A stretch of DNA of 64,000 nucleotides from a virus. Taxonomy: Duplodnaviria > Heunggongvirae > Uroviricota > Caudoviricetes. Where the stretch lies: the IMG/VR virus record IMGVR_UViG_2851938318_000001; one strand, written 5' to 3'. The translations under genes and the position numbers were made by a program. The notes below the pieces were generated by a model. That model searched no databases, was not told the DNA's origin, and was given only the letters and a program-made list of their open reading frames with translations. Within the stretch, counting starts at the first letter, position 1. Each line of letters begins with the position of its first letter. This document shows positions 1 to 64,000 of the stretch, piece after piece.

Positions 1-3000
1 ACGTTGAGTGTTTGGGTTGAGTGATCCGCCAGGGCGTTTCTCTTGCGCGATAGTCTCAAGCGCGATTGCTTTCATCCGTTGAGCGGCATTGTTCCATATG
101 CTTTCTGTATCGCCGGATTCAGTTGTGCTACCGTCACTATGGACGTTGATCTCAATTGATACCGGAGAAAGAACATTTCCTCCTCCACTCATACCATCGG
201 TACTGAGCGTTACAGGGATTGTTCGACCATCAGGCAATGGAACATACGCCTCATTCATAGAACCTTCCCCAAACAACGCTAATTGAGGCGAGTTAGCAAT
301 ACCGCCTTTCTGGTATGCCCGGAGCGGGATCACGCCGTCTTTTCCGAATATTCCTCCATTTGCAAACTTCGGGATTGCAGGAATGCCTTTAGTTCCGTCA
401 GCCACACTGCTGGTTGTGGTTTTAGCAGAGCTTGATGTCACACTATCGAAACCACCGCCAGCCCAAGCTGAAACAAGACCAGATGCAACCGTTGCTCCAA
501 AACTCAACCACTTATTACCAGAGCCGGAAGCATTAGCTCCAAGCATTGCAAACGCGGCAGACAGCGCGCCGGTAACAGAGCTGAGGTTCTGCATCGAGAA
601 GATGGAGTCCTTCACGGCTTTTGTCTCGGCATCTTTGGCTTCAGTACTATCAAATAGCCCTGATACCCAGCTACCAATCGCATTTGTTGCAGTGCCAATT
701 GCGCTGGTGGTCTGCTGTGTTGTTTGCCCCAATCCAGTTACCGAACTGGACGTCTCCTTCGTGGCTTCTCCTACCGACTTGTCACCGTTAACAGTGTTGC
801 CCATTCGTACCCCTTGATTGGCAACGGCGGAAGCAACCCCGGTCAGCAAATTACCACTCTGTGAACTACCAGCTGCGGTGGTTCCCATCCCCAACATGTT
901 CATTAGAGGCAGCGTGATCTGCGACTTCACGACCATATTGGTGATATCTTTCAAAATGGACTGAGACAGGCTGGAGAAGCTCATCTTCCCGTTAATAACG
1001 AAATCAGTCAGGACATCAGTTAAGCCACTAAACAAATCAGTCCAGGTGCTTTCGATCTGCTCTGCCAGGTTTTCGTATTCCAGTGCCAACTTCTGCGTCG
1101 CAGTCCCCGTCTCTTTAATAAGCGCGGTATTGCCAGCAGCAATAAGTTGATTGATTTTCTTTGTATAAAGCGCCACGACTTTAGGATCAGACGCCTTATC
1201 ACGAAGTTCTATCAACGCTTTGAGATTGCGGTTGTAGGTGTCTTCGAAATCAGCAACTTTCTCTTCACGAGACGGCGTATAGCCAGCACTAATAATGGAA
1301 TCTGATTCCGGTGCCCAAGTGGAGATCATCTGCTCAACATTGCGGCGATTAAACATCTCGCGATATTCAGGTGTCGCATTTTTGAGGTCTTCAAGACGTT
1401 TTTTCGCCTTGTCGATCATCTCTTGAGTGATGAACTCGTTAGGAACCGCATTAGCCAAATCTGTCAGCGATTTCGTTGTATCGCGAAGAGACTGATCAAA
1501 CGATACCGTAGCCTTAGAGCTTTCACCCATTTGCCCCATAAGCTGATCGGCCTTGTCCAGAGCCTTCTGGTATCCGGCTGCCAGTTTCTGTTGCGCTGCC
1601 TGTTCCTTCTTGGCCGCACGCTGCGAGGCGTTAGCTGATCGTTGGGCTGCTTTCTCGGCGGCTGCGGCATCCTGTTCACGAGCTTTAGTCAGTGCGGCAA
1701 TGGCTGCGGCACGCTCTTCATCGCTCATTTTCTCCAGAGAGCTGGCGCTGGATGCTTTCTGCAAATTAAGCTGCGTCTTGAGTTGTTTAGGCCCAATAAT
1801 CGGCTTACCTTCGAAGTCCATCATCGGAGTGCCGTCAGGCAGAGTACGCTGATAAGTCGCAGAATCCATCTGGTTTCGCATATATTGCGCCAGCGCCTTC
1901 TGAGCTGCTTTATCAGTTGTACCTAACCCCAGAACATCTCCATTGATTGACACTAAGCCATTACCACTTTTGGCCGCGTTATCCCTCTTAAACTCTGCCT
2001 GAGTCAGTTCCTGAGCAACGACTTCCAAATGCTCCTGATAGCCACGAATACTTCCTTGCAGTTTCTGAATCTGCTCGGTATTTCCTTCCTTTTTCGCTTT
2101 TTCAAGCTGATCATTAAGAGTCGCGATTTGCTTCTCGGTCGCATTCTTACGAGAAGAAAGTGAATCAACCAGTTTTTGCGCAGGCTCCAGATAGCTTTTG
2201 TTTACCGTTTCACGTAACGGTGCCAATAGCTTGTTCTTTTCGTCATCCGAAAGTGAACCGTCATCCTTGATTTTCTGGATTTTCTCCAGAGCCTCCTGAC
2301 GAGCTTTCACGAACGTTGCCGCAAAGTCTCTATTCTCTTCGAGTATTTTCTCTATCTGGGATTCTGCCGTCTCTTTTGCCAGACGTTTGGCTACAGCCAA
2401 ATCCCCTCTGGCAATAGTTTCATTGGTTTCATCGCGTTTCTTACGAAGTTCATTTAGCTCATTTTCTATTCGCTTACGTTCATCATGATTAATCTTTACT
2501 GTAGTTCCGGCCATACCCGGCCCATAAACCACCTTTTCGCCAGATTTTAACTCTTGTTCCTTTTGCGTGATTTGTTGCTCAAGACGCGCTTTATACTCGG
2601 CCATCTGTGCACGTTTAGCCGCCGTCATCGCTTCTGGTATTTTCCTAATCTCGTCAACGACCTTTGAAGTTTCGCTACGAAGCATGGTCATATACGTGAT
2701 TAAGCCAGCAACAGCGGTCATTGCAGCAGTGAAAACAAAACCTATCGGATTCGCCGCAATAAACGCAGTCAGGCCAGCAAAAGCGCCTTTAAGCCCCGTA
2801 ATCGCCCCACGGATGGCGAAAATAAGAGAGGGGATCGGAGCCAGCCCCATACGTGCCGCACGATTGAATCGAGTTACTGCTGTAGCGCCGAGGTTAAATG
2901 GAGTCTGTATGGCGGTCGCCATCGTGGCAAAGGTGCTAACCATCTGGCTGCCAGCACCAACTACCCCCATGATCCCTGCTCGCATCAGTTTGAACGCAAC

Positions 3001-4560
3001 CATCGCGGCCACGACCTTACCGAGATTAATTACCAGCTCTTGGTTCTTTGCTAACCATTGAGCAAGCTGACGCAACCCATCGATTGCCGTCGTTAACCCC
3101 GAACCTAAAGAATTGGCAAACGAAATCCCTTCGGCGCTATTCATGATTGAAGCCAGTTCTTTCATCCCCTTTGATAGAGAATCCAGATATCCGGCCTGAC
3201 CAACTCGATCAGCAAATAACGTGAATGACGTCTGAAGTTGCGCCAGCGCACCTGTGTAGGTTTGCATCATGTCTTTCGCTGCGTTCTCGTTCTCCGCACG
3301 CAGACCAACAAACATCAGAGACAACGCCTGTTTTGCCTCAACCGTACCGCTGGCAACAGCTTTAGTCAGTTCCCCCATAGTGATGCCTGCGGCATCTGCC
3401 ATTGCCTGCATCGCGTTAGGAACGGCTTCACCTAATTGCTGACGTAGCTCTTCCATTGACACAACGCCCTTACCGGACATCTGCTGAACGGCCACAGCCG
3501 CACGTTTCAACAGCTCACTATCACCACCAAAACGAGCAACGGAGTCCACCAGCGCCTTCAGAGAACCATCGGTTGGATCTAAGCCAGCAGAACGAAACTT
3601 CACGAAGGAATCTGTTAACGCCTGCATCGCGAACGGCGCATTTTGAGCCATGTCTACGATGTACTTCATATCATCAGCGGCAGCCTGGCCAGGGTTGGAC
3701 TTCTCCTTATTCAACCCTCGAAGCATCACCCGCATACGTTCCATTTCGGCCGCAGCTTCAACAATAGGCTTCTGCCACCCAAACATGATGTCAGTAACCG
3801 TTCTGGCTGCATCTCCGATCTCGCCAAGCAGGAAAATGTTGCCACGAAGGCCAGAGAACATACCTCCTTCGTTATTTTTACCGCTGTGACCAGAAGCGCC
3901 GCTACGCTGCCCGCTACCACCATCGCCACTTCCAGATGTACGAACGCGTACCGGCTTGCTAATCAGTTGCTGACGTCCGATAACTTCGTCCATCTGCTCA
4001 CGAACCTTTTTCAGTCCCTCGGCAGCCTGACTCGTTGTGACCCCCCAATTACTGAGTCGCTTCGTCGTGGTATTAAGGCGCGTATTCATGCCACTCACGG
4101 ACGCAGATGCTTCTTTGACCTCCGTTCCAAAGCGGCTTGCGCTTTTGCTTGCATAGGTCGCCCAATCAGAGAAATCATTTAGCTCTGATTGCACTTTACG
4201 TAATGACGCAGTGAGTTTATCTACTGAAGAAGTTGTCGTATCGACGCGCTCAATCAGGGCTTTAAGACCAGAATTGAGGCTGGTGATGTTGCCACGCATT
4301 TTACGCGTAGCATCTGAAGCAAGCTCAAAACCGGCAGCTACATCCTGTAGTTTATCTGCCGTAGAATCGAGCTTGCTTTCCAGAACGCCAATGATACGGG
4401 CGACCGAACCCAAAGAGCGTTCAAAGGTTTGGATTTTTTGAGCAGGCTTTGTTACCTGCTCACCAAATCGAGTAAGCAGTTTCCCCGCACGATCGATTGA
4501 CGCTGTAAACTGTTTGTCTTCCAGCGACAGGATAAACTCTACGTTTTGTGACATTCCCTT
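1..4560 (-). CDS. tail tape measure protein (partial, continues beyond window start)
   Basis: ATG at 4560 (MSQNVEFILSLEDKQF...); minus-strand frame open to position 1 (checked at window start); only short antisense ORFs on + strand; sits directly downstream of tail chaperone pair. Confidence 0.65.
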
Positions 4561-4561
4561 G

Positions 4562-4831
4562 TCATCCTCTGCCAAATATTTGCATCAGTTGCTCTTTGGC
4601 GTCAGGGTCTGCCTTATCCTGGCTTGGATCGTAGACTTTATCTGTTACGACTGGTCTTCCAATCCTGAGTTGCAAACCCTCCATGAACGCCTTCACAGCC
4701 TCGCCATCCGCCTGGGACGCACGAGCGACTTGTAAGTTGCGGACATCCTCTTCCGCACGCAGACGGTCTATATTGCGACTGAGCATCCAGAACATCGTGA
4801 GAGGGATGTTCAATAGCTCTAATGGCGACAC
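4562..4831 (-). CDS. tail assembly chaperone, frameshift-extension ORF (gpT-like)
   Basis: ORF in alternate frame between chaperone and tape measure; classic G/GT arrangement; slip site not defined. Confidence 0.4.
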   Translation of the reverse strand: MSPLELLNIPLTMFWMLSRNIDRLRAEEDVRNLQVARASQADGEAVKAFMEGLQLRIGRPVVTDKVYDPSQDKADPDAKEQLMQIFGRG

Positions 4832-4911
4832 AGCGTAGTGAGCAACTACACGACTGAAATAGAATCCGAGATCTATTGAAACGGTCCTTGTCCCGGATTC
4901 ATCGCGGGAAA

Positions 4912-5229
4912 TTACTTTGCCCCTTCGCCAGCCGCTTTTTCGTTTTCTTCATCAATCACTTCCATAGCGAAGGTGAAGATCTGCTGGAGTTGCGGAACAG
5001 TCAGTTTTTCAAGAACTTCGTCAGGTACTGAAGGGATAACCTTACGAACCAGATCTGCATAAGCTGTCACTTGCTCAACAGGAGACATGTTCATGAGATC
5101 TTTACCTTCCATCTGCTTGATGGAAACGAACAGACCTACCGTCATTTCAACGATGGGATATTCCTGACCGCCAAATTTGATGCTTTTCTTCGGAGGCAGA
5201 ATGGAATCGAGATCGAGTAATTTGGTCAT
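4912..5229 (-). CDS. tail assembly chaperone (gpG-like)
   Basis: 105 aa acidic protein between major tail protein and tape measure. Confidence 0.5.
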   Translation of the reverse strand: MTKLLDLDSILPPKKSIKFGGQEYPIVEMTVGLFVSIKQMEGKDLMNMSPVEQVTAYADLVRKVIPSVPDEVLEKLTVPQLQQIFTFAMEVIDEENEKAAGEGAK

Positions 5230-5284
5230 TGGTTAAAATCCTTTTAAAAGAGAGGCCCATCCTGAGCCTCTGCTTAATTACTGA

Positions 5285-6067
5285 TTAATCTGCGGGGTTA
5301 ATCGTTACTGACTTAGTAGCCTTCTTAGAACCGCTATTGCTGGTGAAGGAGATGTTTGCAGTACCCTGCGCCACACCACGTACCAGACCCGTTTGATCTA
5401 CCGTGGCCTTTTCCTGGTCTTCGGATTCCCAAACACCGGTTTTGTCTGCGGCATCAGCTGGAGTGATTTCGGCTGTCAGTTGCACAGTTTCTCCAGCTTT
5501 TACGGTTGGAGATTCCGGTGTGATCGACACAGTTTTTACCGGTTTGGGACCGCTCATTTTGCCCAGAACGCCTTCATCATCCGGGTATGCGCTGAACTGA
5601 ACAGAGAACACACGAACATCATCAGACTGGTAGGTCATAGTGAAGTTGCCCGCGGTTGCCGCTTTCGGAATGGTCAACACATAGTCGGTGGTGTCCTGCG
5701 GAGTCAGAACCAGCTCCTTCGCCACATCGATCAGGTTGACGCCCTGTGCAGATGTGATCGTGACAGAGTTGTCATCTTCGCTCAGAGTAGAACCGGGCAT
5801 CAGGTCAACCATGTTTTGGAGTACAGACTCAGCCAGAGGCGCGGTGATGGTAATGTTGCGCCCCTGAACTAATTCGGAAATTACGGTCTGCCCCAACTGA
5901 TCGACGGTGACTTTCAGCGTTTCAGTGGCTACTTCAACCTGAACACCACCTTTGGTGTAACCCAAATCCACACCACCAAACGACACCTTACAGGCACCAA
6001 GTTTGATGTTTTTTACATGGGTATTAGACATTGATGGAAAACTCCTTTTTCCGTTAATTCTACGCAT
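5285..6067 (-). CDS. major tail protein with C-terminal Ig-like (Big_2) domain
   Basis: C-terminal segment TVSITPESPTVKAGETVQLTAEITPADAADKTGVWESED...ATVDQTGLV matches Big_2 pattern; position upstream of chaperones. Confidence 0.7.
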   Translation of the reverse strand: MRRINGKRSFPSMSNTHVKNIKLGACKVSFGGVDLGYTKGGVQVEVATETLKVTVDQLGQTVISELVQGRNITITAPLAESVLQNMVDLMPGSTLSEDDNSVTITSAQGVNLIDVAKELVLTPQDTTDYVLTIPKAATAGNFTMTYQSDDVRVFSVQFSAYPDDEGVLGKMSGPKPVKTVSITPESPTVKAGETVQLTAEITPADAADKTGVWESEDQEKATVDQTGLVRGVAQGTANISFTSNSGSKKATKSVTINPAD

Positions 6068-6105
6068 TCATTGCGCTAATGGTAAGTATATACTTACCTA
6101 TTGAC

Positions 6106-6612
6106 TTAATTCAATAAATAGCCAGCAAATTCAACAGGAATGCCTGCTTCTATTAATGCCCCATCATTTTTGGGATAAATGATTGGCATCGCCATCGGTC
6201 GTACAAGTCGAAAATAAACACCACCAGATTCCGTTTCCTCTACTGGAAACATCTCAATGATTTTATTGGCTTTCTCAACCGTCGTAGTAATTGACGAACC
6301 ACGCACAATGATTGTGAATGATTCGTGATAAAAGCCCTGTAGCTCATGATCGATGCAGATGCCGGTATTTGGGTTAATAAGCAAGACGCCAGATTTCACA
6401 TTGGCAGGCAAGTAGTGACAGAAAATGTCAGTCCCGACCGTGCCAATCTTTGCCTTCTGCATCAAACTTGCAAACGCTTCGATAAACACATTAACCTCTC
6501 GTAAAACCGGCTTTTCTGGCAGCCTCAAGAATCGCTTCTGAGAACTGCTTCTCGCTAATTTCCACCGCTCTTTCCAGAAAGTGTGGCCCAACACGAGGTT
6601 TAACACCGGCAA
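6106..6612 (-). CDS. tail completion / tail terminator-like protein (start probably internal)
   Basis: position in head-tail joining block; overlaps upstream ORF so true start likely a downstream Met. Confidence 0.35.
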   Translation of the reverse strand: MPVLNLVLGHTFWKERWKLARSSSQKRFLRLPEKPVLREVNVFIEAFASLMQKAKIGTVGTDIFCHYLPANVKSGVLLINPNTGICIDHELQGFYHESFTIIVRGSSITTTVEKANKIIEMFPVEETESGGVYFRLVRPMAMPIIYPKNDGALIEAGIPVEFAGYLLN

Positions 6613-6964
6613 TTGGTGGATTTGTCACGTTCTTCATTCGAGAAAGATAACCGAGTCGATATTTACCCAGCTCCATGTACTTAGCATAGTCACCTACTTC
6701 TACGCCCGGATGCCCCTGACGTGGTTTTGCTCCAGACACAGAAAGCTCAATGCGCAGCCCTGAATAACCTTCTTTAATCACCCTGGCAAAGATAGCTGTC
6801 TCCAGAGATCCGGTTTCCAGCGGAGCCATTGCACGGCTGAGACGCTCAACCAAACGCGCCAGCTTTTCCATGTCCCGAATAAGATATCGCTTAAATGCTT
6901 TCTGGCTGTTGTTGAGTCTATTCCCCGCACGTTTGAACTGATGCGCATCGTATTTCAGACCCAT
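6491..6964 (-). CDS. head-tail joining / neck protein
   Basis: co-directional ORF in connector block. Confidence 0.4.
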   Translation of the reverse strand: MGLKYDAHQFKRAGNRLNNSQKAFKRYLIRDMEKLARLVERLSRAMAPLETGSLETAIFARVIKEGYSGLRIELSVSGAKPRQGHPGVEVGDYAKYMELGKYRLGYLSRMKNVTNPPIAGVKPRVGPHFLERAVEISEKQFSEAILEAARKAGFTRG

Positions 6965-7395
6965 ATATTCGCCCCCACTTCAAGATGCCCAGGTCTTCCT
7001 CGTAGCCCCCAGCGACGATGAACACTGGACACCTTTAATTTTTGACCTTCAAGGATCAGCACATCATCAAGTTGTACAGCCGCTTCTAAAGGGACAACTA
7101 ACACAGCATCAAACAACTCCAGACTCGCCTTACCACGGCTACCAGAGCTATCAGCACGAACTGACGATTTCTCATTACTCTGTTCGAACTTAACCACGCC
7201 GACATTCGTCTTCCTGACGAATTGCAATTGCGCCTCGCCGTAAACGTTCTTTGCGCCAAAGCGGTAGATCGCAATTTCTGTTTGCCATGAAATATTCATG
7301 CTCTCTCCCTGTTGTTGTCGGTCGCTCTCATTACTGGCCAAAAACCATTTCGACCAAAAGTAAATAATGCGACTAGCGTTACGCACGGCGAACAA
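6955..7395 (-). CDS. head-tail connector protein
   Basis: co-directional overlapping ORF in connector block. Confidence 0.4.
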   Translation of the reverse strand: MFAVRNASRIIYFWSKWFLASNESDRQQQGESMNISWQTEIAIYRFGAKNVYGEAQLQFVRKTNVGVVKFEQSNEKSSVRADSSGSRGKASLELFDAVLVVPLEAAVQLDDVLILEGQKLKVSSVHRRWGLRGRPGHLEVGANIWV

Positions 7396-8212
7396 TCATA
7401 CGGTTGTTAATGTAACTGACCAGCAAGCGCCAGGTACTGCGAGCCACATGCACGTTTGCAGCTTTACCGGTACGGTACATGTTGGTTGTTTCACCGATGG
7501 ACTCTGACAAAATGCCATCTTCTCGTGCTGCGGCAACATCATTGCCATTTGCGATCTCACACGCTTCGTTGACAACGGCAAGCATCAACGCTTCTTTGAA
7601 GTAGTCAGGGAACTCTTCAAACTTCTCCTGCGTCATCTTTTCCCAATCGACTAAATCATGCCGGTACGCTCCGTCTGCTCCCCACGGAATGTCATACACA
7701 TTCAGCATATTTTGAGGGCGATCGTATCGGTCAAAGTCGATACGTAGAATTTTGCGGATTGAGAACGGTAAAGTTTTAATTCGTCTGGTAGCCTCAATGA
7801 GACGCTTGCGCATTAAGCCTTCACCATCCGACAGCAAAGTGTCCCCATTCAGCATATCGATCGCCTGCATTTGAGCATCAGCGACAGTTGCAAACGACTG
7901 TTCTGGTATCGACAGTTCAAAACTATTCAGCAGAACATACATTTGCCGCTCTTCATGCGTCAGACCCGATGCAACAGCCTTCACAATGACGTACCGCAGA
8001 TCGCGTTCTTTCTCAGAGAGCAGGTTATATTCAGCCGACACGACAACCGGAATCGACATTTGCCCGCTGGTAATTTCTAGCGGCTCGCCATCAACGAGAA
8101 TAGCCCCGGTGCTGTCCTTTACTGTGTAGGTGGCAGATTCGATATCCAGCACGTTGAAGGCAAATGAAAGAGAAACAGCTTCACCGCTACGATACGAGTC
8201 GATCTGCGCCAT
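7379..8212 (-). CDS. virion structural protein (head-tail region)
   Basis: 277 aa ORF, overlapping neighbours by a few bp. Confidence 0.4.
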   Translation of the reverse strand: MAQIDSYRSGEAVSLSFAFNVLDIESATYTVKDSTGAILVDGEPLEITSGQMSIPVVVSAEYNLLSEKERDLRYVIVKAVASGLTHEERQMYVLLNSFELSIPEQSFATVADAQMQAIDMLNGDTLLSDGEGLMRKRLIEATRRIKTLPFSIRKILRIDFDRYDRPQNMLNVYDIPWGADGAYRHDLVDWEKMTQEKFEEFPDYFKEALMLAVVNEACEIANGNDVAAAREDGILSESIGETTNMYRTGKAANVHVARSTWRLLVSYINNRMIVRRA

Positions 8213-8646
8213 TACTCACCGCCTTGTGCTTTCAGGATGCCTTCAATCATCTCGACAATTCCTTTCGCTTTAACACCAACCTGATTACCAATAACTCGTA
8301 GACCGGCAATACCTTCGTTGTCTGCAATGGACTCCAGCTCTTCTCGTGTGAAAGTCTGGATCTGTTTGGCCGGTTCATCTGGTGTCCCACGTTTCATTGG
8401 CACAATGTCAGGCGCTACTGGCTCTGTAATCAGGTCTGCGGCCAATTCACCACGATCACTGTATGCGGCAGATGGGGAAACATTTTTTCCCTCTACTGTT
8501 GACGCTCGCATTGATGCACAAATTCTCTGCTGATCGATAAAAGGCAACTCCGCTACGGATACCCCGTTCTCGAACTGAACGCCGCACAGCATTCCCGAAT
8601 AACCGGAAAATTGCGGTTCTAATAAAACAATTTTTGCTGGTTTCAT
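8212..8646 (-). CDS. head completion / adaptor-like protein
   Basis: 144 aa ORF between Ig-like protein and connector genes. Confidence 0.4.
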   Translation of the reverse strand: MKPAKIVLLEPQFSGYSGMLCGVQFENGVSVAELPFIDQQRICASMRASTVEGKNVSPSAAYSDRGELAADLITEPVAPDIVPMKRGTPDEPAKQIQTFTREELESIADNEGIAGLRVIGNQVGVKAKGIVEMIEGILKAQGGE

Positions 8647-8690
8647 AACGCTTTCTCTCCACTTGGGCGGCTTTCGCCGCCCAATATCGG

Positions 8691-9611
8691 TTATTCCTGT
8701 GCGGCAGTGACCTCTACGGTCGCTGTCGCTTTGTGGCTACCATCTTGTGTAGTAACCTCGATTGTGGCAGTGCCAGCCGCAACACCAGTTACAACACCGG
8801 TTTCGCTGTCCACCGTTGCAAACTCGGTATTTTTGGATTCCCAAGTAACGGTTTTATTTGTGGCTCCTACCGGCTCGACATTTGCGGTCAGCTGAACAGT
8901 TTTGTTTGCCTCAACGGTTGTGCTATTTGGGTCGATTTCGACACCAGTAACAGCCACAACAGGCGCAGTTACTTCCACCGTTGCAGTTGCCTTTTTGCTG
9001 CCATCTTGGGAAACGATCTCAATCGTCGCAGTGCCAACTTCTACACCAGTTACGTTCCCGCTCTGGTCTACCGTTGCCTTATCTTCATTTTTGGAAGACC
9101 AGGTAACAGCCTTATTCGTCGCATTTGACGGCTGAACATTCGCTTTCAGACTGACTGATTTTCCTTTCTCAACAGAGGTTGAGTCTGGCGTTACCGTTAC
9201 GGATTGAACGGCTACCGGATTTACGGTGACTTCCACTGAAGCGGAAAGCTGGGTTTCCTGATCAGTTGCAGTAATTTTTACTTTGCCTGGGGCTACGCCA
9301 GTTACTAATCCAGTGCCGTTAACGGTTGCAATTTGATCATTGGCTGACTTCCAGGTGAATGAACTGGCACTCTTACCCATAGTAATACCTGCACTAAGTT
9401 GAACAGTTTTCCCAACCAAAACTGACGGTGAAGCCGGGGTTATGTTTACGGATTGGGAGAAGGGAACCGCCTGCAAACAAGCAGATAGCTGACTTTGTTG
9501 TCGCTCGGTTAAAGGTTCATCGGAGATAGAATTGGTAAATCCGGCACGGCACATATGCCCCGTAAAATCCGAAAATGCCTCTTCCGTAATCTTCATCTTT
9601 TGTTCTGGCAT
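8691..9611 (-). CDS. Ig-like (Big_2 x3) virion decoration protein
   Basis: three tandem Big_2-like repeats (e.g. VTVTPDSTSVEKGKSVSLKANVQPSNATNKAVTWSSKNEDKATVDQSGNVTGV). Confidence 0.6.
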   Translation of the reverse strand: MPEQKMKITEEAFSDFTGHMCRAGFTNSISDEPLTERQQSQLSACLQAVPFSQSVNITPASPSVLVGKTVQLSAGITMGKSASSFTWKSANDQIATVNGTGLVTGVAPGKVKITATDQETQLSASVEVTVNPVAVQSVTVTPDSTSVEKGKSVSLKANVQPSNATNKAVTWSSKNEDKATVDQSGNVTGVEVGTATIEIVSQDGSKKATATVEVTAPVVAVTGVEIDPNSTTVEANKTVQLTANVEPVGATNKTVTWESKNTEFATVDSETGVVTGVAAGTATIEVTTQDGSHKATATVEVTAAQE

Positions 9612-9614
9612 TTC

Positions 9615-9645
9615 TCGCTCCTACAAAAAGGGTGGGCGTATAGCC
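9615..9645 (-). terminator. strong rho-independent terminator downstream of capsid gene
   Basis: aaaaa-gggtgggcgtatagcccaccc. Confidence 0.65.
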
Positions 9646-9684
9646 CACCCTTTAACATAGATAATTACTTATCTACTGCACTGA

Positions 9685-10560
9685 TTAAATTTTTACATTG
9701 GTCAGTGCAGCGATAGCCTTATCGTGCTTATTCGCCAGAGAGCAGTACCACTTCACACGGGTACGTACTGCGTCTTTGTTCTGTACAGTACCAATGTTTT
9801 CAACAACGATACCTGCGTTGTCGCCGCCATACAGACCAGTAACGCCGTTCTCTTCTGACAGATGCAGGCAGTAGATGCTTGCTTTGCCAGAATCGGTCGG
9901 GATGAAGTCGTTGATGATGAACGGAACGCCGTTGTGACACAGCATCGGACGACCGAAGTTCTCCATCATGATTTCAGACGGACCTACGTTTACTGTACGC
10001 AGCAGCGCACGGTAAGCACGCAGGTGCTCTGAACGCATCATGATGCAGTCAGCACCAAGATCTTTCACCGCATCGACCAGTTCGTCGAACATGGAGAAAG
10101 TCATAGATGCACCTGCGATGTCGATCTTCTGATCTTCATGCATCAGGCGTGGAATACCGTCGAACGCTTTGTTGTTGGAGCTGGAGTCACCCAAAATCAG
10201 GTTGCGGCGGAACGCACGAGCCAGACCTTTAACTTTCTGACGAACCTGAATAGCCAACTGGTTATTGGTGTCGGCCATAGTGGTTGCCAGGAATTTATCA
10301 ACGTCTACGTCACCAGCCAGAATACGCAGTTTCGCAACGCATTCTTCGAAGGTTGCTGCACCTTCAGGGATGGTGTCGTTAACGTCGATGAAGGTAGCTT
10401 CACTCAGCGTTTTTTCACGGTTGTACAGATATGCCTTTGAATTAATTTTCATAAAAGGCAAGATGGCAAACAGGTCATCGCGATCGATGATAGTTTCGAT
10501 CACACCCTGTTCAAGTTCGTTGTTAGACAGCTTTTCAGCTTCTTCACGCAGTAATGGCAT
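9685..10560 (-). CDS. major capsid protein (putative)
   Basis: 291 aa ORF between scaffold-like gene and decoration protein; strong terminator downstream. Confidence 0.5.
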   Translation of the reverse strand: MPLLREEAEKLSNNELEQGVIETIIDRDDLFAILPFMKINSKAYLYNREKTLSEATFIDVNDTIPEGAATFEECVAKLRILAGDVDVDKFLATTMADTNNQLAIQVRQKVKGLARAFRRNLILGDSSSNNKAFDGIPRLMHEDQKIDIAGASMTFSMFDELVDAVKDLGADCIMMRSEHLRAYRALLRTVNVGPSEIMMENFGRPMLCHNGVPFIINDFIPTDSGKASIYCLHLSEENGVTGLYGGDNAGIVVENIGTVQNKDAVRTRVKWYCSLANKHDKAIAALTNVKI

Positions 10561-10585
10561 CTATCAATTCCCTTTGATTTAGATG

Positions 10586-11473
10586 TTACTTAAGTCCAAT
10601 TTTCCCCAGACCGGAGGCCAACTTATCCATAGTCGACTTGTTCTTCGGTTGGGATATTGTGTAGGTCGATTTGGAATGTGAGCCTACACCCTGCTTGGCT
10701 TCGCTACGCATCAATGCGTCAGCTTCCGGATCTGCCCGCACAATGCGTTCAATCGCGGATTCAAACGGCAACGGCTTACCTTCACCGTCAACCAGAACAG
10801 CTCGTTCTTTATGACCTGCCGGTTTGTCATAACCCACTACGCTACCGTCTTCACCCACTTCAAAATGAGAACCGTAGATCACGCGGGCTTTTGCCGGAGT
10901 CATCAGAACTTTGTCACGTAGGAAGAGAGAGTTACTGAAGGAAGCGCCCACGGTCATCTCGACTAATTGAGATTTCAGTGATGCGTTTTCACTTTCCAGT
11001 GCTGCATAACGTTCGTCACGCTGTGCCAGCTCTGCCTGGTGTGCTTCGATCATCTGTTTTTTAACAGCATCGAACTCACCACGACGCTCCAGTTCAGCTT
11101 GCTCCGCCTCACGACGTGCATTTTCTGCGGCCTGTTCAGCTTCTAAAAGCTGGCGAGCACGCGCCGGGTCGATATCACCGTACTGAGCAAGCTGATCGGC
11201 CAATGTGCGCTCTTTCTCTTTGCGCTTCATGTTCTCTTTCAGCAGTTCAGCACCAGCTTTCTTGGTTTTACGAAGTTCGGCCAGTAACTCTTCATGAGTC
11301 ATGCCAGCGTATTCGTCATCACCCTTCGGCTGCTCTTTTTGTTCACCCTGTTTGTCAGGATTTTGTGTACTCTGCTCATTATCAGCAGCTACACCGCCAG
11401 CGCCTCCACGCTCATGCGCTTCAGCAACATTCATCAGACCACGACGGGCCAAAAGCATTTGCCACAGTTTCAT
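10586..11473 (-). CDS. scaffolding protein (putative)
   Basis: charged, coiled-coil-rich (AELLKENMKRKEKERTLADQLAQ...) protein between portal and capsid. Confidence 0.45.
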   Translation of the reverse strand: MKLWQMLLARRGLMNVAEAHERGGAGGVAADNEQSTQNPDKQGEQKEQPKGDDEYAGMTHEELLAELRKTKKAGAELLKENMKRKEKERTLADQLAQYGDIDPARARQLLEAEQAAENARREAEQAELERRGEFDAVKKQMIEAHQAELAQRDERYAALESENASLKSQLVEMTVGASFSNSLFLRDKVLMTPAKARVIYGSHFEVGEDGSVVGYDKPAGHKERAVLVDGEGKPLPFESAIERIVRADPEADALMRSEAKQGVGSHSKSTYTISQPKNKSTMDKLASGLGKIGLK

Positions 11474-11494
11474 AAAAATTCCCTTTGTTACTTA

Positions 11495-13069
11495 TCACTC
11501 GTTCTCTTGAGTAGATGAGTCCCCATTCCCTCGGGGTTGATCTTGCCCGCTTTCTTGGGCCGCGCCTTGATCATAAGTAAGTACTGACTTATTTTCAAGG
11601 GTATTTAGATCATTTTTTGGCGGAAAATTCAAGAGATCTTTATCAAATTCCTTCTTCATCGCCTCAGTGATGTTCGGGAAAATCTTCTCAATAAGCATTT
11701 CCATCTGGTGACGACGTACAGAGTCCGGTGCCTGGAGTAATGACAGTTTCTCGGCAACAGAAAATTCATCAGTAAGGCCACGAATATCAAAACTTTCTGG
11801 ATACGCAATTAAAGAGTGGTCTTCGTCCAGATCTACCCCCATCCATTTCGCAACCAGTAGCATGATTTGGCGTTCAGCCCTTTCCAGACGCTCTGCTTTT
11901 GTGACAAGCAAGCTATTTACACGCTGGAAGTCATACATTTTTGCGGCACCAGATGAGTTATCGATTCCCTGTGCGTTGTCCTGCTTCGTTCGCTCACCAG
12001 CTACACCAACTGAATGGTAGATTTCGTTAATCACCGTCTTAATCGTAGTGATGATCATCTGAGCTTGTTTCGGGTCTGGTGACAGATAAAACGGCTGGTT
12101 TCCACCTTCAGAATCGTAGGTGAAGACTCGCTTTGTGCCCATTTCAAGCACTTTAGTGTGGTTTTCATCACCAGGTAAAAGCGACTGTACCGGTATAGCC
12201 AACTGGCTAAATGTCTGATCCTGAATAATGGCATCAAGGTTTGACAGATAGTTTGCAACCGCACGATCAAGATAAGCGATATCATCGATCAACGATGGGC
12301 TGAAATACGGTGATTCGCTTTCTCCAATACAATCAACAGGAAACACAGGAACTACGCCGAGATTATGCGCACCGCTATCCTCTAAAATAACTTTTGCCTG
12401 ACGGCGACCTGCTCCACCAGCGCCCTTCTTCACTTCCTCACGGAACAGATACCACTCGTTTTGTGTCCACAGACGATAACGTTGGTATTCCTGACCTGTA
12501 GAAGTAAAAGGATCTGCGTCATCACGAGCGACTTCCACAATTAACGCCCACAACATATTCCCGTCGTCGTCCCATGCCACATCCAGCATTTGCTGAGGTG
12601 AAATCCAGTAGGCGTAGGCGCGAGCATCTTTCTTTTTCTCGTCAGCTACTGACTCAACATCACCACTCATCGTGCTATCGACAACAACCCATATGCGACC
12701 GTAAATAGACGACTGCAAATCAATAGCGGCCATAAATGAGTCAATAGAGGCATTCTGGCGGGTCGCACGTTTCCAGAAATTGCGGATCTGCTCTGGTGCC
12801 TCTTCGATATTTCTATGAATGTCTTCTTTAAAGAGATATTTGTTGATGAGGTTTACCACCTCACGAGTGTGGTTGAAGCGATAAGCACGCTCAACTCGCT
12901 CCTTAAACTCCTGATCTCCCTCTTTAAAGTAACGAAAGATATTGTCTGTAAACCAACCACGCCCGCCAGCGTAAGTGCTGGCGAGGAAGTCCCAATGTTC
13001 TTTTTTCTTTTCGTATTCCGGGTGGCGTCGCGCCACCAGATCCTTAATTTGTTTGTCGTTCAATTCCAT
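11495..13069 (-). CDS. portal protein
   Basis: 524 aa ORF directly downstream of terminase large subunit, acidic C-terminus. Confidence 0.65.
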   Translation of the reverse strand: MELNDKQIKDLVARRHPEYEKKKEHWDFLASTYAGGRGWFTDNIFRYFKEGDQEFKERVERAYRFNHTREVVNLINKYLFKEDIHRNIEEAPEQIRNFWKRATRQNASIDSFMAAIDLQSSIYGRIWVVVDSTMSGDVESVADEKKKDARAYAYWISPQQMLDVAWDDDGNMLWALIVEVARDDADPFTSTGQEYQRYRLWTQNEWYLFREEVKKGAGGAGRRQAKVILEDSGAHNLGVVPVFPVDCIGESESPYFSPSLIDDIAYLDRAVANYLSNLDAIIQDQTFSQLAIPVQSLLPGDENHTKVLEMGTKRVFTYDSEGGNQPFYLSPDPKQAQMIITTIKTVINEIYHSVGVAGERTKQDNAQGIDNSSGAAKMYDFQRVNSLLVTKAERLERAERQIMLLVAKWMGVDLDEDHSLIAYPESFDIRGLTDEFSVAEKLSLLQAPDSVRRHQMEMLIEKIFPNITEAMKKEFDKDLLNFPPKNDLNTLENKSVLTYDQGAAQESGQDQPRGNGDSSTQENE

Positions 13070-13095
13070 TTGAATAACCTTAGATAATTACTTAC

Positions 13096-14352
13096 CTATC
13101 GAGAACCACCAAGAATAACACGGTTTTTGACTGGATACCTACGATGTACTGGATAGCCCAATGCGTCTGCACTATGCTCAATGCCACCTGTCTTATCCAT
13201 ATCTCGTGTTCCAGGCTTGTAGATGACCTTTTCCAGTGAATCAATCAAATGCTTGCACTTCGGATCGATATACAGCCGGATATCTCCAGATGCGGTCATC
13301 AGCATTCGGTTAACAGCATTAACACGATCCGCAATTGGCGGGTGCTTTTTCGAATAATCGACACGTAAGAATCCCTTCTCTTTGAATATGTCTACGTCAG
13401 ACTCCCCGCGAGCATGTTGGCGATAAGCACCTGCCGGATCTGGAAATACCGTTATCTGTGATTTCCAGCGCCAGAAGCGCCTCTCAAGCTCATCACAAAC
13501 CTCTGCCGTGTTAGAGGAAAAGAGCACCAATTCATCAATTGCCCATAGCTCACCATTTGGCTGAGGTTGCAAAATTACGGAAGACATCGGGTCAATGTTG
13601 AAGTCCTGTCCTACCCATATAGGCAACCGAGGGTTGAACTGAAGCGGTTTAACATGCACGTTTCGATCGAACGGGTAGTAAACGCGCCCGGACATATTTT
13701 CAAAGCTGGCCAGGTACTCCTGAGCGAACGATTTAGGGTCCATATCGTTCTTAGCAGCTTCAATTTCCGCCGTAGGCACAAACGGCGAATCAGCAGTTAC
13801 AAACTGCCAGCTCTTCCACTGTCCCTTTCTTTGCAGCTCTACGTTCTGGCCTATAGTCCACAGTTTGTGAAATTCCGAGAAGCCTTTTGGCGTACCAATA
13901 ATCAGTGCACCGCCGCGTGTCGATGAAAGAGTAGGTCGTAACACCTTGTACCAGGTGTCAGCCTTCATATCCTGAAATTCATCAAGCACTACAAAATGCA
14001 ACGCTACGCCGCGCAGAGTGTCAGGTTTATCAGCTCCTTTGAGGGCGATCTCCGAACCGTTCTTCAACACGATTGTCATCGTGGTGTCGTTCTTTTTCCT
14101 AACCCACTTACGGGGCAGAACTTCCTGTAGATCGTCCCACAAAATCTGGCGAGCCATCTGGTAAGTAGGAGCGACATACCAGACCCTTTGCTTTTTTTCC
14201 TTTGCCGCCGCACGAATAATAGTGGAGATCGACAACCGGGATTTTCCCCAGCGTCGACCAGCACAAACAACTTTAAATCGATGCGGAGACTGGAAGACTT
14301 TCATCTGTCCAGAATGCAGTTGCACAAGACTGAGCGAGGACGGGATTGCCAT
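13096..14352 (-). CDS. terminase large subunit
   Basis: Walker A CAGRRWGKS, Walker B VVLDEFQD; start overlaps TerS stop. Confidence 0.85.
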   Translation of the reverse strand: MAIPSSLSLVQLHSGQMKVFQSPHRFKVVCAGRRWGKSRLSISTIIRAAAKEKKQRVWYVAPTYQMARQILWDDLQEVLPRKWVRKKNDTTMTIVLKNGSEIALKGADKPDTLRGVALHFVVLDEFQDMKADTWYKVLRPTLSSTRGGALIIGTPKGFSEFHKLWTIGQNVELQRKGQWKSWQFVTADSPFVPTAEIEAAKNDMDPKSFAQEYLASFENMSGRVYYPFDRNVHVKPLQFNPRLPIWVGQDFNIDPMSSVILQPQPNGELWAIDELVLFSSNTAEVCDELERRFWRWKSQITVFPDPAGAYRQHARGESDVDIFKEKGFLRVDYSKKHPPIADRVNAVNRMLMTASGDIRLYIDPKCKHLIDSLEKVIYKPGTRDMDKTGGIEHSADALGYPVHRRYPVKNRVILGGSR

Positions 14353-14984
14353 TATTCGTCCTCCCCTTCACTTCCATCATCTGTCGCATCAAATTCGCTT
14401 AGAGCTTCTTCTTCCAACGTCTCAAGCAATTCGTCATCGATGATTTCAGGCTCGTCGTCTTCCTGACGTAATTTCGCCACCTGGGAAGGCGTAAGCTCAC
14501 CAAATACCAGGTTCGGAATTTCTTCCTCGTCATTTTCCGCATGATCCATGCCCAATGCTTTGGACGAAACTTCAAAGCATTTTGCAAGGGTATTACTGGC
14601 TCTCTGTAAGCTCTTGAGAGAACCCTCAATCGCCCCTAAAGGCTTACCCTCACGTTTGGCCGTAGTGACTTCGACCATCACCATCTGCCCCAACGCATAC
14701 GCCCAGCCGTCATAACGTGTACGACGTTCTTCTATCTTTTCCGCACGGGCTTTAGCGCGAAGCTCTGCGTCAGATTTAAGAGACTCACGAACCATCTTCC
14801 CAACAGAGTCCGCGCCTTTCTCTAATCCTCGCTTTTTGAAATGTCTGGAGAGTGTTTCACGACGAATGCCGTACTCTTCCTCCAGCTTTGAGAGTGTATA
14901 TTCGCCTGACGTCCATTTGGCTTCAGCTTCGGCCCACTCCGCTGGTGTCAGGCGAGTTTTTACCTCGTCTTTTTCGACAGTCAT
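14352..14984 (-). CDS. terminase small subunit (putative)
   Basis: 210 aa with N-terminal HTH-like region and acidic C-terminus, immediately upstream of TerL. Confidence 0.55.
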   Translation of the reverse strand: MTVEKDEVKTRLTPAEWAEAEAKWTSGEYTLSKLEEEYGIRRETLSRHFKKRGLEKGADSVGKMVRESLKSDAELRAKARAEKIEERRTRYDGWAYALGQMVMVEVTTAKREGKPLGAIEGSLKSLQRASNTLAKCFEVSSKALGMDHAENDEEEIPNLVFGELTPSQVAKLRQEDDEPEIIDDELLETLEEEALSEFDATDDGSEGEDE

Positions 14985-15182
14985 AGATCCCTCTAAAACA
15001 CACAGAGCGCGTCCATGCGCTCTAAAACAACTTGTTTACTGCATCTGCTAACCAACTTGTTTTCTGGTGTGTCTAATTAGGTCTGGGCATGTCTTACTAA
15101 GCCTGCTTCTGTATATATATTTAATAAGTTACTTATTATTTATATATACAGAAGCAGGTCTTTAAATAACGTCCCAGACCGA

Positions 15183-15449
15183 TTACATCACCAGTAACTT
15201 CGCTTTGGCTCGACCTAAAGTGGTTAACCCAAGAGTCCGGCGGTGATAGCGATTGTCACTGCGTTGGCGCGTATGCCCTTTCTCCACCAGCCCCTTTTTT
15301 ATCAGAGCGCGAATTGAGAACTGGATACTTTGCTTTGTTGTCTTGTACGGCAAAACTTCAAGCAATTCGTCCAGATCAAGTAGATGACCTCGCTCATAAC
15401 CGAGATTGAGCGTTTTGATGATGTCCTTTTGTTTGTCGGTTAACGTCAT
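15183..15449 (-). CDS. small winged-helix DNA-binding protein (putative)
   Basis: 88 aa basic protein; first gene after an overlapping four-gene operon. Confidence 0.35.
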   Translation of the reverse strand: MTLTDKQKDIIKTLNLGYERGHLLDLDELLEVLPYKTTKQSIQFSIRALIKKGLVEKGHTRQRSDNRYHRRTLGLTTLGRAKAKLLVM

Positions 15450-15458
15450 GGCAAATCC

Positions 15459-16349
15459 TTATGCCGGTAAAGCAATTTCTAACGGTTTATCCAAAGGTTG
15501 TTTGTCGAATGCCAGCAGTGGCAGCGTGTCAGGCAGTCGACGACCAAAGTCAGGGTTTCGATACACACCATACAACGGAGACGTAAAGCTCAGGTTGTGA
15601 ATGTCCTTGAGCAGCTTCACAATGCTGGCCTCGTCCACCAGACTGTCGGCAATGTCCTGAATCGTCGTGCCACGATTCCGCCCAGCTTTTGCCAGGGAAC
15701 TGTTCTTGTGGTAGTCCGCCACCAGATCACGCAGTGCACGGCGACGACGTGACTCGCTCATTGCGAACAACTCTTTGACGATCGCCTCGTTATCACCCGG
15801 GTCGGAGCGGAAATGGCGCTGGAACACACGCAGTGCACTTTCATAGCTCTTCGGTCGCTCAGGGCGGATGAACTTGAACCCTGCTTTCATGGCGAAGGGA
15901 TTGTATTTGCTCATCGAGGATTGGATCTCAATGATTGGCCGGTCATGCATCCTGCTAACCAGGTTAATCATTCGATAAGAGACGCCTACGCCACGGTACT
16001 GAGTATCCACAACTGAGCGGCTGATCACCGCAAAGTTGTTATTCACGTACCGGCCCCAGTACTGGTTAGCCACGGTGGTATTGGTGGTTGGTTTCAACTT
16101 AGGAAACATGCGATGGCGAGGTGCCAGCAGAAGTTTCGGGTAAGCCATAACCACGACGCCCACCAGACGGTCATCCAGTTCGCAGCGATAGTATGTTGGC
16201 GCGAAAGGTTTGCCGTCTGTTTTGTAGTGAAGCGACTTAAGAGCGTGCCAGTCCTCTACAGTTCCCTTTGTGACAGTCATTCGCTCCAGAAAGTCCAGAT
16301 GACGCGGAAACTCTTCAGGGCGGTAGCGTTTAATGATGATGTCCGTCAT
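15459..16349 (-). CDS. GNAT-like acyltransferase domain protein (putative)
   Basis: motif VVDTQYRGVGVSYRMINLV resembles GNAT motif A (R/Q-x-x-G-x-G/A). Confidence 0.35.
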   Translation of the reverse strand: MTDIIIKRYRPEEFPRHLDFLERMTVTKGTVEDWHALKSLHYKTDGKPFAPTYYRCELDDRLVGVVVMAYPKLLLAPRHRMFPKLKPTTNTTVANQYWGRYVNNNFAVISRSVVDTQYRGVGVSYRMINLVSRMHDRPIIEIQSSMSKYNPFAMKAGFKFIRPERPKSYESALRVFQRHFRSDPGDNEAIVKELFAMSESRRRRALRDLVADYHKNSSLAKAGRNRGTTIQDIADSLVDEASIVKLLKDIHNLSFTSPLYGVYRNPDFGRRLPDTLPLLAFDKQPLDKPLEIALPA

Positions 16350-17011
16350 GAATGGACCTCATCATAACTACCATTGTGATATTCCACCTTCACGCGTTCT
16401 TTGTAGTGCTTGGTGATCTGCATATCCGGGCGCAGCGCGTTCTTCAGGTCTTCGTGAGTCGTCGCCACCATTACCGTCGCACCAACCTTTCGAGCGGCAC
16501 GCTGGAGGTTAGATGCCACAACCTGAGCGGTTACACGGTCTAGAACAGCACCGAACTCGTCAGCAGCCCACACTTTAGCGCCTGACTCAATCAGTTTGGC
16601 AATCTTGAGACGATATTTCTGACCGTCTGACATTTCAGAAGGCTTGCGAACAAACAGATATGCATCGTTCAGACCAGCCATAGATAACAACCCAAGCGCA
16701 TCGCTGGTCGTTTTGCCCAACTGATCGATGACGTTAACCTCATTATCGAAGGTAAAATCATCGATGGAGGCTACAGACAGCCCTTCATCCTTCATCTGGC
16801 GTTGCAGCTCGCGCAACACAACGGATTTACCTGAACCGGATTGGCCGGTGATGTACACCACATCGCCCTGCTTCACTTCCAGCTCCAGATTGTCGTAAAG
16901 CGTCCACTCTTTTTCGTCCAGGCCAAGCCCGAACGACTCAGCGATTTCCAACGTGCGCGTGGTTTTATTTACGCGTGTCTGAAACGATACGTTGATGATG
17001 TATTTACTCAT
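16346..17011 (-). CDS. ABC-type ATPase (soluble)
   Basis: Walker A GQSGSGKS, signature-like SDGQKYRL, Walker B VWAADEFGA, H-loop TTHEDL. Confidence 0.55.
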   Translation of the reverse strand: MSKYIINVSFQTRVNKTTRTLEIAESFGLGLDEKEWTLYDNLELEVKQGDVVYITGQSGSGKSVVLRELQRQMKDEGLSVASIDDFTFDNEVNVIDQLGKTTSDALGLLSMAGLNDAYLFVRKPSEMSDGQKYRLKIAKLIESGAKVWAADEFGAVLDRVTAQVVASNLQRAARKVGATVMVATTHEDLKNALRPDMQITKHYKERVKVEYHNGSYDEVHS

Positions 17012-17709
17012 GCAGCCATCTCCCCGGAAGAGATCTTCTCCGCATATGCCACAAATGCGTCTACCCCGCTTTCTCCCGTCATTTCTTCCATATGGGCAAG
17101 CAAATCACCAACAACAATGGCAGAGCCAGCAGGGAGCGTTTTAAAGCCCAATACGTCGACAACACGTACTTCTTCCGCTGCAACTTCACGACTGATCTCG
17201 GTGTGTTCATCCTTCTGTCGTTTAGTTTCTTCGCCAAGATCGATAACTAGCGAGTCGGTGTCCATTTCTTCTGTCATACTGCCAACGAGAACATTCAACT
17301 CACGCTCTTCAAAGCCGAAAACCTCGATATCGTCCAGAACAAGCGACTCAAGCTCTTTCTGTAGCTTAATTGCATCGTAATCAATGCTGGCAAGTCGGTT
17401 ATCTTCAAGGCGCTTCGCACGAACCTCGTCATCACTGAGATCATCGCGAACAATAACCGGTACGCGCTCAAGTCCAGCAAAAATTGCAGCCTCACGGCGG
17501 CCGTGGCCAGTAATAATTACGTCGTTCTTATCGACCGTAATTGGCTGGTCAAATCCGCGCTTTTTAATGGCTGCGGCCAGATCTCGGATCTGCTGTTCAT
17601 CATGCTTTTTGGCATTCATCTCATAGGGAATAAGATCTGCCGGGTCGCGATATACGATTTCAAACTTTTTGGTCATTACATACGCTCCTTGTAGTAGTCG
17701 ACCAGCCAC
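17008..17709 (-). CDS. ParB-like nuclease domain protein
   Basis: ParB/Srx motif ITGHGRREAA; 4-bp overlap with downstream ATPase gene. Confidence 0.55.
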   Translation of the reverse strand: MAGRLLQGAYVMTKKFEIVYRDPADLIPYEMNAKKHDEQQIRDLAAAIKKRGFDQPITVDKNDVIITGHGRREAAIFAGLERVPVIVRDDLSDDEVRAKRLEDNRLASIDYDAIKLQKELESLVLDDIEVFGFEERELNVLVGSMTEEMDTDSLVIDLGEETKRQKDEHTEISREVAAEEVRVVDVLGFKTLPAGSAIVVGDLLAHMEEMTGESGVDAFVAYAEKISSGEMAA

Positions 17710-18374
17710 ACCAGAGCCTCACCAGCGTTCTCCATTTCATTACCGGTGTTAATAGCCTGCTCTTTGATGATGTTTTTTATGGTTTCTGCAACACGATCTG
17801 ACGCATCGAAAGTTACTTTGAAGCGCATGGTCTGATGTTCCGCCCCCACACGTTCGGTTTTCTCTCGTTTGTCGGTATCGACAGGCTCATCACTACCACG
17901 AGACAACGCCTCCAGTGCTTCAAGGTCGATTGCCGCCTCTTTTGCTAAAACCATCGAGATTTCGTCGTCATACGGGGCGATTTCAGACAGTTGATAGTCA
18001 AGTTCTGACTGAATTTCTTCAATGAAGCGTTGCAATGCGATTTGGTCGTCTTCACCGTATCGCTCGTTGTCCACCAGTGACATCTGTTTAGCTACGACAT
18101 CGCTAATTTTGCCCACAGAAAGCACCGGAACCGTTGAAATTCCTTGCTCAATAGCAGCACGCCAGCGATGTTCGCCGCCGAGGATTTCAAAAAATCCATC
18201 TTCAAGTTCACGAGCCAAAATTGGCTTAAAAAAGCCCAATTTTTCGATAGAACCTTTCAGTTTTTCAAAATTCTGCGCACCAACCGAATTGGTGTTCCAG
18301 GTATTCGGGCGAAGGTTGGCAACATCAACCTGCAAAATCGTGATTTTTACATCCATTTTATTGCTACAATCCAC
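17676..18374 (-). CDS. ParB-like nuclease domain protein
   Basis: ParB box ILGGEHRWRAA; ORF-track start is GTG at 18374, internal ATG at 18356. Confidence 0.55.
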   Translation of the reverse strand: MDCSNKMDVKITILQVDVANLRPNTWNTNSVGAQNFEKLKGSIEKLGFFKPILARELEDGFFEILGGEHRWRAAIEQGISTVPVLSVGKISDVVAKQMSLVDNERYGEDDQIALQRFIEEIQSELDYQLSEIAPYDDEISMVLAKEAAIDLEALEALSRGSDEPVDTDKREKTERVGAEHQTMRFKVTFDASDRVAETIKNIIKEQAINTGNEMENAGEALVWLVDYYKERM

Positions 18375-18438
18375 TAAGTAATTACTTACTTATTATAATA
18401 GCCAAATAACATACAAAAGGCACTAAGGAAAGAGGTTT

Positions 18439-19998
18439 ATGACTGTTCGGATTGTATCTAACGCAGTAAATGCGCTTATTTCTGGCGCAGATGACAAGGT
18501 AAAGCAACTGGTGCAGCAAATGTTGAGCTACGAAGTCGAGACTGGCGACTGGAAGGGCACAAGCACGATGTTCAACTGGAGTAAAAACTCGTTCCCTGCT
18601 GGCTTTGCCAAGCCTGTAGCAGCGAACTTGAACAAGGCGGGCATCAAATGTGTTCATATCCGCAAAGACAAAGCCCCGGCGCTTGGTAAACCAAATCCGG
18701 CGGTTAACCCATTCCCATACAATCCTGATTATGCGTATCAGGATCAGACTGTGGAAACACTGGTTCGAGAGGGAATGATGATTGCGCAGATCGCTACTGG
18801 TGGCGGGAAATCTAATGTTGCCTGCAAAGCAGCTGCACGTATCGGTCGAATGACATTATTTTTAACAACCCGCTCTGTTCTGATGTTTCAGATGGCCGAA
18901 AACTTCCAGAGATCCATCGACTACCGCGCCGAAAATGGCGAACCGTGGTTAAAAGACCAAAAGGTTGGAGTAATTGGCTCGGGTGAGTTCCAGGTATCAC
19001 GACATATCAACGTCGCTACAGTTCAAACTCTTGCAAGTTTCCTTGAAGAACCACCACGCGATGCAACTCCAGATAAGAAAAGCTACCACCTCAAACGTCG
19101 GGAGTTGGTGAAACGCTTCCTTTCAAGTGTCTCTCTTCTTATTCTGGAAGAGGCGCATGAGTCTTCAGGCTCTAATTTCTATGACATTGCCAGATTATGT
19201 GCGAACGCAGACTATCGCCTGGCGCTTACGGCAACGCCGTTCATGAAGGATTCTACGGAAGCCAACATGCGTCTGATGGCTGTAGCCGGGCGAATTGAAA
19301 TAAAAGTCACGGAAAAGTACCTGATTGATAGAGGAATTCTGGCAAAGCCATACTTCCTTTATCATAAAGTTGCCTACAAACCGGACGAGGTCAGAATCAA
19401 GGCAGAACTTGCTAACAAACACCTCAATTTTAGAGTAGGTATGAGCACTGCCTACCAAAAGGCTTATCAGTTGGGGATCGTGTATAATTTGGGACGTAAC
19501 GAGGCCATTGTGCGCGAAGCATTGCTCTATAAGCAACACTCTCTCAACTGCATGACTCTGGTTCGTCTTAAACGCCACGGGCAAATCCTGATGGAGATGA
19601 TGAAGGAGTCCGGTCTTAGAGTTGACTTCATCTATGGGGAATCGAACCAGGCGACAAGGCAAGCAAAGCTGAACAGTTTAGCGTCTGGTGAAATAGATGT
19701 TTTAATAGGCTCGACTATTCTGGATGTCGGTGTTGATGTGCCAAGCGTTGGTGCGGTCATTCTTGCTGGTGGCGGGAAAGCAGAAGTTGAAATGAGACAA
19801 CGTGTCGGTCGTGGCTTACGAGCCAAGAAGAATCAGGCAAACGTGTGTTTTATCACTGATTTCATTGACATTAGCAACAAATACCTGTTGTCTCACTCTT
19901 ATGAGCGAAAACACATCATCGACACTACACCTGGCTTTGCAGAAGGTGTATTGCCAATTGATGGCACATTCGATTTTGGAGTTCTGAAACGAGATTAG
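18439..19998 (+). CDS. superfamily-2 helicase (DEAD/SNF2-like)
   Basis: motif I IATGGGKS, motif II LILEEAH, motif VI QRVGRGLRA. Confidence 0.75.
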   Translation: MTVRIVSNAVNALISGADDKVKQLVQQMLSYEVETGDWKGTSTMFNWSKNSFPAGFAKPVAANLNKAGIKCVHIRKDKAPALGKPNPAVNPFPYNPDYAYQDQTVETLVREGMMIAQIATGGGKSNVACKAAARIGRMTLFLTTRSVLMFQMAENFQRSIDYRAENGEPWLKDQKVGVIGSGEFQVSRHINVATVQTLASFLEEPPRDATPDKKSYHLKRRELVKRFLSSVSLLILEEAHESSGSNFYDIARLCANADYRLALTATPFMKDSTEANMRLMAVAGRIEIKVTEKYLIDRGILAKPYFLYHKVAYKPDEVRIKAELANKHLNFRVGMSTAYQKAYQLGIVYNLGRNEAIVREALLYKQHSLNCMTLVRLKRHGQILMEMMKESGLRVDFIYGESNQATRQAKLNSLASGEIDVLIGSTILDVGVDVPSVGAVILAGGGKAEVEMRQRVGRGLRAKKNQANVCFITDFIDISNKYLLSHSYERKHIIDTTPGFAEGVLPIDGTFDFGVLKRD

Positions 19999-20000
19999 TT

Positions 20001-20279
20001 ATGAGCGAAAAGAAAACAACTTATTGCCAAGTGGCATTGTCTGATAAAGCCAATGAAAAACTTGGAAAATTTCAAATAAAACTCAAAGAGAAAAAAATCA
20101 AGATGTCTAAGGCTGAAGTTATCAATGCCATTCTGGAGACGATGACTATGGCTGAATTTGACAAAGTCACATCTGCCGTTGGGGTTTCCGCTAAGACGCG
20201 TGAGAAAATCATGCGCATCTATGAGAACTCCAATATGACAAAAAAAGATCTAGAGGAAATACTGAGCAGGTTGCCGTAA
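20001..20279 (+). CDS. hypothetical protein
   Basis: 92 aa ORF starting 3 bp after helicase stop. Confidence 0.4.
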   Translation: MSEKKTTYCQVALSDKANEKLGKFQIKLKEKKIKMSKAEVINAILETMTMAEFDKVTSAVGVSAKTREKIMRIYENSNMTKKDLEEILSRLP

Positions 20280-20311
20280 CATTTCATATTTACCCCCTAT
20301 CTACTAAATCT

Positions 20312-20911
20312 ATGATGTGCTCACTTGTTAGAAAGGAGCACATCATGAGTTGGTTAAAAGAATTATCATTTGTTGACACCACTGGCGCTAAGAAAAATCA
20401 TTCTTTCTGGAAAGTCAGCGATCCTTCTGATTTTCTTGTTGGTGCTAATGCTGCTTTTGAATTGCTTAACTTTTATCAACGTTATCCTGAAATGAAACAC
20501 AGTCCACTCCTGTACAGAATAACAAACGATATGAATAGGTCTGGTTTATTATCAAGTGAGTCAGCGAAAGGCTTTTTTAGCAAAATTACGCCTCACATAT
20601 CATTCGATGCAGCAAACGAAATTGATTATCTATCCACAAAATCTCAAGAACAATTATCTGTGCCACCTGAGAAAAAAGAAAGACGAATTGCCAGCATTGA
20701 AAATATATCGAAAGAGCTTCGCACAACAACGTTGAGGCTGCTGAACTTTCTTACGCTACTTAATTGGATAGATGATCAAACATTGATTCCATCAACCGAT
20801 GCGTTGGATAACAGAGTCCTTAGGCTGAACAAAAAATCGCAATTTGGTTTTGTGTTCACCAAAAAAGGTGAAGATTTAATCAAAAGAAAATATAGATTAT
20901 TGAATGATTAA
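20312..20911 (+). CDS. hypothetical protein (AT-rich gene; likely start near 20345)
   Basis: 199 aa ORF followed by perfect 10-bp-stem hairpin at 20919-20946. Confidence 0.4.
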   Translation: MMCSLVRKEHIMSWLKELSFVDTTGAKKNHSFWKVSDPSDFLVGANAAFELLNFYQRYPEMKHSPLLYRITNDMNRSGLLSSESAKGFFSKITPHISFDAANEIDYLSTKSQEQLSVPPEKKERRIASIENISKELRTTTLRLLNFLTLLNWIDDQTLIPSTDALDNRVLRLNKKSQFGFVFTKKGEDLIKRKYRLLND

Positions 20912-21296
20912 TAGTCTACATGCAGGTGTATGAGAGCACCTGCATGTGACATTCATCACATTTTTGAATGTATATACCTTCGGCTGAAAAAAGATCTTGA
21001 TAGGCTGAATGATATTTGTAGGCTTCGCCTCCGAAGAAATTCGGAGGATATATGCGACAATTTATAAAAACGTGTGACCTAAGAAATATAGTAGATGATA
21101 TTGCATGTGATGAAATTAGCAAAAAAGAGAAGAACAAAAACGCCAATTAACGCTATCTACCTATAAATCTGAAGAGTTCAATAGGATACATATCTGAAAC
21201 ACGCCCTCGACAATACCAAAAAGATTTGTCGAGGGCGTCGGGCTTTCCCTATGTCTGAACGATTAAATTTTACAGCAATTAAATATTTTGTATATG

Positions 21297-22097
21297 TTAT
21301 TCTTCTGGTGGTACGACAAAATCGTCGAGCTTATTCTTTTCGTCCCGAAGCAACCTGATTTCTTCTTCTGTTATGCATTTGTCATAATCTGTTTGTTCAG
21401 AATGGCACAGCGCAACTGCGAATGGATAGCCGGTGTAAGACAGCCCTCTAACAGGTTCTAATTCACCGTTGTCTTTTTTCCTAAATTTGTAAAAGTCAGG
21501 AGTGTCATAATTGGTGACGCTAACAAGAGCATATTTATCATTTTCTCTTGCATACACTTCACTAACACCTCTCGATTCTCCCAACTCTCTACTCACATAT
21601 GTCGAATCACTTGCAGCATCAAACACAGCCTGACCTAATGGAGTTTTTTTTAAATCATCTATTTTCTCTTTTTCTTTCCTGATTTTAGATTCGTTTTCCA
21701 GATAAAGTTTCACACCATTTTCTTTACATGCTAGATTTTGGCGTTCAAAACGTAATCGTTCACTTGCCGAGTTGGTACTTTTATCCATTGTAACGAATAC
21801 AATCGGGTTACGTTCACGAACATCAAAGATGTGTGCATTGAATGCGGTCGCACCTGTATAGGCGTTCAAGACGTTTTTGCCATTCACCTCTCCACATACC
21901 ATATATGAATAGCTATTTTCACCTAACTGAATAGCTCGCATATTCGTGAACCGACCAGCATCAGGATCTAGCAGTGTAGAGCGAATATCCTTTTCAACTA
22001 GATTTATGACTCGCTCTTCATCAGAATCACAACCTGTTAATAGTAAAGCCGCTATTAACAATGCTAATGAGTATTTTTTATTCACCCCATTCTTCAT
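21297..22097 (-). CDS. lipoprotein (moron-like)
   Basis: signal peptide plus lipobox (LALLIAALLLTGC); AT-rich; convergent with flanking + strand genes. Confidence 0.6.
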   Translation of the reverse strand: MKNGVNKKYSLALLIAALLLTGCDSDEERVINLVEKDIRSTLLDPDAGRFTNMRAIQLGENSYSYMVCGEVNGKNVLNAYTGATAFNAHIFDVRERNPIVFVTMDKSTNSASERLRFERQNLACKENGVKLYLENESKIRKEKEKIDDLKKTPLGQAVFDAASDSTYVSRELGESRGVSEVYARENDKYALVSVTNYDTPDFYKFRKKDNGELEPVRGLSYTGYPFAVALCHSEQTDYDKCITEEEIRLLRDEKNKLDDFVVPPEE

Positions 22098-22199
22098 GAA
22101 ACTTATTCCATAATCAATTTTTGGTGGAATGTACGGTTAGTCTGTCTACGCATCATAGAGATGTATATAATGACCAAAAAAGACTTAAAAAGGTAGACT

Positions 22200-22721
22200 A
22201 TGGTTAAAGACATCACCTACGGCATACCGGCTGAAGTCTGGCCGCGAGACTACGAACATGCTGAAAACATACTTATGTTCTGGCGGAAGAACAACATTCC
22301 TGTAAGAGTCACGCTTGAAGACGGTCAGGTGTTTTGCATGTACGTTCAGGGGACAATGCCTTCCCGCAATAAGCTAGATTTATGCCCGCTTCCATATGAT
22401 AAAGAAAATCGTATAAGACTCCCACTTGAGCGCATTAGCACAATTGAATCAGGTGTAATCGATGGCATTGCTCGCGAGTTCAAAGGTAGGCTAACAATAC
22501 ATCCAGACTATGTTGACAATCAGCCATCACGCCGTGACTTTTTTGCGATATGTCGCAAGGCTTATCAAAACGACCAATCTATAAGGGTCTACATGGCAGA
22601 CGGTCGTGAAATAGAAGGGGTGTCAAGAGGCGTTGATGCTTGCCAGGTCACTCTTAAGTTAGAAGACGGCAGAAAAATACTTGTTTTCTTCGATTGGGTT
22701 GAACGAATCCTTCCTTTTTAA
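22200..22721 (+). CDS. hypothetical protein
   Basis: 173 aa ORF followed by hairpin terminator at 22725-22760. Confidence 0.45.
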   Translation: MVKDITYGIPAEVWPRDYEHAENILMFWRKNNIPVRVTLEDGQVFCMYVQGTMPSRNKLDLCPLPYDKENRIRLPLERISTIESGVIDGIAREFKGRLTIHPDYVDNQPSRRDFFAICRKAYQNDQSIRVYMADGREIEGVSRGVDACQVTLKLEDGRKILVFFDWVERILPF

Positions 22722-22913
22722 ATCTATAAGGGTAATAACCGGCTAAGTCCGGTTATTATTTTACATGCCATTCATTTAAAACTCTTTCAATGCTACGCTG
22801 TATAAATATATAAGGTTAAAAGCCTGAATTGATTATTTATTTAGGGAACACCTTCGACGATCTCGCTTTTATTTCTAGGACTTTCATCCCTGCAAAAAAT
22901 TTAAAAAAAACAC

Positions 22914-22941
22914 TTGCAATCTTTTTTCACGTATCGATAAT
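22914..22941 (+). promoter_or_regulatory. sigma70-like promoter (TTGCAA-16-GATAAT)
   Basis: -35/-10 hexamers about 70 bp upstream of 23008 ORF, within AT-rich intergenic region. Confidence 0.4.
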
Positions 22942-23007
22942 TGAACTCGTCGAAAGCGAGCTAGCTAACGACAGTAAAAAATAAATTCATTTTAATTTTT
23001 CGTAAGG

Positions 23008-23667
23008 ATGTCCATCATGGCTAACATTATCATTTCTAAAAAATCCATCATTGAAGCTGCTTCCATTGTATCCGATGAACTGCGCGAAAAAGCAGATCTG
23101 GCAACTCAAACATATAACGAACATTATAAAAATGGTACGCACACTAAAGCAGACAAAGCAAATATGCAAGCTGCGACCACTAAACTTGCTTACTTCATCA
23201 ACAACGTTGTAAACGCTGTTGAAGACGAAAAATTATGCTCTGTTTTCTACTATGCAATTAAAGCAAGCAAACAAGCGCCAGAAGTATTTTTCCGTGATGC
23301 AATGACTAATAGTTATTCACTGGAAAAACTGGTTTATCTGGTTAAATCCATTAAAGCTGGTAAATGTGTTTATTCCGTCGCTGATATGTCAGGATCTCGT
23401 GTATTCGCTTTAATCGATATGATTAACGACGAGATCGACACGTTCACCAATGGCGCTGTTTTCGATTTAATGAATGAAGCTAAAAAAGCGTGTGAAATTA
23501 AATTGGACGCTGGATATACTCAAGCCAACCAGTTGATCAATCTTTGCGAACGTCTCGGACTTGTTGAAAAAGTCAAAGGAGCTGGGAGCGCCAAAGCTGG
23601 TACGCAGCAATATCGCTTCATTAAAAATGATTTCTACAATTATTTAGCTGATGCTTTCAAAGCGTAA
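23008..23667 (+). CDS. hypothetical protein
   Basis: 219 aa AT-rich ORF with RBS taaggatg; terminator hairpin 23678-23700. Confidence 0.45.
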   Translation: MSIMANIIISKKSIIEAASIVSDELREKADLATQTYNEHYKNGTHTKADKANMQAATTKLAYFINNVVNAVEDEKLCSVFYYAIKASKQAPEVFFRDAMTNSYSLEKLVYLVKSIKAGKCVYSVADMSGSRVFALIDMINDEIDTFTNGAVFDLMNEAKKACEIKLDAGYTQANQLINLCERLGLVEKVKGAGSAKAGTQQYRFIKNDFYNYLADAFKA

Positions 23668-23677
23668 TTAATGGAAT

Positions 23678-23700
23678 CAAGCGCCCACTTTGGGCGCTTT
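23678..23700 (+). terminator. rho-independent terminator
   Basis: gcgcccactttgggcgc followed by ttt. Confidence 0.55.
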
Positions 23701-23920
23701 AAAGGAGCTTTCAAAAATGGTCAGCTATGACAAGATCCGCGCGGAATATCGCGCAAAGTATCGCGCTTATAAACTGGAATTAATCGATGATTTGATCGCG
23801 CAACGCGACCAATTAAATTTTACGTTTTCTGATTTGCTTAACAGTAAACGAGATTGTAAGCGTAAACGTGAATATTTACGTTTAAGCGCATTAATCGGAA
23901 AACTGCAAAATTCTATTTAA
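23690..23920 (+). CDS. hypothetical small protein (likely start 23707)
   Basis: RBS aaaggag precedes ATG at 23707 (MVSYDKIRAEYRAKY...). Confidence 0.4.
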   Translation: MGALKELSKMVSYDKIRAEYRAKYRAYKLELIDDLIAQRDQLNFTFSDLLNSKRDCKRKREYLRLSALIGKLQNSI

Positions 23921-23940
23921 TTTTTTTAAGGAGCTTAATC

Positions 23941-24168
23941 ATGGTTATTTTCATCTCTGGCGTAAATATCAATAATCATACTCTTGTTTATGATATTGCT
24001 GGTTTAGCTGGATATGCTCTAAGTTCTGAAGTGGTTGATGAAACAACGTTTAAAATAAACATCAATGACGTAGAACATAGAGCGCGCGTAGGAATCAATG
24101 AAGCTGATGTTACTTTAATGCTTCAAGAATTTTTAAACGCTGGCTTTAATATTCACTTAGAAAAATAA
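23941..24168 (+). CDS. hypothetical small protein
   Basis: 75 aa ORF with RBS aaggag; followed by two hairpin terminators. Confidence 0.4.
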   Translation: MVIFISGVNINNHTLVYDIAGLAGYALSSEVVDETTFKININDVEHRARVGINEADVTLMLQEFLNAGFNIHLEK

Positions 24169-24176
24169 AAACAATA

Positions 24177-24201
24177 GCGCCCACTATGGGCGCTTTTTTT
24201 C
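24177..24201 (+). terminator. rho-independent terminator
   Basis: agcgcccactatgggcgct hairpin followed by T7 run. Confidence 0.7.
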
Positions 24202-24225
24202 GTTTCCAATACTCCCACCATAACG

Positions 24226-24250
24226 CGCCAATGATGGCGCGTTTTTTATT
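24226..24250 (+). terminator. rho-independent terminator
   Basis: cgcgccaatgatggcgcg hairpin followed by tttttt. Confidence 0.65.
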
Positions 24251-24619
24251 GTCTTTAACTCACTCCAACAACATAAAAATAAGCACCAAAATAACGCCAT
24301 AGACGCGCTTTTATATCCTTGCCAGTACATACCCATTACTTAACACATTAACGCGCTTAAAACGCGTTATAGCGCATAGTTAATCATTGGCTTTTAGTCT
24401 TGCTATGTAATCCGCGTTTAATTGTCGGCGCGGATCGGCATTTTGTGTTGTTCTGTATCCGCTCGCGTATTATGTGCGCGTGATTTTTCACATAATCACA
24501 CCACTTAATCACGTATGTGATTACGCTACGAAAGAAATCTGGATGTCTCAGGCGACGAAAGTCATCATAATTTTCCCCGCTCGCCTGTCCGACAACCGCT
24601 GGTTGGATTCCACCAGCTT

Positions 24620-24770
24620 CCCGATGTTTTTTCTACACAAAGGCGAATGCAGCCGTTTCCCGAAAAAATCCTGGCCGTTCCCCGTCGGCTCATGAATACG
24701 TTCCTCGCCGTTTCTGAAAATTTCCCTGCGGCAGCTGGTGGCTATAGAGAAAGGGCCGTTTCTGGCCCTC
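24620..24770. repeat. degenerate iteron-like array (CCGTTTCC / GCCGTTTCTG units)
   Basis: at least 4 units: cagccgtttcccgaaaa, ggccgttccccgtcgg, cgccgtttctgaaaa, ggccgtttctggcc. Confidence 0.55.
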
Positions 24771-24777
24771 TTCTCAG

Positions 24778-25260
24778 TTACACGCCATCAAGGATGTGGA
24801 TGCGGTTGCTTGCGTATACATTCAGCATAAAGTTAGCGCAAAACAGTTTCCATGTGTCAACGCCAGCGGTATACGTAATATTTTTGCATTTAATTGCATT
24901 GTTGGCGATCCGCATCCCCTGCGATACTGCTTCATCGTCGGAAAATTTGAACGACGATTGAGTTTTAATCCAGACAGAAATCTGCGTAGCGAACTCAATC
25001 AGCTTGGACTGGCAGAATCGCCCGGAGCGCACCGGAAAGACGAACGTTCCGAATCCAGAATTTACCACATACGCTTTCTCAAATACCCGCGAGTAACGAC
25101 GATTACCAATGATGTCACGTGCAATAATGCATTTTTCTTGTGCTGACAGTTCTACCGTCTCATTGTCGCGCCATGCACCAAGTACTCGTTTTTCAATGTC
25201 AGAGAACGTTACAGCGATATTGCCATGTGCGGGTGCGTTTACAGTAGCGATAAAATTCAT
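24778..25260 (-). CDS. hypothetical early protein
   Basis: 160 aa ORF preceded by conserved promoter/operator unit. Confidence 0.5.
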   Translation of the reverse strand: MNFIATVNAPAHGNIAVTFSDIEKRVLGAWRDNETVELSAQEKCIIARDIIGNRRYSRVFEKAYVVNSGFGTFVFPVRSGRFCQSKLIEFATQISVWIKTQSSFKFSDDEAVSQGMRIANNAIKCKNITYTAGVDTWKLFCANFMLNVYASNRIHILDGV

Positions 25261-25277
25261 GATTAATTCCTTATCGT

Positions 25278-25314
25278 AAATAACAAATTGTTTTCTTGTT
25301 GTTGTTAATTATCG
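25278..25314 (-). promoter_or_regulatory. conserved early promoter/operator unit
   Basis: plus-strand aaataacaaattgttttcttgttgttgttaattatcg (rc: CGATAAT...AAGAAAACAAtTTGTT). Confidence 0.55.
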
Positions 25315-25433
25315 CTGTACGAATAAGGCGTCAAAGTTGAAAACTACGGTAGCCGGACGGGAACAGGTGGGTTTGTCGGTTGCCTGGAGGTAAGAGGTTG
25401 GTGTTTTTAGCCTGCGGGAAACAAGATGGTCAT

Positions 25434-25460
25434 TTAAGGCCACCAGCATTGGTGGCCTTA
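25434..25460 (-). terminator. rho-independent terminator
   Basis: aaggccaccagcattggtggcctt. Confidence 0.55.
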
Positions 25461-25464
25461 TTCT

Positions 25465-25752
25465 TTAGTGGAGTAGAGCGATGTCGATGGTATCCCCTGA
25501 ATCATCCACACGGATCATCAGCATGGCGAAGGCGTTTAGTGGATAACTGGCGTGCCATTCAGGGAAGCGGTCATCTCGCATGAAGTCAGCAATGTCGTAA
25601 ACGCAGCCCTCAAAGTGGAAGAATCGCGTGCTTACCTGCTCGTCATAATCCACATGATCCATTTCTTGCTGTTCTGTTTCCGGCAAGTCCAGCCATGATT
25701 CGAGGAATACATTTTGTGCTTTGGTGGTAATGGTGAAATCAGTCATGAGCAT
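25465..25752 (-). CDS. hypothetical early protein
   Basis: 95 aa ORF with conserved promoter unit upstream and hairpin terminator downstream. Confidence 0.5.
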   Translation of the reverse strand: MLMTDFTITTKAQNVFLESWLDLPETEQQEMDHVDYDEQVSTRFFHFEGCVYDIADFMRDDRFPEWHASYPLNAFAMLMIRVDDSGDTIDIALLH

Positions 25753-25765
25753 ATCCTAACTGCGT

Positions 25766-25798
25766 AAACATGTTGTTTTCTTGTTGGTGTAATTATCG
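25766..25798 (-). promoter_or_regulatory. conserved early promoter/operator unit
   Basis: aaacatgttgttttcttgttggtgtaattatcg. Confidence 0.55.
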
Positions 25799-25905
25799 CA
25801 GTGTAGATAAGGCATAAAAGAAGTTAATACAGGCTGAATACGCAAGAAAGGTTCTGGAAGTTGATAGCTAGGTTTCAAACTAACCTTCGGTTATTAAAAG
25901 TCATT

Positions 25906-25935
25906 TAAGGCCACCAGCGTTAACTGGTGGCCTAT
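25906..25935 (-). terminator. rho-independent terminator
   Basis: aaggccaccagcgttaactggtggcct. Confidence 0.55.
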
Positions 25936-25938
25936 ATC

Positions 25939-26238
25939 TCATTGCTTTCGATGTGCTGCAACGAACTCTTTCAACGTTTCTAGCGCATGATAAAGACCGA
26001 CGATATTTGAGCCGTAGTCGATGCAAACAGGGGAAAGTGATGTCTTCCCGTCGTGCGATGAATATGCCGATGTGGTAGTTGCAGGGTAATCGTGGCGATA
26101 GCAAACCGCAGTTTTTGGGTGTCGCAGATACGCTATCCCTCTTTCAAGATCATAAATTGCGCGTCGCAGGTCATGCTCCTGCGCTCTGGTCAATTTTGCC
26201 ATCGTAATACTCTCACTTAATGCGGCAAAGCCAGCCAT
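25939..26238 (-). CDS. hypothetical early protein (true start probably near 26202)
   Basis: 99 aa ORF; its first codons lie inside a duplicated segment. Confidence 0.4.
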   Translation of the reverse strand: MAGFAALSESITMAKLTRAQEHDLRRAIYDLERGIAYLRHPKTAVCYRHDYPATTTSAYSSHDGKTSLSPVCIDYGSNIVGLYHALETLKEFVAAHRKQ

Positions 26239-26477
26239 GATTCGAGGAATACATTTTGTGCTTTTGGGGTAATGGTGAAATCAGTCATCGTGCCCCCCAT
26301 CTCCTGCAACTGTGCAACGGTGATATCTGGACACAGCCCGTCGATCCACACCCACACGTCAATGATGCTGTCACCGGCTTCAAAATGGTGAAATGCGCGC
26401 TCAAGCTGCTGATTGTTATCCACAGGCTCATTTGCTAGCTGCGCCCAGATTTGCTGGACTTGAGTAATAGTTTTCAT
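26217..26477 (-). CDS. hypothetical early protein with C-terminus derived from a duplicated segment
   Basis: C-terminal MTDFTITPKAQNVFLESWLALPH duplicates the N-terminus of the 25465..25752 product. Confidence 0.45.
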   Translation of the reverse strand: MKTITQVQQIWAQLANEPVDNNQQLERAFHHFEAGDSIIDVWVWIDGLCPDITVAQLQEMGGTMTDFTITPKAQNVFLESWLALPH

Positions 26478-26486
26478 CTGCTTTCC

Positions 26487-26513
26487 TCTTGTTTTCTTGT
26501 TGTTGTAATTATC
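26487..26513 (-). promoter_or_regulatory. conserved early promoter/operator unit (left palindrome arm degenerate)
   Basis: cttgttttcttgttgttgtaattatcg. Confidence 0.5.
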
Positions 26514-26556
26514 GAAGTTTAGATAAGGCAGAAAATAAATTGTTATCGGGCATAAG

Positions 26557-26583
26557 AAAATGGCGCGGTTTACGCGCCATTCA
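26557..26583 (-). terminator. rho-independent terminator
   Basis: aaaa-tggcgcggtttacgcgcca. Confidence 0.6.
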
Positions 26584-26590
26584 AAGAGGA

Positions 26591-26986
26591 TTAAGCGAAT
26601 ACGCTTTCAGGGATTAAGGTGTCGGCAGGAATGCCAGAGGTAATGCGCAGGCCGTACTGACCAATCCAGGTGGTGCTGGTGTTCAGGCTGGAGGTGAATA
26701 CGGAATTAACCATACTCATCATGGTTTCAAACACCTCTTCATCAACCTGGCGGAAGTAGTTCTCGATTTTCAGCAGCAGTGGGTCAGTTGCATCGAGAAT
26801 GGACTGGTATTGAGTCGCGTACTCGCCGCCGGAGGCATCACCTTTACGCACGATCGTACTGGCCTGGACTTCGGCACCAGTTTCGGTGTTGTACGTAACA
26901 ACGGTGATTTTTGCCACATTCTTACCTTCGGCAGTTTCAGAGGCATAGTAAACATCAACTGTCAGTTTTTCGCGTTTAACGGTCAT
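26591..26986 (-). CDS. hypothetical early protein
   Basis: 131 aa ORF; terminator hairpin 26557-26583 downstream. Confidence 0.5.
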   Translation of the reverse strand: MTVKREKLTVDVYYASETAEGKNVAKITVVTYNTETGAEVQASTIVRKGDASGGEYATQYQSILDATDPLLLKIENYFRQVDEEVFETMMSMVNSVFTSSLNTSTTWIGQYGLRITSGIPADTLIPESVFA

Positions 26987-27112
26987 TTCACTCTCCGTAG
27001 TGTATTGGTTATTTTTCTATTTTATAGTCGTAGGTATGTACTTACAATACAAAAAAGCCCCGTAAGGATGGCGGGGCTGTCGTACTGTCGACTAATTACC
27101 ACTTGCACATTA

Positions 27113-27454
27113 TCAGGCTATTGCCATCACTGATGCTCTCTGAATTTCTTGCTGGGCCACGCGGTTAACTTCCATCAAAGCCAGTTCGAGCTGATGTTCC
27201 GGCCACATTCTTTGAAATGCCACCCAGCCTTTTCCACGCTGGCGGCGAACATTCATTACATAACGAGTAAAGGTGTTTTTATCGAAAGACACCGCGGTTT
27301 CACGGAACAGACGAATAGAGGTTCCATTGGCAACGATGTCCAGCAAAGTTAATTGAGCAACCAGTGCAGGCTTCTCTTTTCTCTTCTGGTCTTTGTCCAG
27401 ACCAAGAACCAATGATTTTTTCATCACAACTCCGTAAACAACTTGTTTTCTCAA
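27113..27454 (-). CDS. hypothetical early protein (likely start 27424, MKKSLVLG...)
   Basis: ORF-track start lies inside the promoter unit; internal Met has RBS. Confidence 0.45.
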   Translation of the reverse strand: MRKQVVYGVVMKKSLVLGLDKDQKRKEKPALVAQLTLLDIVANGTSIRLFRETAVSFDKNTFTRYVMNVRRQRGKGWVAFQRMWPEHQLELALMEVNRVAQQEIQRASVMAIA

Positions 27455-27469
27455 TGGCGTAAATAATAC
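27435..27469 (-). promoter_or_regulatory. conserved early promoter/operator unit
   Basis: aaacaacttgttttctcaatggcgtaaataatacc. Confidence 0.5.
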
Positions 27470-27577
27470 CAGTAAGAAAACGGCTACAAAGCATATTGAT
27501 CAGGTGCATGAGCGATATGCAGGTTCTTCCCTGCGGCTACAGATTAAGTTAAGCCAGCAATGCTGGCTTAGATTGGT

Positions 27578-27928
27578 TTACGCGAATACCTCAAGAAACT
27601 CCTGAACGTCCCAATGCTGGACGAGGTGAAGATAGACCTTAGAAATCACGTCATTCTCGCTATCGCATGTGAAGTAGTACTTCTGGCTGCGGTTGTATGT
27701 GTCCACACAAAATTCGCTCATATCCATAAAGTCAGCATCTTCACCCAGGTCGCAAATCATCAAAGCAGGTGCGTCATCACGAGTCATCAGCTCAAGCACC
27801 CACCGCGAATTGATCAGAGTGGAAGACCAACCTTCTAACTCATAAAACTGATCAAACTCTTTTTGAGTTAATTTCTTGATTTGGTTGATGTCGATATGTG
27901 CAAACATAAAGCAATCCTTAAACAACAT
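27578..27928 (-). CDS. hypothetical early protein
   Basis: 116 aa acidic ORF directly downstream of promoter unit. Confidence 0.5.
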   Translation of the reverse strand: MLFKDCFMFAHIDINQIKKLTQKEFDQFYELEGWSSTLINSRWVLELMTRDDAPALMICDLGEDADFMDMSEFCVDTYNRSQKYYFTCDSENDVISKVYLHLVQHWDVQEFLEVFA

Positions 27929-27952
27929 GTTTTCTTGTTGGTGTTATTATCG
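27920..27952 (-). promoter_or_regulatory. conserved early promoter/operator unit
   Basis: aaacaacatgttttcttgttggtgttattatcg. Confidence 0.55.
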
Positions 27953-28279
27953 TAATAACGCACAGGCGAAAAAGGATTTTATTCCGGTGAATGTGGTTTT
28001 GGCAGTGAGTTTTCAGGTTCAGTACCGAGTACACTTTTTACATTATTCTGATTTAGTGGCCGAAGGTGGCTGGTGGACAGAATAATCCTCTCCCCGAAAA
28101 CCTACTGAAATCGATTGTGACCCGCTGACTGTCTGGCACAATTACGCTGTAGCTGGGCATTCAGAGGGAATCCAGCGGTAAGCAAGTCCGCCTGCACGTG
28201 AGCGCCTCTCTTCTTCCCGCACATTGCAGGTGGGTAGCCGCAACTCTCCCTCTCGCTATACCGGTACGCCGCCGTTCCT

Positions 28280-28410
28280 GAACCGGCATTGAGCCTTTTC
28301 CCGAAATCCACACAGGCAACTCGACCGTTTCCCTGAAAACCTCCAGCCGTTCCCAAAGGCAACCCAGCCGTTTCTGTAGCGGGATGCAGCCTTTCCCCTG
28401 TATGGACCGA
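28280..28410. repeat. degenerate iteron-like array (CCGTTTCC units), second copy
   Basis: about 6 units: cgccgttcctgaacc, agccttttcccgaaa, cgaccgtttccctgaaaa, cagccgttcccaaagg, cagccgtttctgtagc, cagcctttcccctgta. Confidence 0.55.
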
Positions 28411-28559
28411 AGGCTGACCGTAGGGGTGTTACGGGGGATAAAATCAGGAGTTGAATAAATACGAAAAAGGAGGCGACCCCCCTCCTTCCCTCCCCACTTA
28501 TACATACCTGGCTTCTTCGCTATACATGTTGTGTTTTCTTCGTGTTTTATCTGTCTCAA

Positions 28560-29280
28560 CCTCTCTATAGGCGTTAATGCTCACACCTTCCAGAACGTTC
28601 TATACGGCGACTAATTCTGTTGGTGAATTGGGTGTGTTGTTCTCTCTGTCGGTGTAAATGGTTTCGTTAGTTTTGCGGTGGTTCTTCTGTGGGATGTTCT
28701 CGTCGTTTTGGTGATTGTTCTTCTCCGTGTATGGAGTAAAGGCAGGTGGGCGATTCCTTTCGTTATTGTGTTTGAGTTGTTTGTCTGGAGTGTGTGAAGG
28801 GCTTTTGTAGTTATTCGTGTATTGGGTAATGGCGTTTCCCGTGATTGTTATGTTTCGTGTCTTTTGGGATTGAGAGAATCCTTGCGGTTACAGGCTTCGT
28901 TGGGGTTTCAGTGATTCTGGTGTTTCTTCGCTGTTTGGGTAATGGCGTGTCGTGGGTATCGCGCGTATGGAAGTTTCGAATTGCCTGTGAAAGTTAGGTT
29001 GGTTGTCCGGTAGCCTGCCATAAAGAGGTTGGTTGTTTTTGGAATGGCATATGTGTTATTTGGTTGTTTTGTTATACCTGAAAATAAGTTGTTTATATGG
29101 TTGTGTAACGCAACGGGAGCGATTTTGAGCGTGTGTTTTTGTTGGTAGTGTGTTTGGTCGTCTGTGGTGAAAATTGGACGCTGTGGCGCTGTCTGCTGCG
29201 TAGAATTACGGGTATAAGCAGTGATGTGTGAAAACGTCAATTTTTTAGACCAAATCGGGTGAAAGCGTTGATGTTTCGTT
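28560..29280. other. ORF-free region with extreme GT (plus) / CA (minus) strand skew
   Basis: about 0.7 kb almost devoid of C and A on the plus strand; only low-complexity ORFs; promoter unit at 29290-29326 points into it. Confidence 0.5.
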
Positions 29281-29289
29281 GATCTGTTA

Positions 29290-29326
29290 TTCAGTTGTTT
29301 TCTTATTGGTATAAACAACTATAACC
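29290..29326 (-). promoter_or_regulatory. conserved early promoter/operator unit (drives GT-skew region)
   Basis: ttcagttgttttcttattggtataaacaactataacc. Confidence 0.45.
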
Positions 29327-29437
29327 TATTGATATTTAAGGATGTGATTGCAGGTATAGAATGGGGGTAGTGGCGATCAACGGATTCTTATAGAAAAGAA
29401 TCAAATTGTGACCGCCATTATCAATGAGTTGCAACCG

Positions 29438-30007
29438 TTAGTTGTTCAGATAAACATTTGGAACACGGACGTAGAAGTTCCTGTCGCCGGTAAGTTCCAG
29501 AGTAATGTTAATGTCATTACCATTGTCTAGTGTAGCCGTTGCTCTATAGAACTTATCCGTCACCTTGTCCTCTATTGTCACCTTCATACATTTTGGTGCA
29601 GTCGAACCGTTATTCTCTTTCAGAATAGTTGTCACGAGAGGGCAGGCTGCTTCTTCAAGAGCAACCTCGTCCTTGTGTGGGATGCCGATGAAGATAACCC
29701 AAGCCAGCGACGCAACGATTATGATAAATGGCACTCTGCTGCCTTTTGTAATAGTCGCGCGCTTCCAGAGATAGACAGGCAGGAGGAATACCCCCCATAG
29801 AATTGAAGGTGGTTCACAGCCAGACTCCGATAGAGCCATTCTGTCAGCTACTAACAAACCGATGGTAGTTACACCCCCAATTATAATAGCGTAATTGGTA
29901 TACTCTTCCGGCGATACTCCAAAGAAGAAAGGCATGAACGCTAGAATCCACGCATAAATGTTATTCAGAGGTTTTGTTTGTTGGTTCTGGGTTTCCATCA
30001 CATCCAT
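29438..30007 (-). CDS. integral membrane protein
   Basis: 189 aa with about 4 hydrophobic helices (e.g. IYAWILAFMPFFFGV, IIIGGVTTIGLLVA). Confidence 0.5.
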   Translation of the reverse strand: MDVMETQNQQTKPLNNIYAWILAFMPFFFGVSPEEYTNYAIIIGGVTTIGLLVADRMALSESGCEPPSILWGVFLLPVYLWKRATITKGSRVPFIIIVASLAWVIFIGIPHKDEVALEEAACPLVTTILKENNGSTAPKCMKVTIEDKVTDKFYRATATLDNGNDINITLELTGDRNFYVRVPNVYLNN

Positions 30008-30160
30008 TCCATCACATAAAAATCGCGTTTATATATTATCAATTTTCTCACTTGTATAACCTAAATACGCATCCGTTTATCAATCCACCTTCCACAAACA
30101 TCAGCTTTAGCTATGAAAAATAACAATCTCAAAGTGAAAACCATTATCATAGGATAACGA

Positions 30161-30346
30161 TTAGATGAGATGGTCTAATTCATCATCTATCATTGCTTTA
30201 ACACTTGAGTCATTAACCCCGTATTGATTTATGAACCGTTTCAGCTCCGGTGAAAACTGAAGGTAGATATCGTGAGCGTTTTTCACTGTAGGTTCAACGC
30301 CACGCATTTCAAGCGCCTTTAGTAGATATGAGTCTTCTTTAAGCAT
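30161..30346 (-). CDS. hypothetical small protein
   Basis: 61 aa ORF co-directional with neighbours. Confidence 0.3.
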   Translation of the reverse strand: MLKEDSYLLKALEMRGVEPTVKNAHDIYLQFSPELKRFINQYGVNDSSVKAMIDDELDHLI

Positions 30347-30382
30347 AAATTCTCCGTTGTCTAGTATGAAGCGATTGCCGGA

Positions 30383-30691
30383 TTACCATTGCCAGCACTC
30401 TAGCCCTTCAACGACCGGTGCACCACAATCAAAATGTACAGAGTCAAAGCCTACATCAAGTACTTTCTGAATGTTCGCAATCGCGCCCTCGGATATACCA
30501 TATCGACGCAACTCATCTTTCCAGTCATCGTCCTGTAACCCAGCGTGGACAATGCAACCGTACTCAATTTGTGAAACCCAATCCAGCTCATTGCTTGCGA
30601 TCATGAATCGGCGAGCATCTTCCTCTGATGTATGAGATGAGCTGATCAATGCCACCTGGTAGGCTTGGGTAATGTTCAACATTTCAACCAC
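30383..30691 (-). CDS. hypothetical early protein
   Basis: 102 aa ORF directly downstream of promoter unit at 30695-30727. Confidence 0.45.
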   Translation of the reverse strand: MVEMLNITQAYQVALISSSHTSEEDARRFMIASNELDWVSQIEYGCIVHAGLQDDDWKDELRRYGISEGAIANIQKVLDVGFDSVHFDCGAPVVEGLECWQW

Positions 30692-30694
30692 TCC

Positions 30695-30765
30695 AAAACA
30701 AGTTGTTTTCTTATGTGGTTTATTATCTCCATCAACAAAAGGCAGAAAACAAATTGTTTTAGGTA
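30695..30765 (-). promoter_or_regulatory. conserved early promoter/operator unit with upstream element
   Basis: aaacaagttgttttcttatgtggtttattatc ... aaaaggcagaaaacaaattgtt. Confidence 0.55.
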
Positions 30766-30796
30766 CTGTGTAAATCAGAAGGGATTGTGTCTATAT

Positions 30797-30823
30797 GAAA
30801 ATGCCCGGCGTGTTGCCGGGCAT
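30797..30823 (-). terminator. metG rho-independent terminator
   Basis: aatgcccggcgtgttgccgggcatt hairpin with U-run in minus-strand transcript. Confidence 0.7.
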
Positions 30824-30843
30824 TGCGAAGAGAGGTTGTTTAA

Positions 30844-32877
30844 TTACTTAACCTGGTGGCCAGGTTTAGCACCAGCATCCGGGCTTAACAGGAAGATATC
30901 TTTCCCGCCGGGGCCAGCAGCCATCACCATGCCTTCAGAGATACCGAAGCGCATTTTACGTGGTGCCAGGTTAGCCACCATAATGGTGTGACGACCAATC
31001 AGTGCCTGTGGATCTGGATAAGCGGAACGGATGCCTGAGAAGACATTACGCTTTTCACCACCGAGATCCAGCGTCAGGCGAAGCAGTTTGTCAGAACCTT
31101 CTACAAACTCTGCGTTTTCAATCAGCGCCACGCGCAGGTCAACTTTGGCGAAGTCGTCAAAGGTGATAGTTTCCTGAATCGGGTCGTCAGCCAGTGGGCC
31201 AGTTACCGGTGCGGCTGTGGCTTTCACTTCTTCTTTGGATGCTTCCACCAGTGCTTCAACCTGCTTCATATCGATGCGGTTATACAGTGCCTTGAACGGA
31301 TTCACTTTATGGCCCAGCAGCGGTTGCTGGATACCATCCCAGGTCAGTTCTGTATTCAGGAATGCTTCTGCACGTTCAGTCAGTTTCGGCAGTACCGGCT
31401 TCAGGTACGTCATCAGCACGCGGAACAGGTTAATGCCCATAGAGCAAATCGCCTGCAGATCGGCATCGCGTCCTTCCTGCTTCGCCACCACCCACGGAGC
31501 CTGTTCATCGACATAGCGGTTAGCCAGGTCAGCCAATGCCATGATTTCACGGATAGCTTTACCAAATTCGCGGCTTTCCCACGCTTCACCAATCACTTCA
31601 GCGGCATCAGTGAAGGTTTTGTACAACTGCGGGTCAGCCAATTCGCTTGCCAGCACGCCGTCAAAACGCTTGTTGATAAAGCCCGCATTACGAGAGGCCA
31701 GGTTAACCACTTTGTTCACGATATCGGCATTCACGCGCTGAACGAAATCCTCCAGGTTGAGATCGATATCATCAATGCGCGAAGAGAGTTTCGCAGTGTA
31801 GTAGTAACGCAGGCTGTCGGCGTCAAAATGATTCAGCCAGGTGCTGGCTTTAATAAAGGTGCCGCGAGACTTGGACATCTTCGCGCCGTTCACCGTCACA
31901 TAGCCGTGAACAAACAGGTTGGTCGGCTTGCGGAAGTTGCTGCCTTCCAGCATGGCAGGCCAGAACAGGCTGTGGAAGTAAACAATATCTTTACCGATGA
32001 AGTGGTACAGCTCGGCGGTGGAGTCTTTCTTCCAGTATTCATCGAAGCTGGAGGTGTCGCCGCGTTTGTCGCACAGATTCTTGAAGGAACCCATGTAGCC
32101 AATCGGCGCGTCCAGCCAGACGTAGAAATATTTGCCCGGTGCGTTCGGAATTTCAAAACCGAAGTACGGCGCATCGCGGGAGATATCCCACTGTTGCAGA
32201 CCAGATTCAAACCACTCCTGCATTTTGTTTGCCACCTGCTCCTGCAACGCACCGCTGCGGGTCCATGCCTGCAACATTTCGCTGAAAGAAGGCAGATCAA
32301 AGAAGAAGTGTTCGGAATCACGCATTACCGGCGTAGCACCAGAAACTACCGATTTCGGCTCGATCAGTTCAGTAGGGCTGTATGTCGCGCCGCAGACTTC
32401 ACAGTTATCGCCGTATTGATCCGGCGCTTTACATTTCGGGCATGTGCCTTTCACAAAACGGTCCGGCAGGAACATGCCTTTTTCCGGGTCGTACAGCTGA
32501 GAGATGGTGCGGTTTTTAATAAAACCGTTCTCTTTCAGGCGAGTATAGATAAGCTCGGACAACTGACGGTTCTCTTCGCTGTGCGTCGAGTGATAGTTGT
32601 CATAGCTGATGTTAAAGCCTGCAAAATCAGTCTGGTGTTCCTGACTCATTTCGCCAATCATCTGTTCCGGTGTGATACCAAGCTGCTGTGCTTTCAGCAT
32701 GATCGGTGTGCCGTGGGCATCGTCGGCACAGATGAAATTAACCTCGTGGCCGCGCATTCGCTGGTAACGAACCCAGACATCAGCCTGGATGTGCTCCAGC
32801 ATATGGCCGAGGTGGATTGAGCCGTTAGCGTACGGCAGCGCGCACGTCACCAGAATTTTCTTCGCGACTTGGGTCAT
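30844..32877 (-). CDS. metG: methionyl-tRNA synthetase (E. coli chromosomal type)
   Basis: protein from [31 protein letters not shown]... with KMSKS motif, recognised as E. coli MetRS; ORF-track start 33006 is upstream extension. Confidence 0.95.
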
Positions 32878-33034
32878 AGTAGGCATTACTTCTTTGTAGT
32901 GAAAAGGGGCTTGATAGTAACAAAATGGCCTTATGTCTGCCATGTGATAACAGCATTTCTCATAAATGATTAAATGCCGTAGCTGGAGTACACTACAAGG
33001 CGACAATTGCGCAAATTAAAATAAAGGAGACGGG

Positions 33035-34135
33035 ATGAGCGAGTCCAAATCGCCGGATGCCCTGAGAGCAATGGTAGCCGGTACGCTGGCTAATTTTCAG
33101 CACCCAACCCTGAAACACAATCTGACTACGCTTAAAGCGTTACACCATGTTGCGTTGATGGATGACACACTGCATGTCGAACTAATCATGCCTTTCGTGT
33201 GGAATAAGCCTTTTGAAGACCTGAAAGAGCAATGTAGTGGTGATCTGCTCCGTATCACTGGCGCAAAGGCTATTGACTGGAAGCTGTCGTACAACATTGC
33301 CACGCTTAAGCGCGTCAAAAACCAACCAGGCATTAATGGCGTGAAGAACATTATCGCCGTCAGCTCAGGCAAGGGCGGCGTTGGTAAATCCTCCACGGCG
33401 GTAAACCTGGCACTGGCGTTGGCTGCTGAAGGTGCGAAAGTTGGTATTTTGGATGCCGATATCTACGGGCCATCAATTCCAACCATGCTTGGCGCGGAAA
33501 ACCAACGTCCAACCTCACCGGACGGTACTCACATGGCACCGATTATGTCTCATGGACTGGCAACCAATTCAATTGGTTATCTGGTAACTGACGACAATGC
33601 GATGGTGTGGCGTGGTCCGATGGCGAGCAAGGCGTTAATGCAGATGTTGCAGGAAACTCTATGGCCTGATCTGGACTATCTCGTTCTCGATATGCCGCCG
33701 GGTACTGGTGATATTCAGCTGACGCTGGCGCAGAACATTCCTGTAACTGGTGCTGTTGTGGTAACTACGCCGCAAGATATCGCGCTGATCGATGCGAAGA
33801 AAGGCATTGTGATGTTCGAAAAAGTCGAAGTGCCGGTACTGGGTATCGTCGAAAACATGAGTGTGCATATTTGCAGTAACTGCGGTCATCACGAGCCAAT
33901 TTTTGGCACCGGTGGCGCACAGAAGCTGGCCGAGAAATACAACACGCAGTTGTTAGGCCAAATGCCACTTCATATCTCTCTTCGTGAAGATCTGGATAAC
34001 GGAACACCAACCGTTATTAGTCGTCCAGATAGCGAATTTACGGCTATTTATCGTGACCTCGCAGATCGCGTTGCTGCCCAAATGTATTGGCAAGGTGAAG
34101 TAATACCTGGCGAAATCGCATTCCGCGCAGTGTGA
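33035..34135 (+). CDS. apbC: Fe-S cluster carrier ATPase ApbC/Mrp (E. coli chromosomal type)
   Basis: P-loop AVSSGKGGVGKSS and CxxC (CSNCGH); divergent from metG as in the E. coli chromosome. Confidence 0.93.
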   Translation: MSESKSPDALRAMVAGTLANFQHPTLKHNLTTLKALHHVALMDDTLHVELIMPFVWNKPFEDLKEQCSGDLLRITGAKAIDWKLSYNIATLKRVKNQPGINGVKNIIAVSSGKGGVGKSSTAVNLALALAAEGAKVGILDADIYGPSIPTMLGAENQRPTSPDGTHMAPIMSHGLATNSIGYLVTDDNAMVWRGPMASKALMQMLQETLWPDLDYLVLDMPPGTGDIQLTLAQNIPVTGAVVVTTPQDIALIDAKKGIVMFEKVEVPVLGIVENMSVHICSNCGHHEPIFGTGGAQKLAEKYNTQLLGQMPLHISLREDLDNGTPTVISRPDSEFTAIYRDLADRVAAQMYWQGEVIPGEIAFRAV

Positions 34136-34141
34136 TAAAAA

Positions 34142-34160
34142 GGTGGTGCAATGCACCACC
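34142..34160. terminator. hairpin between convergent apbC and humD-like gene
   Basis: ggtggtgcaatgcaccacc perfect stem. Confidence 0.5.
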
Positions 34161-34172
34161 TAAACAGTTCTC

Positions 34173-34562
34173 CTACATCACAGGACAATCATCAAACTCG
34201 CCACTTCTTGCGTCGTTGATAATGTGAGTGATCACACCAAACACGGCATTGCTGCCCGTGCATCCATCATCATCCTTTGGCAATGCTTCCTTCTTACCAG
34301 TTCTTAAATCCTCCAGATGCTGACGTGGATACTTCCGGTATCTTTTTACGCGATATTCCCCATCCAGAGCACATACAAGAAGAGATCCATCAACAGGAGT
34401 GAGTGAGGAATCGACCACCAGCAATGCACCCTGCAATATTCCCTCACGATGATGGCTGTCTGCCGCCCTCATGAAGTAGGTCGCTGAAGGATGTCTAATT
34501 ATCTGCTGATCAAGAGAAATACGGCTCTCAGCATAATCCGCCGCAGGAGAAGGGAAGCCCAT
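34173..34562 (-). CDS. UmuD'-like protein (HumD-like, no UmuC partner in window)
   Basis: starts GFPSPAADY...HPSATYF (UmuD' core); begins at the position of the UmuD cleavage product. Confidence 0.7.
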   Translation of the reverse strand: MGFPSPAADYAESRISLDQQIIRHPSATYFMRAADSHHREGILQGALLVVDSSLTPVDGSLLVCALDGEYRVKRYRKYPRQHLEDLRTGKKEALPKDDDGCTGSNAVFGVITHIINDARSGEFDDCPVM

Positions 34563-34578
34563 AATACTCGCCTCTTAA

Positions 34579-34598
34579 TACTGTATATACATACAGTA
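34579..34598 (-). promoter_or_regulatory. LexA (SOS) box
   Basis: TACTGTATATACATACAGTA, 1 mismatch from consensus CTGT-N8-ACAG box, 17 bp upstream of humD-like ATG. Confidence 0.7.
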
Positions 34599-34897
34599 TA
34601 TGTTGAAGCTATATATTTTTGAACTCTATCTCTTAAAAAAGATGTTAATAAGATGCTAACTATTGAAAGGCATAAATATATACAATTCCAACAAACGTTA
34701 TTTTTAACAAATTTTTTCTCTCTGTTGACTTTTGCGAAAGCCTTGTCTGGCCTAAATTGCGCGGAAGCTACTTTTTCCTTCCTGAGTTATCCACAGAGTT
34801 ATGCACTTGCATGCATAACCTATACACACTATCTTAATTCGCAAGACACTGATGTTGCGGTATTGAAGGTTCATTGGGTTAAAAATAGACATTAAAA

Positions 34898-34926
34898 AGC
34901 CCAGTTGACTAGGCTGGGCTTTTTAA
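34898..34926. terminator. bidirectional rho-independent terminator
   Basis: aaaaagcccagttgactaggctgggcttttt. Confidence 0.6.
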
Positions 34927-35224
34927 AAGGAAACAGAGTTTGCGGCTCTGTTCCTGAGCCATAAGTATCTGGCGACTGAATTAAGATTAACCGAATGTAC
35001 TGGATTCATCAAGAAACGTTGAGTGGTCATACCAGGTAATAATGACCATTTACTAAACATCGTTGTTCTCAAAGAAGATTTAAGTCCAGGTTTTTGGTGA
35101 CTCTAAAACCTTACCTTAACTCGAAATCGTGCCGTAAGTATCTGGCGACTACAGATATTGCAACTGCAAAGGCAAGCCCAAAGGTATTTGCAGCTAGGCG
35201 CGATAAAACTAAGTGAGGCCTGTT

Positions 35225-35308
35225 ATGGTTAACTTACTGTTCAAAATCGTGCCGCCGATGTTCGCGATTATCAAAGCGATCATTGAGTACGTAAACCAGC
35301 GTCCATAA
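35225..35308 (+). CDS. small hydrophobic peptide (27 aa) candidate
   Basis: SD gtgagg then ATG; MVNLLFKIVPPMFAIIKAIIEYVNQRP; hairpin terminator downstream; upstream 16-bp direct repeats. Confidence 0.25.
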   Translation: MVNLLFKIVPPMFAIIKAIIEYVNQRP

Positions 35309-35363
35309 CGCTAGTTGCTACAGGCCCCATCAAGAGCATGGGGCCTCTTTATCGTACTATTGC

Positions 35364-35990
35364 TTATTTTTTACGGACTGAGTTGTTCACTGCTCTGGCA
35401 ATCTTCTCCCGCAATTGCTGCGTTCCGTGGTACTGAACCGCAATATCTCTCAACTCGTTCACCAGTTCTCGAATCTGGTGATCTTTAAGCTCATTATTTG
35501 GGTGATGGGTAACAACTCTGGTTAATTCACCCTTGTCTTTTGCTCTTACGTATGCAGCTCTTGTGCATTCGACCCATGTATTACCGCCTACATTAACTTC
35601 GTAGATTAGGCTGGACTTATCTGTCAATTCGGAACAAATACGGGCCGTGGTCTGGCAACTAGAGCATTCGCAGTTATCGCGGAAACCGTGATCTACCGGT
35701 CGAGAAAGAGGTTTAACTTTTTCATCCAACTTCATCACAGCATCGTGATAAGCGTTCCAGCCGTCATCTTTACCAAGTTGATAAATCTCTGAAGGCTCCA
35801 TGTAGTCTATATCGCAACCTTCTTCATCCGATCTATCTGGTCGCTTCCCTGGTAATCGCTCATAAAAACGATTTCTGTCTCGACGTTCGGCTCTCAGTGC
35901 TAACGCAAGAAGTTGCTCAAGCGAGGTATTTGCACCAGCAATAATTTCATTGAGAATATCTTCTGTGAGATCTTTCGCTACCGTGCTCAT
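35364..35990 (-). CDS. hypothetical protein (Cys-rich)
   Basis: 208 aa ORF with several CxxC-like pairs. Confidence 0.4.
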   Translation of the reverse strand: MSTVAKDLTEDILNEIIAGANTSLEQLLALALRAERRDRNRFYERLPGKRPDRSDEEGCDIDYMEPSEIYQLGKDDGWNAYHDAVMKLDEKVKPLSRPVDHGFRDNCECSSCQTTARICSELTDKSSLIYEVNVGGNTWVECTRAAYVRAKDKGELTRVVTHHPNNELKDHQIRELVNELRDIAVQYHGTQQLREKIARAVNNSVRKK

Positions 35991-36370
35991 TTATCTCTCT
36001 CAGTATGTTGCGATGGCGTAAATTTGACGACATCAAATATTTTGGATGGCATCAACTTTATCCGCGAGCTTAGTTCGGCTCTTCTCTGTAATGCGGTTAA
36101 TAATGTTTTCGTTCTGACGCCTTCGTGTATCCTCATCCCTGGCACAAGAACTACATCGCAGGGGAGATGCTCAGGTGACAAATCATTTTGGGCATCGCTA
36201 ATCAGTCGTGTAATCTCTCTTTCAAGCCGACCGCCTAGCTCTGTTTTAGTGCAATGTTCTGACCAATCGCCAGCCTCAAGCAGCGCGAGAATGCTTAAAA
36301 TATCGTCCAATAGATCAGTGGTATTATCGACTTCCTTCTGAAACTCACCGGCTACTGATTTATGCATCAT
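35987..36370 (-). CDS. hypothetical protein
   Basis: 127 aa ORF, 4-bp overlaps with both neighbours. Confidence 0.4.
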   Translation of the reverse strand: MMHKSVAGEFQKEVDNTTDLLDDILSILALLEAGDWSEHCTKTELGGRLEREITRLISDAQNDLSPEHLPCDVVLVPGMRIHEGVRTKTLLTALQRRAELSSRIKLMPSKIFDVVKFTPSQHTERDK

Positions 36371-37284
36371 TCGTCATCCTCATCCGAGTCATCCTCATCA
36401 CAGGATGAGAGTAGTGGGTTAGTCATTCGCCCTACTTGAGTGGCGTAGCCACGCCGACAGAGATTGCGCAGCACACTGTATATTTCGAACATCTCGGTTC
36501 GTTCATCGCCAACATCAAGCTCAGATGCTATAGCGTGGCATTCAGTCGCGAGAGCCGATATTTTCTGAAATAACTCTGCATTATTCACTGTTCGACTCCT
36601 GCGGCGTTCTGGTAGTGGCATCCAGTGTGTGACATTGCTAATCAGACCATATTCATTAGTTTGAGGATGGTTGCCGTTATCGTCTCCGTATTTAAGACTC
36701 TCCATAAAGCCATAATGCCTATCACCATTAACGCTCACAAAGCCGTAATAAGCTGGTATAACGCCGATCTCACACGTAATCAGCAAAGGAAAACCAGTTC
36801 TCCAATTTAACTCGCCGATTACAGGCATTCGCTCACTACAGCTTATCCAACCATCCTTAATGCAATTATCTTGACTCTGAAGCATAGCGGCACGACAGGC
36901 GTTCCAGCCTCTCACCTCTGCAATAGCGGCAACAGCATCAACCGCGTACATGCTAAGAGGATTAGGCATTGGTTTTTCTTCCGGTACTACTGGCACTGGA
37001 GGGGCGGCGTATACTTCAATTGTCCCATTATCAATAGGCCATTCTCCATCCTTGAGGTAGTCACTTGTGCCGTCAACTTGCTGTTCTGCAATGTGGAATG
37101 CACCTATTGGTTTTGCCTCAAGCGAGGCCAGTGCAATTCGTGCCAGTTTTAGATCTCGTGCAACCATCTCAATAACAACTTTGCAGTCCGCACCTTCTTT
37201 ACTAACACGTCCTTTCAAGTCTTCCAGATAACTAACGCTTTCGCGTGCATGGGAGATTAACTGTTCTTTGGTTAAGGTGGTCAT
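36367..37284 (-). CDS. hypothetical protein with DUF551-like C-terminal region
   Basis: C-terminal segment ...THWMPLPE resembles DUF551 family of lambdoid early-region proteins (from memory). Confidence 0.4.
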   Translation of the reverse strand: MTTLTKEQLISHARESVSYLEDLKGRVSKEGADCKVVIEMVARDLKLARIALASLEAKPIGAFHIAEQQVDGTSDYLKDGEWPIDNGTIEVYAAPPVPVVPEEKPMPNPLSMYAVDAVAAIAEVRGWNACRAAMLQSQDNCIKDGWISCSERMPVIGELNWRTGFPLLITCEIGVIPAYYGFVSVNGDRHYGFMESLKYGDDNGNHPQTNEYGLISNVTHWMPLPERRRSRTVNNAELFQKISALATECHAIASELDVGDERTEMFEIYSVLRNLCRRGYATQVGRMTNPLLSSCDEDDSDEDDE

Positions 37285-37505
37285 TAGGCAGCTCTCTCAA
37301 CAACAAGCAATTCGTCGTAGTCATAATCCGTTTCGGAACCATCCGTACCGAACAGAGTCACTTTGTCACCTTCCATCCAGAAAGATTTAACCGCACATCG
37401 TTTGCCTTTAGATGTTATGACCACATCACCTGGGGTTACATCTTCAGCGCGAACTTCTACTGTTCTCATAATGCTGACCCTCTTTGGTGAAAACGCCTGA
37501 TGCAA
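37284..37505 (-). CDS. hypothetical small protein
   Basis: 73 aa ORF. Confidence 0.3.
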   Translation of the reverse strand: MHQAFSPKRVSIMRTVEVRAEDVTPGDVVITSKGKRCAVKSFWMEGDKVTLFGTDGSETDYDYDELLVVERAA

Positions 37506-38010
37506 TACTGTTTATGATGCTGTCAGTACAGGGAGTAGAAAGCTGGGCATCTCCAGCTATTTTCATGACTTCGACATTCGCATATCGAATACCGAGGTGT
37601 ATCAGACCTGCTATACCTGACTTAAGTCGAACATTTTCCATAAACAGATCCTTTTCCCGCTGTTTAACGGTCTCCAGCTCAACACGCAGTTTCTCAAGCG
37701 TTAGGGCCATCTCTACGTTCTCCTGCTCAAGACGTCGGATGTGTTGCTGTCTTTTATCCAGTTCGTCCAGCAGTGCAATCACATCGGGATCACTATCATC
37801 AACTACTGTTACGCGTGATTTTTCATAATGTTCGTCTGCAAAAGTACGCCCTATCTTAAAATATCCGTCATCACTCTCACCGGAACAGGCATAAACAACA
37901 TGTGCTCCAGATATGCGCTGTATTGACATTTCCTCGCCACAAACAGAGCATTTAGGCGCTGGTTTTGGTGAATAACGTTCACGTAACGTCAGGTAGTAAA
38001 TCTCATTCAC
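37444..38010 (-). CDS. coiled-coil protein (Ea22-like?)
   Basis: N-terminal Cys pairs plus central coiled coil (LDELDKRQQHIRRLEQENVEMALTLEKLRVELETVKQREKDL). Confidence 0.35.
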   Translation of the reverse strand: MNEIYYLTLRERYSPKPAPKCSVCGEEMSIQRISGAHVVYACSGESDDGYFKIGRTFADEHYEKSRVTVVDDSDPDVIALLDELDKRQQHIRRLEQENVEMALTLEKLRVELETVKQREKDLFMENVRLKSGIAGLIHLGIRYANVEVMKIAGDAQLSTPCTDSIINSIASGVFTKEGQHYENSRSSR

Positions 38011-38462
38011 TGTTTATTTCCTGTACGAAGCTCAGCGGCAAAAGCTACTGCGTGATCATGATGTTCAAGTGTGTATGCGCACTCAGCAAACATCTCCACG
38101 CCCTGCGCACGTACTTCAGCCAGAAAAGCATCGGTGGCTGGAGTCTCCGTTAATTCGCTAACCCAATTATCTCCGTGTTCCTCGGCACACATCGCATCGA
38201 ATGCTCGCTCAGATTCTTTCAGGGCTGCATTCTCCGCCGCTAATGCGTCTCTCTGCGCCCGCAACTTCTCAATTTCAGCAGCCATGTAGTAACCAACCAT
38301 AGCGAAGACGGCAAAAGAGTTGTCTGCCTCATCAGGCGACACTGAGGCCATTAGCAGGCCATCGTAAAAATCGTGACTCCCATTGGTGATCGCCACCGCA
38401 TAGGAGTCGTGGTTCTCGCGCTTGTGAATGAGAACTACGGGATTTTCGATTTTGTTACTCAT
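38007..38462 (-). CDS. hypothetical protein with coiled-coil segment
   Basis: 151 aa ORF; partial promoter-unit match upstream (38495-38540). Confidence 0.4.
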   Translation of the reverse strand: MSNKIENPVVLIHKRENHDSYAVAITNGSHDFYDGLLMASVSPDEADNSFAVFAMVGYYMAAEIEKLRAQRDALAAENAALKESERAFDAMCAEEHGDNWVSELTETPATDAFLAEVRAQGVEMFAECAYTLEHHDHAVAFAAELRTGNKQ

Positions 38463-38600
38463 GTGTTTTTCTCTTCTTTGCTGTTACATAAGCACTACCA
38501 AGTGCTGGTTTATTTTCACAAATAAGAAAAGGTAGAAAACAATTTATTTAAGGCCATAAGTTATGGCCTTTATTTATTCATGCAGAAGGATTTGTAGCGC

Positions 38601-38981
38601 CTAATTGCCGTATAAAATGGGTTGAGGTGCTTGCCAGTAAGCTCCACCGTCCCATGTGAACCCCATGCGAATAAGAGTGTTTATTGCGGCTTTGGTAGAC
38701 TCTGATTCGACGCTGACTTTTCGAAACTCTTGAACCTCTTTCGCCAACTTGTATGTAATTGTGCAGGGGACGATTGCAGCCCAGCCTTTCTCATGACTGT
38801 TAATGACCATCTGGATGTGACCATCCAGAATAGGTTGATCAGGCATGTTATTGAAAACGTCTGCCTGTTTTTGAATGTGAAGAAAAAGCCTTGCCAGCTC
38901 CATTTGCTCACTACGAGACAAGGGATTATCAAGAGGGCTTTTTGCAAAAGCTGCTATACGCTGTGCATCAATGCCAAACAT
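38601..38981 (-). CDS. hypothetical protein
   Basis: 126 aa ORF. Confidence 0.4.
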   Translation of the reverse strand: MFGIDAQRIAAFAKSPLDNPLSRSEQMELARLFLHIQKQADVFNNMPDQPILDGHIQMVINSHEKGWAAIVPCTITYKLAKEVQEFRKVSVESESTKAAINTLIRMGFTWDGGAYWQAPQPILYGN

Positions 38982-39685
38982 CAGCGCACCTCACCATCTT
39001 TATGGCTGGAGTTAACTTCCGTCATTAAATGTCTGACGTAATCGACAAGAGAGCCGCCTGGTGGAATCTGGCATTCCTCAACTAACTGGAAGTAGATATC
39101 CGCTGCATTACGTGTATTGCTACCCGCGCATATTCTTTCTTCCCGAAGTGCATGAAGCTCGTTGATCAAACGGTCACACTCTCCGTTACGCTGATCCACA
39201 ACAGCCTCAAGTTCTGCGACGCGTTCACCTGGCGTCTTACCTTCTTTGCGTTGGATGGTAACGACGAAATCGCCAATTGCAGGGACGTTGTAATCCAGCT
39301 CAAGGTAGTTTTTGGCACCGCTGCGGACGAACTCACCCGCGAACATGGTGGCGAACATCGCAGAGGCCACTTCGCCGTTGAAAAGTGACTCCAGATCTAA
39401 CGGAGTCCCGGCAGCAAGAGCCTCTTTTGCTGTATCCATTGCATCCATGAACCGATCAAACTCACTAGCGCGCTTTTCCAGGTCTTTCCATTGCTCGCTC
39501 CAACGTTTGGCAACGAAGTCTATGAATGTTTTCGCGGATTCATCAAAATTCCCCTCAAACTTAACGATGCCTTTATCAATAATGATCTGGCCTACCGCAT
39601 CCTCTGCATAACCTTTCAATGTAAACTTGAAAGGAAAATCAGAATGGCCTGTGACGTTAAAATGCTCTAACTGGAGGTTGTTCAT
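38981..39685 (-). CDS. hypothetical protein
   Basis: 234 aa ORF, start adjacent to AT-rich palindrome. Confidence 0.4.
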   Translation of the reverse strand: MNNLQLEHFNVTGHSDFPFKFTLKGYAEDAVGQIIIDKGIVKFEGNFDESAKTFIDFVAKRWSEQWKDLEKRASEFDRFMDAMDTAKEALAAGTPLDLESLFNGEVASAMFATMFAGEFVRSGAKNYLELDYNVPAIGDFVVTIQRKEGKTPGERVAELEAVVDQRNGECDRLINELHALREERICAGSNTRNAADIYFQLVEECQIPPGGSLVDYVRHLMTEVNSSHKDGEVR

Positions 39686-39746
39686 GTGTTTTTCTCTTAT
39701 CGTTTAGTTACTACATTCTTACACAAATTAAGTAAGTATTTACCTA

Positions 39747-41432
39747 TCATTTAACGCGTTTGAAAACGTATACGCTGACTGTGATCCCGGTATCTTCAAA
39801 CTCGTTGGTAAACGACTTCCCTCTGGCATAAACGTAATTATCCATCGTCATCCAGTCCAGTATTGGCGCAGTGCCCGGCAATACTGCTACAAGACGCCCT
39901 CCGACTTTCAGATGCCCCAGCGCAGCAAGCGTGTGTTCTCTATGACGACCAAGCGAGTACGGCGGGTTCATAACGATTTTGTCGAACTGATAACCTGCGT
40001 TGTCCTCAGACCACTTTATGAAGTCGCAGCAAATCGTGTTCGTATACCCTTTTCCACGCAGGATATCAGCGAAGAGAGGTGCGATTTCTATGCAAGTAAC
40101 ATCTTCCAGATCGGCGTTAATATAGGCCAGAAGATCCCCACGTCCGGCTTGAGGCTCCAACAGCTTCTCACCAGGCTTCAATTCAGTGGCTCTGGCAACG
40201 TACTCAGCAATCAAGCGTGGGGTAGGGTAGAACTGGTGTGATTTTGTATCCGGTATTAAACCGGTAGCCACAATCGTATTTAGCGTATGGCCGATGTCAT
40301 ACGGGAACTGCCAGTGCTTTTTCTCCTGCACGCCGCCAATGAAGCTCAGTGTGCGCTCAAGCTCTTCCACCTGCGACTTCTGGAGAGCTGAATCAGAGAA
40401 GTACCATACGCCTTTGTCTTTGCTTAATCGCCCGTCACGAAGCGCAGTGCGAACCGGCACGGAGATCGTCTTCTGGATTAACCCGAACTGCTTTGGTGCC
40501 CGTGTTTTTGGCGCGGTGCGACATGGCGCGGGGATTGCAGCAGGCATACTGTAAGCCAGCACCTCATTCAACTTCCAGGCCACGTCAGGATGTATTTCAA
40601 AGTGAACGTTGCCGTTCTTGAACATCTTCACGCGCATTAGATTTCCATCGACGTTCATCCAGTCACCGGTCTGGCAGTCGTTTGCCCGATACGCAGCTGA
40701 TAGCACCTCAGCAGTGCGGTTGATGGTAATAAATTCTTTGTGCGCGAAGAAATGAAGCAAGACACGCAGATCGTCGATATAGTCCTCTTTGCGATAGTTC
40801 ACACTAACGCTGTCCCGCCAGAAATCAGAAATGCAGTCAGCGATTATCAGACGTTCGCTGAAACCGTTTGTCTTATTTGTCTTGTGCGCAGGACTCAGCG
40901 CCTTAAACAAGCCATACACGCGCTCAGAGAGATATTTGTGCCTGTCATTCAGCAAATTAAGCATCGTGGGTATGACCGTTTCTGCTTTGAACTCCGGTAC
41001 ACCAACGAACTCTTTAACCTTCATCTGGTAGCCGGTTCTGTCAGTTTTGATGACTTCCTGTTTGCCCTCTATAAACTGCTCGCGCCACTCATCTCGACGG
41101 GAAGCAGGCATGATCAGCAAAACGTTAGTCATGTCCGTGACCTTCCTCCAGTACTCGGCCCAAATATTCTGTTTCACCCATTCCAGATCGACTTTATCCA
41201 ACCAACCTCGATTTAAACGCGAGCGATCTTCATCTGGTCGATGGTTTAGTCTCAGCAGGCGATTAATCATGTTGTGGCGTTCGTCGCCATAAACGAAGTC
41301 GTGTACCTGATACATGAAGGCGATCTCTTTCTCGCACTCGGCCACAATTTCGTGGATGACGTTCATTTCCTGCCGATAGTCGATAGCAGTGTTTGAGTTG
41401 GCATCGTCGATGATGGAAAGGGCTGTATTCAT
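39747..41432 (-). CDS. DNA N6-adenine methyltransferase with large N-terminal domain
   Basis: motif I LEPQAGRGDLL followed by motif IV NPPYS near C-terminus. Confidence 0.6.
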   Translation of the reverse strand: MNTALSIIDDANSNTAIDYRQEMNVIHEIVAECEKEIAFMYQVHDFVYGDERHNMINRLLRLNHRPDEDRSRLNRGWLDKVDLEWVKQNIWAEYWRKVTDMTNVLLIMPASRRDEWREQFIEGKQEVIKTDRTGYQMKVKEFVGVPEFKAETVIPTMLNLLNDRHKYLSERVYGLFKALSPAHKTNKTNGFSERLIIADCISDFWRDSVSVNYRKEDYIDDLRVLLHFFAHKEFITINRTAEVLSAAYRANDCQTGDWMNVDGNLMRVKMFKNGNVHFEIHPDVAWKLNEVLAYSMPAAIPAPCRTAPKTRAPKQFGLIQKTISVPVRTALRDGRLSKDKGVWYFSDSALQKSQVEELERTLSFIGGVQEKKHWQFPYDIGHTLNTIVATGLIPDTKSHQFYPTPRLIAEYVARATELKPGEKLLEPQAGRGDLLAYINADLEDVTCIEIAPLFADILRGKGYTNTICCDFIKWSEDNAGYQFDKIVMNPPYSLGRHREHTLAALGHLKVGGRLVAVLPGTAPILDWMTMDNYVYARGKSFTNEFEDTGITVSVYVFKRVK

Positions 41433-41535
41433 AATTGCACCATTAAGAAGTGATTTGTTTAATGGTGCAATTATTTCAAAAATGAAAAGGTACTAAATAG
41501 AAATAAACAGGCAATCCTTCAAATAAAGGCATTGG

Positions 41536-42434
41536 CTAATCATACTTGGAGGTATTTATCACCAGAATTTTGTTTGTATAAATCTTCTTAATATCCCATG
41601 TGACATTACCGGAATACCATTGACCGTTATATACTTGGTTTCCAGTTGCACCTGTCATTGTTACATAGACAGGTCTGTCGTAATCGGTTCGTCTATAGTT
41701 ATATACCCCAACCATAGCAGGCATTACCGCACATGGATACCCCATATCTATTGTAAATTGAGGGTCAGAAATAGTGATAAGTTTCGCATCAAGGGGCATC
41801 ATCTCACCGTGATACACCATTGCGCCTGCGCTGTTATACATGGCAATGCCATAGCCAGAATGTGGTAACACCATATCAGAAAAAGCATAAACTGTTATTG
41901 TTCCGGGGCTACCATTTACCTGATGCAATCTGAGAGCATTGTATCCGTTACTATGCTCATGAATAAACATCATGTTCGCCTTATTACTGCTTTTTATGAA
42001 GAAAAAGCATGATTTGTTTGATGGAATTGATGTTTGAAAAACAGAACCTTTAGATGTAGACATTGTCCCTTTATTAATCAGATTTTGCGGAGTAAATTCT
42101 GGACTCATCCACAAACTTCCATCTGATTGTGTAATTGACATCCCGAACATAATTATCCCCAGTATGTGTATATGTAAGAACCAAGCCCCGTATATAAATT
42201 TGACCAACTAACCGTATTTCCATTAATAGTAACTGTTGGAACAGGTAAATTAATGTAGTTGTCGTTGTTAAGAGGCATCAATGACCACACGGCATGTAGC
42301 GATTTACCCGGTGGCGGATTGGAGTACGTCTTAGAGCCTGATGACGCAGTAAATCGATCAAGAAAAAAAATAGGAGTAAGGAAGCCAGTAACGTTAATTC
42401 CTTTATTGTTGTAAATCCCTGTACCGTATGCCAT
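41536..42434 (-). pseudogene. low-GC Tyr/Asn/Gly-rich gene, apparently frameshifted or two overlapping ORFs
   Basis: ORFs 42153..42434 and 41536..42207 overlap in different frames; markedly AT-rich. Confidence 0.3.
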
Positions 42435-42489
42435 TTTTCATCCTTGTTTTTTATCAACACAATATGGCCGATCATGCGGCCATATCAGA

Positions 42490-43059
42490 TCAATTAGAGC
42501 TTTGAAAGGCTTTGTGTGGCTGTGTTGCGAGGTTATGTCGATGGCTTAACTCACGCATCATGTCTTCAAGCCGACTCTTTGTGTCGTCGAGTTGGTCGGC
42601 CATTGCTCCCAAAAGCTGACGAACGGCCATCGGATCATCGCTGTTTAGTGATGGCATTTTATAACCCGCCTGAGAAGACATAAGATTGAACGCAGACATC
42701 AACATCGTTAGAGAGGATTTAAGCCCAGCAATTTCACGATCTTTGCTGGCAATAATCGCCTCACTCTTGTTAGTGTCATCAGTTCGTTGAGTCTCGCTCA
42801 CCATATCCAAAGTCGCCTGCAACTTATCAGCGCGCTCTTTTTCAGCAAGATAATGAACACCGAAATGATGTGCTAAAGCTACAACCTGAGTTGGCTCTTC
42901 AAAGGTGGACTCAAAATTAAGTGCTGTAACCACTCTCTCAAATATGGAAACGTCTTCTATTCCTCGAAGAATGGCTAACATTTTGACCAGTTCATTAGCA
43001 TCCATTTCTTCGAATAAGGCGTTTTGTTCATCAGCTATCGCTTTGCATTTCTTGCACAT
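42490..43059 (-). CDS. hypothetical early protein
   Basis: 189 aa ORF directly downstream of promoter unit. Confidence 0.45.
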   Translation of the reverse strand: MCKKCKAIADEQNALFEEMDANELVKMLAILRGIEDVSIFERVVTALNFESTFEEPTQVVALAHHFGVHYLAEKERADKLQATLDMVSETQRTDDTNKSEAIIASKDREIAGLKSSLTMLMSAFNLMSSQAGYKMPSLNSDDPMAVRQLLGAMADQLDDTKSRLEDMMRELSHRHNLATQPHKAFQSSN

Positions 43060-43077
43060 GTGTTTTTCCTAATGCTT

Positions 43078-43112
43078 AAACAAGTTGTTTTCTTATTGGC
43101 TTTATTGTGATG
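43078..43112 (-). promoter_or_regulatory. conserved early promoter/operator unit
   Basis: aaacaagttgttttcttattggctttattgtgatg. Confidence 0.5.
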
Positions 43113-43356
43113 TGGCATAAAAGGGGAGCAAGCTAAACGTAAAGGTGCAAACTCTCTATTTCGGTCAACGAAACACAAGGGCCATTTGGCCCTTGTCATT
43201 AACACGTTGCTTTACGGACTAGCGGATAAGCGAAGTAGATCGCCAGACCAATGAGGACGCCATCAGAAATGACAGACATCATCTTTCCCGTAAAATCCAC
43301 CAACACCGCCATCACCAGAAGAGCAATGACGGTCACAAGCCGGAATCTCTCAAGCA

Positions 43357-43782
43357 TTAGAGATAAGCATCCAGTGACAACTGAAGCGCCTGTGCGATCT
43401 TTTTCAGTGCCAGCTCTTCTTGTTCGCCAATACCGTCTTGGTCGGCAATATCAAGGCACAGACACAGTACATCTACTGCATCATTAGTCCCGGCCACATC
43501 AGCCAGCTCACGTAAAGCCTGGGCATTAGCGCGGCGCGGTGAGGCTTCGTATTGAGCACGGATATTGGCGCTCATTTGGGCAATCTCACCAGCAAACGGA
43601 GAAAACGCAGGCAGAGCTGCAATTGTTTTCTCAAGAATGGAAATTTCCTTTGCGTCGCATGTGCCATCGGCATAGGAGATCATGTACGCGCCCCACACGG
43701 TGGCTTCAACCGCATCTCGGTTCTCCATTTTTTTGACCTCGATAACAGCTTTACGAGTTTTCTTTTTGAATAAACCTAACAT
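43357..43782 (-). CDS. TerB-like domain protein (putative)
   Basis: two ADG/QDG-x-D/E segments (YADGTCDAKEISILEK, DQDGIGEQEELALKKI) resembling TerB metal-binding motifs. Confidence 0.35.
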   Translation of the reverse strand: MLGLFKKKTRKAVIEVKKMENRDAVEATVWGAYMISYADGTCDAKEISILEKTIAALPAFSPFAGEIAQMSANIRAQYEASPRRANAQALRELADVAGTNDAVDVLCLCLDIADQDGIGEQEELALKKIAQALQLSLDAYL

Positions 43783-43805
43783 GTGCTTTCCTTTTGTTAT
43801 TTGTT

Positions 43806-43828
43806 AAAACAAGTTGTTTTCTAGTTAC
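43806..43828 (-). promoter_or_regulatory. conserved early promoter/operator unit (core palindrome)
   Basis: aaaacaagttgttttctagttac. Confidence 0.45.
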
Positions 43829-43875
43829 ATGAATTGCTTACGAAAAGACGGTCAATGCATATGCACTAACAACCG

Positions 43876-44073
43876 TCAGAAATAACCAAGTACCGAACCG
43901 ACTGGAAAAACAAAAATCCCAACAACACGAGCCAAGGTCATACCAGCCTGAAACTGGAGATCACCAGAGCAAACGAGTTTTACAATGTTCGATACCCAAC
44001 CGGCGGCCATGAGAGCTATGAAAGCCAGAATCGCCAGCCAAGTTTTTCCAAAGTGATTTGAAAACCAGTTCAT
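43876..44073 (-). CDS. small membrane protein (2 TM)
   Basis: 65 aa with two hydrophobic helices. Confidence 0.4.
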   Translation of the reverse strand: MNWFSNHFGKTWLAILAFIALMAAGWVSNIVKLVCSGDLQFQAGMTLARVVGIFVFPVGSVLGYF

Positions 44074-44321
44074 ACAACCGCCTTAGTCACAGCATGATCC
44101 TGAGTAACTGGATGAACTTGAGGTATCGCATCCACCGTCATCCCATCCAGAGTGACAGGACGCTCTACTGGAGTGGTGGTAATTGTCGTCGACGGAGGTG
44201 TGGTGATGGATGAACCCGGCATCAAAAGGCTCTGGCCGGCTGGAACGGCTACCGTCGCCAGTGAAACTATAATGAGAACGTAGGCCATTGGTTTCAGCCT
44301 CTTTCTTTGAAAATTTTCCAT
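44070..44321 (-). CDS. small membrane-anchored protein
   Basis: 83 aa, N-terminal TM helix then Thr/Pro-rich segment. Confidence 0.4.
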   Translation of the reverse strand: MENFQRKRLKPMAYVLIIVSLATVAVPAGQSLLMPGSSITTPPSTTITTTPVERPVTLDGMTVDAIPQVHPVTQDHAVTKAVV

Positions 44322-44722
44322 TCGAACTGTCCTTGTTGTTTTTCTCCTTCACTAAAGGCCGTGTACTTTTCGCTTCGCGTGAAGAACCAGAGGTAACAAT
44401 CGCCCCCACGTTCGCAACAACTGACGCTTGCTTATCTAAACGTTCATTCAGCAACCGAACGGCAGTCTCTAGTTCATCAAGACGTGACAGAACACGACCG
44501 CTAAATAATTCGGCCAAAATTTGACGTAGTGAACGAGGACGTTTAGTTGCAGAAGTGAAATAGGTTTGACGTGCCATGTGGACTCCATCCAGTGTCAGAA
44601 AGAGTTGCGGCTGGCGATTGCCAGCCGCCTTTCTCGTTCCATCCTGGAACTGTGTCTTACCGACACATTGTCATCCTGACGCCGATAAGATACATGATTT
44701 AAAATGATAGGTAAACACTTAC

Positions 44723-45370
44723 TTACTGCTTGTTGTAAACAAAACCAATATCTTTCTTGTGAGGCATATCTGCTGCGGAAAAAGCTGCGATCTTCGCGAG
44801 TCGATCACATATTTCATTTTCACGATGCCCGGCGTGACCTTTAACCCACTTCCAGCGAACATTATGTCGACTTGCAGCCTCATCCAGACGCTTCCACAGA
44901 TCAACATTCTTTACCGGTTTTTTGTCAGAAGTCACCCATCCATTGCGTTTCCACCATTTCATCCACTGTGTCATGCCGTTTTTCAGATACTGGCTATCAG
45001 AGTGCAAAATAACGTTGCATGGATATTTCAAACGCTCCAGCCCGATAAGTGCCCCCATCATCTCCATGCGGTTATTGGTGGTGCTATGAAAACCATCTGA
45101 GAACTCGCGTTCCTCACCACGATACTGGAGAACTATACCGTAACCGCCCGGGCCACCCGGATTTTTAAGGCAAGAGCCATCACTGAAGATTTTCACGGTT
45201 TTAAGCTGGGGATTGAACTCTACGACAGGCGTTGTGGAATTGGTGCGGGGAGAATTTTTGTTTTTGGCTTTTTTGCGAGTTTTTTCTTGCGATCGGGCTG
45301 GTGTCTTCGTCGTCATATAAACTCCTGAATCAAGCGCCGCGCCGATTTTTTTCCTCGCGCGTGCGCACAC
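44723..45370 (-). CDS. rnhA: ribonuclease HI with basic N-terminal extension
   Basis: near-colinear with E. coli RNase HI ([38 protein letters not shown]). Confidence 0.85.
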
Positions 45371-45900
45371 GCGTGCGTGTTAATAATTATTAAAATAAAC
45401 AAATTACTTCCCAGAACAGGTTTTTATAAACCTGAACTGAACGAACGAAGTGAGTGAAGTTCACCTCGAACGAAGTGAGAGGTTGTCTTTTCAGGTAATA
45501 TTCTCCCAGGGAGGTGAGTATAAAAATCCCTCACCAACCTGGTCGTTTCATAACCTGAAAAGTTATGGCCTAAGTCTACTGCCAGCTTAGACTTGGGAAG
45601 TTATGGATGACAGCACCCCAGAACCGAGATCTTCCCACACTTTATGAAGGGGAGTACTGGATTCAACCTCTCGAAACACCCCAGACTCGACAATCATAAA
45701 GTGACCCTTGTCTCCGCTCACTTTGGTTCCCCCTTACCCGACACCTAAACGGCACCGGTTCTACGCTGGTAGTGAGCTTTTTTAAACCTGACGCCAGTGA
45801 CGCTTACCCCCACCCATCAGGTCGAGTCTCCAGTCTACGACTGGAAACTATCAGATCTTAGCACTTACAATTCATTTTATGAATAGTTTGTACTTATCTA

Positions 45901-46155
45901 TCATTTCGATTGATTATTTTCTCGACCATGTAGTTGAACATTCAAGGCAAACACCTCGTTGATCAACTCACCTAAAAGCTGTTCAACAAGTTCGCGATGC
46001 TCCCCAAGATGCAAGCACTTAATTGCCCATTCGTACAAGTTGAAAGCCTGCTCGCGGTCTTTCATCATTTCACGGGCCTGGGCCAGAAAATCGCTCTCTA
46101 CGAGCGCAACGACATTAGTCGGGTATGACATGTTAGTTTCCTTAAAGTGATTCAT
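45901..46155 (-). CDS. hypothetical small protein
   Basis: 84 aa ORF. Confidence 0.35.
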   Translation of the reverse strand: MNHFKETNMSYPTNVVALVESDFLAQAREMMKDREQAFNLYEWAIKCLHLGEHRELVEQLLGELINEVFALNVQLHGRENNQSK

Positions 46156-46316
46156 AAAATCGATTTTAAAGCGTCTGGGAAGGGGTTCTAGTGGATTCTG
46201 TAGTGATGTTCAGGTCTGGAGTCTCTGATACAAAACAGCCTGCTTCCGTATATTAATAATTAATATGTAGTTATTTATATATACAGAAGCAGGCTAATTA
46301 CAGACGCCAGAACAAA

Positions 46317-46910
46317 CTAAGCAGCCTTCTTTGATGGTCTTTTTTTCCTGATCACATTCGCAGGATCATACCCTCCCAGACTTTTCATGACGTCCAAAGG
46401 GATCTTGCTTATAGAGTGCCCAGCGTCCTGACAGAATCCTCGAAAAACAACGAGCATACTGCCACCTGGGTTGATGTTTACTTCTACCTGACCCAGATTG
46501 ACGTCAGGCTCGACAAACGCTACGCGGCCACCAGACAGAATAATCGTCTCATTCGCACACTCTGTTGCACGCTCATACCACTTTGTATCTAGGGATTGAG
46601 GAATTAGCATCACTGTTGTAACTCCGCGAGCCTGCTCACGTATAGCCGCATCAATCCAGGGGGAGATTTTGGAGTAGGGTGGATTGAGGAAGGCAATTGT
46701 ACCTGGCTGTCCCCATTCAGATTTCAAAGCATCACGCTCAACGCCTATGAAATTAGGCAGCTTTGCATTGTCCTTGTTGCAGGCAACGTCAACATCAAAT
46801 GTCACTCCAAGATAACGTTGAATGGCAGAAAACAGCCAGTCAGGTGTTCTCCAGAGGTCACGAAGAGAGTTGTCGCGCTTTCGCTGTTTGATTTTTTCGG
46901 CTGCAATCAT
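46317..46910 (-). CDS. phage Dam-type DNA N6-adenine methyltransferase
   Basis: FLNPPYS motif, about 200 aa. Confidence 0.7.
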   Translation of the reverse strand: MIAAEKIKQRKRDNSLRDLWRTPDWLFSAIQRYLGVTFDVDVACNKDNAKLPNFIGVERDALKSEWGQPGTIAFLNPPYSKISPWIDAAIREQARGVTTVMLIPQSLDTKWYERATECANETIILSGGRVAFVEPDVNLGQVEVNINPGGSMLVVFRGFCQDAGHSISKIPLDVMKSLGGYDPANVIRKKRPSKKAA

Positions 46911-47093
46911 CTTCTTTCTCGATAGGTAAGTAAATACCTATTTTTGCATTTGATTTTATGTCTGGCAATCAAATAAAACGCGCCAGAAATGCAAACGAGA
47001 AGCTCTCTGGCGCGTTTTTGTGGTGCTGGGTATGTGATTGGCTTACCCAGCACTATAAAGCTCTCTATGGGCTTTATTTTCAGTAGGGGAACG

Positions 47094-47903
47094 TCATCCA
47101 ATAGTGTACTCCGCGACAAACTTCTTAACGATCGGTGATTCTTCGTTCAATGTTAGATTTCCACCGCCTCTAACGGCAATTCCTGTCGCTGGAAATACAG
47201 CCATCATTTGCCCAGCCTGAGTTGACGCAGTGTTAAGCGGATACGGTTTTTCTGGATTGCTCATTAAAGCAATCTTAATACTATTACTTGTAGCCTTCTT
47301 TTCTGTGAGAAGGTGTCTCATGGAAATTACCGTGTAAACACTAATATCTGGACCTCCGCTAAACCAATTAAGAAGGTTTAATATCTTATCCTTTGCTTTG
47401 ACAGGCGCGTTATCGTAAGCGTCTAAGAAAATATCTTTTTCTAAGCCCGCTTTATTGAAAAACGAATCATCTTTATCACTTAAAGTAAAACGAGGACCTC
47501 TTGCAGTACGAGCTTTTTTATTTGTATTGCTATCATTTGACTGTTGAACTTTTAATTCATCATTAACCTCAACACACTCTTCAACCTCAATAAATCCCAA
47601 TTGTTCTGGCTCGTTTTCGGCAGCTTCAACACTTTCAGCGTTAATTACGTTTATAGGCTCATGCGCTAACTCCAACTCATTTAAAGCAGAGCTGAAATCA
47701 CCTGCTTTTTCTTCATTGAACAGTTCTTCGGCAACATCATCAGAACTCATGGCTACGCCAGCATCTAGGCCGAGCAGCAGATCGTCAATATCATCAGTAT
47801 TTTCAACCTGTGCAGCTTTTTTTACTGGTTCATCAAGTGATTGCAACATGGCTGTCAGCTCGTCCAGATCATCATTTGTCATTACATTTTCAACCGAACT
47901 CAT
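47094..47903 (-). CDS. hypothetical protein with highly acidic N-terminal half
   Basis: 269 aa; N-terminal 120 aa rich in D/E. Confidence 0.4.
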   Translation of the reverse strand: MSSVENVMTNDDLDELTAMLQSLDEPVKKAAQVENTDDIDDLLLGLDAGVAMSSDDVAEELFNEEKAGDFSSALNELELAHEPINVINAESVEAAENEPEQLGFIEVEECVEVNDELKVQQSNDSNTNKKARTARGPRFTLSDKDDSFFNKAGLEKDIFLDAYDNAPVKAKDKILNLLNWFSGGPDISVYTVISMRHLLTEKKATSNSIKIALMSNPEKPYPLNTASTQAGQMMAVFPATGIAVRGGGNLTLNEESPIVKKFVAEYTIG

Positions 47904-48023
47904 GTAAGTCTCCTTCTGTTTGGTTACATTTGCGTTTCGATGGCTACATTTTGACTAAACCTATCAGGCGGAAAAGTATTAAATACAGGCAGGAAATGAT
48001 TGAAAGGCGACTGTTCTTTAAAA

Positions 48024-48060
48024 GAAAGCCTACTTTAAACTTTTTAAAGTAGGCTTTTGT
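48024..48060. terminator. bidirectional hairpin terminator
   Basis: aaagcctactttaaa-c-tttaaagtaggcttt with flanking A/T runs. Confidence 0.6.
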
Positions 48061-48625
48061 TTTACACAATTTCAGAGGGTAATTTAAAAAATCCGTACTT
48101 ATTACGTGCCTTAAAGAAGCATTGCATCATTAAGTTTGTGTCATATAAGGCACTATGTGCTTTGGCATGATCGTATATAAAGCCAAGAGAGAAGGCCAAC
48201 TCTTCAAGGCGGGGACGTTTACCGTCTTCTGTGGCCCACAATCCCGATAACATAGTATCTATAACAGGAACTTCTGGCAGTCTTACTCCATACCCTGAAA
48301 ACTCGTGTCGAATAAATGGTATATCAAATGCTTCGCCGTTATGAGCAACCCACACACTACATGCCCCCATATAAGCGCCAATTTCGCTGGCATGATTTGA
48401 CAACAAAGGTTCAGCTGCGAGCTGTTCCAATGAAATGCCATGAACGGCTTGAGCTTTCGGATCTATGTTTCTGCGAGGGTTAAAACGCATCTCCAGACTA
48501 TCAATATGTCTCTGTGTCTCCAGTTCATAGCGGGTAATTGCGATTTCAATAATTTTATGACCAGCAAGGAAATCCAGTCCCGTTGAACCGCCCCGGGTTT
48601 CCTGGAGAGTGTTTTATCTGTGAAC

Positions 48626-49516
48626 TCAGGCTGCCAGATCATCGTTTCCGATGGAAGCATAATAAGCTTTTTCTGCTTCTGCCGGAGGAGTATGGCCCAG
48701 CCTTCCCAGCAATCGTCGATTGTTATACCAGTCCACCCACGTTAGTGTGGCCAGTTCCACTTCTGCACGGTTTTTCCAGCTCTTACGGTGTATTACCTCC
48801 GCTTTGTAAAGACCATTGATGCTCTCAGCCATCGCGTTGTCATACGAGTCGCCTGTACTCCCTGTTGATGCCAGTAATCCGGCTTCTTTTAGTCGCTCCG
48901 TATAGGCCAGTGACACATACTGAGAGCCTTTATCGCTGTGATGGATGGTGCCAGACGGACGACGGGCCCACAACGCCTGCTCCAGCGCATCCAGCACGAA
49001 TGTCGTTTCCATAGACGATGAGACCCGCCACCCCACGATGTATCCGGCAAACACATCAATGATAAACGCCACATAGACGAAGCCCTGCCATGTGCTGACG
49101 TAAGTAAAATCAGCCACCCACAGCTGGTCAGGTCGTTCTGCCACGAACTGACGGTTTACGCGGTCGCCTGCGGCAACGGCTTTCCGGCTGATGGTCGTAC
49201 GGACCTTTTTACCCCGGAGAACACCGGCAAGTCCCATAACCGCCATGAGACGTGCCACTGTACATCTGGCCACCCTGATTCCTTCCCGTAACAACTGACG
49301 CCAGACTTTACGCACACCGTACACCTGATGATTTTCATCGTATACGCGCTGTATCTCTCTCTTCAGCCAGTCGTCGTGCTGCGCACGGGCACTGCGTTTA
49401 TCCGGATGATGTCGCTGTTGCTGACAATGGTAATACGTTGACGGGGCAATATGCAGTTCGCTGCATACCGGTCCGACCCCGTACTGCTCACGCAGCTTAT
49501 CCAGCAGTGGCATCAT
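48626..49516 (-). CDS. IS629-type transposase OrfB (DDE)
   Basis: overlaps orfA in -1 frame; DDE integrase-like sequence. Confidence 0.85.
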
Positions 49517-49839
49517 TTTTTCCAGAGGCGGTCGAACTCCGCCTTCGCAAAATAAGCGGAAGCCTGGCGAAGGATATCGTTACTGCGGCGCAGTTCACGA
49601 TTTTCACGTTCCAGCTCTTTCAGACGCTGACGTTCAGCGCTGGTGAGCCCACCATCACCGCCCCCGGTATCCCGCTCATGCTGGCGAACCCAGACACGCA
49701 GAGTCTCCGGCGTACAGCCAATCTTTGGGGCAATGGAACAAATTGCCGCCCACTGTGAGTCATATTCATCCTGACTTTCCAGAACCATACGAATCGCCCG
49801 CTGACGGACTTCGGGGGAAAAACGAGTATTTTTAGTCAT
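49513..49839 (-). CDS. IS629-type transposase OrfA
   Basis: [31 protein letters not shown]... recognised as IS629/IS3411 OrfA. Confidence 0.9.
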
Positions 49840-49941
49840 CCTGTTTACCTCTTTCTCAGGGAGTTTAGTCTCCAGGATTTCCGGGGCGGTTCACGTAGAC
49901 TCGATATCGATGCCTGCAACAATCGTTGTCATCAGAACTCC

Positions 49942-50361
49942 TTACAACTTCTTAGCGCCCTTAAGTAGTGCGCTACGTACAAATTGAGCCGCTTTTTTCA
50001 AAGTTTCTTCACTGGTTTCACAGACAATCGGATCTTTCCACTTACCTGACACAGTGTTGAGAATATTGATTTGGTTGCTATCCAGACAAACAGAGATATA
50101 AAGCACCGTGCCACCAGCCAGCATCAAATGCATAGGAAACAGAGGCTTTTTACTGCCTTCACTGAACTGAGACATGGCGATGTTAATGGCTTCACCCACT
50201 TGTGTACCAACAAGCCCCTGCGCAGTTTCGAATATGGCACGAATAGCCAGACGAGCCTCTCGATCGCTCATAAGCGACCGGGAATGTTCGTCCGCTACAC
50301 GAATCAAAGCCTCTGTTGTTTTCCGATCCAGTTCATCTTCAAGCAACATTTCACTAAACAT
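49942..50361 (-). CDS. hypothetical protein
   Basis: 139 aa ORF ending 10 bp before exonuclease start. Confidence 0.4.
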   Translation of the reverse strand: MFSEMLLEDELDRKTTEALIRVADEHSRSLMSDREARLAIRAIFETAQGLVGTQVGEAINIAMSQFSEGSKKPLFPMHLMLAGGTVLYISVCLDSNQINILNTVSGKWKDPIVCETSEETLKKAAQFVRSALLKGAKKL

Positions 50362-50422
50362 TTTTTATCCTTAACCAATTTTGAGAGTTTTATTGTCGCA
50401 ATGTCGAAGAGGCGAACAATTT

Positions 50423-51067
50423 CTAATGAACGGTCACTCGGCCACAGAACCGGTTTTCTATCTTTTCTACAGCGTTATCTAGCATTCTCATCACTGATCT
50501 GGCTCTTGCTTCAACTGTGCGATACCGGTTGGAAACGACGAAGGTTTGCAGATCTCCCCTTTGCGGATGCAGGTGAATTTTTGTCAGTTCCCCGCACATC
50601 AACGCATCAATACGAGCGACATACAGACGGTCTAATGATGCTCGTTGTGACCGCAAGTAATCTCGCTCTGAGAGAGCGACCCCCGGGCGTAGGCCAGCAA
50701 TGGCGTTAAAGTTTGAAATAGCAGTTTTGTGGCAAAACTTTTCGATATCGAGGGCTAACTCAATACACCGATCTTCATTTGTATGGCCGACCAAATCCAA
50801 CGTGTAGGCCATAACATCAGCAGGTGTGCGATCGATAACAAAGCCTTCAACACCACGCGTAAGTAGCTCTATATGCTTTGCTATTTCCATTTGAATCTGA
50901 AGCCGCTCATATAGAGGCATAGAATCACCTACTCGAACACCGAGGCGGCTCATCAAACTTCCGACACCAGCATCCACGTAAGGGATTCCGTAATGTTTGT
51001 CGATATATTTAGCCAGGGTTGTTTTCCCACTGCCCTGAGCACCAGTGATCCCAATCCGGTAATCCAT
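50423..51067 (-). CDS. P-loop NTPase, possible (d)NMP kinase
   Basis: Walker A GITGAQGSGKTTLA near N-terminus; adjacent to DHFR. Confidence 0.45.
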   Translation of the reverse strand: MDYRIGITGAQGSGKTTLAKYIDKHYGIPYVDAGVGSLMSRLGVRVGDSMPLYERLQIQMEIAKHIELLTRGVEGFVIDRTPADVMAYTLDLVGHTNEDRCIELALDIEKFCHKTAISNFNAIAGLRPGVALSERDYLRSQRASLDRLYVARIDALMCGELTKIHLHPQRGDLQTFVVSNRYRTVEARARSVMRMLDNAVEKIENRFCGRVTVH

Positions 51068-51543
51068 TACGACCTTCTGTATACGATCTGCGAAAAGCCA
51101 GGCTCTTCCTCGCTGGCTCGTTGGGTATAAGCTGTTTCAACAGGCACAAAGCCTAAATTACGCATCATGCTTGCCGGGAAGAATGCATCGGCGTTTGGCA
51201 CATCAACGCCGATGTGGGAGAGCCAAATCTCTTCAACATGCGGCATGAATAGCGAGTAAATTTGTTCCCCGCCAATCACCCACACAGGCTCTGGTAATCG
51301 CAACACATCATCCACACCAGCAGGGTAGAATCCATTTGGTACAAAGCCATGAGAGCGCGTCAAAACGAGGTTATGACGCTCTGGAAGAGGGCGTTTGAGA
51401 CTTTCCATCGTTTTACGCCCCATAACGACAGTGGCGTTTTTGGTGAGTCTCTTAAATAGCTTCAGATCGGTAGAACAACGCCAGGGCAGTTCGTTCGCTA
51501 TGCCGATCTCATAGTTACGGCCAACAGCAGCTATCATCTTCAT
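51067..51543 (-). CDS. folA: dihydrofolate reductase
   Basis: MKMIAAVGRNYEIGIANELPWR...VMGRKTMESL...VWVIGGEQIY matches DHFR motifs. Confidence 0.8.
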   Translation of the reverse strand: MKMIAAVGRNYEIGIANELPWRCSTDLKLFKRLTKNATVVMGRKTMESLKRPLPERHNLVLTRSHGFVPNGFYPAGVDDVLRLPEPVWVIGGEQIYSLFMPHVEEIWLSHIGVDVPNADAFFPASMMRNLGFVPVETAYTQRASEEEPGFSQIVYRRS

Positions 51544-51953
51544 TTGCTCACCTCATAGATGACCGGTCTATGATGAGAGTCAGCTAAAGCGGCACGGAGT
51601 CGAGGATCGTGCACCAGCGCAGCGATAAGCAGATCGCCTTTATGCTCCGCTAATGTGCGCTTAATATGCTTCTCATAACTAGTGCTATTCGGTACGAGAT
51701 GAAGCCAGTCGTAATCAACACCAAAATCTTTCAGCCATCGTTTAGTGGGCGCTTCAAGAGTTTCAGAGCGGCTACTGATAAGCACCACTTCAGCCCCTGA
51801 GCGAGCAAAACCACGCAACATACGGCTGGTGGGGAAAATGAGTTCATCACCGGCAATGAATTGGCCTGCATCCGAGTCAGATACAGATTTACGATGGCTG
51901 GTATTTGCCAGCACACCTTCAATTTCGCATAAGACATACATACCTCTTGCCAT
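51540..51953 (-). CDS. hypothetical protein (nucleotide-metabolism neighbourhood)
   Basis: likely start MARGMYVLCEIEGV overlapping thyA stop. Confidence 0.3.
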   Translation of the reverse strand: MARGMYVLCEIEGVLANTSHRKSVSDSDAGQFIAGDELIFPTSRMLRGFARSGAEVVLISSRSETLEAPTKRWLKDFGVDYDWLHLVPNSTSYEKHIKRTLAEHKGDLLIAALVHDPRLRAALADSHHRPVIYEVSK

Positions 51954-51954
51954 A

Positions 51955-53085
51955 TCACACCGCCACTGGAACCTTGATCCACGGTAGAGGGGCATAGCCA
52001 AGAATAAGAATCTCGTCCCATTTGAAATCATCCAGCTCAGACCATTCATTAGGGAAAATAACGACCGGATCTGAATGCTCTGGAGCCTGTCGTTGCATTA
52101 GCTCACGCACACTTTCCATGTGGTTATTGTACAAATGCACGTCAAAGCCAAAATGCACAAATGCACCGGCCATGTGACCCGTAATCTTCGCGAGAAAATG
52201 AGTGAGAATGCCATAGCCAGCAATATTGAATGGCATACCAACAAAAGTGTCTACGCTACGCTGTACGAGGCAGGAGTTGAGGATGCGTTTGGGGATTCCA
52301 AGTTCATCCAGTTCAGCTTCAGTAACACTGCCGTCCATCTCCAGATCGTATAGCATCTTGGTGTAGATAGACTCGTAACCGAGGCGACTGTGTTGAAGAC
52401 CAATGTCAGTTGCCATCGTTAAACGGGTTTCAAAATCCAGCTCACGACTCCACAAAGAGAAGACAAAGTGGCAAGGTGGCAGTTTCATATCCTCAAGCTC
52501 GCCTACGTTCCATGCGTTAAGCATGATGCGACGATCGGTAGGGTTCGTGCGCAGTGTATCGACAATACGCTGTAGCTGATCGATTTCACGGGACAGCACT
52601 ACGCGATCTTCACTGATACCCAGGTATCCCTCGACTTTGTACCCGCGTTCACGGAAAGTATCGATCTTGCTCAGATATTCACTATGGCTCACGATGCGGG
52701 TATCTTCCCATCGACGCCACTGCTTACCGTAAACCGGCCCCAAATCGCCATTCTCATCGGCCCATGCATCCCAAATCTTAACGCCGTTATCCTTGAGAAA
52801 TTGGATGTTGCCCGTGCCTTTCAGATACCACTCAAGTTCGACAAGCAGTGGCTTAAGATTTACTGCCTTTCCAGAAATAAGCGGCACAGTCCCACCAGTA
52901 AGCATGTAGTAAGAGGGAACGTAGCAGGTGCTTAAAGTACCAGTGCCTGTGCGATCATCAGCCTGCACGCCGCTTTTAAGCACCGTCTCAATAACTTTTG
53001 CATACGATGCGTTTGTTACCTGACCGTTCGTATGCTCACGATTCAAAAGGAGTGACACAAAAACCTCACAAAGATAAGTAATCAC
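51955..53085 (-). CDS. thyA: thymidylate synthase (with two insertions relative to E. coli ThyA)
   Basis: IWDAWADENGDLGPVYGKQWR, RRIMLNAWNVGELEDMKLPPCH (catalytic Cys), GMPFNIAGYGILTH, HLYNNH; colinear with ThyA. Confidence 0.8.
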   Translation of the reverse strand: MITYLCEVFVSLLLNREHTNGQVTNASYAKVIETVLKSGVQADDRTGTGTLSTCYVPSYYMLTGGTVPLISGKAVNLKPLLVELEWYLKGTGNIQFLKDNGVKIWDAWADENGDLGPVYGKQWRRWEDTRIVSHSEYLSKIDTFRERGYKVEGYLGISEDRVVLSREIDQLQRIVDTLRTNPTDRRIMLNAWNVGELEDMKLPPCHFVFSLWSRELDFETRLTMATDIGLQHSRLGYESIYTKMLYDLEMDGSVTEAELDELGIPKRILNSCLVQRSVDTFVGMPFNIAGYGILTHFLAKITGHMAGAFVHFGFDVHLYNNHMESVRELMQRQAPEHSDPVVIFPNEWSELDDFKWDEILILGYAPLPWIKVPVAV

Positions 53086-53134
53086 TTATTCATTAAGTGA
53101 GTTTACATTTATTGAGGGAACAAGGCCAGATAGA

Positions 53135-53168
53135 TAAAAAAATGGTGGCCTATGGCCACCAAAAACGA
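53135..53168 (-). terminator. rho-independent terminator
   Basis: aaaaaaa-tggtggcctatggccacca-aaaa. Confidence 0.6.
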
Positions 53169-53229
53169 ATAGTTGTTTCAGGAATTTAACGCGCTAACAC
53201 AATATACATAGATAGATAACTACCTACAA

Positions 53230-54099
53230 TTATTTTTTGATCATTCCGTACATTGCTGAGGCTTTAGCTTGCTCAACAAAGGAGGATAAATCGACATCAC
53301 TATAGGTTGGAGACTTCAGAATCTTTCCATCGGAAATTCGAAAACCGATCATCTTATCGGTACCATCAGCATGGCGAAATCCCAGGTCTGAAGAGTCGTA
53401 TTTGCAGTTGGCCACAGCCTGGCGACGTTCCTCGACATCAGCAGGCCATAATTTTGTCATGTTAGACCGGTGAATTTCGCCAACCAGCTCGACTACATTG
53501 ATACCGAGGAAATCAGCCAGTCGATAGGTCATCATGCACGCCACATAGATTTTGTTCATGACACGGCGCAGTTCCTGAATCAGCTCAGAATCCTTAACAG
53601 TCTTGTTCTCAAGTTTATCTGCCAGCTCTTCGAGCATACATGACGCCTCACGAGCTTCCTGAAATGGCATTGCCATATCATCGAAAACAGTGTTACCGGG
53701 CACAAAAATTGTCTGCATAAAGCGATCAATGCTCTGTTCCTGCGTGTAATAGGTCATGCCGGTAGAAATACCACCTTTGATGGCGACCATCGTACCAACA
53801 CCAACGTATAAAAAGTCGGCCATTGCATCCAGCAGTTGCTCAATATCCCCATTCATTGCAGCTGGAATACCTTCCACTACAGCTTCTTCATGAATCAGGC
53901 TTGCACGGAGACGAAGCAGCTCTGGTGTCGGCATAACGCGTCTCGGATGCTGGAAGAGTTCATGAAACTGATCGACCATCTTGTAAATACTTTCAGTGGC
54001 TACACCATGGCCTTCATGCAACTCATATGGTTCTGGCTTAAATCCAATGAGTCGATCGGTGGCAAGTTTCAGGTGGTCAGTCAGTTTGGTAAAGTTCAT
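53230..54099 (-). CDS. hypothetical protein, possibly all-alpha NTP pyrophosphohydrolase (MazG-like)
   Basis: two EExxE/D-containing helical segments; location in nucleotide-metabolism operon. Confidence 0.25.
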   Translation of the reverse strand: MNFTKLTDHLKLATDRLIGFKPEPYELHEGHGVATESIYKMVDQFHELFQHPRRVMPTPELLRLRASLIHEEAVVEGIPAAMNGDIEQLLDAMADFLYVGVGTMVAIKGGISTGMTYYTQEQSIDRFMQTIFVPGNTVFDDMAMPFQEAREASCMLEELADKLENKTVKDSELIQELRRVMNKIYVACMMTYRLADFLGINVVELVGEIHRSNMTKLWPADVEERRQAVANCKYDSSDLGFRHADGTDKMIGFRISDGKILKSPTYSDVDLSSFVEQAKASAMYGMIKK

Positions 54100-54176
54100 G
54101 CTAGTTTTGTTCCTTCTTAATTCTTGTGATCCATTGTGGCCCAGCGTTGCCAGGCCACATAATGCTTTGTATCGGT

Positions 54177-55319
54177 TTACAGGTCTGCAAACTGGCTTAG
54201 AGAAGCCTTATCCACGGTAGAATCGATCTGACCTACCAGATATGTGCTTTGCTCTGCCTCTTGTGGTGCAATTTGCAGTGTGTCGGTTAACAACCACTTG
54301 TTCATCCAGACCAGCGGATCAGTGGTAACTTCTGGAAATAAAGCCTTCAGGCCAAGACGATTCATAGCCAGATTGGTTCGGTATTTTACATAGGTCTTCA
54401 GAATATCCGCGTTTAAACCAATCATCGAACCGTCTTTGAAGAGATAGTCTGCCCAGTTCATTTCTTGTTCGGCGACTGATTTCATGGTGTCGTAAATGAC
54501 GTTTTCTTCATCAGCAGCAATCTCTTTCCACAATAAACCTTCGCGACCGGTACGCATGAAGCGGATCATGCGTTCAGTTCCTTCGCAATGCAGAGCTTCA
54601 TCACGGGCAATAAAGCGCATAATTTTGGTGTTACCCTCAAGCAACTTCCGTTCGCCAAAGGCAAACGTACATGCAAAACTTACATAGAAACGGATCGCCT
54701 CAAGCGCATTAATGGACACCAACGTGCGGAAAAGCTGACGATGCAAAGGGTATGGCTCCCAGCCATATTCATTTACGTACAGACGTTCAAACTCTTTCTC
54801 ACCTAACGACTGGCGCTCGCAGGTCATCCCATAAAGCCTGTCATATTCAGCAGAGATACTGATCGCTCGGTTGATGATTTCTTCATCCGTAACAATACCG
54901 TCAAAAACAATGCTCGGATCGTCCACCATGCCACGAATAATGTGGGTGTAGCTGCGGCTATGGATAGTCTCAGAGAAAGACCATGTTTCAACCCACGTTT
55001 CCAGTTCAGGAATAGAGATAAGCGGCAGCAGCGTTGCATTTGGGCTACGTCCCTGAACTGAATCGAGTAACGTTTGATAACGGAGATTGCTCAGAAAAAT
55101 GTGACGTTCGTGGTCCCGCAGCTTCGTGTTGAAGTCGATACGATCGCTCGAAATATCAACTTCTTCCGGCCGCCAGAAGAAAGACAATTGACGTTCAATC
55201 AACTTTTCAAAATCACGGTATTTTTGCTGATCGTAACGTGCCACGTTGACAGATTGTCCGAGGAACATAGGCTCTTTGGTTGCATCATTAGCACCCAAAC
55301 GGAACGTTGAATATGACAT
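54177..55319 (-). CDS. nrdB: ribonucleotide reductase class Ia beta subunit
   Basis: near-colinear with E. coli NrdB ([28 protein letters not shown]-like, [16 protein letters not shown]). Confidence 0.9.
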
Positions 55320-55349
55320 GTGTTTTTCCTTTTTCTTTTTTGGTGCGTT

Positions 55350-55382
55350 TAAACAAGTTGTTATCTTATGTGTTTAAACAAG
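55350..55382 (-). promoter_or_regulatory. conserved early promoter/operator unit upstream of nrdB
   Basis: aaacaagttgttatcttatgtgtttaaacaagg. Confidence 0.5.
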
Positions 55383-55425
55383 GCTTACAAATCAAAGAGA
55401 AGGTGGGGATATCCCCCACCATATG

Positions 55426-57741
55426 TCAGATTTTGCAGGCTCCGTCGCACTCATCTTCTGGCTCGACGGCTACAGCTTGCGTCAGTGGATTCTGCGGTTC
55501 GTCGTCATCACGCTTTCCTGCCCCATCTCTGGTGTTGTGGTAGTAAAGCGTTTTAACTCCCATCTTGTAGGCGAGAAGCAAATCTGACAGTAGCGTCATC
55601 ATTGGGACTTTATCGCCTTCAAAGCGAGAAGGGTCATAGTTGGTATTGGCTGAAATAGCCTGGTCAAAGAACTTCTGGATGATCGCCACCTTTGTCAGAT
55701 AGCCGCGGTTGTCCGGCATATCCCACAGGTATTCATACTGTTCCTTCAGTTTTTCAAACTCAGGCACGACCATCTTAACGATGCCGTCCTTAGAAGATTT
55801 CACCGACACCGGGCCACGAGGCGGTTCGATGCCGTTGGTGGAATTAGTGATCTGGCTGGAAGTCTCGCATGGCATTTGTGCCGTCAGTGTGGAGTTGCGA
55901 AGGCCGTATTTTGCAATACGTTCACGCAGTTCTTCCCACGGCATCTTTAACTCAAAGTTGGTTTCGCCACTTTCGTCTAATGAAGAACGGTAATGGTCGA
56001 TCGGCAACTGACCAATTGCGTACTTGGTCTGCTCAAACCAGTCACACTCACCTTTTGCTTCAGCAAGTCGGCAGCTGGCATCAAGAAGGTAATACTGGAT
56101 AGCTTCGAACGTTTCATGCACCAGTTTATTGCCAGCGGTATCAGAATAACGAACGCCATTCTTTGCCAGGTAATAAGCAAAGTTGGTTACACCAATTCCC
56201 AAGCTACGACGAGCTTTGGCAGGCACTTCGGCTGCCTCCATCGGATAGTCTTGATAATCCAGTAACGAATCCAGTGCAGCAACGGCATAGAACGCCACCT
56301 CTTTAAGAGACTCCAGTGAACGGATGGCTCCGAGGTTAAAAGCGGATAAAGTGCATAGCGCGATCTCACCGTTCGGGTCGTCGGTAAATGCCAGTGGACG
56401 AGTGGGTAGAGTGATCTCCATGCACAGGTTTGACTGGCGAACAGGTGCAAGAGCAGGAATGAAAGCGCCATGCTCGTTAATATGATCGACGTTCGCAATA
56501 TAAATTCGGCCCGTGGACGCTCGTTCCTGCATCAGAGATGAGAACAGCTCAATGGCAGGTACTGACTTCTTGCGAATTGAATCATCGGCTTCGTATTTAT
56601 GGTACAGCTTTTCAAACAGCTCCTGGTCTGTGAAGAAGGCTTCGTACATATCAGGCACATCATGCGGGCTGAACAGAGTGATGTTCTCGCTTCTGACGAG
56701 TCGACGGTACATTAGACGGTTACTCATGACGCCGTAATCAAGATGGCGAACGCGGTTTTCATCAATACCACGGTTATTTTTCACCACCAGCAGACTTTCA
56801 ACTTCAAGATGCCAGATCGGGTAAAACGCTGTTGCTGCGCCACCACGAACACCACCTTGCGAACAAGATTTAACAGCCGTCTGGAAATGCTTCAGGAATG
56901 GAATAACTCCAGTATGGGTGGCTTCACCATTGCGGATCTCGCTGCCCAGCGCACGGATACGGCCAAAACCAATACCAATTCCAGCACGACGTGAAACGTA
57001 GTCGATAATTGCGGCTGAAGCTGCACTAATCCCTTTCAGACTATCGCCAGACTCAATCAGCACACAACTGGAGAACTGACGGGTTGGAGTACGGACGCCG
57101 GCCATGATTGGTGTGGGCAGAGACAGTTTGAACGTACTTGTAACGTCATAGAAACCTTTGACCATCTCCATACGTGTTTTGCCAGCGCAGTCGTCTTCCC
57201 AATTCTGGAACAGACACATGCCTACCAGCATATAGATATGTTGCGGCCCCTCATGAATCTCACCAGTAACACGGTTTTGAACGAGGTATTTGCTTTGCAA
57301 CTGCACCGTAGCTGCATAGCCAAAAAGATCGTCACGTTTCGGCTTAATGTAATTGCCGAGTTCTTCGATCTCTTCAAACGAATAATGTGTCAGCAAATCC
57401 TTGTCATAAACGCCCTTGTTAACGTTCTTGACAATGTGTTGGTAGAAGTTCGGATAGTCGTAACGACCGAAGGCATCTTTGCGGATTTTAAAAATGTTCA
57501 GGCGGGCAGCCACCTGTGAGTAATTTGGTGCTTCTGGTGAGATCAAATCAGCGGCAGATTTAACCAAAGCCTCATGCAACTGGCTGGTGGTAATCCCATC
57601 AAAAATGCTGGCCGCAGCTCCCATTGCTACAGCGGATGCGCTTACACCACGAATGCCTTCTACGCCATACATTACGACGCGGTTGTATTTTTCTTCGGAT
57701 AACGGCTCTGTTTGGCCGTTACGTTTTACGATGCTTATCAT
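55426..57741 (-). CDS. nrdA: ribonucleotide reductase class Ia alpha subunit
   Basis: near-colinear with E. coli NrdA (VTGEI, PTPIM.GVRTPTRQFSSCVLIE, SCSQGGVRGGAAT, NLC.EI, C-terminal CxxxC). Confidence 0.92.
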   Translation of the reverse strand: MISIVKRNGQTEPLSEEKYNRVVMYGVEGIRGVSASAVAMGAAASIFDGITTSQLHEALVKSAADLISPEAPNYSQVAARLNIFKIRKDAFGRYDYPNFYQHIVKNVNKGVYDKDLLTHYSFEEIEELGNYIKPKRDDLFGYAATVQLQSKYLVQNRVTGEIHEGPQHIYMLVGMCLFQNWEDDCAGKTRMEMVKGFYDVTSTFKLSLPTPIMAGVRTPTRQFSSCVLIESGDSLKGISAASAAIIDYVSRRAGIGIGFGRIRALGSEIRNGEATHTGVIPFLKHFQTAVKSCSQGGVRGGAATAFYPIWHLEVESLLVVKNNRGIDENRVRHLDYGVMSNRLMYRRLVRSENITLFSPHDVPDMYEAFFTDQELFEKLYHKYEADDSIRKKSVPAIELFSSLMQERASTGRIYIANVDHINEHGAFIPALAPVRQSNLCMEITLPTRPLAFTDDPNGEIALCTLSAFNLGAIRSLESLKEVAFYAVAALDSLLDYQDYPMEAAEVPAKARRSLGIGVTNFAYYLAKNGVRYSDTAGNKLVHETFEAIQYYLLDASCRLAEAKGECDWFEQTKYAIGQLPIDHYRSSLDESGETNFELKMPWEELRERIAKYGLRNSTLTAQMPCETSSQITNSTNGIEPPRGPVSVKSSKDGIVKMVVPEFEKLKEQYEYLWDMPDNRGYLTKVAIIQKFFDQAISANTNYDPSRFEGDKVPMMTLLSDLLLAYKMGVKTLYYHNTRDGAGKRDDDEPQNPLTQAVAVEPEDECDGACKI

Positions 57742-57758
57742 GTATCACCAAATAAAGA

Positions 57759-57780
57759 GGGCCACTAAATATAGTGGCCC
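57759..57780 (-). terminator. hairpin terminator between RuvC-like gene and nrdA
   Basis: gggccactaaatatagtggccc. Confidence 0.55.
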
Positions 57781-57814
57781 ATGTTAATAGATAAGCACTT
57801 ACCTATCAATGAAA

Positions 57815-58384
57815 TCAAATGAGAGACTTAAGAACATCGCGCACCTGGCGGAACTGATCTGTTTGCATACCGGTATGGATGGCAGCCACCGCATCAGCCA
57901 AATGTTCGTTTTTGTTCACGAGAACATCCTGTCCAGATTGCTTACGACGCAGCCACGGTGCTTTAGGGTGTTTTTTCGTAGCCCACTGGATAATCTCTTC
58001 TTTCGATGTAGTAAGTTTATTGCCGACAAAATGCTTGATTTCGTTTGGAGTAACCTGGATCAATGGCTTATCCACACACGCAAGTACACCGATACAAATA
58101 CCGTAAGACGTCTGCGAACGAGAGTTTTGGCTCCCAACCGGTAGCTCACAAAAAACCATATTTGCCTTATCAATGATTGGCTTCGCAACACGCCATATTT
58201 CACTGGCGCGGCGCAGATCGTCACTGTTCACACGAACGGTCTTTTTGTTACTCCCCGCTTTAGTCTCAACAAGAGTAAGGCCGTGAATCTCAAGTTCGTC
58301 CGTCTCAAGGTCTAAAGTGCCCACAGCAAGCCCAAAGTTGCTCATTGAGGGATCAACACCAACTACGCTGATTTTTTTACTCAT
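57815..58384 (-). CDS. RuvC-like Holliday junction resolvase
   Basis: N-terminal ISVVGVDPSMSNFGLAVG resembles RuvC catalytic start; about 190 aa. Confidence 0.55.
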   Translation of the reverse strand: MSKKISVVGVDPSMSNFGLAVGTLDLETDELEIHGLTLVETKAGSNKKTVRVNSDDLRRASEIWRVAKPIIDKANMVFCELPVGSQNSRSQTSYGICIGVLACVDKPLIQVTPNEIKHFVGNKLTTSKEEIIQWATKKHPKAPWLRRKQSGQDVLVNKNEHLADAVAAIHTGMQTDQFRQVRDVLKSLI

Positions 58385-58393
58385 ATAGTCTCC

Positions 58394-59137
58394 TTACCAT
58401 GTTCCCCATATAGGGTTTTCCAATAATCTCGCCTCCAACGAATTGGCTACTATTGCCGTTTGCAACGTTGGTTGGGGATAGTTTGCAAAGTCTGAATACT
58501 CATTTTCCTGCGTGACACGTTTATCTGCGGCATGTTTAACACCACTTGCTATGAAATGACGCATGATGCCCAATAGCCTCCGACTGTCTGCACTATCGTT
58601 TGCTAAAACATGAGGGAGCTGAAGTTCGATTTCTACCATTTCTCCATACTTACCAACAAACTGTAGTTTGTCCGCACTGTACTTTTTATCCCTCCTTTGG
58701 ATAAGGAAACCAGTAAAAGCATCACCTGGCGATGCCAAACTATCCACCCGCTTATTGGCAAGTCGAATAAGGTTCGTGAAAGCCATACAGTGATGCGCAC
58801 CCATTCCCCCAAAGAACCCTTCGCTATTAATGTTAAGATCTTCAGTTTCATGGGATGCAATAAACCCAGGCCCGACGTTGGGAAGATATCCCCCCTCAAC
58901 AAAAGGATTAATCAGGATCGGCGCAACACATCCAGGTGGTAGTGATTTCAAACTTTGCATCAATGGCGTCTCGGATATTAGACCAAGCAACGCGGCGAAT
59001 TGTACTCCGTCAATATTGTTGCTGCCCCACAGAATACGTGGAGCCGCACCATTGGAAGTATGCCCATTGATCAGTTTTATCGACTGCATCACTGCAAATA
59101 CCTGCAAAAACTGCGAGCGGCTTAATTTAAACGACAT
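58394..59137 (-). CDS. hypothetical protein
   Basis: 247 aa ORF overlapping SbcC-like start. Confidence 0.4.
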   Translation of the reverse strand: MSFKLSRSQFLQVFAVMQSIKLINGHTSNGAAPRILWGSNNIDGVQFAALLGLISETPLMQSLKSLPPGCVAPILINPFVEGGYLPNVGPGFIASHETEDLNINSEGFFGGMGAHHCMAFTNLIRLANKRVDSLASPGDAFTGFLIQRRDKKYSADKLQFVGKYGEMVEIELQLPHVLANDSADSRRLLGIMRHFIASGVKHAADKRVTQENEYSDFANYPQPTLQTAIVANSLEARLLENPIWGTW

Positions 59138-61043
59138 AGCTGCGCCCCTCTTTAACTTCCAGCGTAATAGTTTCCCGGAACCATGACTTCATCTCTTTAT
59201 GGGAGATAATCAGCACAGTACCTCGCTCGCGAGCTTTGGACTCCAGAATACCCATGAGGCGTTCAAGACCGGCTGTATCGAGTGCATCGTCAATTTCGTC
59301 GCCGATAAACAAATCGATGTTTTTACTCGCCCGGTTACTAACCAGATCCTGCAATGCCAAAGAACACGCAATGCGAACCTTCCGCTTCTCACCACCAGAG
59401 AGGGTCTGGAACGACTTACTTGAACCTTTCTTCTGCACACTAATGTTGAATTTGTCGCGATACTCACCTTTTTTAGTGACATCCATCGTCGACCACTCAG
59501 CAGTAATATTCCCGTCAGACAACGTATTGAGATACTCGGCAGTGCGTGTATTCAGGAAAGGCGTAACAGACGTCAAAATATGAGAACGCACCCCGGCAGG
59601 AGAGTAGACCTGACGAGCTTTTTCCAATAGCAACGTTTGTTCCTGAATAGCCTTCAACTCATCTTTTAAGGACTTGAAGGTAGACTTACTGGATACCAAG
59701 TTATCTTCGTGTCTGGCGATAAGAGCAATAAACGGATTAATCTCTTTTGATATACGATCGACCTCAGTACGAGCACGAGTCACAAGAGACTCAATAGCAA
59801 CAACCTCCTTCTCACGATGACGCAAAGATGAGAGTTGTTTCGTAAGCTCTTCAATCCGGGCAATGATAGCCGTTACATCAGGTGTCGTTTTAACAAGGGC
59901 AGACTCAATGCTTAACGCTTTCTCAAGATTCGTTTTGTGTTTAGCCATTGCCTCTGCAAGTGTCTTCGCCTGACCAATTTCCTGACGTGCTTGTTCAATG
60001 AAACTCTCCTTCACCGTTGATAGATCTTCTTCGCAGTAGGCTTTGCCACAAGTAGGGCATGGTGATCCCACTTTAGTACCAACCTCTTCTGCTTTGGTCT
60101 TAAAATTACGCGCGCGGTTCATTGCATCAGCCTGACTATTTTCTGTAGCTTTGATGCTTGCCCGAATATCAGTTATCGCACCACGAACTTTGAGCAACTT
60201 GGCGTCATGTTCTTCTTTTGAGGCTAACTTTTTGCGCTCACTTTCGATTGCCTTCTCGGTATCACGTATCTGTTCGGGAAGAGTGCGGATCTCAAGTTCA
60301 ACTTCCGTTAACTCAACTTCGGCACTGGCCAGCCCAGCCAGGGCATCGTCATAACGTTTAGAACGCTCTTGCTCCCATGATTCAGAGGAGGCTTTCGCTG
60401 ACTCAATTTCTGACTGTGTTGCCTCAATGGTCGAGATTGTCGACTCCAATTTGGTTTTAACCACATCCATACGTGCGGCAGCTGCATTAGCTCGCTCACG
60501 AGCAATAGCGTAGGCGCGTGTCAGTCTGTCAACGCCAGCGGCTTCTTCTACGATGGTTTTGAGGTTTTTGTCGGACATTCCAGGTAAATCTGGCATAGCT
60601 TCTTGGCTCGCATAGATGGAAGCCATGAAAACCTCTTTAGATGCACCGATCAGACGCTCGACGAACTCCTGCGTCAGCGCATCTTTGCCTTTCGTCATAT
60701 CGCCATCTTCACCACGAACGATAAGACGATTTTTGAACTCTTTGTGTTTACGGTGACGAATGATTGCGTATCTCTTGCCTTCATCCTCGATGGTTACTGC
60801 AACACGACAGTTCTTTTCATGGTCGGTAGACAACACATCGTCACCCTTCACACCATGAGCTGTTTCGCCATAAAGACACCACATCAGGCTATTCATTAGA
60901 GTTGACTTTCCAGAGCCATTACTTGATGCGGAACTATCATCACTATTAACACCCTGAATAAGCACTAAACCACGCTGATCTAACTCGACCTCCGCGCTGG
61001 CGATAGCCATAAAATTCTCAACCTGGAGCTTTAAAAACTTCAT
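59127..61043 (-). CDS. SbcC/Rad50-like recombination ATPase
   Basis: Walker A GSGKSTL, long coiled coil with central CxxC hook (CPTCGK), signature LSGGEKRK, Walker B LFIGDEID. Confidence 0.8.
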   Translation of the reverse strand: MKFLKLQVENFMAIASAEVELDQRGLVLIQGVNSDDSSASSNGSGKSTLMNSLMWCLYGETAHGVKGDDVLSTDHEKNCRVAVTIEDEGKRYAIIRHRKHKEFKNRLIVRGEDGDMTKGKDALTQEFVERLIGASKEVFMASIYASQEAMPDLPGMSDKNLKTIVEEAAGVDRLTRAYAIARERANAAAARMDVVKTKLESTISTIEATQSEIESAKASSESWEQERSKRYDDALAGLASAEVELTEVELEIRTLPEQIRDTEKAIESERKKLASKEEHDAKLLKVRGAITDIRASIKATENSQADAMNRARNFKTKAEEVGTKVGSPCPTCGKAYCEEDLSTVKESFIEQARQEIGQAKTLAEAMAKHKTNLEKALSIESALVKTTPDVTAIIARIEELTKQLSSLRHREKEVVAIESLVTRARTEVDRISKEINPFIALIARHEDNLVSSKSTFKSLKDELKAIQEQTLLLEKARQVYSPAGVRSHILTSVTPFLNTRTAEYLNTLSDGNITAEWSTMDVTKKGEYRDKFNISVQKKGSSKSFQTLSGGEKRKVRIACSLALQDLVSNRASKNIDLFIGDEIDDALDTAGLERLMGILESKARERGTVLIISHKEMKSWFRETITLEVKEGRSYVV

Positions 61044-61318
61044 ATAACACCTCTGATACCGTGTGTTAGCTTTTGGCCTTCTTTCAATCTGAACTCCGTA
61101 TGCGCCGGGAAGGATCTGCGCCTCAATACGCCTTTTCTTGTTAACCTTCCAAGATAAAACGCTACGGGATTTCCTTGTGGCGGGTAGGGCTTGTGAAACA
61201 TCACCGTCTGGCCTCGTTCAAGTCTTTTCATCGTGATGGCAAAGTCTCGAAAGCTCCCATAACGACTTTGCTTCACACAGCCTCCGAACTCTCCGCTTCG
61301 GTGAGGATTTCCTGACAC
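61040..61318 (-). CDS. hypothetical basic protein
   Basis: 92 aa ORF between SbcD- and SbcC-like genes. Confidence 0.3.
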   Translation of the reverse strand: MSGNPHRSGEFGGCVKQSRYGSFRDFAITMKRLERGQTVMFHKPYPPQGNPVAFYLGRLTRKGVLRRRSFPAHTEFRLKEGQKLTHGIRGVI

Positions 61319-62358
61319 AAAATATCCAATTTGCTCAGATCAAATCCGCCGTCAGTATCGTGGACAATCTTGCAATAAGCAGATACCGACTCTCCCAGGC
61401 TATCGATTTTGCTGGTTTCAGTTGTGCTGGCTGTCCCTTCCATCATTGATGACTTACGGATGAAGTTGCACACGACACCTTTTGCACCCATTGTTTTGAG
61501 GATGTTCTGGTACTTAATGCCTTCTTCATCGTTCTCAATTACGGCGCGGAAACGCACGTAGTTGCCGCGAATTTGGTCATCAGCAACATCATCTTCCAGG
61601 TTAATGAATTTAGGCGCACTGGTTTCGTAGTGACTGAAACTGCCGTCCGGGTTTACGATCATGTAGCCAGCCAGAGATCCAACATCTCCCCAATTTTGAT
61701 GAGTCAGTGCACCGACACTGATAACTCCAGGAATGACCTCTTTGTGGTTGTGGTAATGCCCACTAAGCACGAGACGAAAGCCGATATCCTTTAACTCCTG
61801 CGCATCGATACCGACGTCAGGCATTGTTGGAATGGCTTTGTTAATGGATGTATGGATAACAACGTCATGATTATCACCTTCTACGCTCTTACGTAATGCT
61901 TTCAGATCGCTGATAAGCTCCGCATGATTGTTACGCCAGCTAATCAGGTGGACAGTCACATCACCAATTTTTATTGAGTGTGGGCGCTTGCCACATACGA
62001 TTACCACGCCGATAGAACTCAGCGATGCTGCTGCGTTGGCGCTATATACTGAATCGTTGGTTTCAAGATCGTGATTACCGGCCAGCATTACTACTGTCAG
62101 ATCAAGCTCGTTGATAATCCACTTGTACGTTTCAGTTACGTAATGCAAAACAGAAGGGGACACAGTTCCTCGGACGTGAAATGTATCACCGGCAACCAAC
62201 ATGTACTTACAACCGGCCTTCTTCATGGCGATGGCTGCTTCTTTCGTTGCTTCCAACTGTATTTCAAGTCTGGAGTTAAGCCCCTCAGCGTTCGTCGTGG
62301 AGAACGCATCCCATTTGTGGTAGTGGCAGTCAGAAATGACGCCGTATGGCAAAGTCAT
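61273..62358 (-). CDS. SbcD/Mre11-like nuclease (calcineurin-like phosphoesterase)
   Basis: metallophosphatase motifs DCHYH, GDTFH, GNHD; paired with SbcC-like gene. Confidence 0.8.
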   Translation of the reverse strand: MTLPYGVISDCHYHKWDAFSTTNAEGLNSRLEIQLEATKEAAIAMKKAGCKYMLVAGDTFHVRGTVSPSVLHYVTETYKWIINELDLTVVMLAGNHDLETNDSVYSANAAASLSSIGVVIVCGKRPHSIKIGDVTVHLISWRNNHAELISDLKALRKSVEGDNHDVVIHTSINKAIPTMPDVGIDAQELKDIGFRLVLSGHYHNHKEVIPGVISVGALTHQNWGDVGSLAGYMIVNPDGSFSHYETSAPKFINLEDDVADDQIRGNYVRFRAVIENDEEGIKYQNILKTMGAKGVVCNFIRKSSMMEGTASTTETSKIDSLGESVSAYCKIVHDTDGGFDLSKLDILCQEILTEAESSEAV

Positions 62359-62612
62359 GTGTTTTTCCTTTGTGGTTATTTTGATACAAATTCTAAGAGC
62401 AATGAGGAGGTAAACAACTATGCATAACGGTATGTTAGGAATGAAACGAGCGCCTTAATATACAAAATTTATAAGTAAGTATATACCTATTTATCGTGGC
62501 GCAACTTTGCTTGTCTGTATGACTAAAAATAAGACTGGATCACTGTAGAACGCTATGAGAGCTATTTTGAGGGGGCGTAGATTCTATCTACGCCAATATA
62601 CGATCTGGAGGG

Positions 62613-63257
62613 TTACAGCGCGTCAGTGGGCTTTTTACGCGCTGCATTTATGCTTATGACGCCAGCTTTAGGACGTGGATCGACAAGGTTCAGTTCTTCT
62701 TCGCTATGGTATTCAAGGTCGAACTCACGTTTTACATGTCTGATGTAGATTGCAGTGAGCAGGCTATCTTTGGTCAGGAAGTGTCCGTAGGATTTGCGGA
62801 TCACTTCTTCAACCTTCTCGATTTTCTCACCACCCATGCAGAGGTGATTAAACCGGCTGTGTTTCCGCAACATCTCGTCAACTGGGCCTGAGTAAACCTT
62901 GTCTACTTTCCCAAAACGAATGATTTTTCCTGTATCTGCGGATACAAGGCAAATCAGTTTGTCTGGTGATAAACGATCTCGCCACGTTACTCCTGAACGG
63001 AGTGTGTTGAAGTAGGGCGCATCCAATCCGATGATCGGTTTACGAAATGCGAGCAATGGAACGTACCTGATACAACTATTCAAATGAAAGTTCACACCAG
63101 CCTTATCAAGTTTAATTCTGGTTTCGTAGATCGGGCACTTCGCCGCTATACCGCAGATATCACAAAGTAACTTCTGCTTATTCAGGTTGGAATTTGATTC
63201 GATAGTGTAGGAGCCGTCCTCAAGACGACGAACCCAGCGCGTGCGTTTTAGATCCAT
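62613..63257 (-). CDS. hypothetical protein with CxxC...C cluster, adjacent to origin-like repeats
   Basis: 214 aa; CDICGIAAKC motif; start faces the iteron region. Confidence 0.4.
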   Translation of the reverse strand: MDLKRTRWVRRLEDGSYTIESNSNLNKQKLLCDICGIAAKCPIYETRIKLDKAGVNFHLNSCIRYVPLLAFRKPIIGLDAPYFNTLRSGVTWRDRLSPDKLICLVSADTGKIIRFGKVDKVYSGPVDEMLRKHSRFNHLCMGGEKIEKVEEVIRKSYGHFLTKDSLLTAIYIRHVKREFDLEYHSEEELNLVDPRPKAGVISINAARKKPTDAL

Positions 63258-63344
63258 AATCGTTTTTTCAGTAGTTATTGGCCGATGCTACGATAACTCA
63301 TTAGGCATACCTTAATCTGCATTTGCCTGTTTTACTTATCCCAG

Positions 63345-63420
63345 TTATCCACTGGATAGATCCAAATAAGAGATCCCAAGTAAGATCAAATAGAAGATCC
63401 AAAGAGATCCCCGATCGCCT
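63345..63420. repeat. DnaA-box-like site plus phased AAGAGATCC-type repeats (about 11 bp period)
   Basis: ttatccact at 63345; taagagatccc / aagtaagatc / aatagaagatcc / aaagagatcccc. Confidence 0.5.
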
Positions 63421-63454
63421 CTAGCCGTTGCGGTTACTGGTCTGAAAGGGTGTT

Positions 63455-63565
63455 GCCATCCACTATGGAGAGCAAAGAAACCTCTGTAGAGAGCTGAATA
63501 ACCGCTATGAAGAGTAAAACAACCACTCTGGAGAGCTGTATATATCCACTGTAGAGAGTAGAGCA
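63455..63565. repeat. iteron array 1 (5 x about 21 bp, core AWCCRCTRTRGAGAG)
   Basis: atccactatggagagc, aacctctgtagagagc, aaccgctatgaagagt, aaccactctggagagc, atccactgtagagagt. Confidence 0.75.
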
Positions 63566-63730
63566 CATTGTCTTTTATGGATAACTTAATGACTTAATTC
63601 TTCATTAACATACTGATATACATAGATATATTTTAAACTCTACTCTTAGTCATGATTCTTATGTCCTTAAATATCCACAGAAGAGTAGAGTTACCTGTTC
63701 TTGAAATCCTCTGATTTTTATCCACAGGCC
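63566..63730. promoter_or_regulatory. AT-rich spacer with DnaA boxes (origin-like)
   Basis: TTATCCACA at 63718-63726, ATATCCACA at 63673-63681, tatggataa at 63576; inverted agagtagag repeats. Confidence 0.55.
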
Positions 63731-63734
63731 CGAT

Positions 63735-63800
63735 CCAGTAATTCAGATCACAAAGAGAACCAAAGAGACCCATAAAGACCCAATAAGATCCCCGCCCACC
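63735..63800. repeat. second set of phased AAAGAGAMC repeats
   Basis: caaagagaacc / aaagagaccc / ataaagaccc / aataagatcccc. Confidence 0.5.
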
Positions 63801-63838
63801 TCAAACCGTTGTGCCATCTGCCTTCAGACATGATCGAT

Positions 63839-63962
63839 ATCCACTATAGAGAGCGAATAATCCACTATAGGGAGCAAAGCAACCACTATAGAGAGGAGAA
63901 AAACCACTATAGACGGTAGGATAACCGCTGTGATGAGTGCTACTATCCACTGTAATCAGCAA
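63839..63962. repeat. iteron array 2 (6 x about 21 bp)
   Basis: atccactatagagagc, atccactatagggagc, aaccactatagagagg, aaccactatagacggt, aaccgctgtgatgagt, atccactgtaatcagc. Confidence 0.75.
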
Positions 63963-64000
63963 AGGCCACCAAAGCCGTCGAATAACAAGAGACATTTGGA

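Follow-up and report, generated by a model that had tools for sequence, protein, structure and literature searches.

A DUF4942-module methyltransferase and a small Dam-type methyltransferase, each without a restriction partner, in an SSU5/pHCM2-like phage-plasmid of Escherichia coli

The Dam-type methyltransferases of phage T1 and of the Stx phage VT2-Sakai are small, phage-borne, single-domain proteins of the PF05869/TIGR01712 family (motifs RDLWxTP, D.D.A, and NPPYS) and have no restriction partner. GATC methylation was reported for both (M.EcoT1Dam and M.EcoVT2Dam), and a relative with 35% identity to T1 Dam acts on GATC and shows marked off-target activity (PMC4996451, PMC6602927). In M.TaqI, M.BseCI, CamA, and type I HsdM, target recognition is by a domain after the catalytic core or by a separate S subunit. 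P1 DarB is a virion-packaged protein with a helicase domain. M.EcoGIX and M.BceJIII are single-strand-specific orphan methylases of plasmid leading regions that act on the DNA of their own element, blunting restriction at entry. DUF4942 proteins are encoded on IncHI2 plasmids such as pSH111_227 and by L0010-type genes of CP4-like islands, the SRL island, and SPI-3. These plasmid and island proteins are all uncharacterised and on mobile elements, often with another orphan methylase or an antirestriction gene nearby (PMC6980539, PMC10893270). A literature search found no paper that characterises a member of the DUF4942 family.

The window analysed here is a stretch of 64,000 nucleotides (IMG/VR record IMGVR_UViG_2851938318_000001) from an SSU5/pHCM2-like phage-plasmid of E. 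coli. The 7.1-kb methylase region has 100% identity with E. coli plasmid pRM9131-1, 95-98% identity with Escherichia phages CMS-2020a, Cyrano, and PhiR41_1, and 83.6% identity with SSU5 over 58% of the region. An earlier note on this DNA had labelled it a phage, which comes close: it is a phage-plasmid. Phage-plasmids of the SSU5 type are frequent in clinical Escherichia, Klebsiella, Salmonella, and Enterobacter, in some cases with resistance genes on board, so their establishment in new hosts is of practical interest. The two methylase genes, here called ORF A and ORF B, are a genuine feature that for the most part is annotated already. On balance, we favor the reading that both encode solitary N6-adenine DNA methyltransferases with which the element marks itself, as anti-restriction and, in the case of ORF B, also for replication.

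ORF B (46317..46910, minus strand) is intact and encodes a 197 aa protein identical to WP_000559568.1; its boundaries are those of the PGAP gene in the identical stretch of pRM9131-1. The short Dam-type enzyme with FLNPPYS that the earlier note described is confirmed at these exact coordinates. The motif is at residues 74-80, and profile searches place the protein in PF05869 (Pfam; 131.8 bits, cut-off 28.1, 2.5e-38) and TIGR01712 (NCBIfam; 113.9 bits, cut-off 97.05, 5.1e-33). Conserved motifs are RDLWRTP, DVDVA, NPPYS, and GGR..F, and an alignment of 13 sequences, T1 Dam among them, shows no variation at D41, A43, N76, P77, P78, Y79, and S80. ORF B has 39% identity (E 2e-31) to orf32, the sole annotated methylase-like gene of VT2-Sakai, and 25% identity (E 1e-18) to T1 Dam, which itself matches PF05869 at 1.7e-70. 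Homologues are present in 2,119 phage records. ORF B shares with the T1 and VT2-Sakai enzymes the family, the small single-domain form, the phage-borne setting, and the lack of a restriction partner. Two parts of T1 Dam, its N-terminal extension of 40 aa and its internal insertion, are absent from ORF B, which is in a phage-plasmid replication and nucleotide-metabolism operon, not a nin region. Homology and conserved motifs identify ORF B as an N6-adenine-type methyltransferase, with GATC as its most likely target and perhaps a relaxed specificity. As another small phage Dam, it adds little.

ORF A (39747..41432, minus strand) encodes an intact 561 aa protein identical to WP_001090447.1, and here too the boundaries are those of the PGAP gene in pRM9131-1. 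The order noted earlier, a large N-terminal domain followed by motif I and then NPPY, is borne out: about 395 residues are N-terminal of the catalytic core, motif I (EPQAGRGDL) is at residues 426-434, and NPPY is at residues 489-492. The C-terminal catalytic domain (39750..40247, minus strand, residues 396-561) is a gamma-type amino-methyltransferase Rossmann core that superposes on M.TaqI, HsdM, and similar enzymes. Its motifs are in the order X-I-II-III-IV (QFYPTP 400-405, EPQAGRGD 426-433, E449, D470-F471, NPPY 489-492). They are not due to chance, since Q400, F401, Y402, P403, P405, P427, A429, G430, G432, E449, F471, N489, P490, and P491 are invariant in a 27-sequence alignment with identity down to 34%. 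PHROG 6263, annotated "DNA methyltransferase", matches ORF A over its full length (1.3e-299), and every PHROG and PADLOC match is a DNA methylase. The closest PDB sequence match is M.TaqI. No Pfam methylase model scores above cut-off for ORF A, and some relatives have PF02384 (N6_Mtase) matches. ORF A is an N6-adenine-type methyltransferase by homology, conserved motifs, and fold.

The N-terminal module of ORF A (40248..41432, minus strand, residues 1-395) was previously noted as a large domain without assigned function; it matches Pfam DUF4942 (PF13708; 40548-41015, minus strand, residues 140-295, 74 bits against a gathering cut-off of 25) and no PDB fold. Unlike M.TaqI, M.BseCI, CamA, and HsdM, ORF A has no target-recognition domain after the core, ending 69 residues past NPPY, and has this module in front. 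In comparisons with distant members the module has 40% identity and the catalytic core 41%, and the module contains many invariant polar residues. An N-domain followed by a C-terminal methylase is the fixed arrangement in nearly all of the best 150 of 1,579 clusters. Such conservation and invariant polar residues are unlike a typical variable target-recognition domain, and another function, enzymatic or partner-binding, could fit.

There are 338 homologues of ORF A, and the near full-length matches with at least 44% identity are mostly on contigs of about 100-118 kb. The family occurs on 2,534 plasmids (1,360 of them conjugative, including the one IncHI2 plasmid examined), on phages, and on pathogenicity islands. 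Conjugative plasmids and genomic islands encode DUF4942 proteins that have about 31% identity to ORF A along their full length and the same two-module architecture. Phage-plasmid members form a branch of their own (45-100% identity within) and are in a phage early/replication operon, not in a plasmid leading region or at an island end. This family is widespread and uncharacterised, and is the part worth testing. Such enzymes may explain part of the restriction evasion of these elements.

Both methylase genes are conserved together across SSU5/pHCM2-type phage-plasmids. They are found on the same contigs of about 100-118 kb, with their order kept, from Escherichia to Xenorhabdus, Providencia, and Morganella. 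The interval between them (41433..46316, minus strand) encodes membrane proteins (T1 ST31/ST32-like and N15 gp22/23-like), phrog_5508, DUF3927, TerB, two small ORFs, and a 215 aa RNase HI. Interval content varies across related phage-plasmids, which have Tad2-like, HD_4, T5orf172, DUF8377, or UmuC-like genes.

The absence of a restriction partner, claimed in the earlier note, holds for the window: about 35 of its ORFs were scanned with Pfam and PADLOC, and no restriction endonuclease was among the matches. pRM9131-1, the reference plasmid of 117 kb, has no restriction enzyme in its annotation, and no nuclease or other gene is conserved as a neighbor at 76 ORF A family loci. A type II restriction-modification system is rejected on these grounds, with no nuclease among the neighbors by Pfam, PHROG, or PADLOC. 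A fused type IIG/IIL restriction-methylase is rejected as well, no nuclease domain having been found. Both genes are thus orphans, solitary in the window and in the reference plasmid, as is the ORF A family. As neither methylase has a nuclease partner, they would mark DNA rather than police it.

Under the self-marking reading, both methylases would modify the DNA of the element and, in a lysogen, probably host DNA too. Progeny or transferred copies could then resist restriction systems of matching specificity. ORF A would do so with two modules, a small gamma-type core and the conserved DUF4942 module of about 390 aa in front of it. ORF B would probably also keep GATC sites fully methylated in rapid lytic or plasmid replication, including a cluster of six in a P1-like origin (below).

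The genomic context makes anti-restriction plausible. In an Erwinia locus (L051) the gene order is N6_N4 methylase, Antirestrict (PF03230), DUF1380, DUF4942-methylase, PsiB, and DUF905, which places an ORF A relative between an ArdB/KlcA-type antirestriction gene and psiB in a setting like a plasmid leading region. In relatives of the phage-plasmid, the Tad2-like genes between the two methylase genes are anti-defence genes. The catalytic module of ORF A (residues 401-519) has 30.6% identity to a protein of Pseudomonas phage Skulduggery annotated as "DarB-like antirestriction", and it also matches giant phage proteins (PHROGs 15406, 11358, and 10691). The DarB-like and giant proteins have 1,300-3,900 aa by PHROG profile length, compared to 561 aa for ORF A, which lacks a helicase domain and shows no sign of being packaged. 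A homologue of the M.EcoGIX type is encoded about 2.4 kb upstream of the DUF4942-methylase in the Erwinia locus. ORF A and ORF B are not of that type, which is beta-class with DPPY (PF01555); both have NPPY and no PF01555 match.

The element is under restriction pressure, with 15 palindromic hexamers below 0.25 of expectation. Passive site avoidance on this scale makes a blanket, non-specific activity unlikely for either methylase, and its strong retention argues against near-blanket adenine methylation of the Hia5/M.EcoGII type. Those enzymes (alpha-type, FxGxG ... DPPY) also differ in motif order and family. The same avoidance shows that the main shield of the element from 6-bp type II enzymes is something other than methylation. 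The hosts of these elements are enterobacteria and all Dam-positive, and for protection there a GATC-methylating ORF B would be redundant. Of the interpretation first offered, the N6-adenine type and the solitary state of the genes are upheld, and the anti-restriction purpose is plausible from context but not established.

A P1-oriR-like plasmid origin at 63340..63960 (strand not applicable) bears on what else ORF B may do. It has a DnaA box at 63345, six GATC sites in 58 bp (63359-63416), five 21-bp iterons (63458-63560), and a decayed second copy with further iterons (63718-63955). The GATC layout is as in P1 oriR, and the average frequency is one GATC per 234 bp. In pRM9131-1 repA is at the record start, and from gene order we infer that the origin is just upstream of repA. 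The P1 plasmid origin requires methylated GATC. The six clustered GATC sites in a P1-like origin suggest that ORF B may have a part in replication control, in addition to anti-restriction or in place of it, and for ORF B this role is at least as concrete.

It is somewhat unlikely that the methylases serve only the physiology of the element and not anti-restriction. ORF B would then methylate the origin cluster, and possibly packaging or promoter GATC sites, and so govern when the plasmid replicates and at what copy number, as Dam does at P1 oriR; ORF A would be an epigenetic regulator. The position of the dense cluster between DnaA box and iterons fits this, as does the loss of three GATC sites from the second, presumably non-origin copy, and GATC methylation adds little protection in hosts that are already Dam-positive. 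ORF B also has an apparent terminator and promoter of its own. A terminator-like GC hairpin with a T run, read from the sequence, is just upstream of ORF B (about 46972-47019, minus strand), and a promoter scan found TTGCCA-17-AAAAAT with an extended TG between hairpin and gene (46940-46968, minus strand); both are consensus matches only. Yet host Dam should be enough for a low-copy plasmid origin, and PF05869 enzymes are equally common in virulent phages without a plasmid origin (T1-like and lactococcal 936 phages). No link was found between ORF A and any regulatory site, and the mobile-element contexts of its family are anti-defence neighborhoods.

Returning to self-marking by ORF A, the DUF4942 module most likely provides DNA binding and target selection for the core. 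Less conventionally, it could be no ordinary sequence reader but a module of a new kind, for targeting or with an enzymatic activity, that ties the methylase to a particular DNA state. Entering or replicating DNA and single strands are candidates, and so is a partner protein. We think this unlikely; what allows it is that module and core are equally conserved, that about 1,500 clusters have the fixed architecture, and that a second orphan methylase is found beside the DUF4942 family in phage-plasmids, in the IncHI2 plasmid pSH111_227, and at the leading-region-like Erwinia locus. If true, DUF4942 methylases would be mobile-element-specific establishment methylases, distinct from all characterised types.

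ORF A might instead methylate RNA (m6A or m2G in rRNA or tRNA) or protein, with DUF4942 recognising the substrate. Weak NCBIfam matches to Erm and KsgA point this way, along with the failure of any Pfam DNA-methylase family to pass for ORF A and an N-domain too conserved for a classical target-recognition domain. We consider it quite improbable, because QFYPTP ahead of motif I is typical of the HsdM/TaqI/Eco57I type, and the M.TaqI, PHROG, PADLOC, and PF02384 matches described above are to DNA methylases. The neighbors of the family are DNA-entry genes, anti-restriction genes, and other DNA methylases. We retain DNA as the probable substrate.

We find it extremely doubtful that a cryptic restriction or defence system has ORF A as its modification half, or survives in ORF A as a fusion, with the DUF4942 module as the nuclease or a partner elsewhere on the element (e.g., MADS-like or helicase-linked). 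In its favor, mad2 of MADS is the top PADLOC match for ORF A, mad3 and mad8 are matched by an ABC-type ATPase (16346-17011), an SF2 helicase with a ResIII domain is at 18439-19998, and the invariant H, D, and N around a beta-hairpin and helix of the N-domain (residues 266-295) make a metal site imaginable. Against it, the PADLOC matches are to generic domains (the ORF A core for mad2, only the P-loop for mad3), the ATPase and helicase genes belong to other operons at a distance of 22 kb, the 519 aa helicase has no nuclease-domain match in Pfam, and the 76 family loci show no conserved nuclease beside ORF A. MADS itself is rejected, as it is a single 8-gene operon in which mad6, mad7, and mad8 are mandatory, and there is no such operon here.

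At the 5' end of ORF A, a perfect 16-bp inverted repeat (41431..41474, minus strand) spans a Shine-Dalgarno-like GGUG and abuts the AUG. The predicted RNA fold has -20.6 kcal/mol (z -6.9). A stable fold at this position is not kept in Kluyvera, Klebsiella, Enterobacter, Morganella, and other relatives; the repeat is lineage-specific and may form a hairpin that sequesters the ORF A ribosome-binding site.

The window encodes two predicted N6-adenine methyltransferases on the minus strand, and their boundaries agree with the PGAP gene models. ORF A (39747-41432) encodes 561 amino acids with motif I (EPQAGRGDL, residues 426-434) ahead of NPPY (489-492), and ORF B (46317-46910, 197 amino acids) is a short Dam-type protein with FLNPPYS at residues 74-80, as the earlier note had read them. 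The methylase signals of both are far beyond chance. Public records already carry annotations for both. ORF B is ordinary, and the DUF4942-methylase family to which ORF A belongs is the sole part that merits experiment.

ORF A is a member of a large, uncharacterized family of mobile-element methylases with an N-terminal module that has no counterpart among solved structures. Searching with a profile of this N-module (residues 1-395, with the DUF4942 match inside) gave 1,579 clusters (50% identity), of which 421 had E values of 1e-30 or lower. Among the best 150 clusters, nearly all are 510-580 amino acids long and have the same N-module and a C-terminal core of ~165 amino acids. By tblastn, the family is found on 2,534 plasmids, including 1,360 typed as conjugative (most listed examples are 190-420 kb, with ~31% identity; the one examined, pSH111_227, is IncHI2) and 1,077 typed as non-mobilizable, among them ~110-kb phage-plasmid records. 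Phages carry it too, in 230 records, with temperate phages of Aeromonas, Vibrio, Pseudomonas, and Marinomonas among them. A one-genome-per-species scan found 274 stretches encoding it, and almost all of the 80 that were kept are from Proteobacteria. Literature searches found no characterized DUF4942-methylase, nothing on WP_001090447.1 or WP_000559568.1 (identical to ORF A and ORF B, respectively), and nothing characterizing either protein in connection with SSU5 or pHCM2 and methyltransferases. The papers found to mention DUF4942 do so only in passing, in listings of the Shigella SRL island (after YfjX/KlcA, RadC, and YeeU/V/W) and SPI-3 (PMC6980539; PMC10893270). M.EcoGIX was ruled out as a characterized relative of ORF A, being a beta-class enzyme with DPPY.

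In an alignment of 27 ORF A family sequences, down to 34% identity, the motif X-like QFYPTP, motif I, E449 (motif II), F471 (motif III), and the NPP of motif IV are invariant, and D470, beside F471, is at least 90% conserved. Identity to distant members is 40% for the N-module versus 41% for the catalytic core (residues 396-561), and many polar residues of the N-module are invariant. The earlier note called the function of this domain unknown. A profile search with it against PDB sequences gave no match below E 0.05. As the best reading, we infer that the DUF4942 module provides DNA binding and target choice, with a degree of conservation atypical of a specificity domain. A perfect 16-bp inverted repeat (41431-41474, minus strand; -20.6 kcal/mol, z -6.9) would sequester the ORF A ribosome-binding site. 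This hairpin was rejected as a conserved regulatory element: no stable fold is retained in seven relatives, including ones of other genera, so it is lineage-specific at best.

ORF B is predicted to be a small single-domain phage Dam. It scores above the curated thresholds for both PF05869 and TIGR01712. Its alignment to the Dam of phage T1 spans 185 residues (25% identity, E 1e-18), and T1 Dam is itself a strong PF05869 member. Similarity is higher to orf32 of the Stx phage VT2-Sakai (39% identity, E 2e-31). A methylase module was considered for the giant orf71 of VT2-Sakai and rejected, as this protein has no similarity to ORF A; orf32 is therefore the sole annotated methylase-like gene of that phage. 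GATC methylation has been reported for both M.EcoT1Dam and M.EcoVT2Dam, and a relative 35% identical to T1 Dam also acted on GATC, with considerable off-target activity (PMC4996451; PMC6602927). By homology, ORF B probably methylates GATC. Among the 2,119 phage records with a homologue are those of T1-like, Stx, Vibrio, and lactococcal phages. A non-specific enzyme of the Hia5/M.EcoGII type was ruled out for ORF B by motif order and family; Hia5-type enzymes have FxGxG and then DPPY, and form a separate family.

The 7.1-kb stretch spanning both genes is 100% identical to pRM9131-1 (a 117-kb IncFIB plasmid of E. coli RM9131) and 95-98% identical to Escherichia phages CMS-2020a, Cyrano, and PhiR41_1; in Salmonella phage SSU5, 58% of it is covered at 83.6% identity. 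The reference plasmid pRM9131-1 encodes terminase, portal, capsid, tape measure, and tail proteins, as well as RepA, DnaB- and primase-like proteins, nrdAB, thyA, dhfr, ligase, and a DNA polymerase III alpha subunit. Together, these matches and gene content place the window's element among the SSU5/pHCM2-type phage-plasmids. The window is distinct from pRM9131-1 in its 3′-5′ exonuclease (RNase_T) gene, which is whole in the plasmid (185 amino acids) and is split here by an IS3-family element (48626-49839, with transposase ORFs at 48626-49516 and 49513-49839), leaving a remnant of 142 amino acids at 48062-48490.

The earlier note had read these as orphan adenine methylases, consistent with use by the phage against restriction. 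The first part held; the second is plausible from context. Several points of context favor a role in establishment and anti-restriction. Contigs of ~100-118 kb carry the two genes together, with their order unchanged, across a range from Escherichia to Xenorhabdus, Providencia, and Morganella. The interval between them (41536-46155) is variable cargo, here T1 ST31/ST32-like membrane proteins, TerB, DUF3927, and an RNase HI whose Pfam match begins at residue 58, leaving an N-terminal extension of ~57 residues. In relatives (loci L085-L089), the interval contains Tad2-like (anti-Thoeris family), HD_4, T5orf172, DUF8377, and UmuC-like genes. An Erwinia locus (L051, 4469-9506) has its DUF4942-methylase among an M.EcoGIX-type N6_N4 methylase, an ArdB/KlcA-type antirestriction gene, and psiB, a set that resembles a conjugative-plasmid leading region. 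DUF4942-methylases recurrently lie close to another orphan methylase of unrelated type, within 8 kb in about 10 of 76 loci (among them L092, L051, L018, L037, L043, L032, and L010): the M.EcoGIX-type enzyme in Erwinia, PF05869 in phage-plasmids, and an alpha-type Dam 2 kb away on pSH111_227 (L092, 3561-7845). One relative of the ORF A catalytic module carries a DarB-like antirestriction annotation.

A concrete alternative for ORF B is replication control. At the right end of the window (63340-63960) is a P1-oriR/RepFIB-like plasmid origin with a DnaA box (TTATCCACT), six GATC sites, five 21-bp iterons, and an AT-rich spacer. The six GATC sites fall within 58 bp (63359-63416), as ~11-bp AGATCC repeats between the DnaA box and the iterons. 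Beyond it lies a second, decayed copy, in which three GATC are mutated to GAAC or GACC, followed by 5-6 more iterons. By analogy with P1, an element-borne GATC methylase could serve origin control, and this qualifies the anti-restriction reading.

Site avoidance qualifies that reading as well. The window is nearly devoid of ~15-20 palindromic hexamers. GAGCTC (13.6 expected), GGCGCC (13.5 expected), CTCGAG, and GGATCC are absent, and AAGCTT (18.2 expected), CTGCAG (16.3), GAATTC (10.7), AGCGCT, GCATGC, CCATGG, and GGTACC occur once each, versus 7-18 expected. The median observed/expected ratio is 0.69 for palindromes versus 1.00 for other hexamers (p = 2e-13). Passive site avoidance is thus a major shield of the element, and blanket methylation by either ORF A or ORF B is unlikely. 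A comparable pattern is seen in phage T1 and, much more weakly, in VT2-Sakai. The unavoided EcoRV site GATATC was discarded as a clue to methylase specificity: it is equally unavoided in T1 and VT2-Sakai, so the avoidance pattern is uninformative on this point. Of the few sites that survive, several fall in the IS3 element (48664, 49196, 49401, and 49636) and in a host-like metG (31453 and 32829). The phage-plasmid carries this full-length methionyl-tRNA synthetase gene (720 amino acids) with an apbC Fe-S carrier gene at 30844-34135, and the presence there of some of the sites that the backbone avoids suggests a recent gain from a host.

No nuclease partner was found for either gene. Consistent with the earlier note, Pfam, PHROG, and PADLOC scans of the neighbors and the other unannotated window ORFs found no restriction endonuclease, and no restriction enzyme is annotated on the whole of pRM9131-1. 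The SF2 helicase at 18439-19998 (519 amino acids) has a "ResIII" helicase domain; it is 20 kb from ORF A and has no nuclease-domain match in Pfam. An SbcC-like protein (638 amino acids) and an SbcD-like metallophosphoesterase (361 amino acids) are encoded beside the origin at 59127-62358, and from their domain matches they look like recombination/repair machinery rather than a restriction enzyme. When all flanking ORFs of 76 family loci were clustered, no neighbor was conserved in more than 8 loci, and no restriction-type nuclease was among the shared neighbors; the recurrent neighbors that were scanned belong to mobile elements (YqaJ, DUF932, a Gp3-like directionality factor, integrases, and CI-like repressors). 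Membership in MADS, defined as one 8-gene operon with mad6-8 mandatory, was rejected, the PADLOC matches to its components being generic domain matches with no operon.

The gene arrangement at the origin/SbcCD end of the window is unlike that of pRM9131-1. The stretch 15459-19998, adjoining the terminase genes, holds an operon for an ABC-type ATPase, a pair of ParB_N-domain proteins, and a 296 amino acid protein without a match; the operon is divergent from the SF2 helicase, whose best PADLOC matches are to PbeA. A low-GC island (20000-24000; 37-38% versus ~47% elsewhere) contains several ORFs without a family match and, at 22200-22721, a FljA-like "repressor of phase-1 flagellin" ORF.

Follow-up and report, generated by a model that had tools for sequence, protein, structure and literature searches.

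Two described systems bear closely on the locus considered here, one corresponding to the element that carries it and the other to the sequence that interrupts it. Escherichia phage Cyrano (pLF82, OV696614) is an SSU5-like phage-plasmid that is present at ~5.5 copies per cell, yields siphovirus particles and can be induced with ciprofloxacin (PMC9928086). The insertion sequence IS629 makes target duplications of 3-4 bp and, in O157, shows a preference for prophages and plasmids (PMC3271280). We analysed a window, meaning the whole 64,000-nt stretch of DNA from the IMG/VR record IMGVR_UViG_2851938318_000001, in which the two meet, and we hold with high confidence that IS629 transposed recently into the DnaQ-like exonuclease gene of an SSU5-like phage-plasmid. 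The features of the locus, along with the blocks that align to the most closely related plasmid, pRM9131-1, are collected in Table 1.

Table 1. Coordinates, in the window, of the insertion, the interrupted gene and the blocks aligned to pRM9131-1
Feature	Coordinates	Strand	Description
IS629, complete (IS3 family)	48584..49893	-	1310 bp; transposase genes share the direction of the interrupted operon
Terminal inverted repeat, orfA-proximal	49869..49893	-	End TGA (minus-strand reading) is the stop codon of the exonuclease stub
Terminal inverted repeat, orfB-proximal	48584..48608	-	22 of the first 25 bases match the opposite end
Target-site duplication, copy 1	48581..48583		CGT on the plus strand; on the gene strand, the Thr13 codon ACG
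Target-site duplication, copy 2	49894..49896		CGT
IS629 orfA	49839..49513	-	108 aa; HTH_Tnp_1
IS629 orfB	49516..48626	-	296 aa; HTH_21 and rve DDE integrase core
ALIL frameshift-stimulating pseudoknot region	49442..49558	-	Score of 121.5 bits with Rfam RF01497 (gathering score 50)
A6 slippery run	49521..49516	-	Inside the ALIL region, where orfA and orfB overlap
Exonuclease 5' stub	49894..49932	-	Codons 1-13 (MTTIVAGIDIEST); holds Exo I residues D9 and E11
Exonuclease 3' part	48062..48583	-	Duplicated Thr codon, G14-V185, stop; holds D99, H155 and D160
Block aligned to pRM9131-1	1-48586		1 mismatch in 48,586 bp
Block aligned to pRM9131-1	49894-56742		1 mismatch in 6,849 bp
Block aligned to pRM9131-1	56737-59804		0 mismatches in 3,068 bp
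Block aligned to pRM9131-1	59802-64000		0 mismatches in 4,199 bp

The host element

In reverse orientation, the window aligns collinearly with Cyrano 61689..108379 and 1..15136, which amounts to a circular permutation, at ~92-99% nucleotide identity over most aligned blocks. Its gene order runs from a RepA-adjacent region through nucleotide metabolism, accessory genes, ParB, the terminase and the head genes into the tape-measure gene, with ~45 kb of the element falling outside the window. Cyrano has 74 proteins in the covered range, and those for structure, packaging, partition, recombination and nucleotide metabolism are all full length in the window at 97-100% amino acid identity, including TerS/TerL, the portal, MCP, NrdAB, ThyX, DHFR, SbcCD and UvsW; this match is broken only at the exonuclease and at a few small accessory islands with other alleles. 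The ParB genes lie inside the window and are 100% identical to those of Cyrano at the amino acid level, and RepA, present in both Cyrano and pRM9131-1 (NZ_CP028430.1; E. coli RM9131, from cattle faeces, Salinas, California), is located just past the window end. By gene content and order, the element belongs with the SSU5-like phage-plasmids, as one of the Cyrano/pLF82 type, and is not a virulent phage. The preliminary description took the insertion to imply prolonged intracellular residence and, possibly, a defective phage. Prolonged residence stands, on the grounds of the phage-plasmid assignment, ParB and the synteny with Cyrano/pLF82, but the IS does not expose it as anything unusual, because long intracellular residence is normal for a plasmid-prophage lifestyle, which also explains the pick-up of a host IS. 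As to defectiveness, the other Cyrano core genes that fall within the window all have their full length.

Elsewhere in the window, the islands that do not align with Cyrano (23710-23924, 25933-26521, 29426-30383, 35699-36189 and 36863-38228) are identical to pRM9131-1. Such islands are typical variable spots of phage-plasmids, where CYRAN_102, 108 and 109 are missing from the window and the Ead/Ea22-like and DUF551 ORFs are other alleles. The homologue of CYRAN_110 (25468-25815, minus strand) reads TAG at codon 20, a Glu codon in Cyrano, and a Met two codons past it may be the true start, which would make the difference a matter of annotation and not a pseudogene. In 30844-34135 lie the genes for a methionyl-tRNA synthetase of full length (metG-like; 99.7% identity with the Cyrano protein) and, beside an S24 LexA-like peptidase, for an ApbC/MinD-like ATPase; the family carries them as conserved cargo, and they are unrelated to the insertion.

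The insertion sequence

The segment that interrupts the exonuclease gene is IS629 itself, beyond its membership in the IS3 family. Over its full 1310 bp it is 100% identical to copies annotated as IS629 in CP-1639, VT2phi_272, Stx2a and many Stx-converting phages, with 176 phage records matching in all; the naming rests on features annotated 'insertion sequence:IS629' (AJ304858.2) and on IS629 OrfA/OrfB (AP012530 and others). The left end reads TGAACCGCCCCGG... from 48584 and the right end ...CCGGGGCGGTTCA up to 49893, so termini of the form TGAACC...GGTTCA provide the 5'-TG...CA-3' ends. On the plus strand, the left junction (48583/48584) reads ...CAGTCCCGT/TGAACCGCCCCGGGTTTCCTGGAGAG... and the right junction (49893/49894) reads ...CTCCAGGATTTCCGGGGCGGTTCA/CGTAGACTCG.... 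The terminal inverted repeats are imperfect, with 13 of the 13 terminal bases paired and mismatches further in (Table 1), and the 13-mer TGAACCGCCCCGG is found at only two sites in the 64-kb window, which are the two IS ends in inverted orientation, against a chance expectation of 0.06. GC content rises from ~0.40-0.46 in the flanks to 0.55 within the IS. These results bear out what had been described beforehand as an IS629-like, IS3-family element with orfA/orfB and imperfect repeats, in its ends and reading frames as well as in its identity.

The coding content is that of an intact element. The two transposase genes are consecutive and overlapping, in frames 0 and -1, and the orfB product matches rve at 9.3e-28 and the NCBIfam transpos_IS3 model at 316 bits (cut-off 160). 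The match to the ALIL pseudoknot, which encloses the slippery run, is full length (1-117) and intact, and from this arrangement an OrfAB fusion is predicted to be made by a -1 frameshift. The window copy is likewise predicted to be active in transposition, because its sequence is identical to that of several recently moved copies.

The target duplication and the empty site

The preliminary description also proposed that the flanking CGT repeats are a target duplication and that removing the IS with one CGT restores a continuous, in-frame DnaQ-like exonuclease, and suggested a comparison with relatives lacking the IS. A lone 3-bp match between flanks arises by accident in 1 of 64 cases, and therefore the empty sites in relatives were checked. 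Cyrano has a single CGT (75792-75794), where the two flanks of the window abut with an overlap of exactly these 3 bases, and pRM9131-1 has the same flank overlap at its single CGT (25710-25712). Once the IS and one CGT are excised in silico, a 185-aa ORF results, in which MTTIVAGIDIEST is joined to GLDFLAGHKII..., and this ORF agrees in 182 of 185 residues with CYRAN_77 of Cyrano, annotated 'Exonuclease, PolIII subunit epsilon'. At the DNA level, at least 12 E. coli plasmids carry an intact '3'-5' exonuclease' gene that agrees with the excised one at 561/561 positions. Each of these earlier proposals holds, then, and in both relatives the site is empty. The insertion site itself is unrecorded, with the exact junction absent from PLSDB, 5426 complete E. 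coli genomes, the GTDB representative genomes and JGI metagenomes; all other components are known.

The interrupted exonuclease gene

The reconstructed protein matches Pfam PF00929 (RNase_T) at 6e-22 over residues 8-166 and PHROG 192 ('DNA polymerase exonuclease subunit') at 3.9e-51, and its closest solved relative is the E. coli Pol III epsilon domain epsilon186 (PDB 1J53, 7.9e-11). Its residues D9, E11, D99, H155 and D160 align with the catalytic residues D12, E14, D103, H162 and D167 of epsilon, covering the DxE of Exo I, the D of Exo II and the H-x4-D of Exo III. By these signatures, the interrupted gene encodes a DEDDh (DnaQ-like) 3'-5' exonuclease. Assignment to the DnaQ equivalog, that is, to Pol III epsilon proper, was rejected, with scores of 71 bits against a cut-off of 196 for NF004316 and 67 against 222.7 for TIGR01406; the DnaQ-model alignment spans the exonuclease domain only. 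A PADLOC model for CRISPR-associated DEDDh also matched (1.1e-25), but this match is owed to the shared domain alone: the Cyrano-collinear window has no cas genes, and the neighbours are nucleotide-metabolism genes and Dam.

Of 5426 complete E. coli genomes, 203 have the gene, nearly always on plasmids of ~105-115 kb, and it is intact in nearly all of ~204 E. coli records. The protein is 98.4% identical to that of Cyrano and 83% identical to that of Salmonella phage SSU5, and the homologues in SSU5 and in the SSU5-like phages of Klebsiella occupy the corresponding position. Further afield, a stand-alone 185-aa epsilon-like exonuclease occurs at 40-45% identity in siphophages of ~107-122 kb that infect distant Proteobacteria (Rhizobium, Pseudomonas, Stenotrophomonas and Xanthomonas), such as Rhizobium RHEph10-like phages, Pseudomonas phage nickie, Stenotrophomonas BUCTxx99 and Xanthomonas JGB6. 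This distribution suggests that the distant siphophages and the SSU5-like elements share an old replication module, and since homologues extend from SSU5 to the distant siphophages, the gene is an old, conserved part of the replication/nucleotide-metabolism module. It is plausible that the exonuclease acts as the proofreading partner of the element's own DnaE (CYRAN_49 in Cyrano). A literature search on SSU5 together with Pol III epsilon returned nothing useful.

Effect of the insertion

The IS interrupts the 185-aa gene behind codon 13 and has the orientation of the gene. Read along the gene, the stub runs ATG...TCT ACG and then directly into the TGA of the IS end, where translation would halt after 13 residues, right behind MTTIVAGIDIEST, thereby cutting D9 and E11 off from D99, H155 and D160. 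The first in-frame ATG of the 3' part is M44, which opens a 142-aa ORF (48490..48062) without Exo I. Because the stub with its DxE motif is separated from the remaining active site, we judge the gene to be inactivated, with a probable loss of enzyme activity. orfB shares its frame with the downstream exonuclease fragment, yet two stop codons lie between them, so a fusion of orfB with the exonuclease was rejected. A consensus scan for an outward IS promoter gave 4 promoter-like sites where 7.3 are expected, and no minus-strand promoter at the IS end, and a scan for a terminator at the junction gave 6 terminator-like sites against 4.7 expected, which is not above chance. Downstream of the exonuclease gene lie a 269-aa gene and Dam.

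The conservation of the gene suggests that the exonuclease matters for the phage cycle, and the persistence of plasmids that have lost it shows that it is dispensable for plasmid life. In practical terms, the split gene is best annotated as one pseudogene plus IS629, and the insertion could serve as a marker for strain typing. In hosts with the IS-excision enhancer, the insertion might be reversible (PMC9943667).

A sibling plasmid and the age of the insertion

The plasmid pRM9131-1 differs from the window by 2 mismatches in ~62.7 kb, and its exonuclease gene is intact, with one CGT, whereas that of the window is split by IS629. The sibling carries six IS629 copies of its own, all at other positions and each identical to the window copy at 1310/1310 positions. 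Three of them, with intact flanks, show 3-bp duplications (AAT, TTC and GTA), while two have swapped flanks (AGT/ACT and GTT/AAC), which points to an IS-mediated inversion through sbcC; the arrangement in the window is uninverted and Cyrano-like, unlike that of pRM9131-1. The genes split by IS629 copies in the sibling include gpJ, sbcC and a 5'-3' exonuclease, and an IS91-family element lies in its nrdA. Every pRM9131-1 insertion that maps within the range of the window is missing from the window, where sbcC and nrdA are intact. The sibling has clearly been decayed by other copies of IS629. A literature search on strain RM9131 found nothing useful.

The insertion is recent, and to judge from the sequences compared here it is very recent and strain-specific, because no base separates the IS from its sister copies or one CGT repeat from the other, and in ~62.7 kb of backbone only 2 bases differ from a sibling whose site is free of the IS. 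On the same comparison, IS629 has moved several times while two point differences became fixed, in line with its published leaning towards prophages and plasmids in O157 and with its duplications of 3-4 bp (PMC3271280). The pair of plasmids offers a clean before-and-after case of IS629 mobility outpacing point mutation, with different IS complements and an inversion despite 2 differences. Phage-plasmids in IS-rich, STEC-type hosts gather insertions able to erode phage functions.

In the most probable course of events, an IS629 copy from an IS629-rich E. coli host, probably STEC-like, would have jumped into the plasmid-form prophage; as donor we presume either the host genome or a further copy on that plasmid. 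The OrfAB transposase would be produced by -1 ribosomal slippage on the A6 run, with the ALIL pseudoknot as stimulator, and, going by membership in the IS3 family, transposition would have followed the copy-out-paste-in route, with staggered cleavage of the target leading to the 3-bp CGT duplication. The insertion is most likely neutral or mildly deleterious and would be tolerated during plasmid replication.

Alternative explanations

Two further readings were weighed against a recent and unremarkable transposition. In one, the insertion is not random, either because the exonuclease gene is a preferred target of IS629 or because its loss is selected, which could come about through relief of a cost, by confining the element to plasmid life or by raising the error rate of replication with its own DnaE. 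Three independent IS629-family insertions, in the window, in MINF_8D plasmid 3 and in the contig ERR15395265, occupy three sites in this one 558-bp gene, which makes up only ~0.5% of the element. In MINF_8D plasmid 3 (NZ_LR890608.1, 3779-7920), an IS629-family element ~95-97% identical lies mid-gene in the exonuclease with a 4-bp duplication, itself split at about IS nt 516-524 by a ~2.3-kb group II intron encoding ltrA. The case shares the gene, the phage-plasmid family and the IS orientation with the window, but differs in its site, in a 4-bp instead of a 3-bp duplication, in the divergence of the IS and in the intron. The Logan contig ERR15395265 opens (1-60) with an IS629-like end of 30 nt that has one mismatch. 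This end abuts the exonuclease gene immediately before codon 37, a third site, and the IS there has the orientation opposite to that of the window. However, both additional cases are subject to ascertainment bias, as the Logan match came from a look-up of the truncated product, and MINF_8D ranked high as the query contained the IS. That look-up, made with the 142-aa product, returned six contigs, of which five begin at the same point of the gene without an IS signal and one has the IS end. Furthermore, the sibling pRM9131-1 has its six copies at other sites (in gpJ, sbcC and the 5'-3' exonuclease, among others) and an intact exonuclease, a pattern of general IS bombardment, and the conservation of the gene from SSU5 to the phages of Rhizobium and Pseudomonas implies purifying selection. 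With both extra cases drawn from biased searches, ~200 other copies intact and the sibling hit by IS629 elsewhere, a hotspot or selection for loss is kept as a rival of low probability. The general form of the idea, that the exonuclease is a recurrent target of the IS629 family throughout SSU5-like phage-plasmids, with its loss favoured or the site preferred, we rate as very improbable. Were it true, phage-plasmids with their own DnaE but no dedicated proofreader would be mutators or lytically crippled, heading towards plain plasmids.

In the other reading, the insertion would be an assembly artefact, in which a copy of IS629 was misplaced into the plasmid while a repeat-rich genome was being assembled. 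Such hosts carry IS629 in multiple copies, assemblies do get misjoined at IS copies, and the junction is the one component absent from all the collections searched. Against this, both junctions fall on exact IS termini, the 3-bp duplication is of a sequence that is single-copy in the relatives and would not be made by misassembly, and the flanks on either side stay collinear with those relatives. We regard an artefact as extremely improbable, and retain a recent transposition of IS629 as the explanation of the locus.

Comparison with known systems

Measured against Cyrano, the element differs in several small accessory islands and in its exonuclease gene, which in Cyrano is without the IS; virion production and induction have been shown for Cyrano only. 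Compared with epsilon (DnaQ), the exonuclease belongs to the same DEDDh family with all 5 catalytic residues aligned, but the protein ends at residue 185, without the C-terminal alpha-binding segment. The event is an ordinary one, as the inactivation of prophage and plasmid genes by IS629 in STEC-type E. coli is already known. With IS629 as described from Shigella and E. coli O157:H7, including the isoforms IS1203 and IS3411, the window copy has in common the orfA/orfB layout, the ALIL signal, the TG...CA ends and the 3-bp duplication, and it differs from the known copies only by its insertion site.

Follow-up and report, generated by a model that had tools for sequence, protein, structure and literature searches.

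A very probable plasmid-maintenance origin of the P1 oriR kind, with its unit in tandem duplicate, beside repA in an SSU5-like phage genome

Why should a phage genome carry, at one edge, two tandem arrays of short direct repeats that resemble the replication origin of a plasmid? The question is raised by the last part of a 64,000-nucleotide stretch of viral DNA (hereafter, the window), in which two tandem modules at 63336-63963 lie between a minus-strand open reading frame (62613-63257) and the window end. Both modules are built in the same order, from one or more DnaA boxes through short GATC-type repeats and a G+C-rich spacer to five or six iterons. The initial annotation had read this architecture as an iteron-controlled theta origin and had suggested that the element is a phage-plasmid. 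Our comparison of the sequence with its relatives leads to a closely similar view, namely that the region is very probably the plasmid-maintenance origin of an SSU5-like phage-plasmid, of the P1 oriR and RepFIB kind and served by a Rep_3 initiator.

The identity of the element is the firmest part of this answer. Escherichia phage Cyrano (OV696614) matches the 701 bp at 63300-64000 with 100% identity, and window positions 1-15118 are 98% identical to the Cyrano tape-measure, terminase, and connector genes. At an identity of at least 99%, 63300-64000 was found in 61 plasmid records, from E. coli and E. albertii, and many of the matches are circular plasmids of ~106-126 kb. At ~82% identity over 97% of its length, the same sequence is present in Salmonella phage SSU5, Y. 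pestis pMT1, and S. Typhi pHCM2, and numerous plasmids of Enterobacter and Citrobacter also match at this level, for a total of 283 plasmid records. Inspecting the source assemblies for a circular or extrachromosomal form had been proposed as a check on the phage-plasmid idea, and the matching records are indeed circular plasmids: the origin sequence is carried by 90 of 5,426 complete E. coli genomes, always in a plasmid record and never in the chromosome. The annotation of Cyrano includes ParA, RepA, holin/endolysin, and tail genes, so that siphovirus structural and lysis genes are combined with plasmid replication and partition genes in circular plasmid records, as in SSU5-like phage-plasmids. 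Together with the complete identity to Cyrano/pLF82, this bears out the suggestion of a phage-plasmid.

Such an element is not new. Cyrano is pLF82 of strain LF82, an SSU5-like phage-plasmid (PMC9928086; PMC2941450) for which a plasmid copy number of ~5.5 and the formation of siphovirus particles are reported (PMC9928086). The SSU5 group is an established phage-plasmid group (PMC7969092), and databases used for plasmid typing include SSU5 Rep genes (bioRxiv 10.1101/2025.09.12.675607). Routine plasmid typing reports a replicon named 'pLF82-PhagePlasmid', given as IncFIB(pLF82-PhagePlasmid), and the MOB-suite type of the matching plasmids is IncFIB. The element is, therefore, already known, as are its RepA and its replicon type (pLF82/Cyrano, the SSU5 group, and IncFIB(pLF82-PhagePlasmid)), and the finding is an ordinary one because the replicon is already a typing target. 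In the public records that we examined, however, no feature is annotated over the origin itself, which is why the correct flagging of a phage genome as also a plasmid matters for annotation.

Several other features of these elements were observed along the way. The RecA-like gene of Cyrano-type elements (L001:10984-12701 / L020:40066-42405) is 2,340 bp long, compared with 1,077 bp for its SSU5 homologue, and PGAP annotates it as a LAGLIDADG homing endonuclease, which suggests an intein or a homing-endonuclease insertion. Cyrano also has genes of its own for DNA polymerase III alpha, a helicase, a primase, and a ligase (L020:31758-35264, 17113-19716), and its lytic replication is for this reason probably independent of the RepA origin. 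Within the window, a gene-free gap of 254 bp (62359-62612) separates an SbcD-like gene from the phrog_2105 gene at 62613-63257. A GNAT acetyltransferase gene occupies this position in SSU5, pHCM2, and the Klebsiella relatives, accompanied in SSU5 and pHCM2 by a second small gene, making this an indel hotspot beside the origin.

Which protein would act on the iterons? The Rep gene was expected either just beyond the window or in the window's last gene, and the first of these expectations held. In every matching record (L001, L002, and L003 among them), a Rep_3-family repA coding sequence begins at the first base after position 64000. Positions 63964-64000 (+) form its leader, with the repA ATG following directly past the window end; the window stops at repA because many plasmid records start there. 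The predicted RepA protein is 351 aa long and matches Pfam Rep3_N (E = 1.3e-10) and Rep3_C (E = 1.3e-4), both past the cut-offs; searches of solved structures and of NCBIfam gave no match. It shares 47.5% identity with P1 RepA, 61-66% with the classical IncFIB Rep found on thousands of plasmids, and 69-76% with the Rep of Pantoea and Rahnella megaplasmids. The other candidate, the CxxC protein encoded at 62613-63257, is the product of the nearest gene inside the window, and this gene is oriented divergently from the origin. The protein nevertheless falls in phrog_2105, a family of unknown function, and shows no Rep signature, only a sub-threshold ASCH match (E = 0.15). In addition, the Pantoea and Rahnella plasmids lack its gene next to this origin, and a bona fide Rep_3 RepA is encoded immediately on the origin's other side. 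That the CxxC protein is the initiator for these iterons is, in our judgment, vanishingly improbable.

The iterons themselves are the most distinctive signal of the region. They are 19-bp repeats with the consensus ATAACCACTATAGAGAGCA, and all 11 are on the plus strand, 21-23 bp apart. A position weight matrix (PWM) built from these 11 repeats was scanned over the 64 kb on both strands; the 11 iterons scored 20.8-27.8 bits, compared with 11.2 bits for the best other site in the window. A repeat search recovered matching iteron families, offset by 373-381 bp from one unit to the other. The two arrays of five to six iterons at a period of ~21 bp that had been noted at the outset are thus present, with five iterons in module 1 and six in module 2. 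With the same PWM, 12 further iterons of at least 14.9 bits were detected downstream of repA (L001 7759-8240), six on each strand and irregularly spaced, against 0.7 hits per 12.7 kb in shuffled sequence, and a weak iteron-like site of 12.2 bits lies within repA (L001 7552-7570). The same 19-bp repeat is, therefore, found on both sides of repA.

The DnaA boxes carry a different kind of information. Over the 64-kb window, exact boxes are not enriched (4 found vs 2.75 expected), and since this count is at chance level, we rejected DnaA-box enrichment as evidence on its own. The weight of the boxes would instead come from their position and conservation. The exact and near-exact boxes of the initial annotation can be located as an exact TTATCCACA at 63718 and three one-mismatch sites at 63345 (+), 63671 (+), and 63576-63584 (-). 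The pattern TTATNCACA is kept across relatives despite base changes, and we regard the sites that carry it as predicted DnaA sites. A search of 62000-64000 for structured RNA returned no Rfam match at E <= 1.

Module 1, the unit distal to repA, opens with a tandem pair of DnaA-box-like 9-mers, TTATCCCAG and TTATCCACT (63336-63353, +), which together read CTTATCCCAGTTATCCACT. The second box is TTATTCACA, an exact match to TTATNCACA, in SSU5, pMT1, pHCM2, pLAO4, and Pantoea vagans. After the boxes, at 63358-63416, come AGATCC-type repeats at intervals of 7-13 bp, which contain six GATC (Dam) sites (63359, 63372, 63384, 63396, 63406, and 63413). This density, 6 in 58 bp, compares with five annotated Dam sites at the equivalent place in P1, and 5-6 GATC are found in module 1 of all nine two-module loci. 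A G+C-rich spacer (63407-63455; 37-47% A+T in the duplex-stability profile) leads from the GATC repeats to the five iterons at 63456-63562 (+), which start at 63458, 63479, 63500, 63521, and 63544. These score 22.3-27.8 bits with the PWM, show a TRF period of 21/42, and are conserved in SSU5, pMT1, and pHCM2. An open reading frame on the minus strand (63345-63566) overlies the module 1 iterons and spacer, and was taken as probably spurious.

A key finding from the comparison is that module 1 aligns with P1 oriR feature for feature. The P1 record (AF234172) annotates oriR as five RepA iterons together with a DnaA-binding site and five Dam sites. It places the repA promoter within the final iterons of this set, and nine incA iterons downstream of repA. 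The DnaA site, Dam sites, G+C spacer, and five iterons all find their counterparts in module 1. The annotated DnaA-binding site of P1, CTTATCCACATTATCCACTGGATAGATCC, aligns with CTTATCCCAGTTATCCACTGGATAGATCC of module 1, the G+C-rich spacers of the two origins align with each other, and the left ~30 bp are nearly identical (CTTATCCACATTATCCACTGGATAGATCCAA in P1 vs CTTATCCCAGTTATCCACTGGATAGATCCAA in module 1). We infer that the GATC cluster of module 1 is the homologue of the heptamer/Dam-site cluster of P1 oriR and, by analogy, the likely site of strand opening and SeqA control. This likeness also calls for a revision of how the short repeats were first described. Phased repeats are present in both modules, as had been claimed, but they are of the GATC heptamer type seen in P1 oriR and not classical A-tracts; their spacing is 7-13 bp in module 1 and 10 bp in module 2. 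The alignment of module 1 with an annotated oriR, together with the adjoining Rep_3 repA, argues in favor of an iteron-controlled theta origin.

The same evidence bears on whether the repeats could be something other than an origin. Direct-repeat arrays occur in centromeres too, and the initial annotation had named a partition centromere or a packaging (pac/cos) site as the reading that would overturn its own. We consider either one very unlikely indeed. The unit is homologous to P1 oriR and not to parS, and the 19-bp repeat flanks repA instead of par genes, none of which lie beside the repeats; the ParA of Cyrano is annotated ~31 kb away. With respect to packaging, the terminase is at the opposite end of the window, and megaplasmids of Pantoea and Rahnella carry the same unit with its Rep, the few kb examined around these replicons having no annotated phage genes.

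Module 2, the unit proximal to repA, repeats this plan with some changes. Its exact DnaA box, TTATCCACA, is located at 63718-63726 (+). In SSU5, pMT1, pHCM2, and pLAO4 the box is TTATACACA, which still satisfies TTATNCACA; two Pantoea plasmids show one mismatch in the box, and it has been lost in Pantoea BRR-3P and in Rahnella. The phased repeats that follow (63731-63791) keep GATC only at 63732, 63746, and 63787, and the strict 10-bp series at 63746-63791 reads AGATCA, AGAACC, AGACCC, AGACCC, and AGATCC. SSU5, pMT1, and pHCM2 share these GATC-less variants without change, and the module 2 phased repeats of relatives hold 2-4 GATC. A G+C-rich stretch is again found between the phased repeats and the iterons, of which there are six at 63837-63963 (+; starts at 63839, 63860, 63881, 63902, 63923, and 63945), with PWM scores of 20.8-27.4 bits and a TRF period of 21. 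Here, too, a minus-strand open reading frame (63801-63995) overlies the iterons and was taken as probably spurious, as is probably the small open reading frame over the iterons and spacer of pLAO4 (L009:2634-2975, -), annotated as a hypothetical protein.

Module 2 also holds, between its last two iterons, an extended -10 sequence, TGcTACTAT (63938-63946, +), that we propose as the candidate promoter of repA. The motif TGnTAnTAT is present in 8 of 8 divergent two-module loci aligned, and no such conservation is seen at the corresponding junction of module 1. The annotated PrepA of P1 likewise lies inside the repA-proximal iterons. In a generic promoter scan, the extended -10 at 63938-63946 was not among the listed sites.

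The two modules are joined by the AT-rich spacer already noted in the initial annotation (63563-63708), which reaches 83% A+T in this element; in the duplex-stability profile, no duplex of the region is less stable than 63570-63640, which ranks in the top 1% of the window. The spacer contains a one-mismatch DnaA-like box on the minus strand (TTATCCATA, 63576-63584), an IHF-consensus match (63606-63618, -), and a degenerate iteron/DnaA-like site (63668-63685) with the one-mismatch box at 63671 (+). This degenerate site is flanked by an exact 12-bp inverted repeat (AACTCTACTCTT / AAGAGTAGAGTT, 63636-63647 / 63681-63692) that is specific to the Cyrano lineage. Among relatives, the spacer is the least conserved part of the origin region. 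Two candidates within it were rejected: a conserved A+T-rich unwinding element, as the A+T-richness is not kept in SSU5, pMT1, and pHCM2, and a promoter-like site, TTAACA-16-TATATT, which is not kept in the same three relatives. The IHF match and the inverted repeat are also not conserved there, and were for that reason given no role.

Taken by its sequence, then, the region is a tandem duplication of one oriR unit with a period of ~373-381 bp. How widespread is this duplication? When the 900 bp upstream of rep were compared in 18 loci, two units were present in nine (Cyrano, SSU5, pMT1, pHCM2, pLAO4, three Pantoea, and one Rahnella) and a single unit in the other nine, namely P1, SJ46, classical IncFIB (two E. 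coli and one Salmonella), IncFIB(K), an Acinetobacter venetianus plasmid, and the Klebsiella and pSTEC409 SSU5-like lineages. The two-unit arrangement is thus conserved from the megaplasmids of Pantoea and Rahnella to the phage-plasmids SSU5, pMT1, and pHCM2. No description of a duplicated oriR unit was found in the literature searched, a search that did not extend to the classical pMT1 and RepFIB papers.

The two copies have not been conserved in the same way. In all nine two-unit loci, module 1 keeps a DnaA box with 0-1 mismatch. In Cyrano, the left part of module 1 is 91% identical to the single-unit origins of P1 (over 77 bp) and of Klebsiella (over 90 bp), and that of module 2 is 77% identical to each. 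The order is reversed within the SSU5 clade, with left parts 90-91% identical in module 2 vs 85-87% in module 1. Module 2 is clearly functional, and is the more conserved copy within this clade.

What each unit does is a finer question, on which the sequence comparisons leave us more divided. Our confidence is roughly evenly balanced as to whether the distal unit is the origin core, with the proximal unit mainly providing the repA promoter/operator and an extra RepA-binding array, two roles that a single P1 unit unites. In favor of such a split are the GATC sites and DnaA box kept by module 1, its closeness to single-unit origins, and the extended -10 conserved in module 2 only. A fuller account is plausible, if a little short of probable: an ancestral P1-like oriR was duplicated, the distal copy serving as the Dam/SeqA-controlled core and the proximal copy as the repA promoter/operator, perhaps also acting as a methylation-insensitive second origin or as an in-cis handcuffing partner.

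The assignment could also be reversed, such that module 2 is the working origin and module 1 an accessory array for RepA titration or handcuffing, corresponding to incA but on the upstream side. In P1 and in all single-module relatives the origin unit lies directly upstream of repA, where module 2 is found, and module 2 holds the only exact DnaA box of the region and the better conserved left part within the SSU5 clade. Indeed, with this consensus box and this conservation, module 2 may itself be an origin. However, in every clade it lacks most of the GATC sites, and its box is the one lost in Rahnella and Pantoea BRR-3P, whereas the full P1-like feature set is found in module 1 everywhere and module 1 is the closer of the two to single-module origins. 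Moreover, an array used purely for titration would need neither DnaA boxes nor GATC repeats. A reversal of roles, therefore, seems unlikely to us.

Alternatively, both modules could be independent origins that respond to one RepA, one of them sensitive to Dam/SeqA and the other largely insensitive. In each, a DnaA box is accompanied by phased repeats and a complete set of iterons, and compared with the spacer both show purifying selection; the module 2 repeats without GATC show strict conservation and not random decay. Yet the DnaA box of module 2 has been lost in two lineages, and a conserved promoter would be sufficient reason for the conservation of this module. We regard the existence of two independent origins as doubtful, and in what follows we retain the distal unit as the presumed core and the proximal unit as the presumed promoter/operator.

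By analogy with P1 and RepFIB, replication from such an origin would begin with the binding of RepA monomers to the iterons and of host DnaA to the boxes, and the duplex would open in the adjacent GATC-repeat region. Re-initiation would be timed by Dam methylation and by SeqA binding at the GATC sites. RepA bound to the repA-proximal iterons would repress its own promoter, and the 12 iterons downstream of repA would pair with the origin iterons (handcuffing), such that copy number is limited. Part of this scheme is as P1 is said to work in the accounts of Chattoraj, of Abeles and Austin, and of Brendler et al. Against this background, the duplicated unit is possibly a natural case of origin and operator separating after duplication, which would be an incremental point. 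In addition, the duplicated origin could help in designing curing or incompatibility cassettes directed at replicons of the pMT1/pHCM2 type.

Set beside known systems, the whole replicon (ori unit 1, spacer, ori unit 2, repA, and an incA-like array) is most readily compared with that of P1 (IncY). The order of elements is the same through repA to a downstream iteron array in two orientations, the 12 downstream iterons match P1 incA in position, and both elements are phage-plasmids. On the other hand, P1 has one oriR unit and 9 downstream iterons, whereas two units and 12 downstream iterons are present here, and P1 is a myovirus whereas the present element is an SSU5-like siphovirus. The iterons are alike in spacing but unlike in sequence (GATGTGTGCTGGAGGGA in P1, ATAACCACTATAGAGAG here), and RepA specificity and incompatibility would be expected to differ accordingly.

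RepFIB (P307, F, pO157) has the closest widespread Rep, and a DnaA box and five GATC sites lie upstream of it, as here. In RepFIB, the upstream iterons are origin-associated and the downstream iterons limit copy number by handcuffing (PMC11983097). Classical RepFIB differs in having a single upstream unit, with iterons of the GATAAGCTGT type, where the present element has two.

Closer still are SSU5, pHCM2, and pMT1, which share the same two-module origin at ~82% identity and of whose group the present element is a member. The Klebsiella pKPHS1-type and pSTEC409-type SSU5-like lineages have a related origin with a single module and the iteron GTATGCTGTCAGCGGT. In plasmids of these two lineages, a 'RepB family' coding sequence (L007:2659-3876, L008:2636-3850) reads through the five origin iterons; its start, ~120 bp upstream of the likely ATG (L007 2779, L008 2756), has probably been mis-called.

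Finally, the same two-module origin and iteron type are found on megaplasmids of Pantoea and Rahnella (e.g., pPV989-167), which are 163-468 kb in size (L010:2490-3100, L013:830-1500, L016, and L019); in Pantoea vagans, module 2 has more GATC than here. The occurrence on these megaplasmids of a two-unit origin, together with a Rep at the 69-76% identity given above, suggests that this replicon has moved between ordinary plasmids and phage-plasmids of the SSU5 type.
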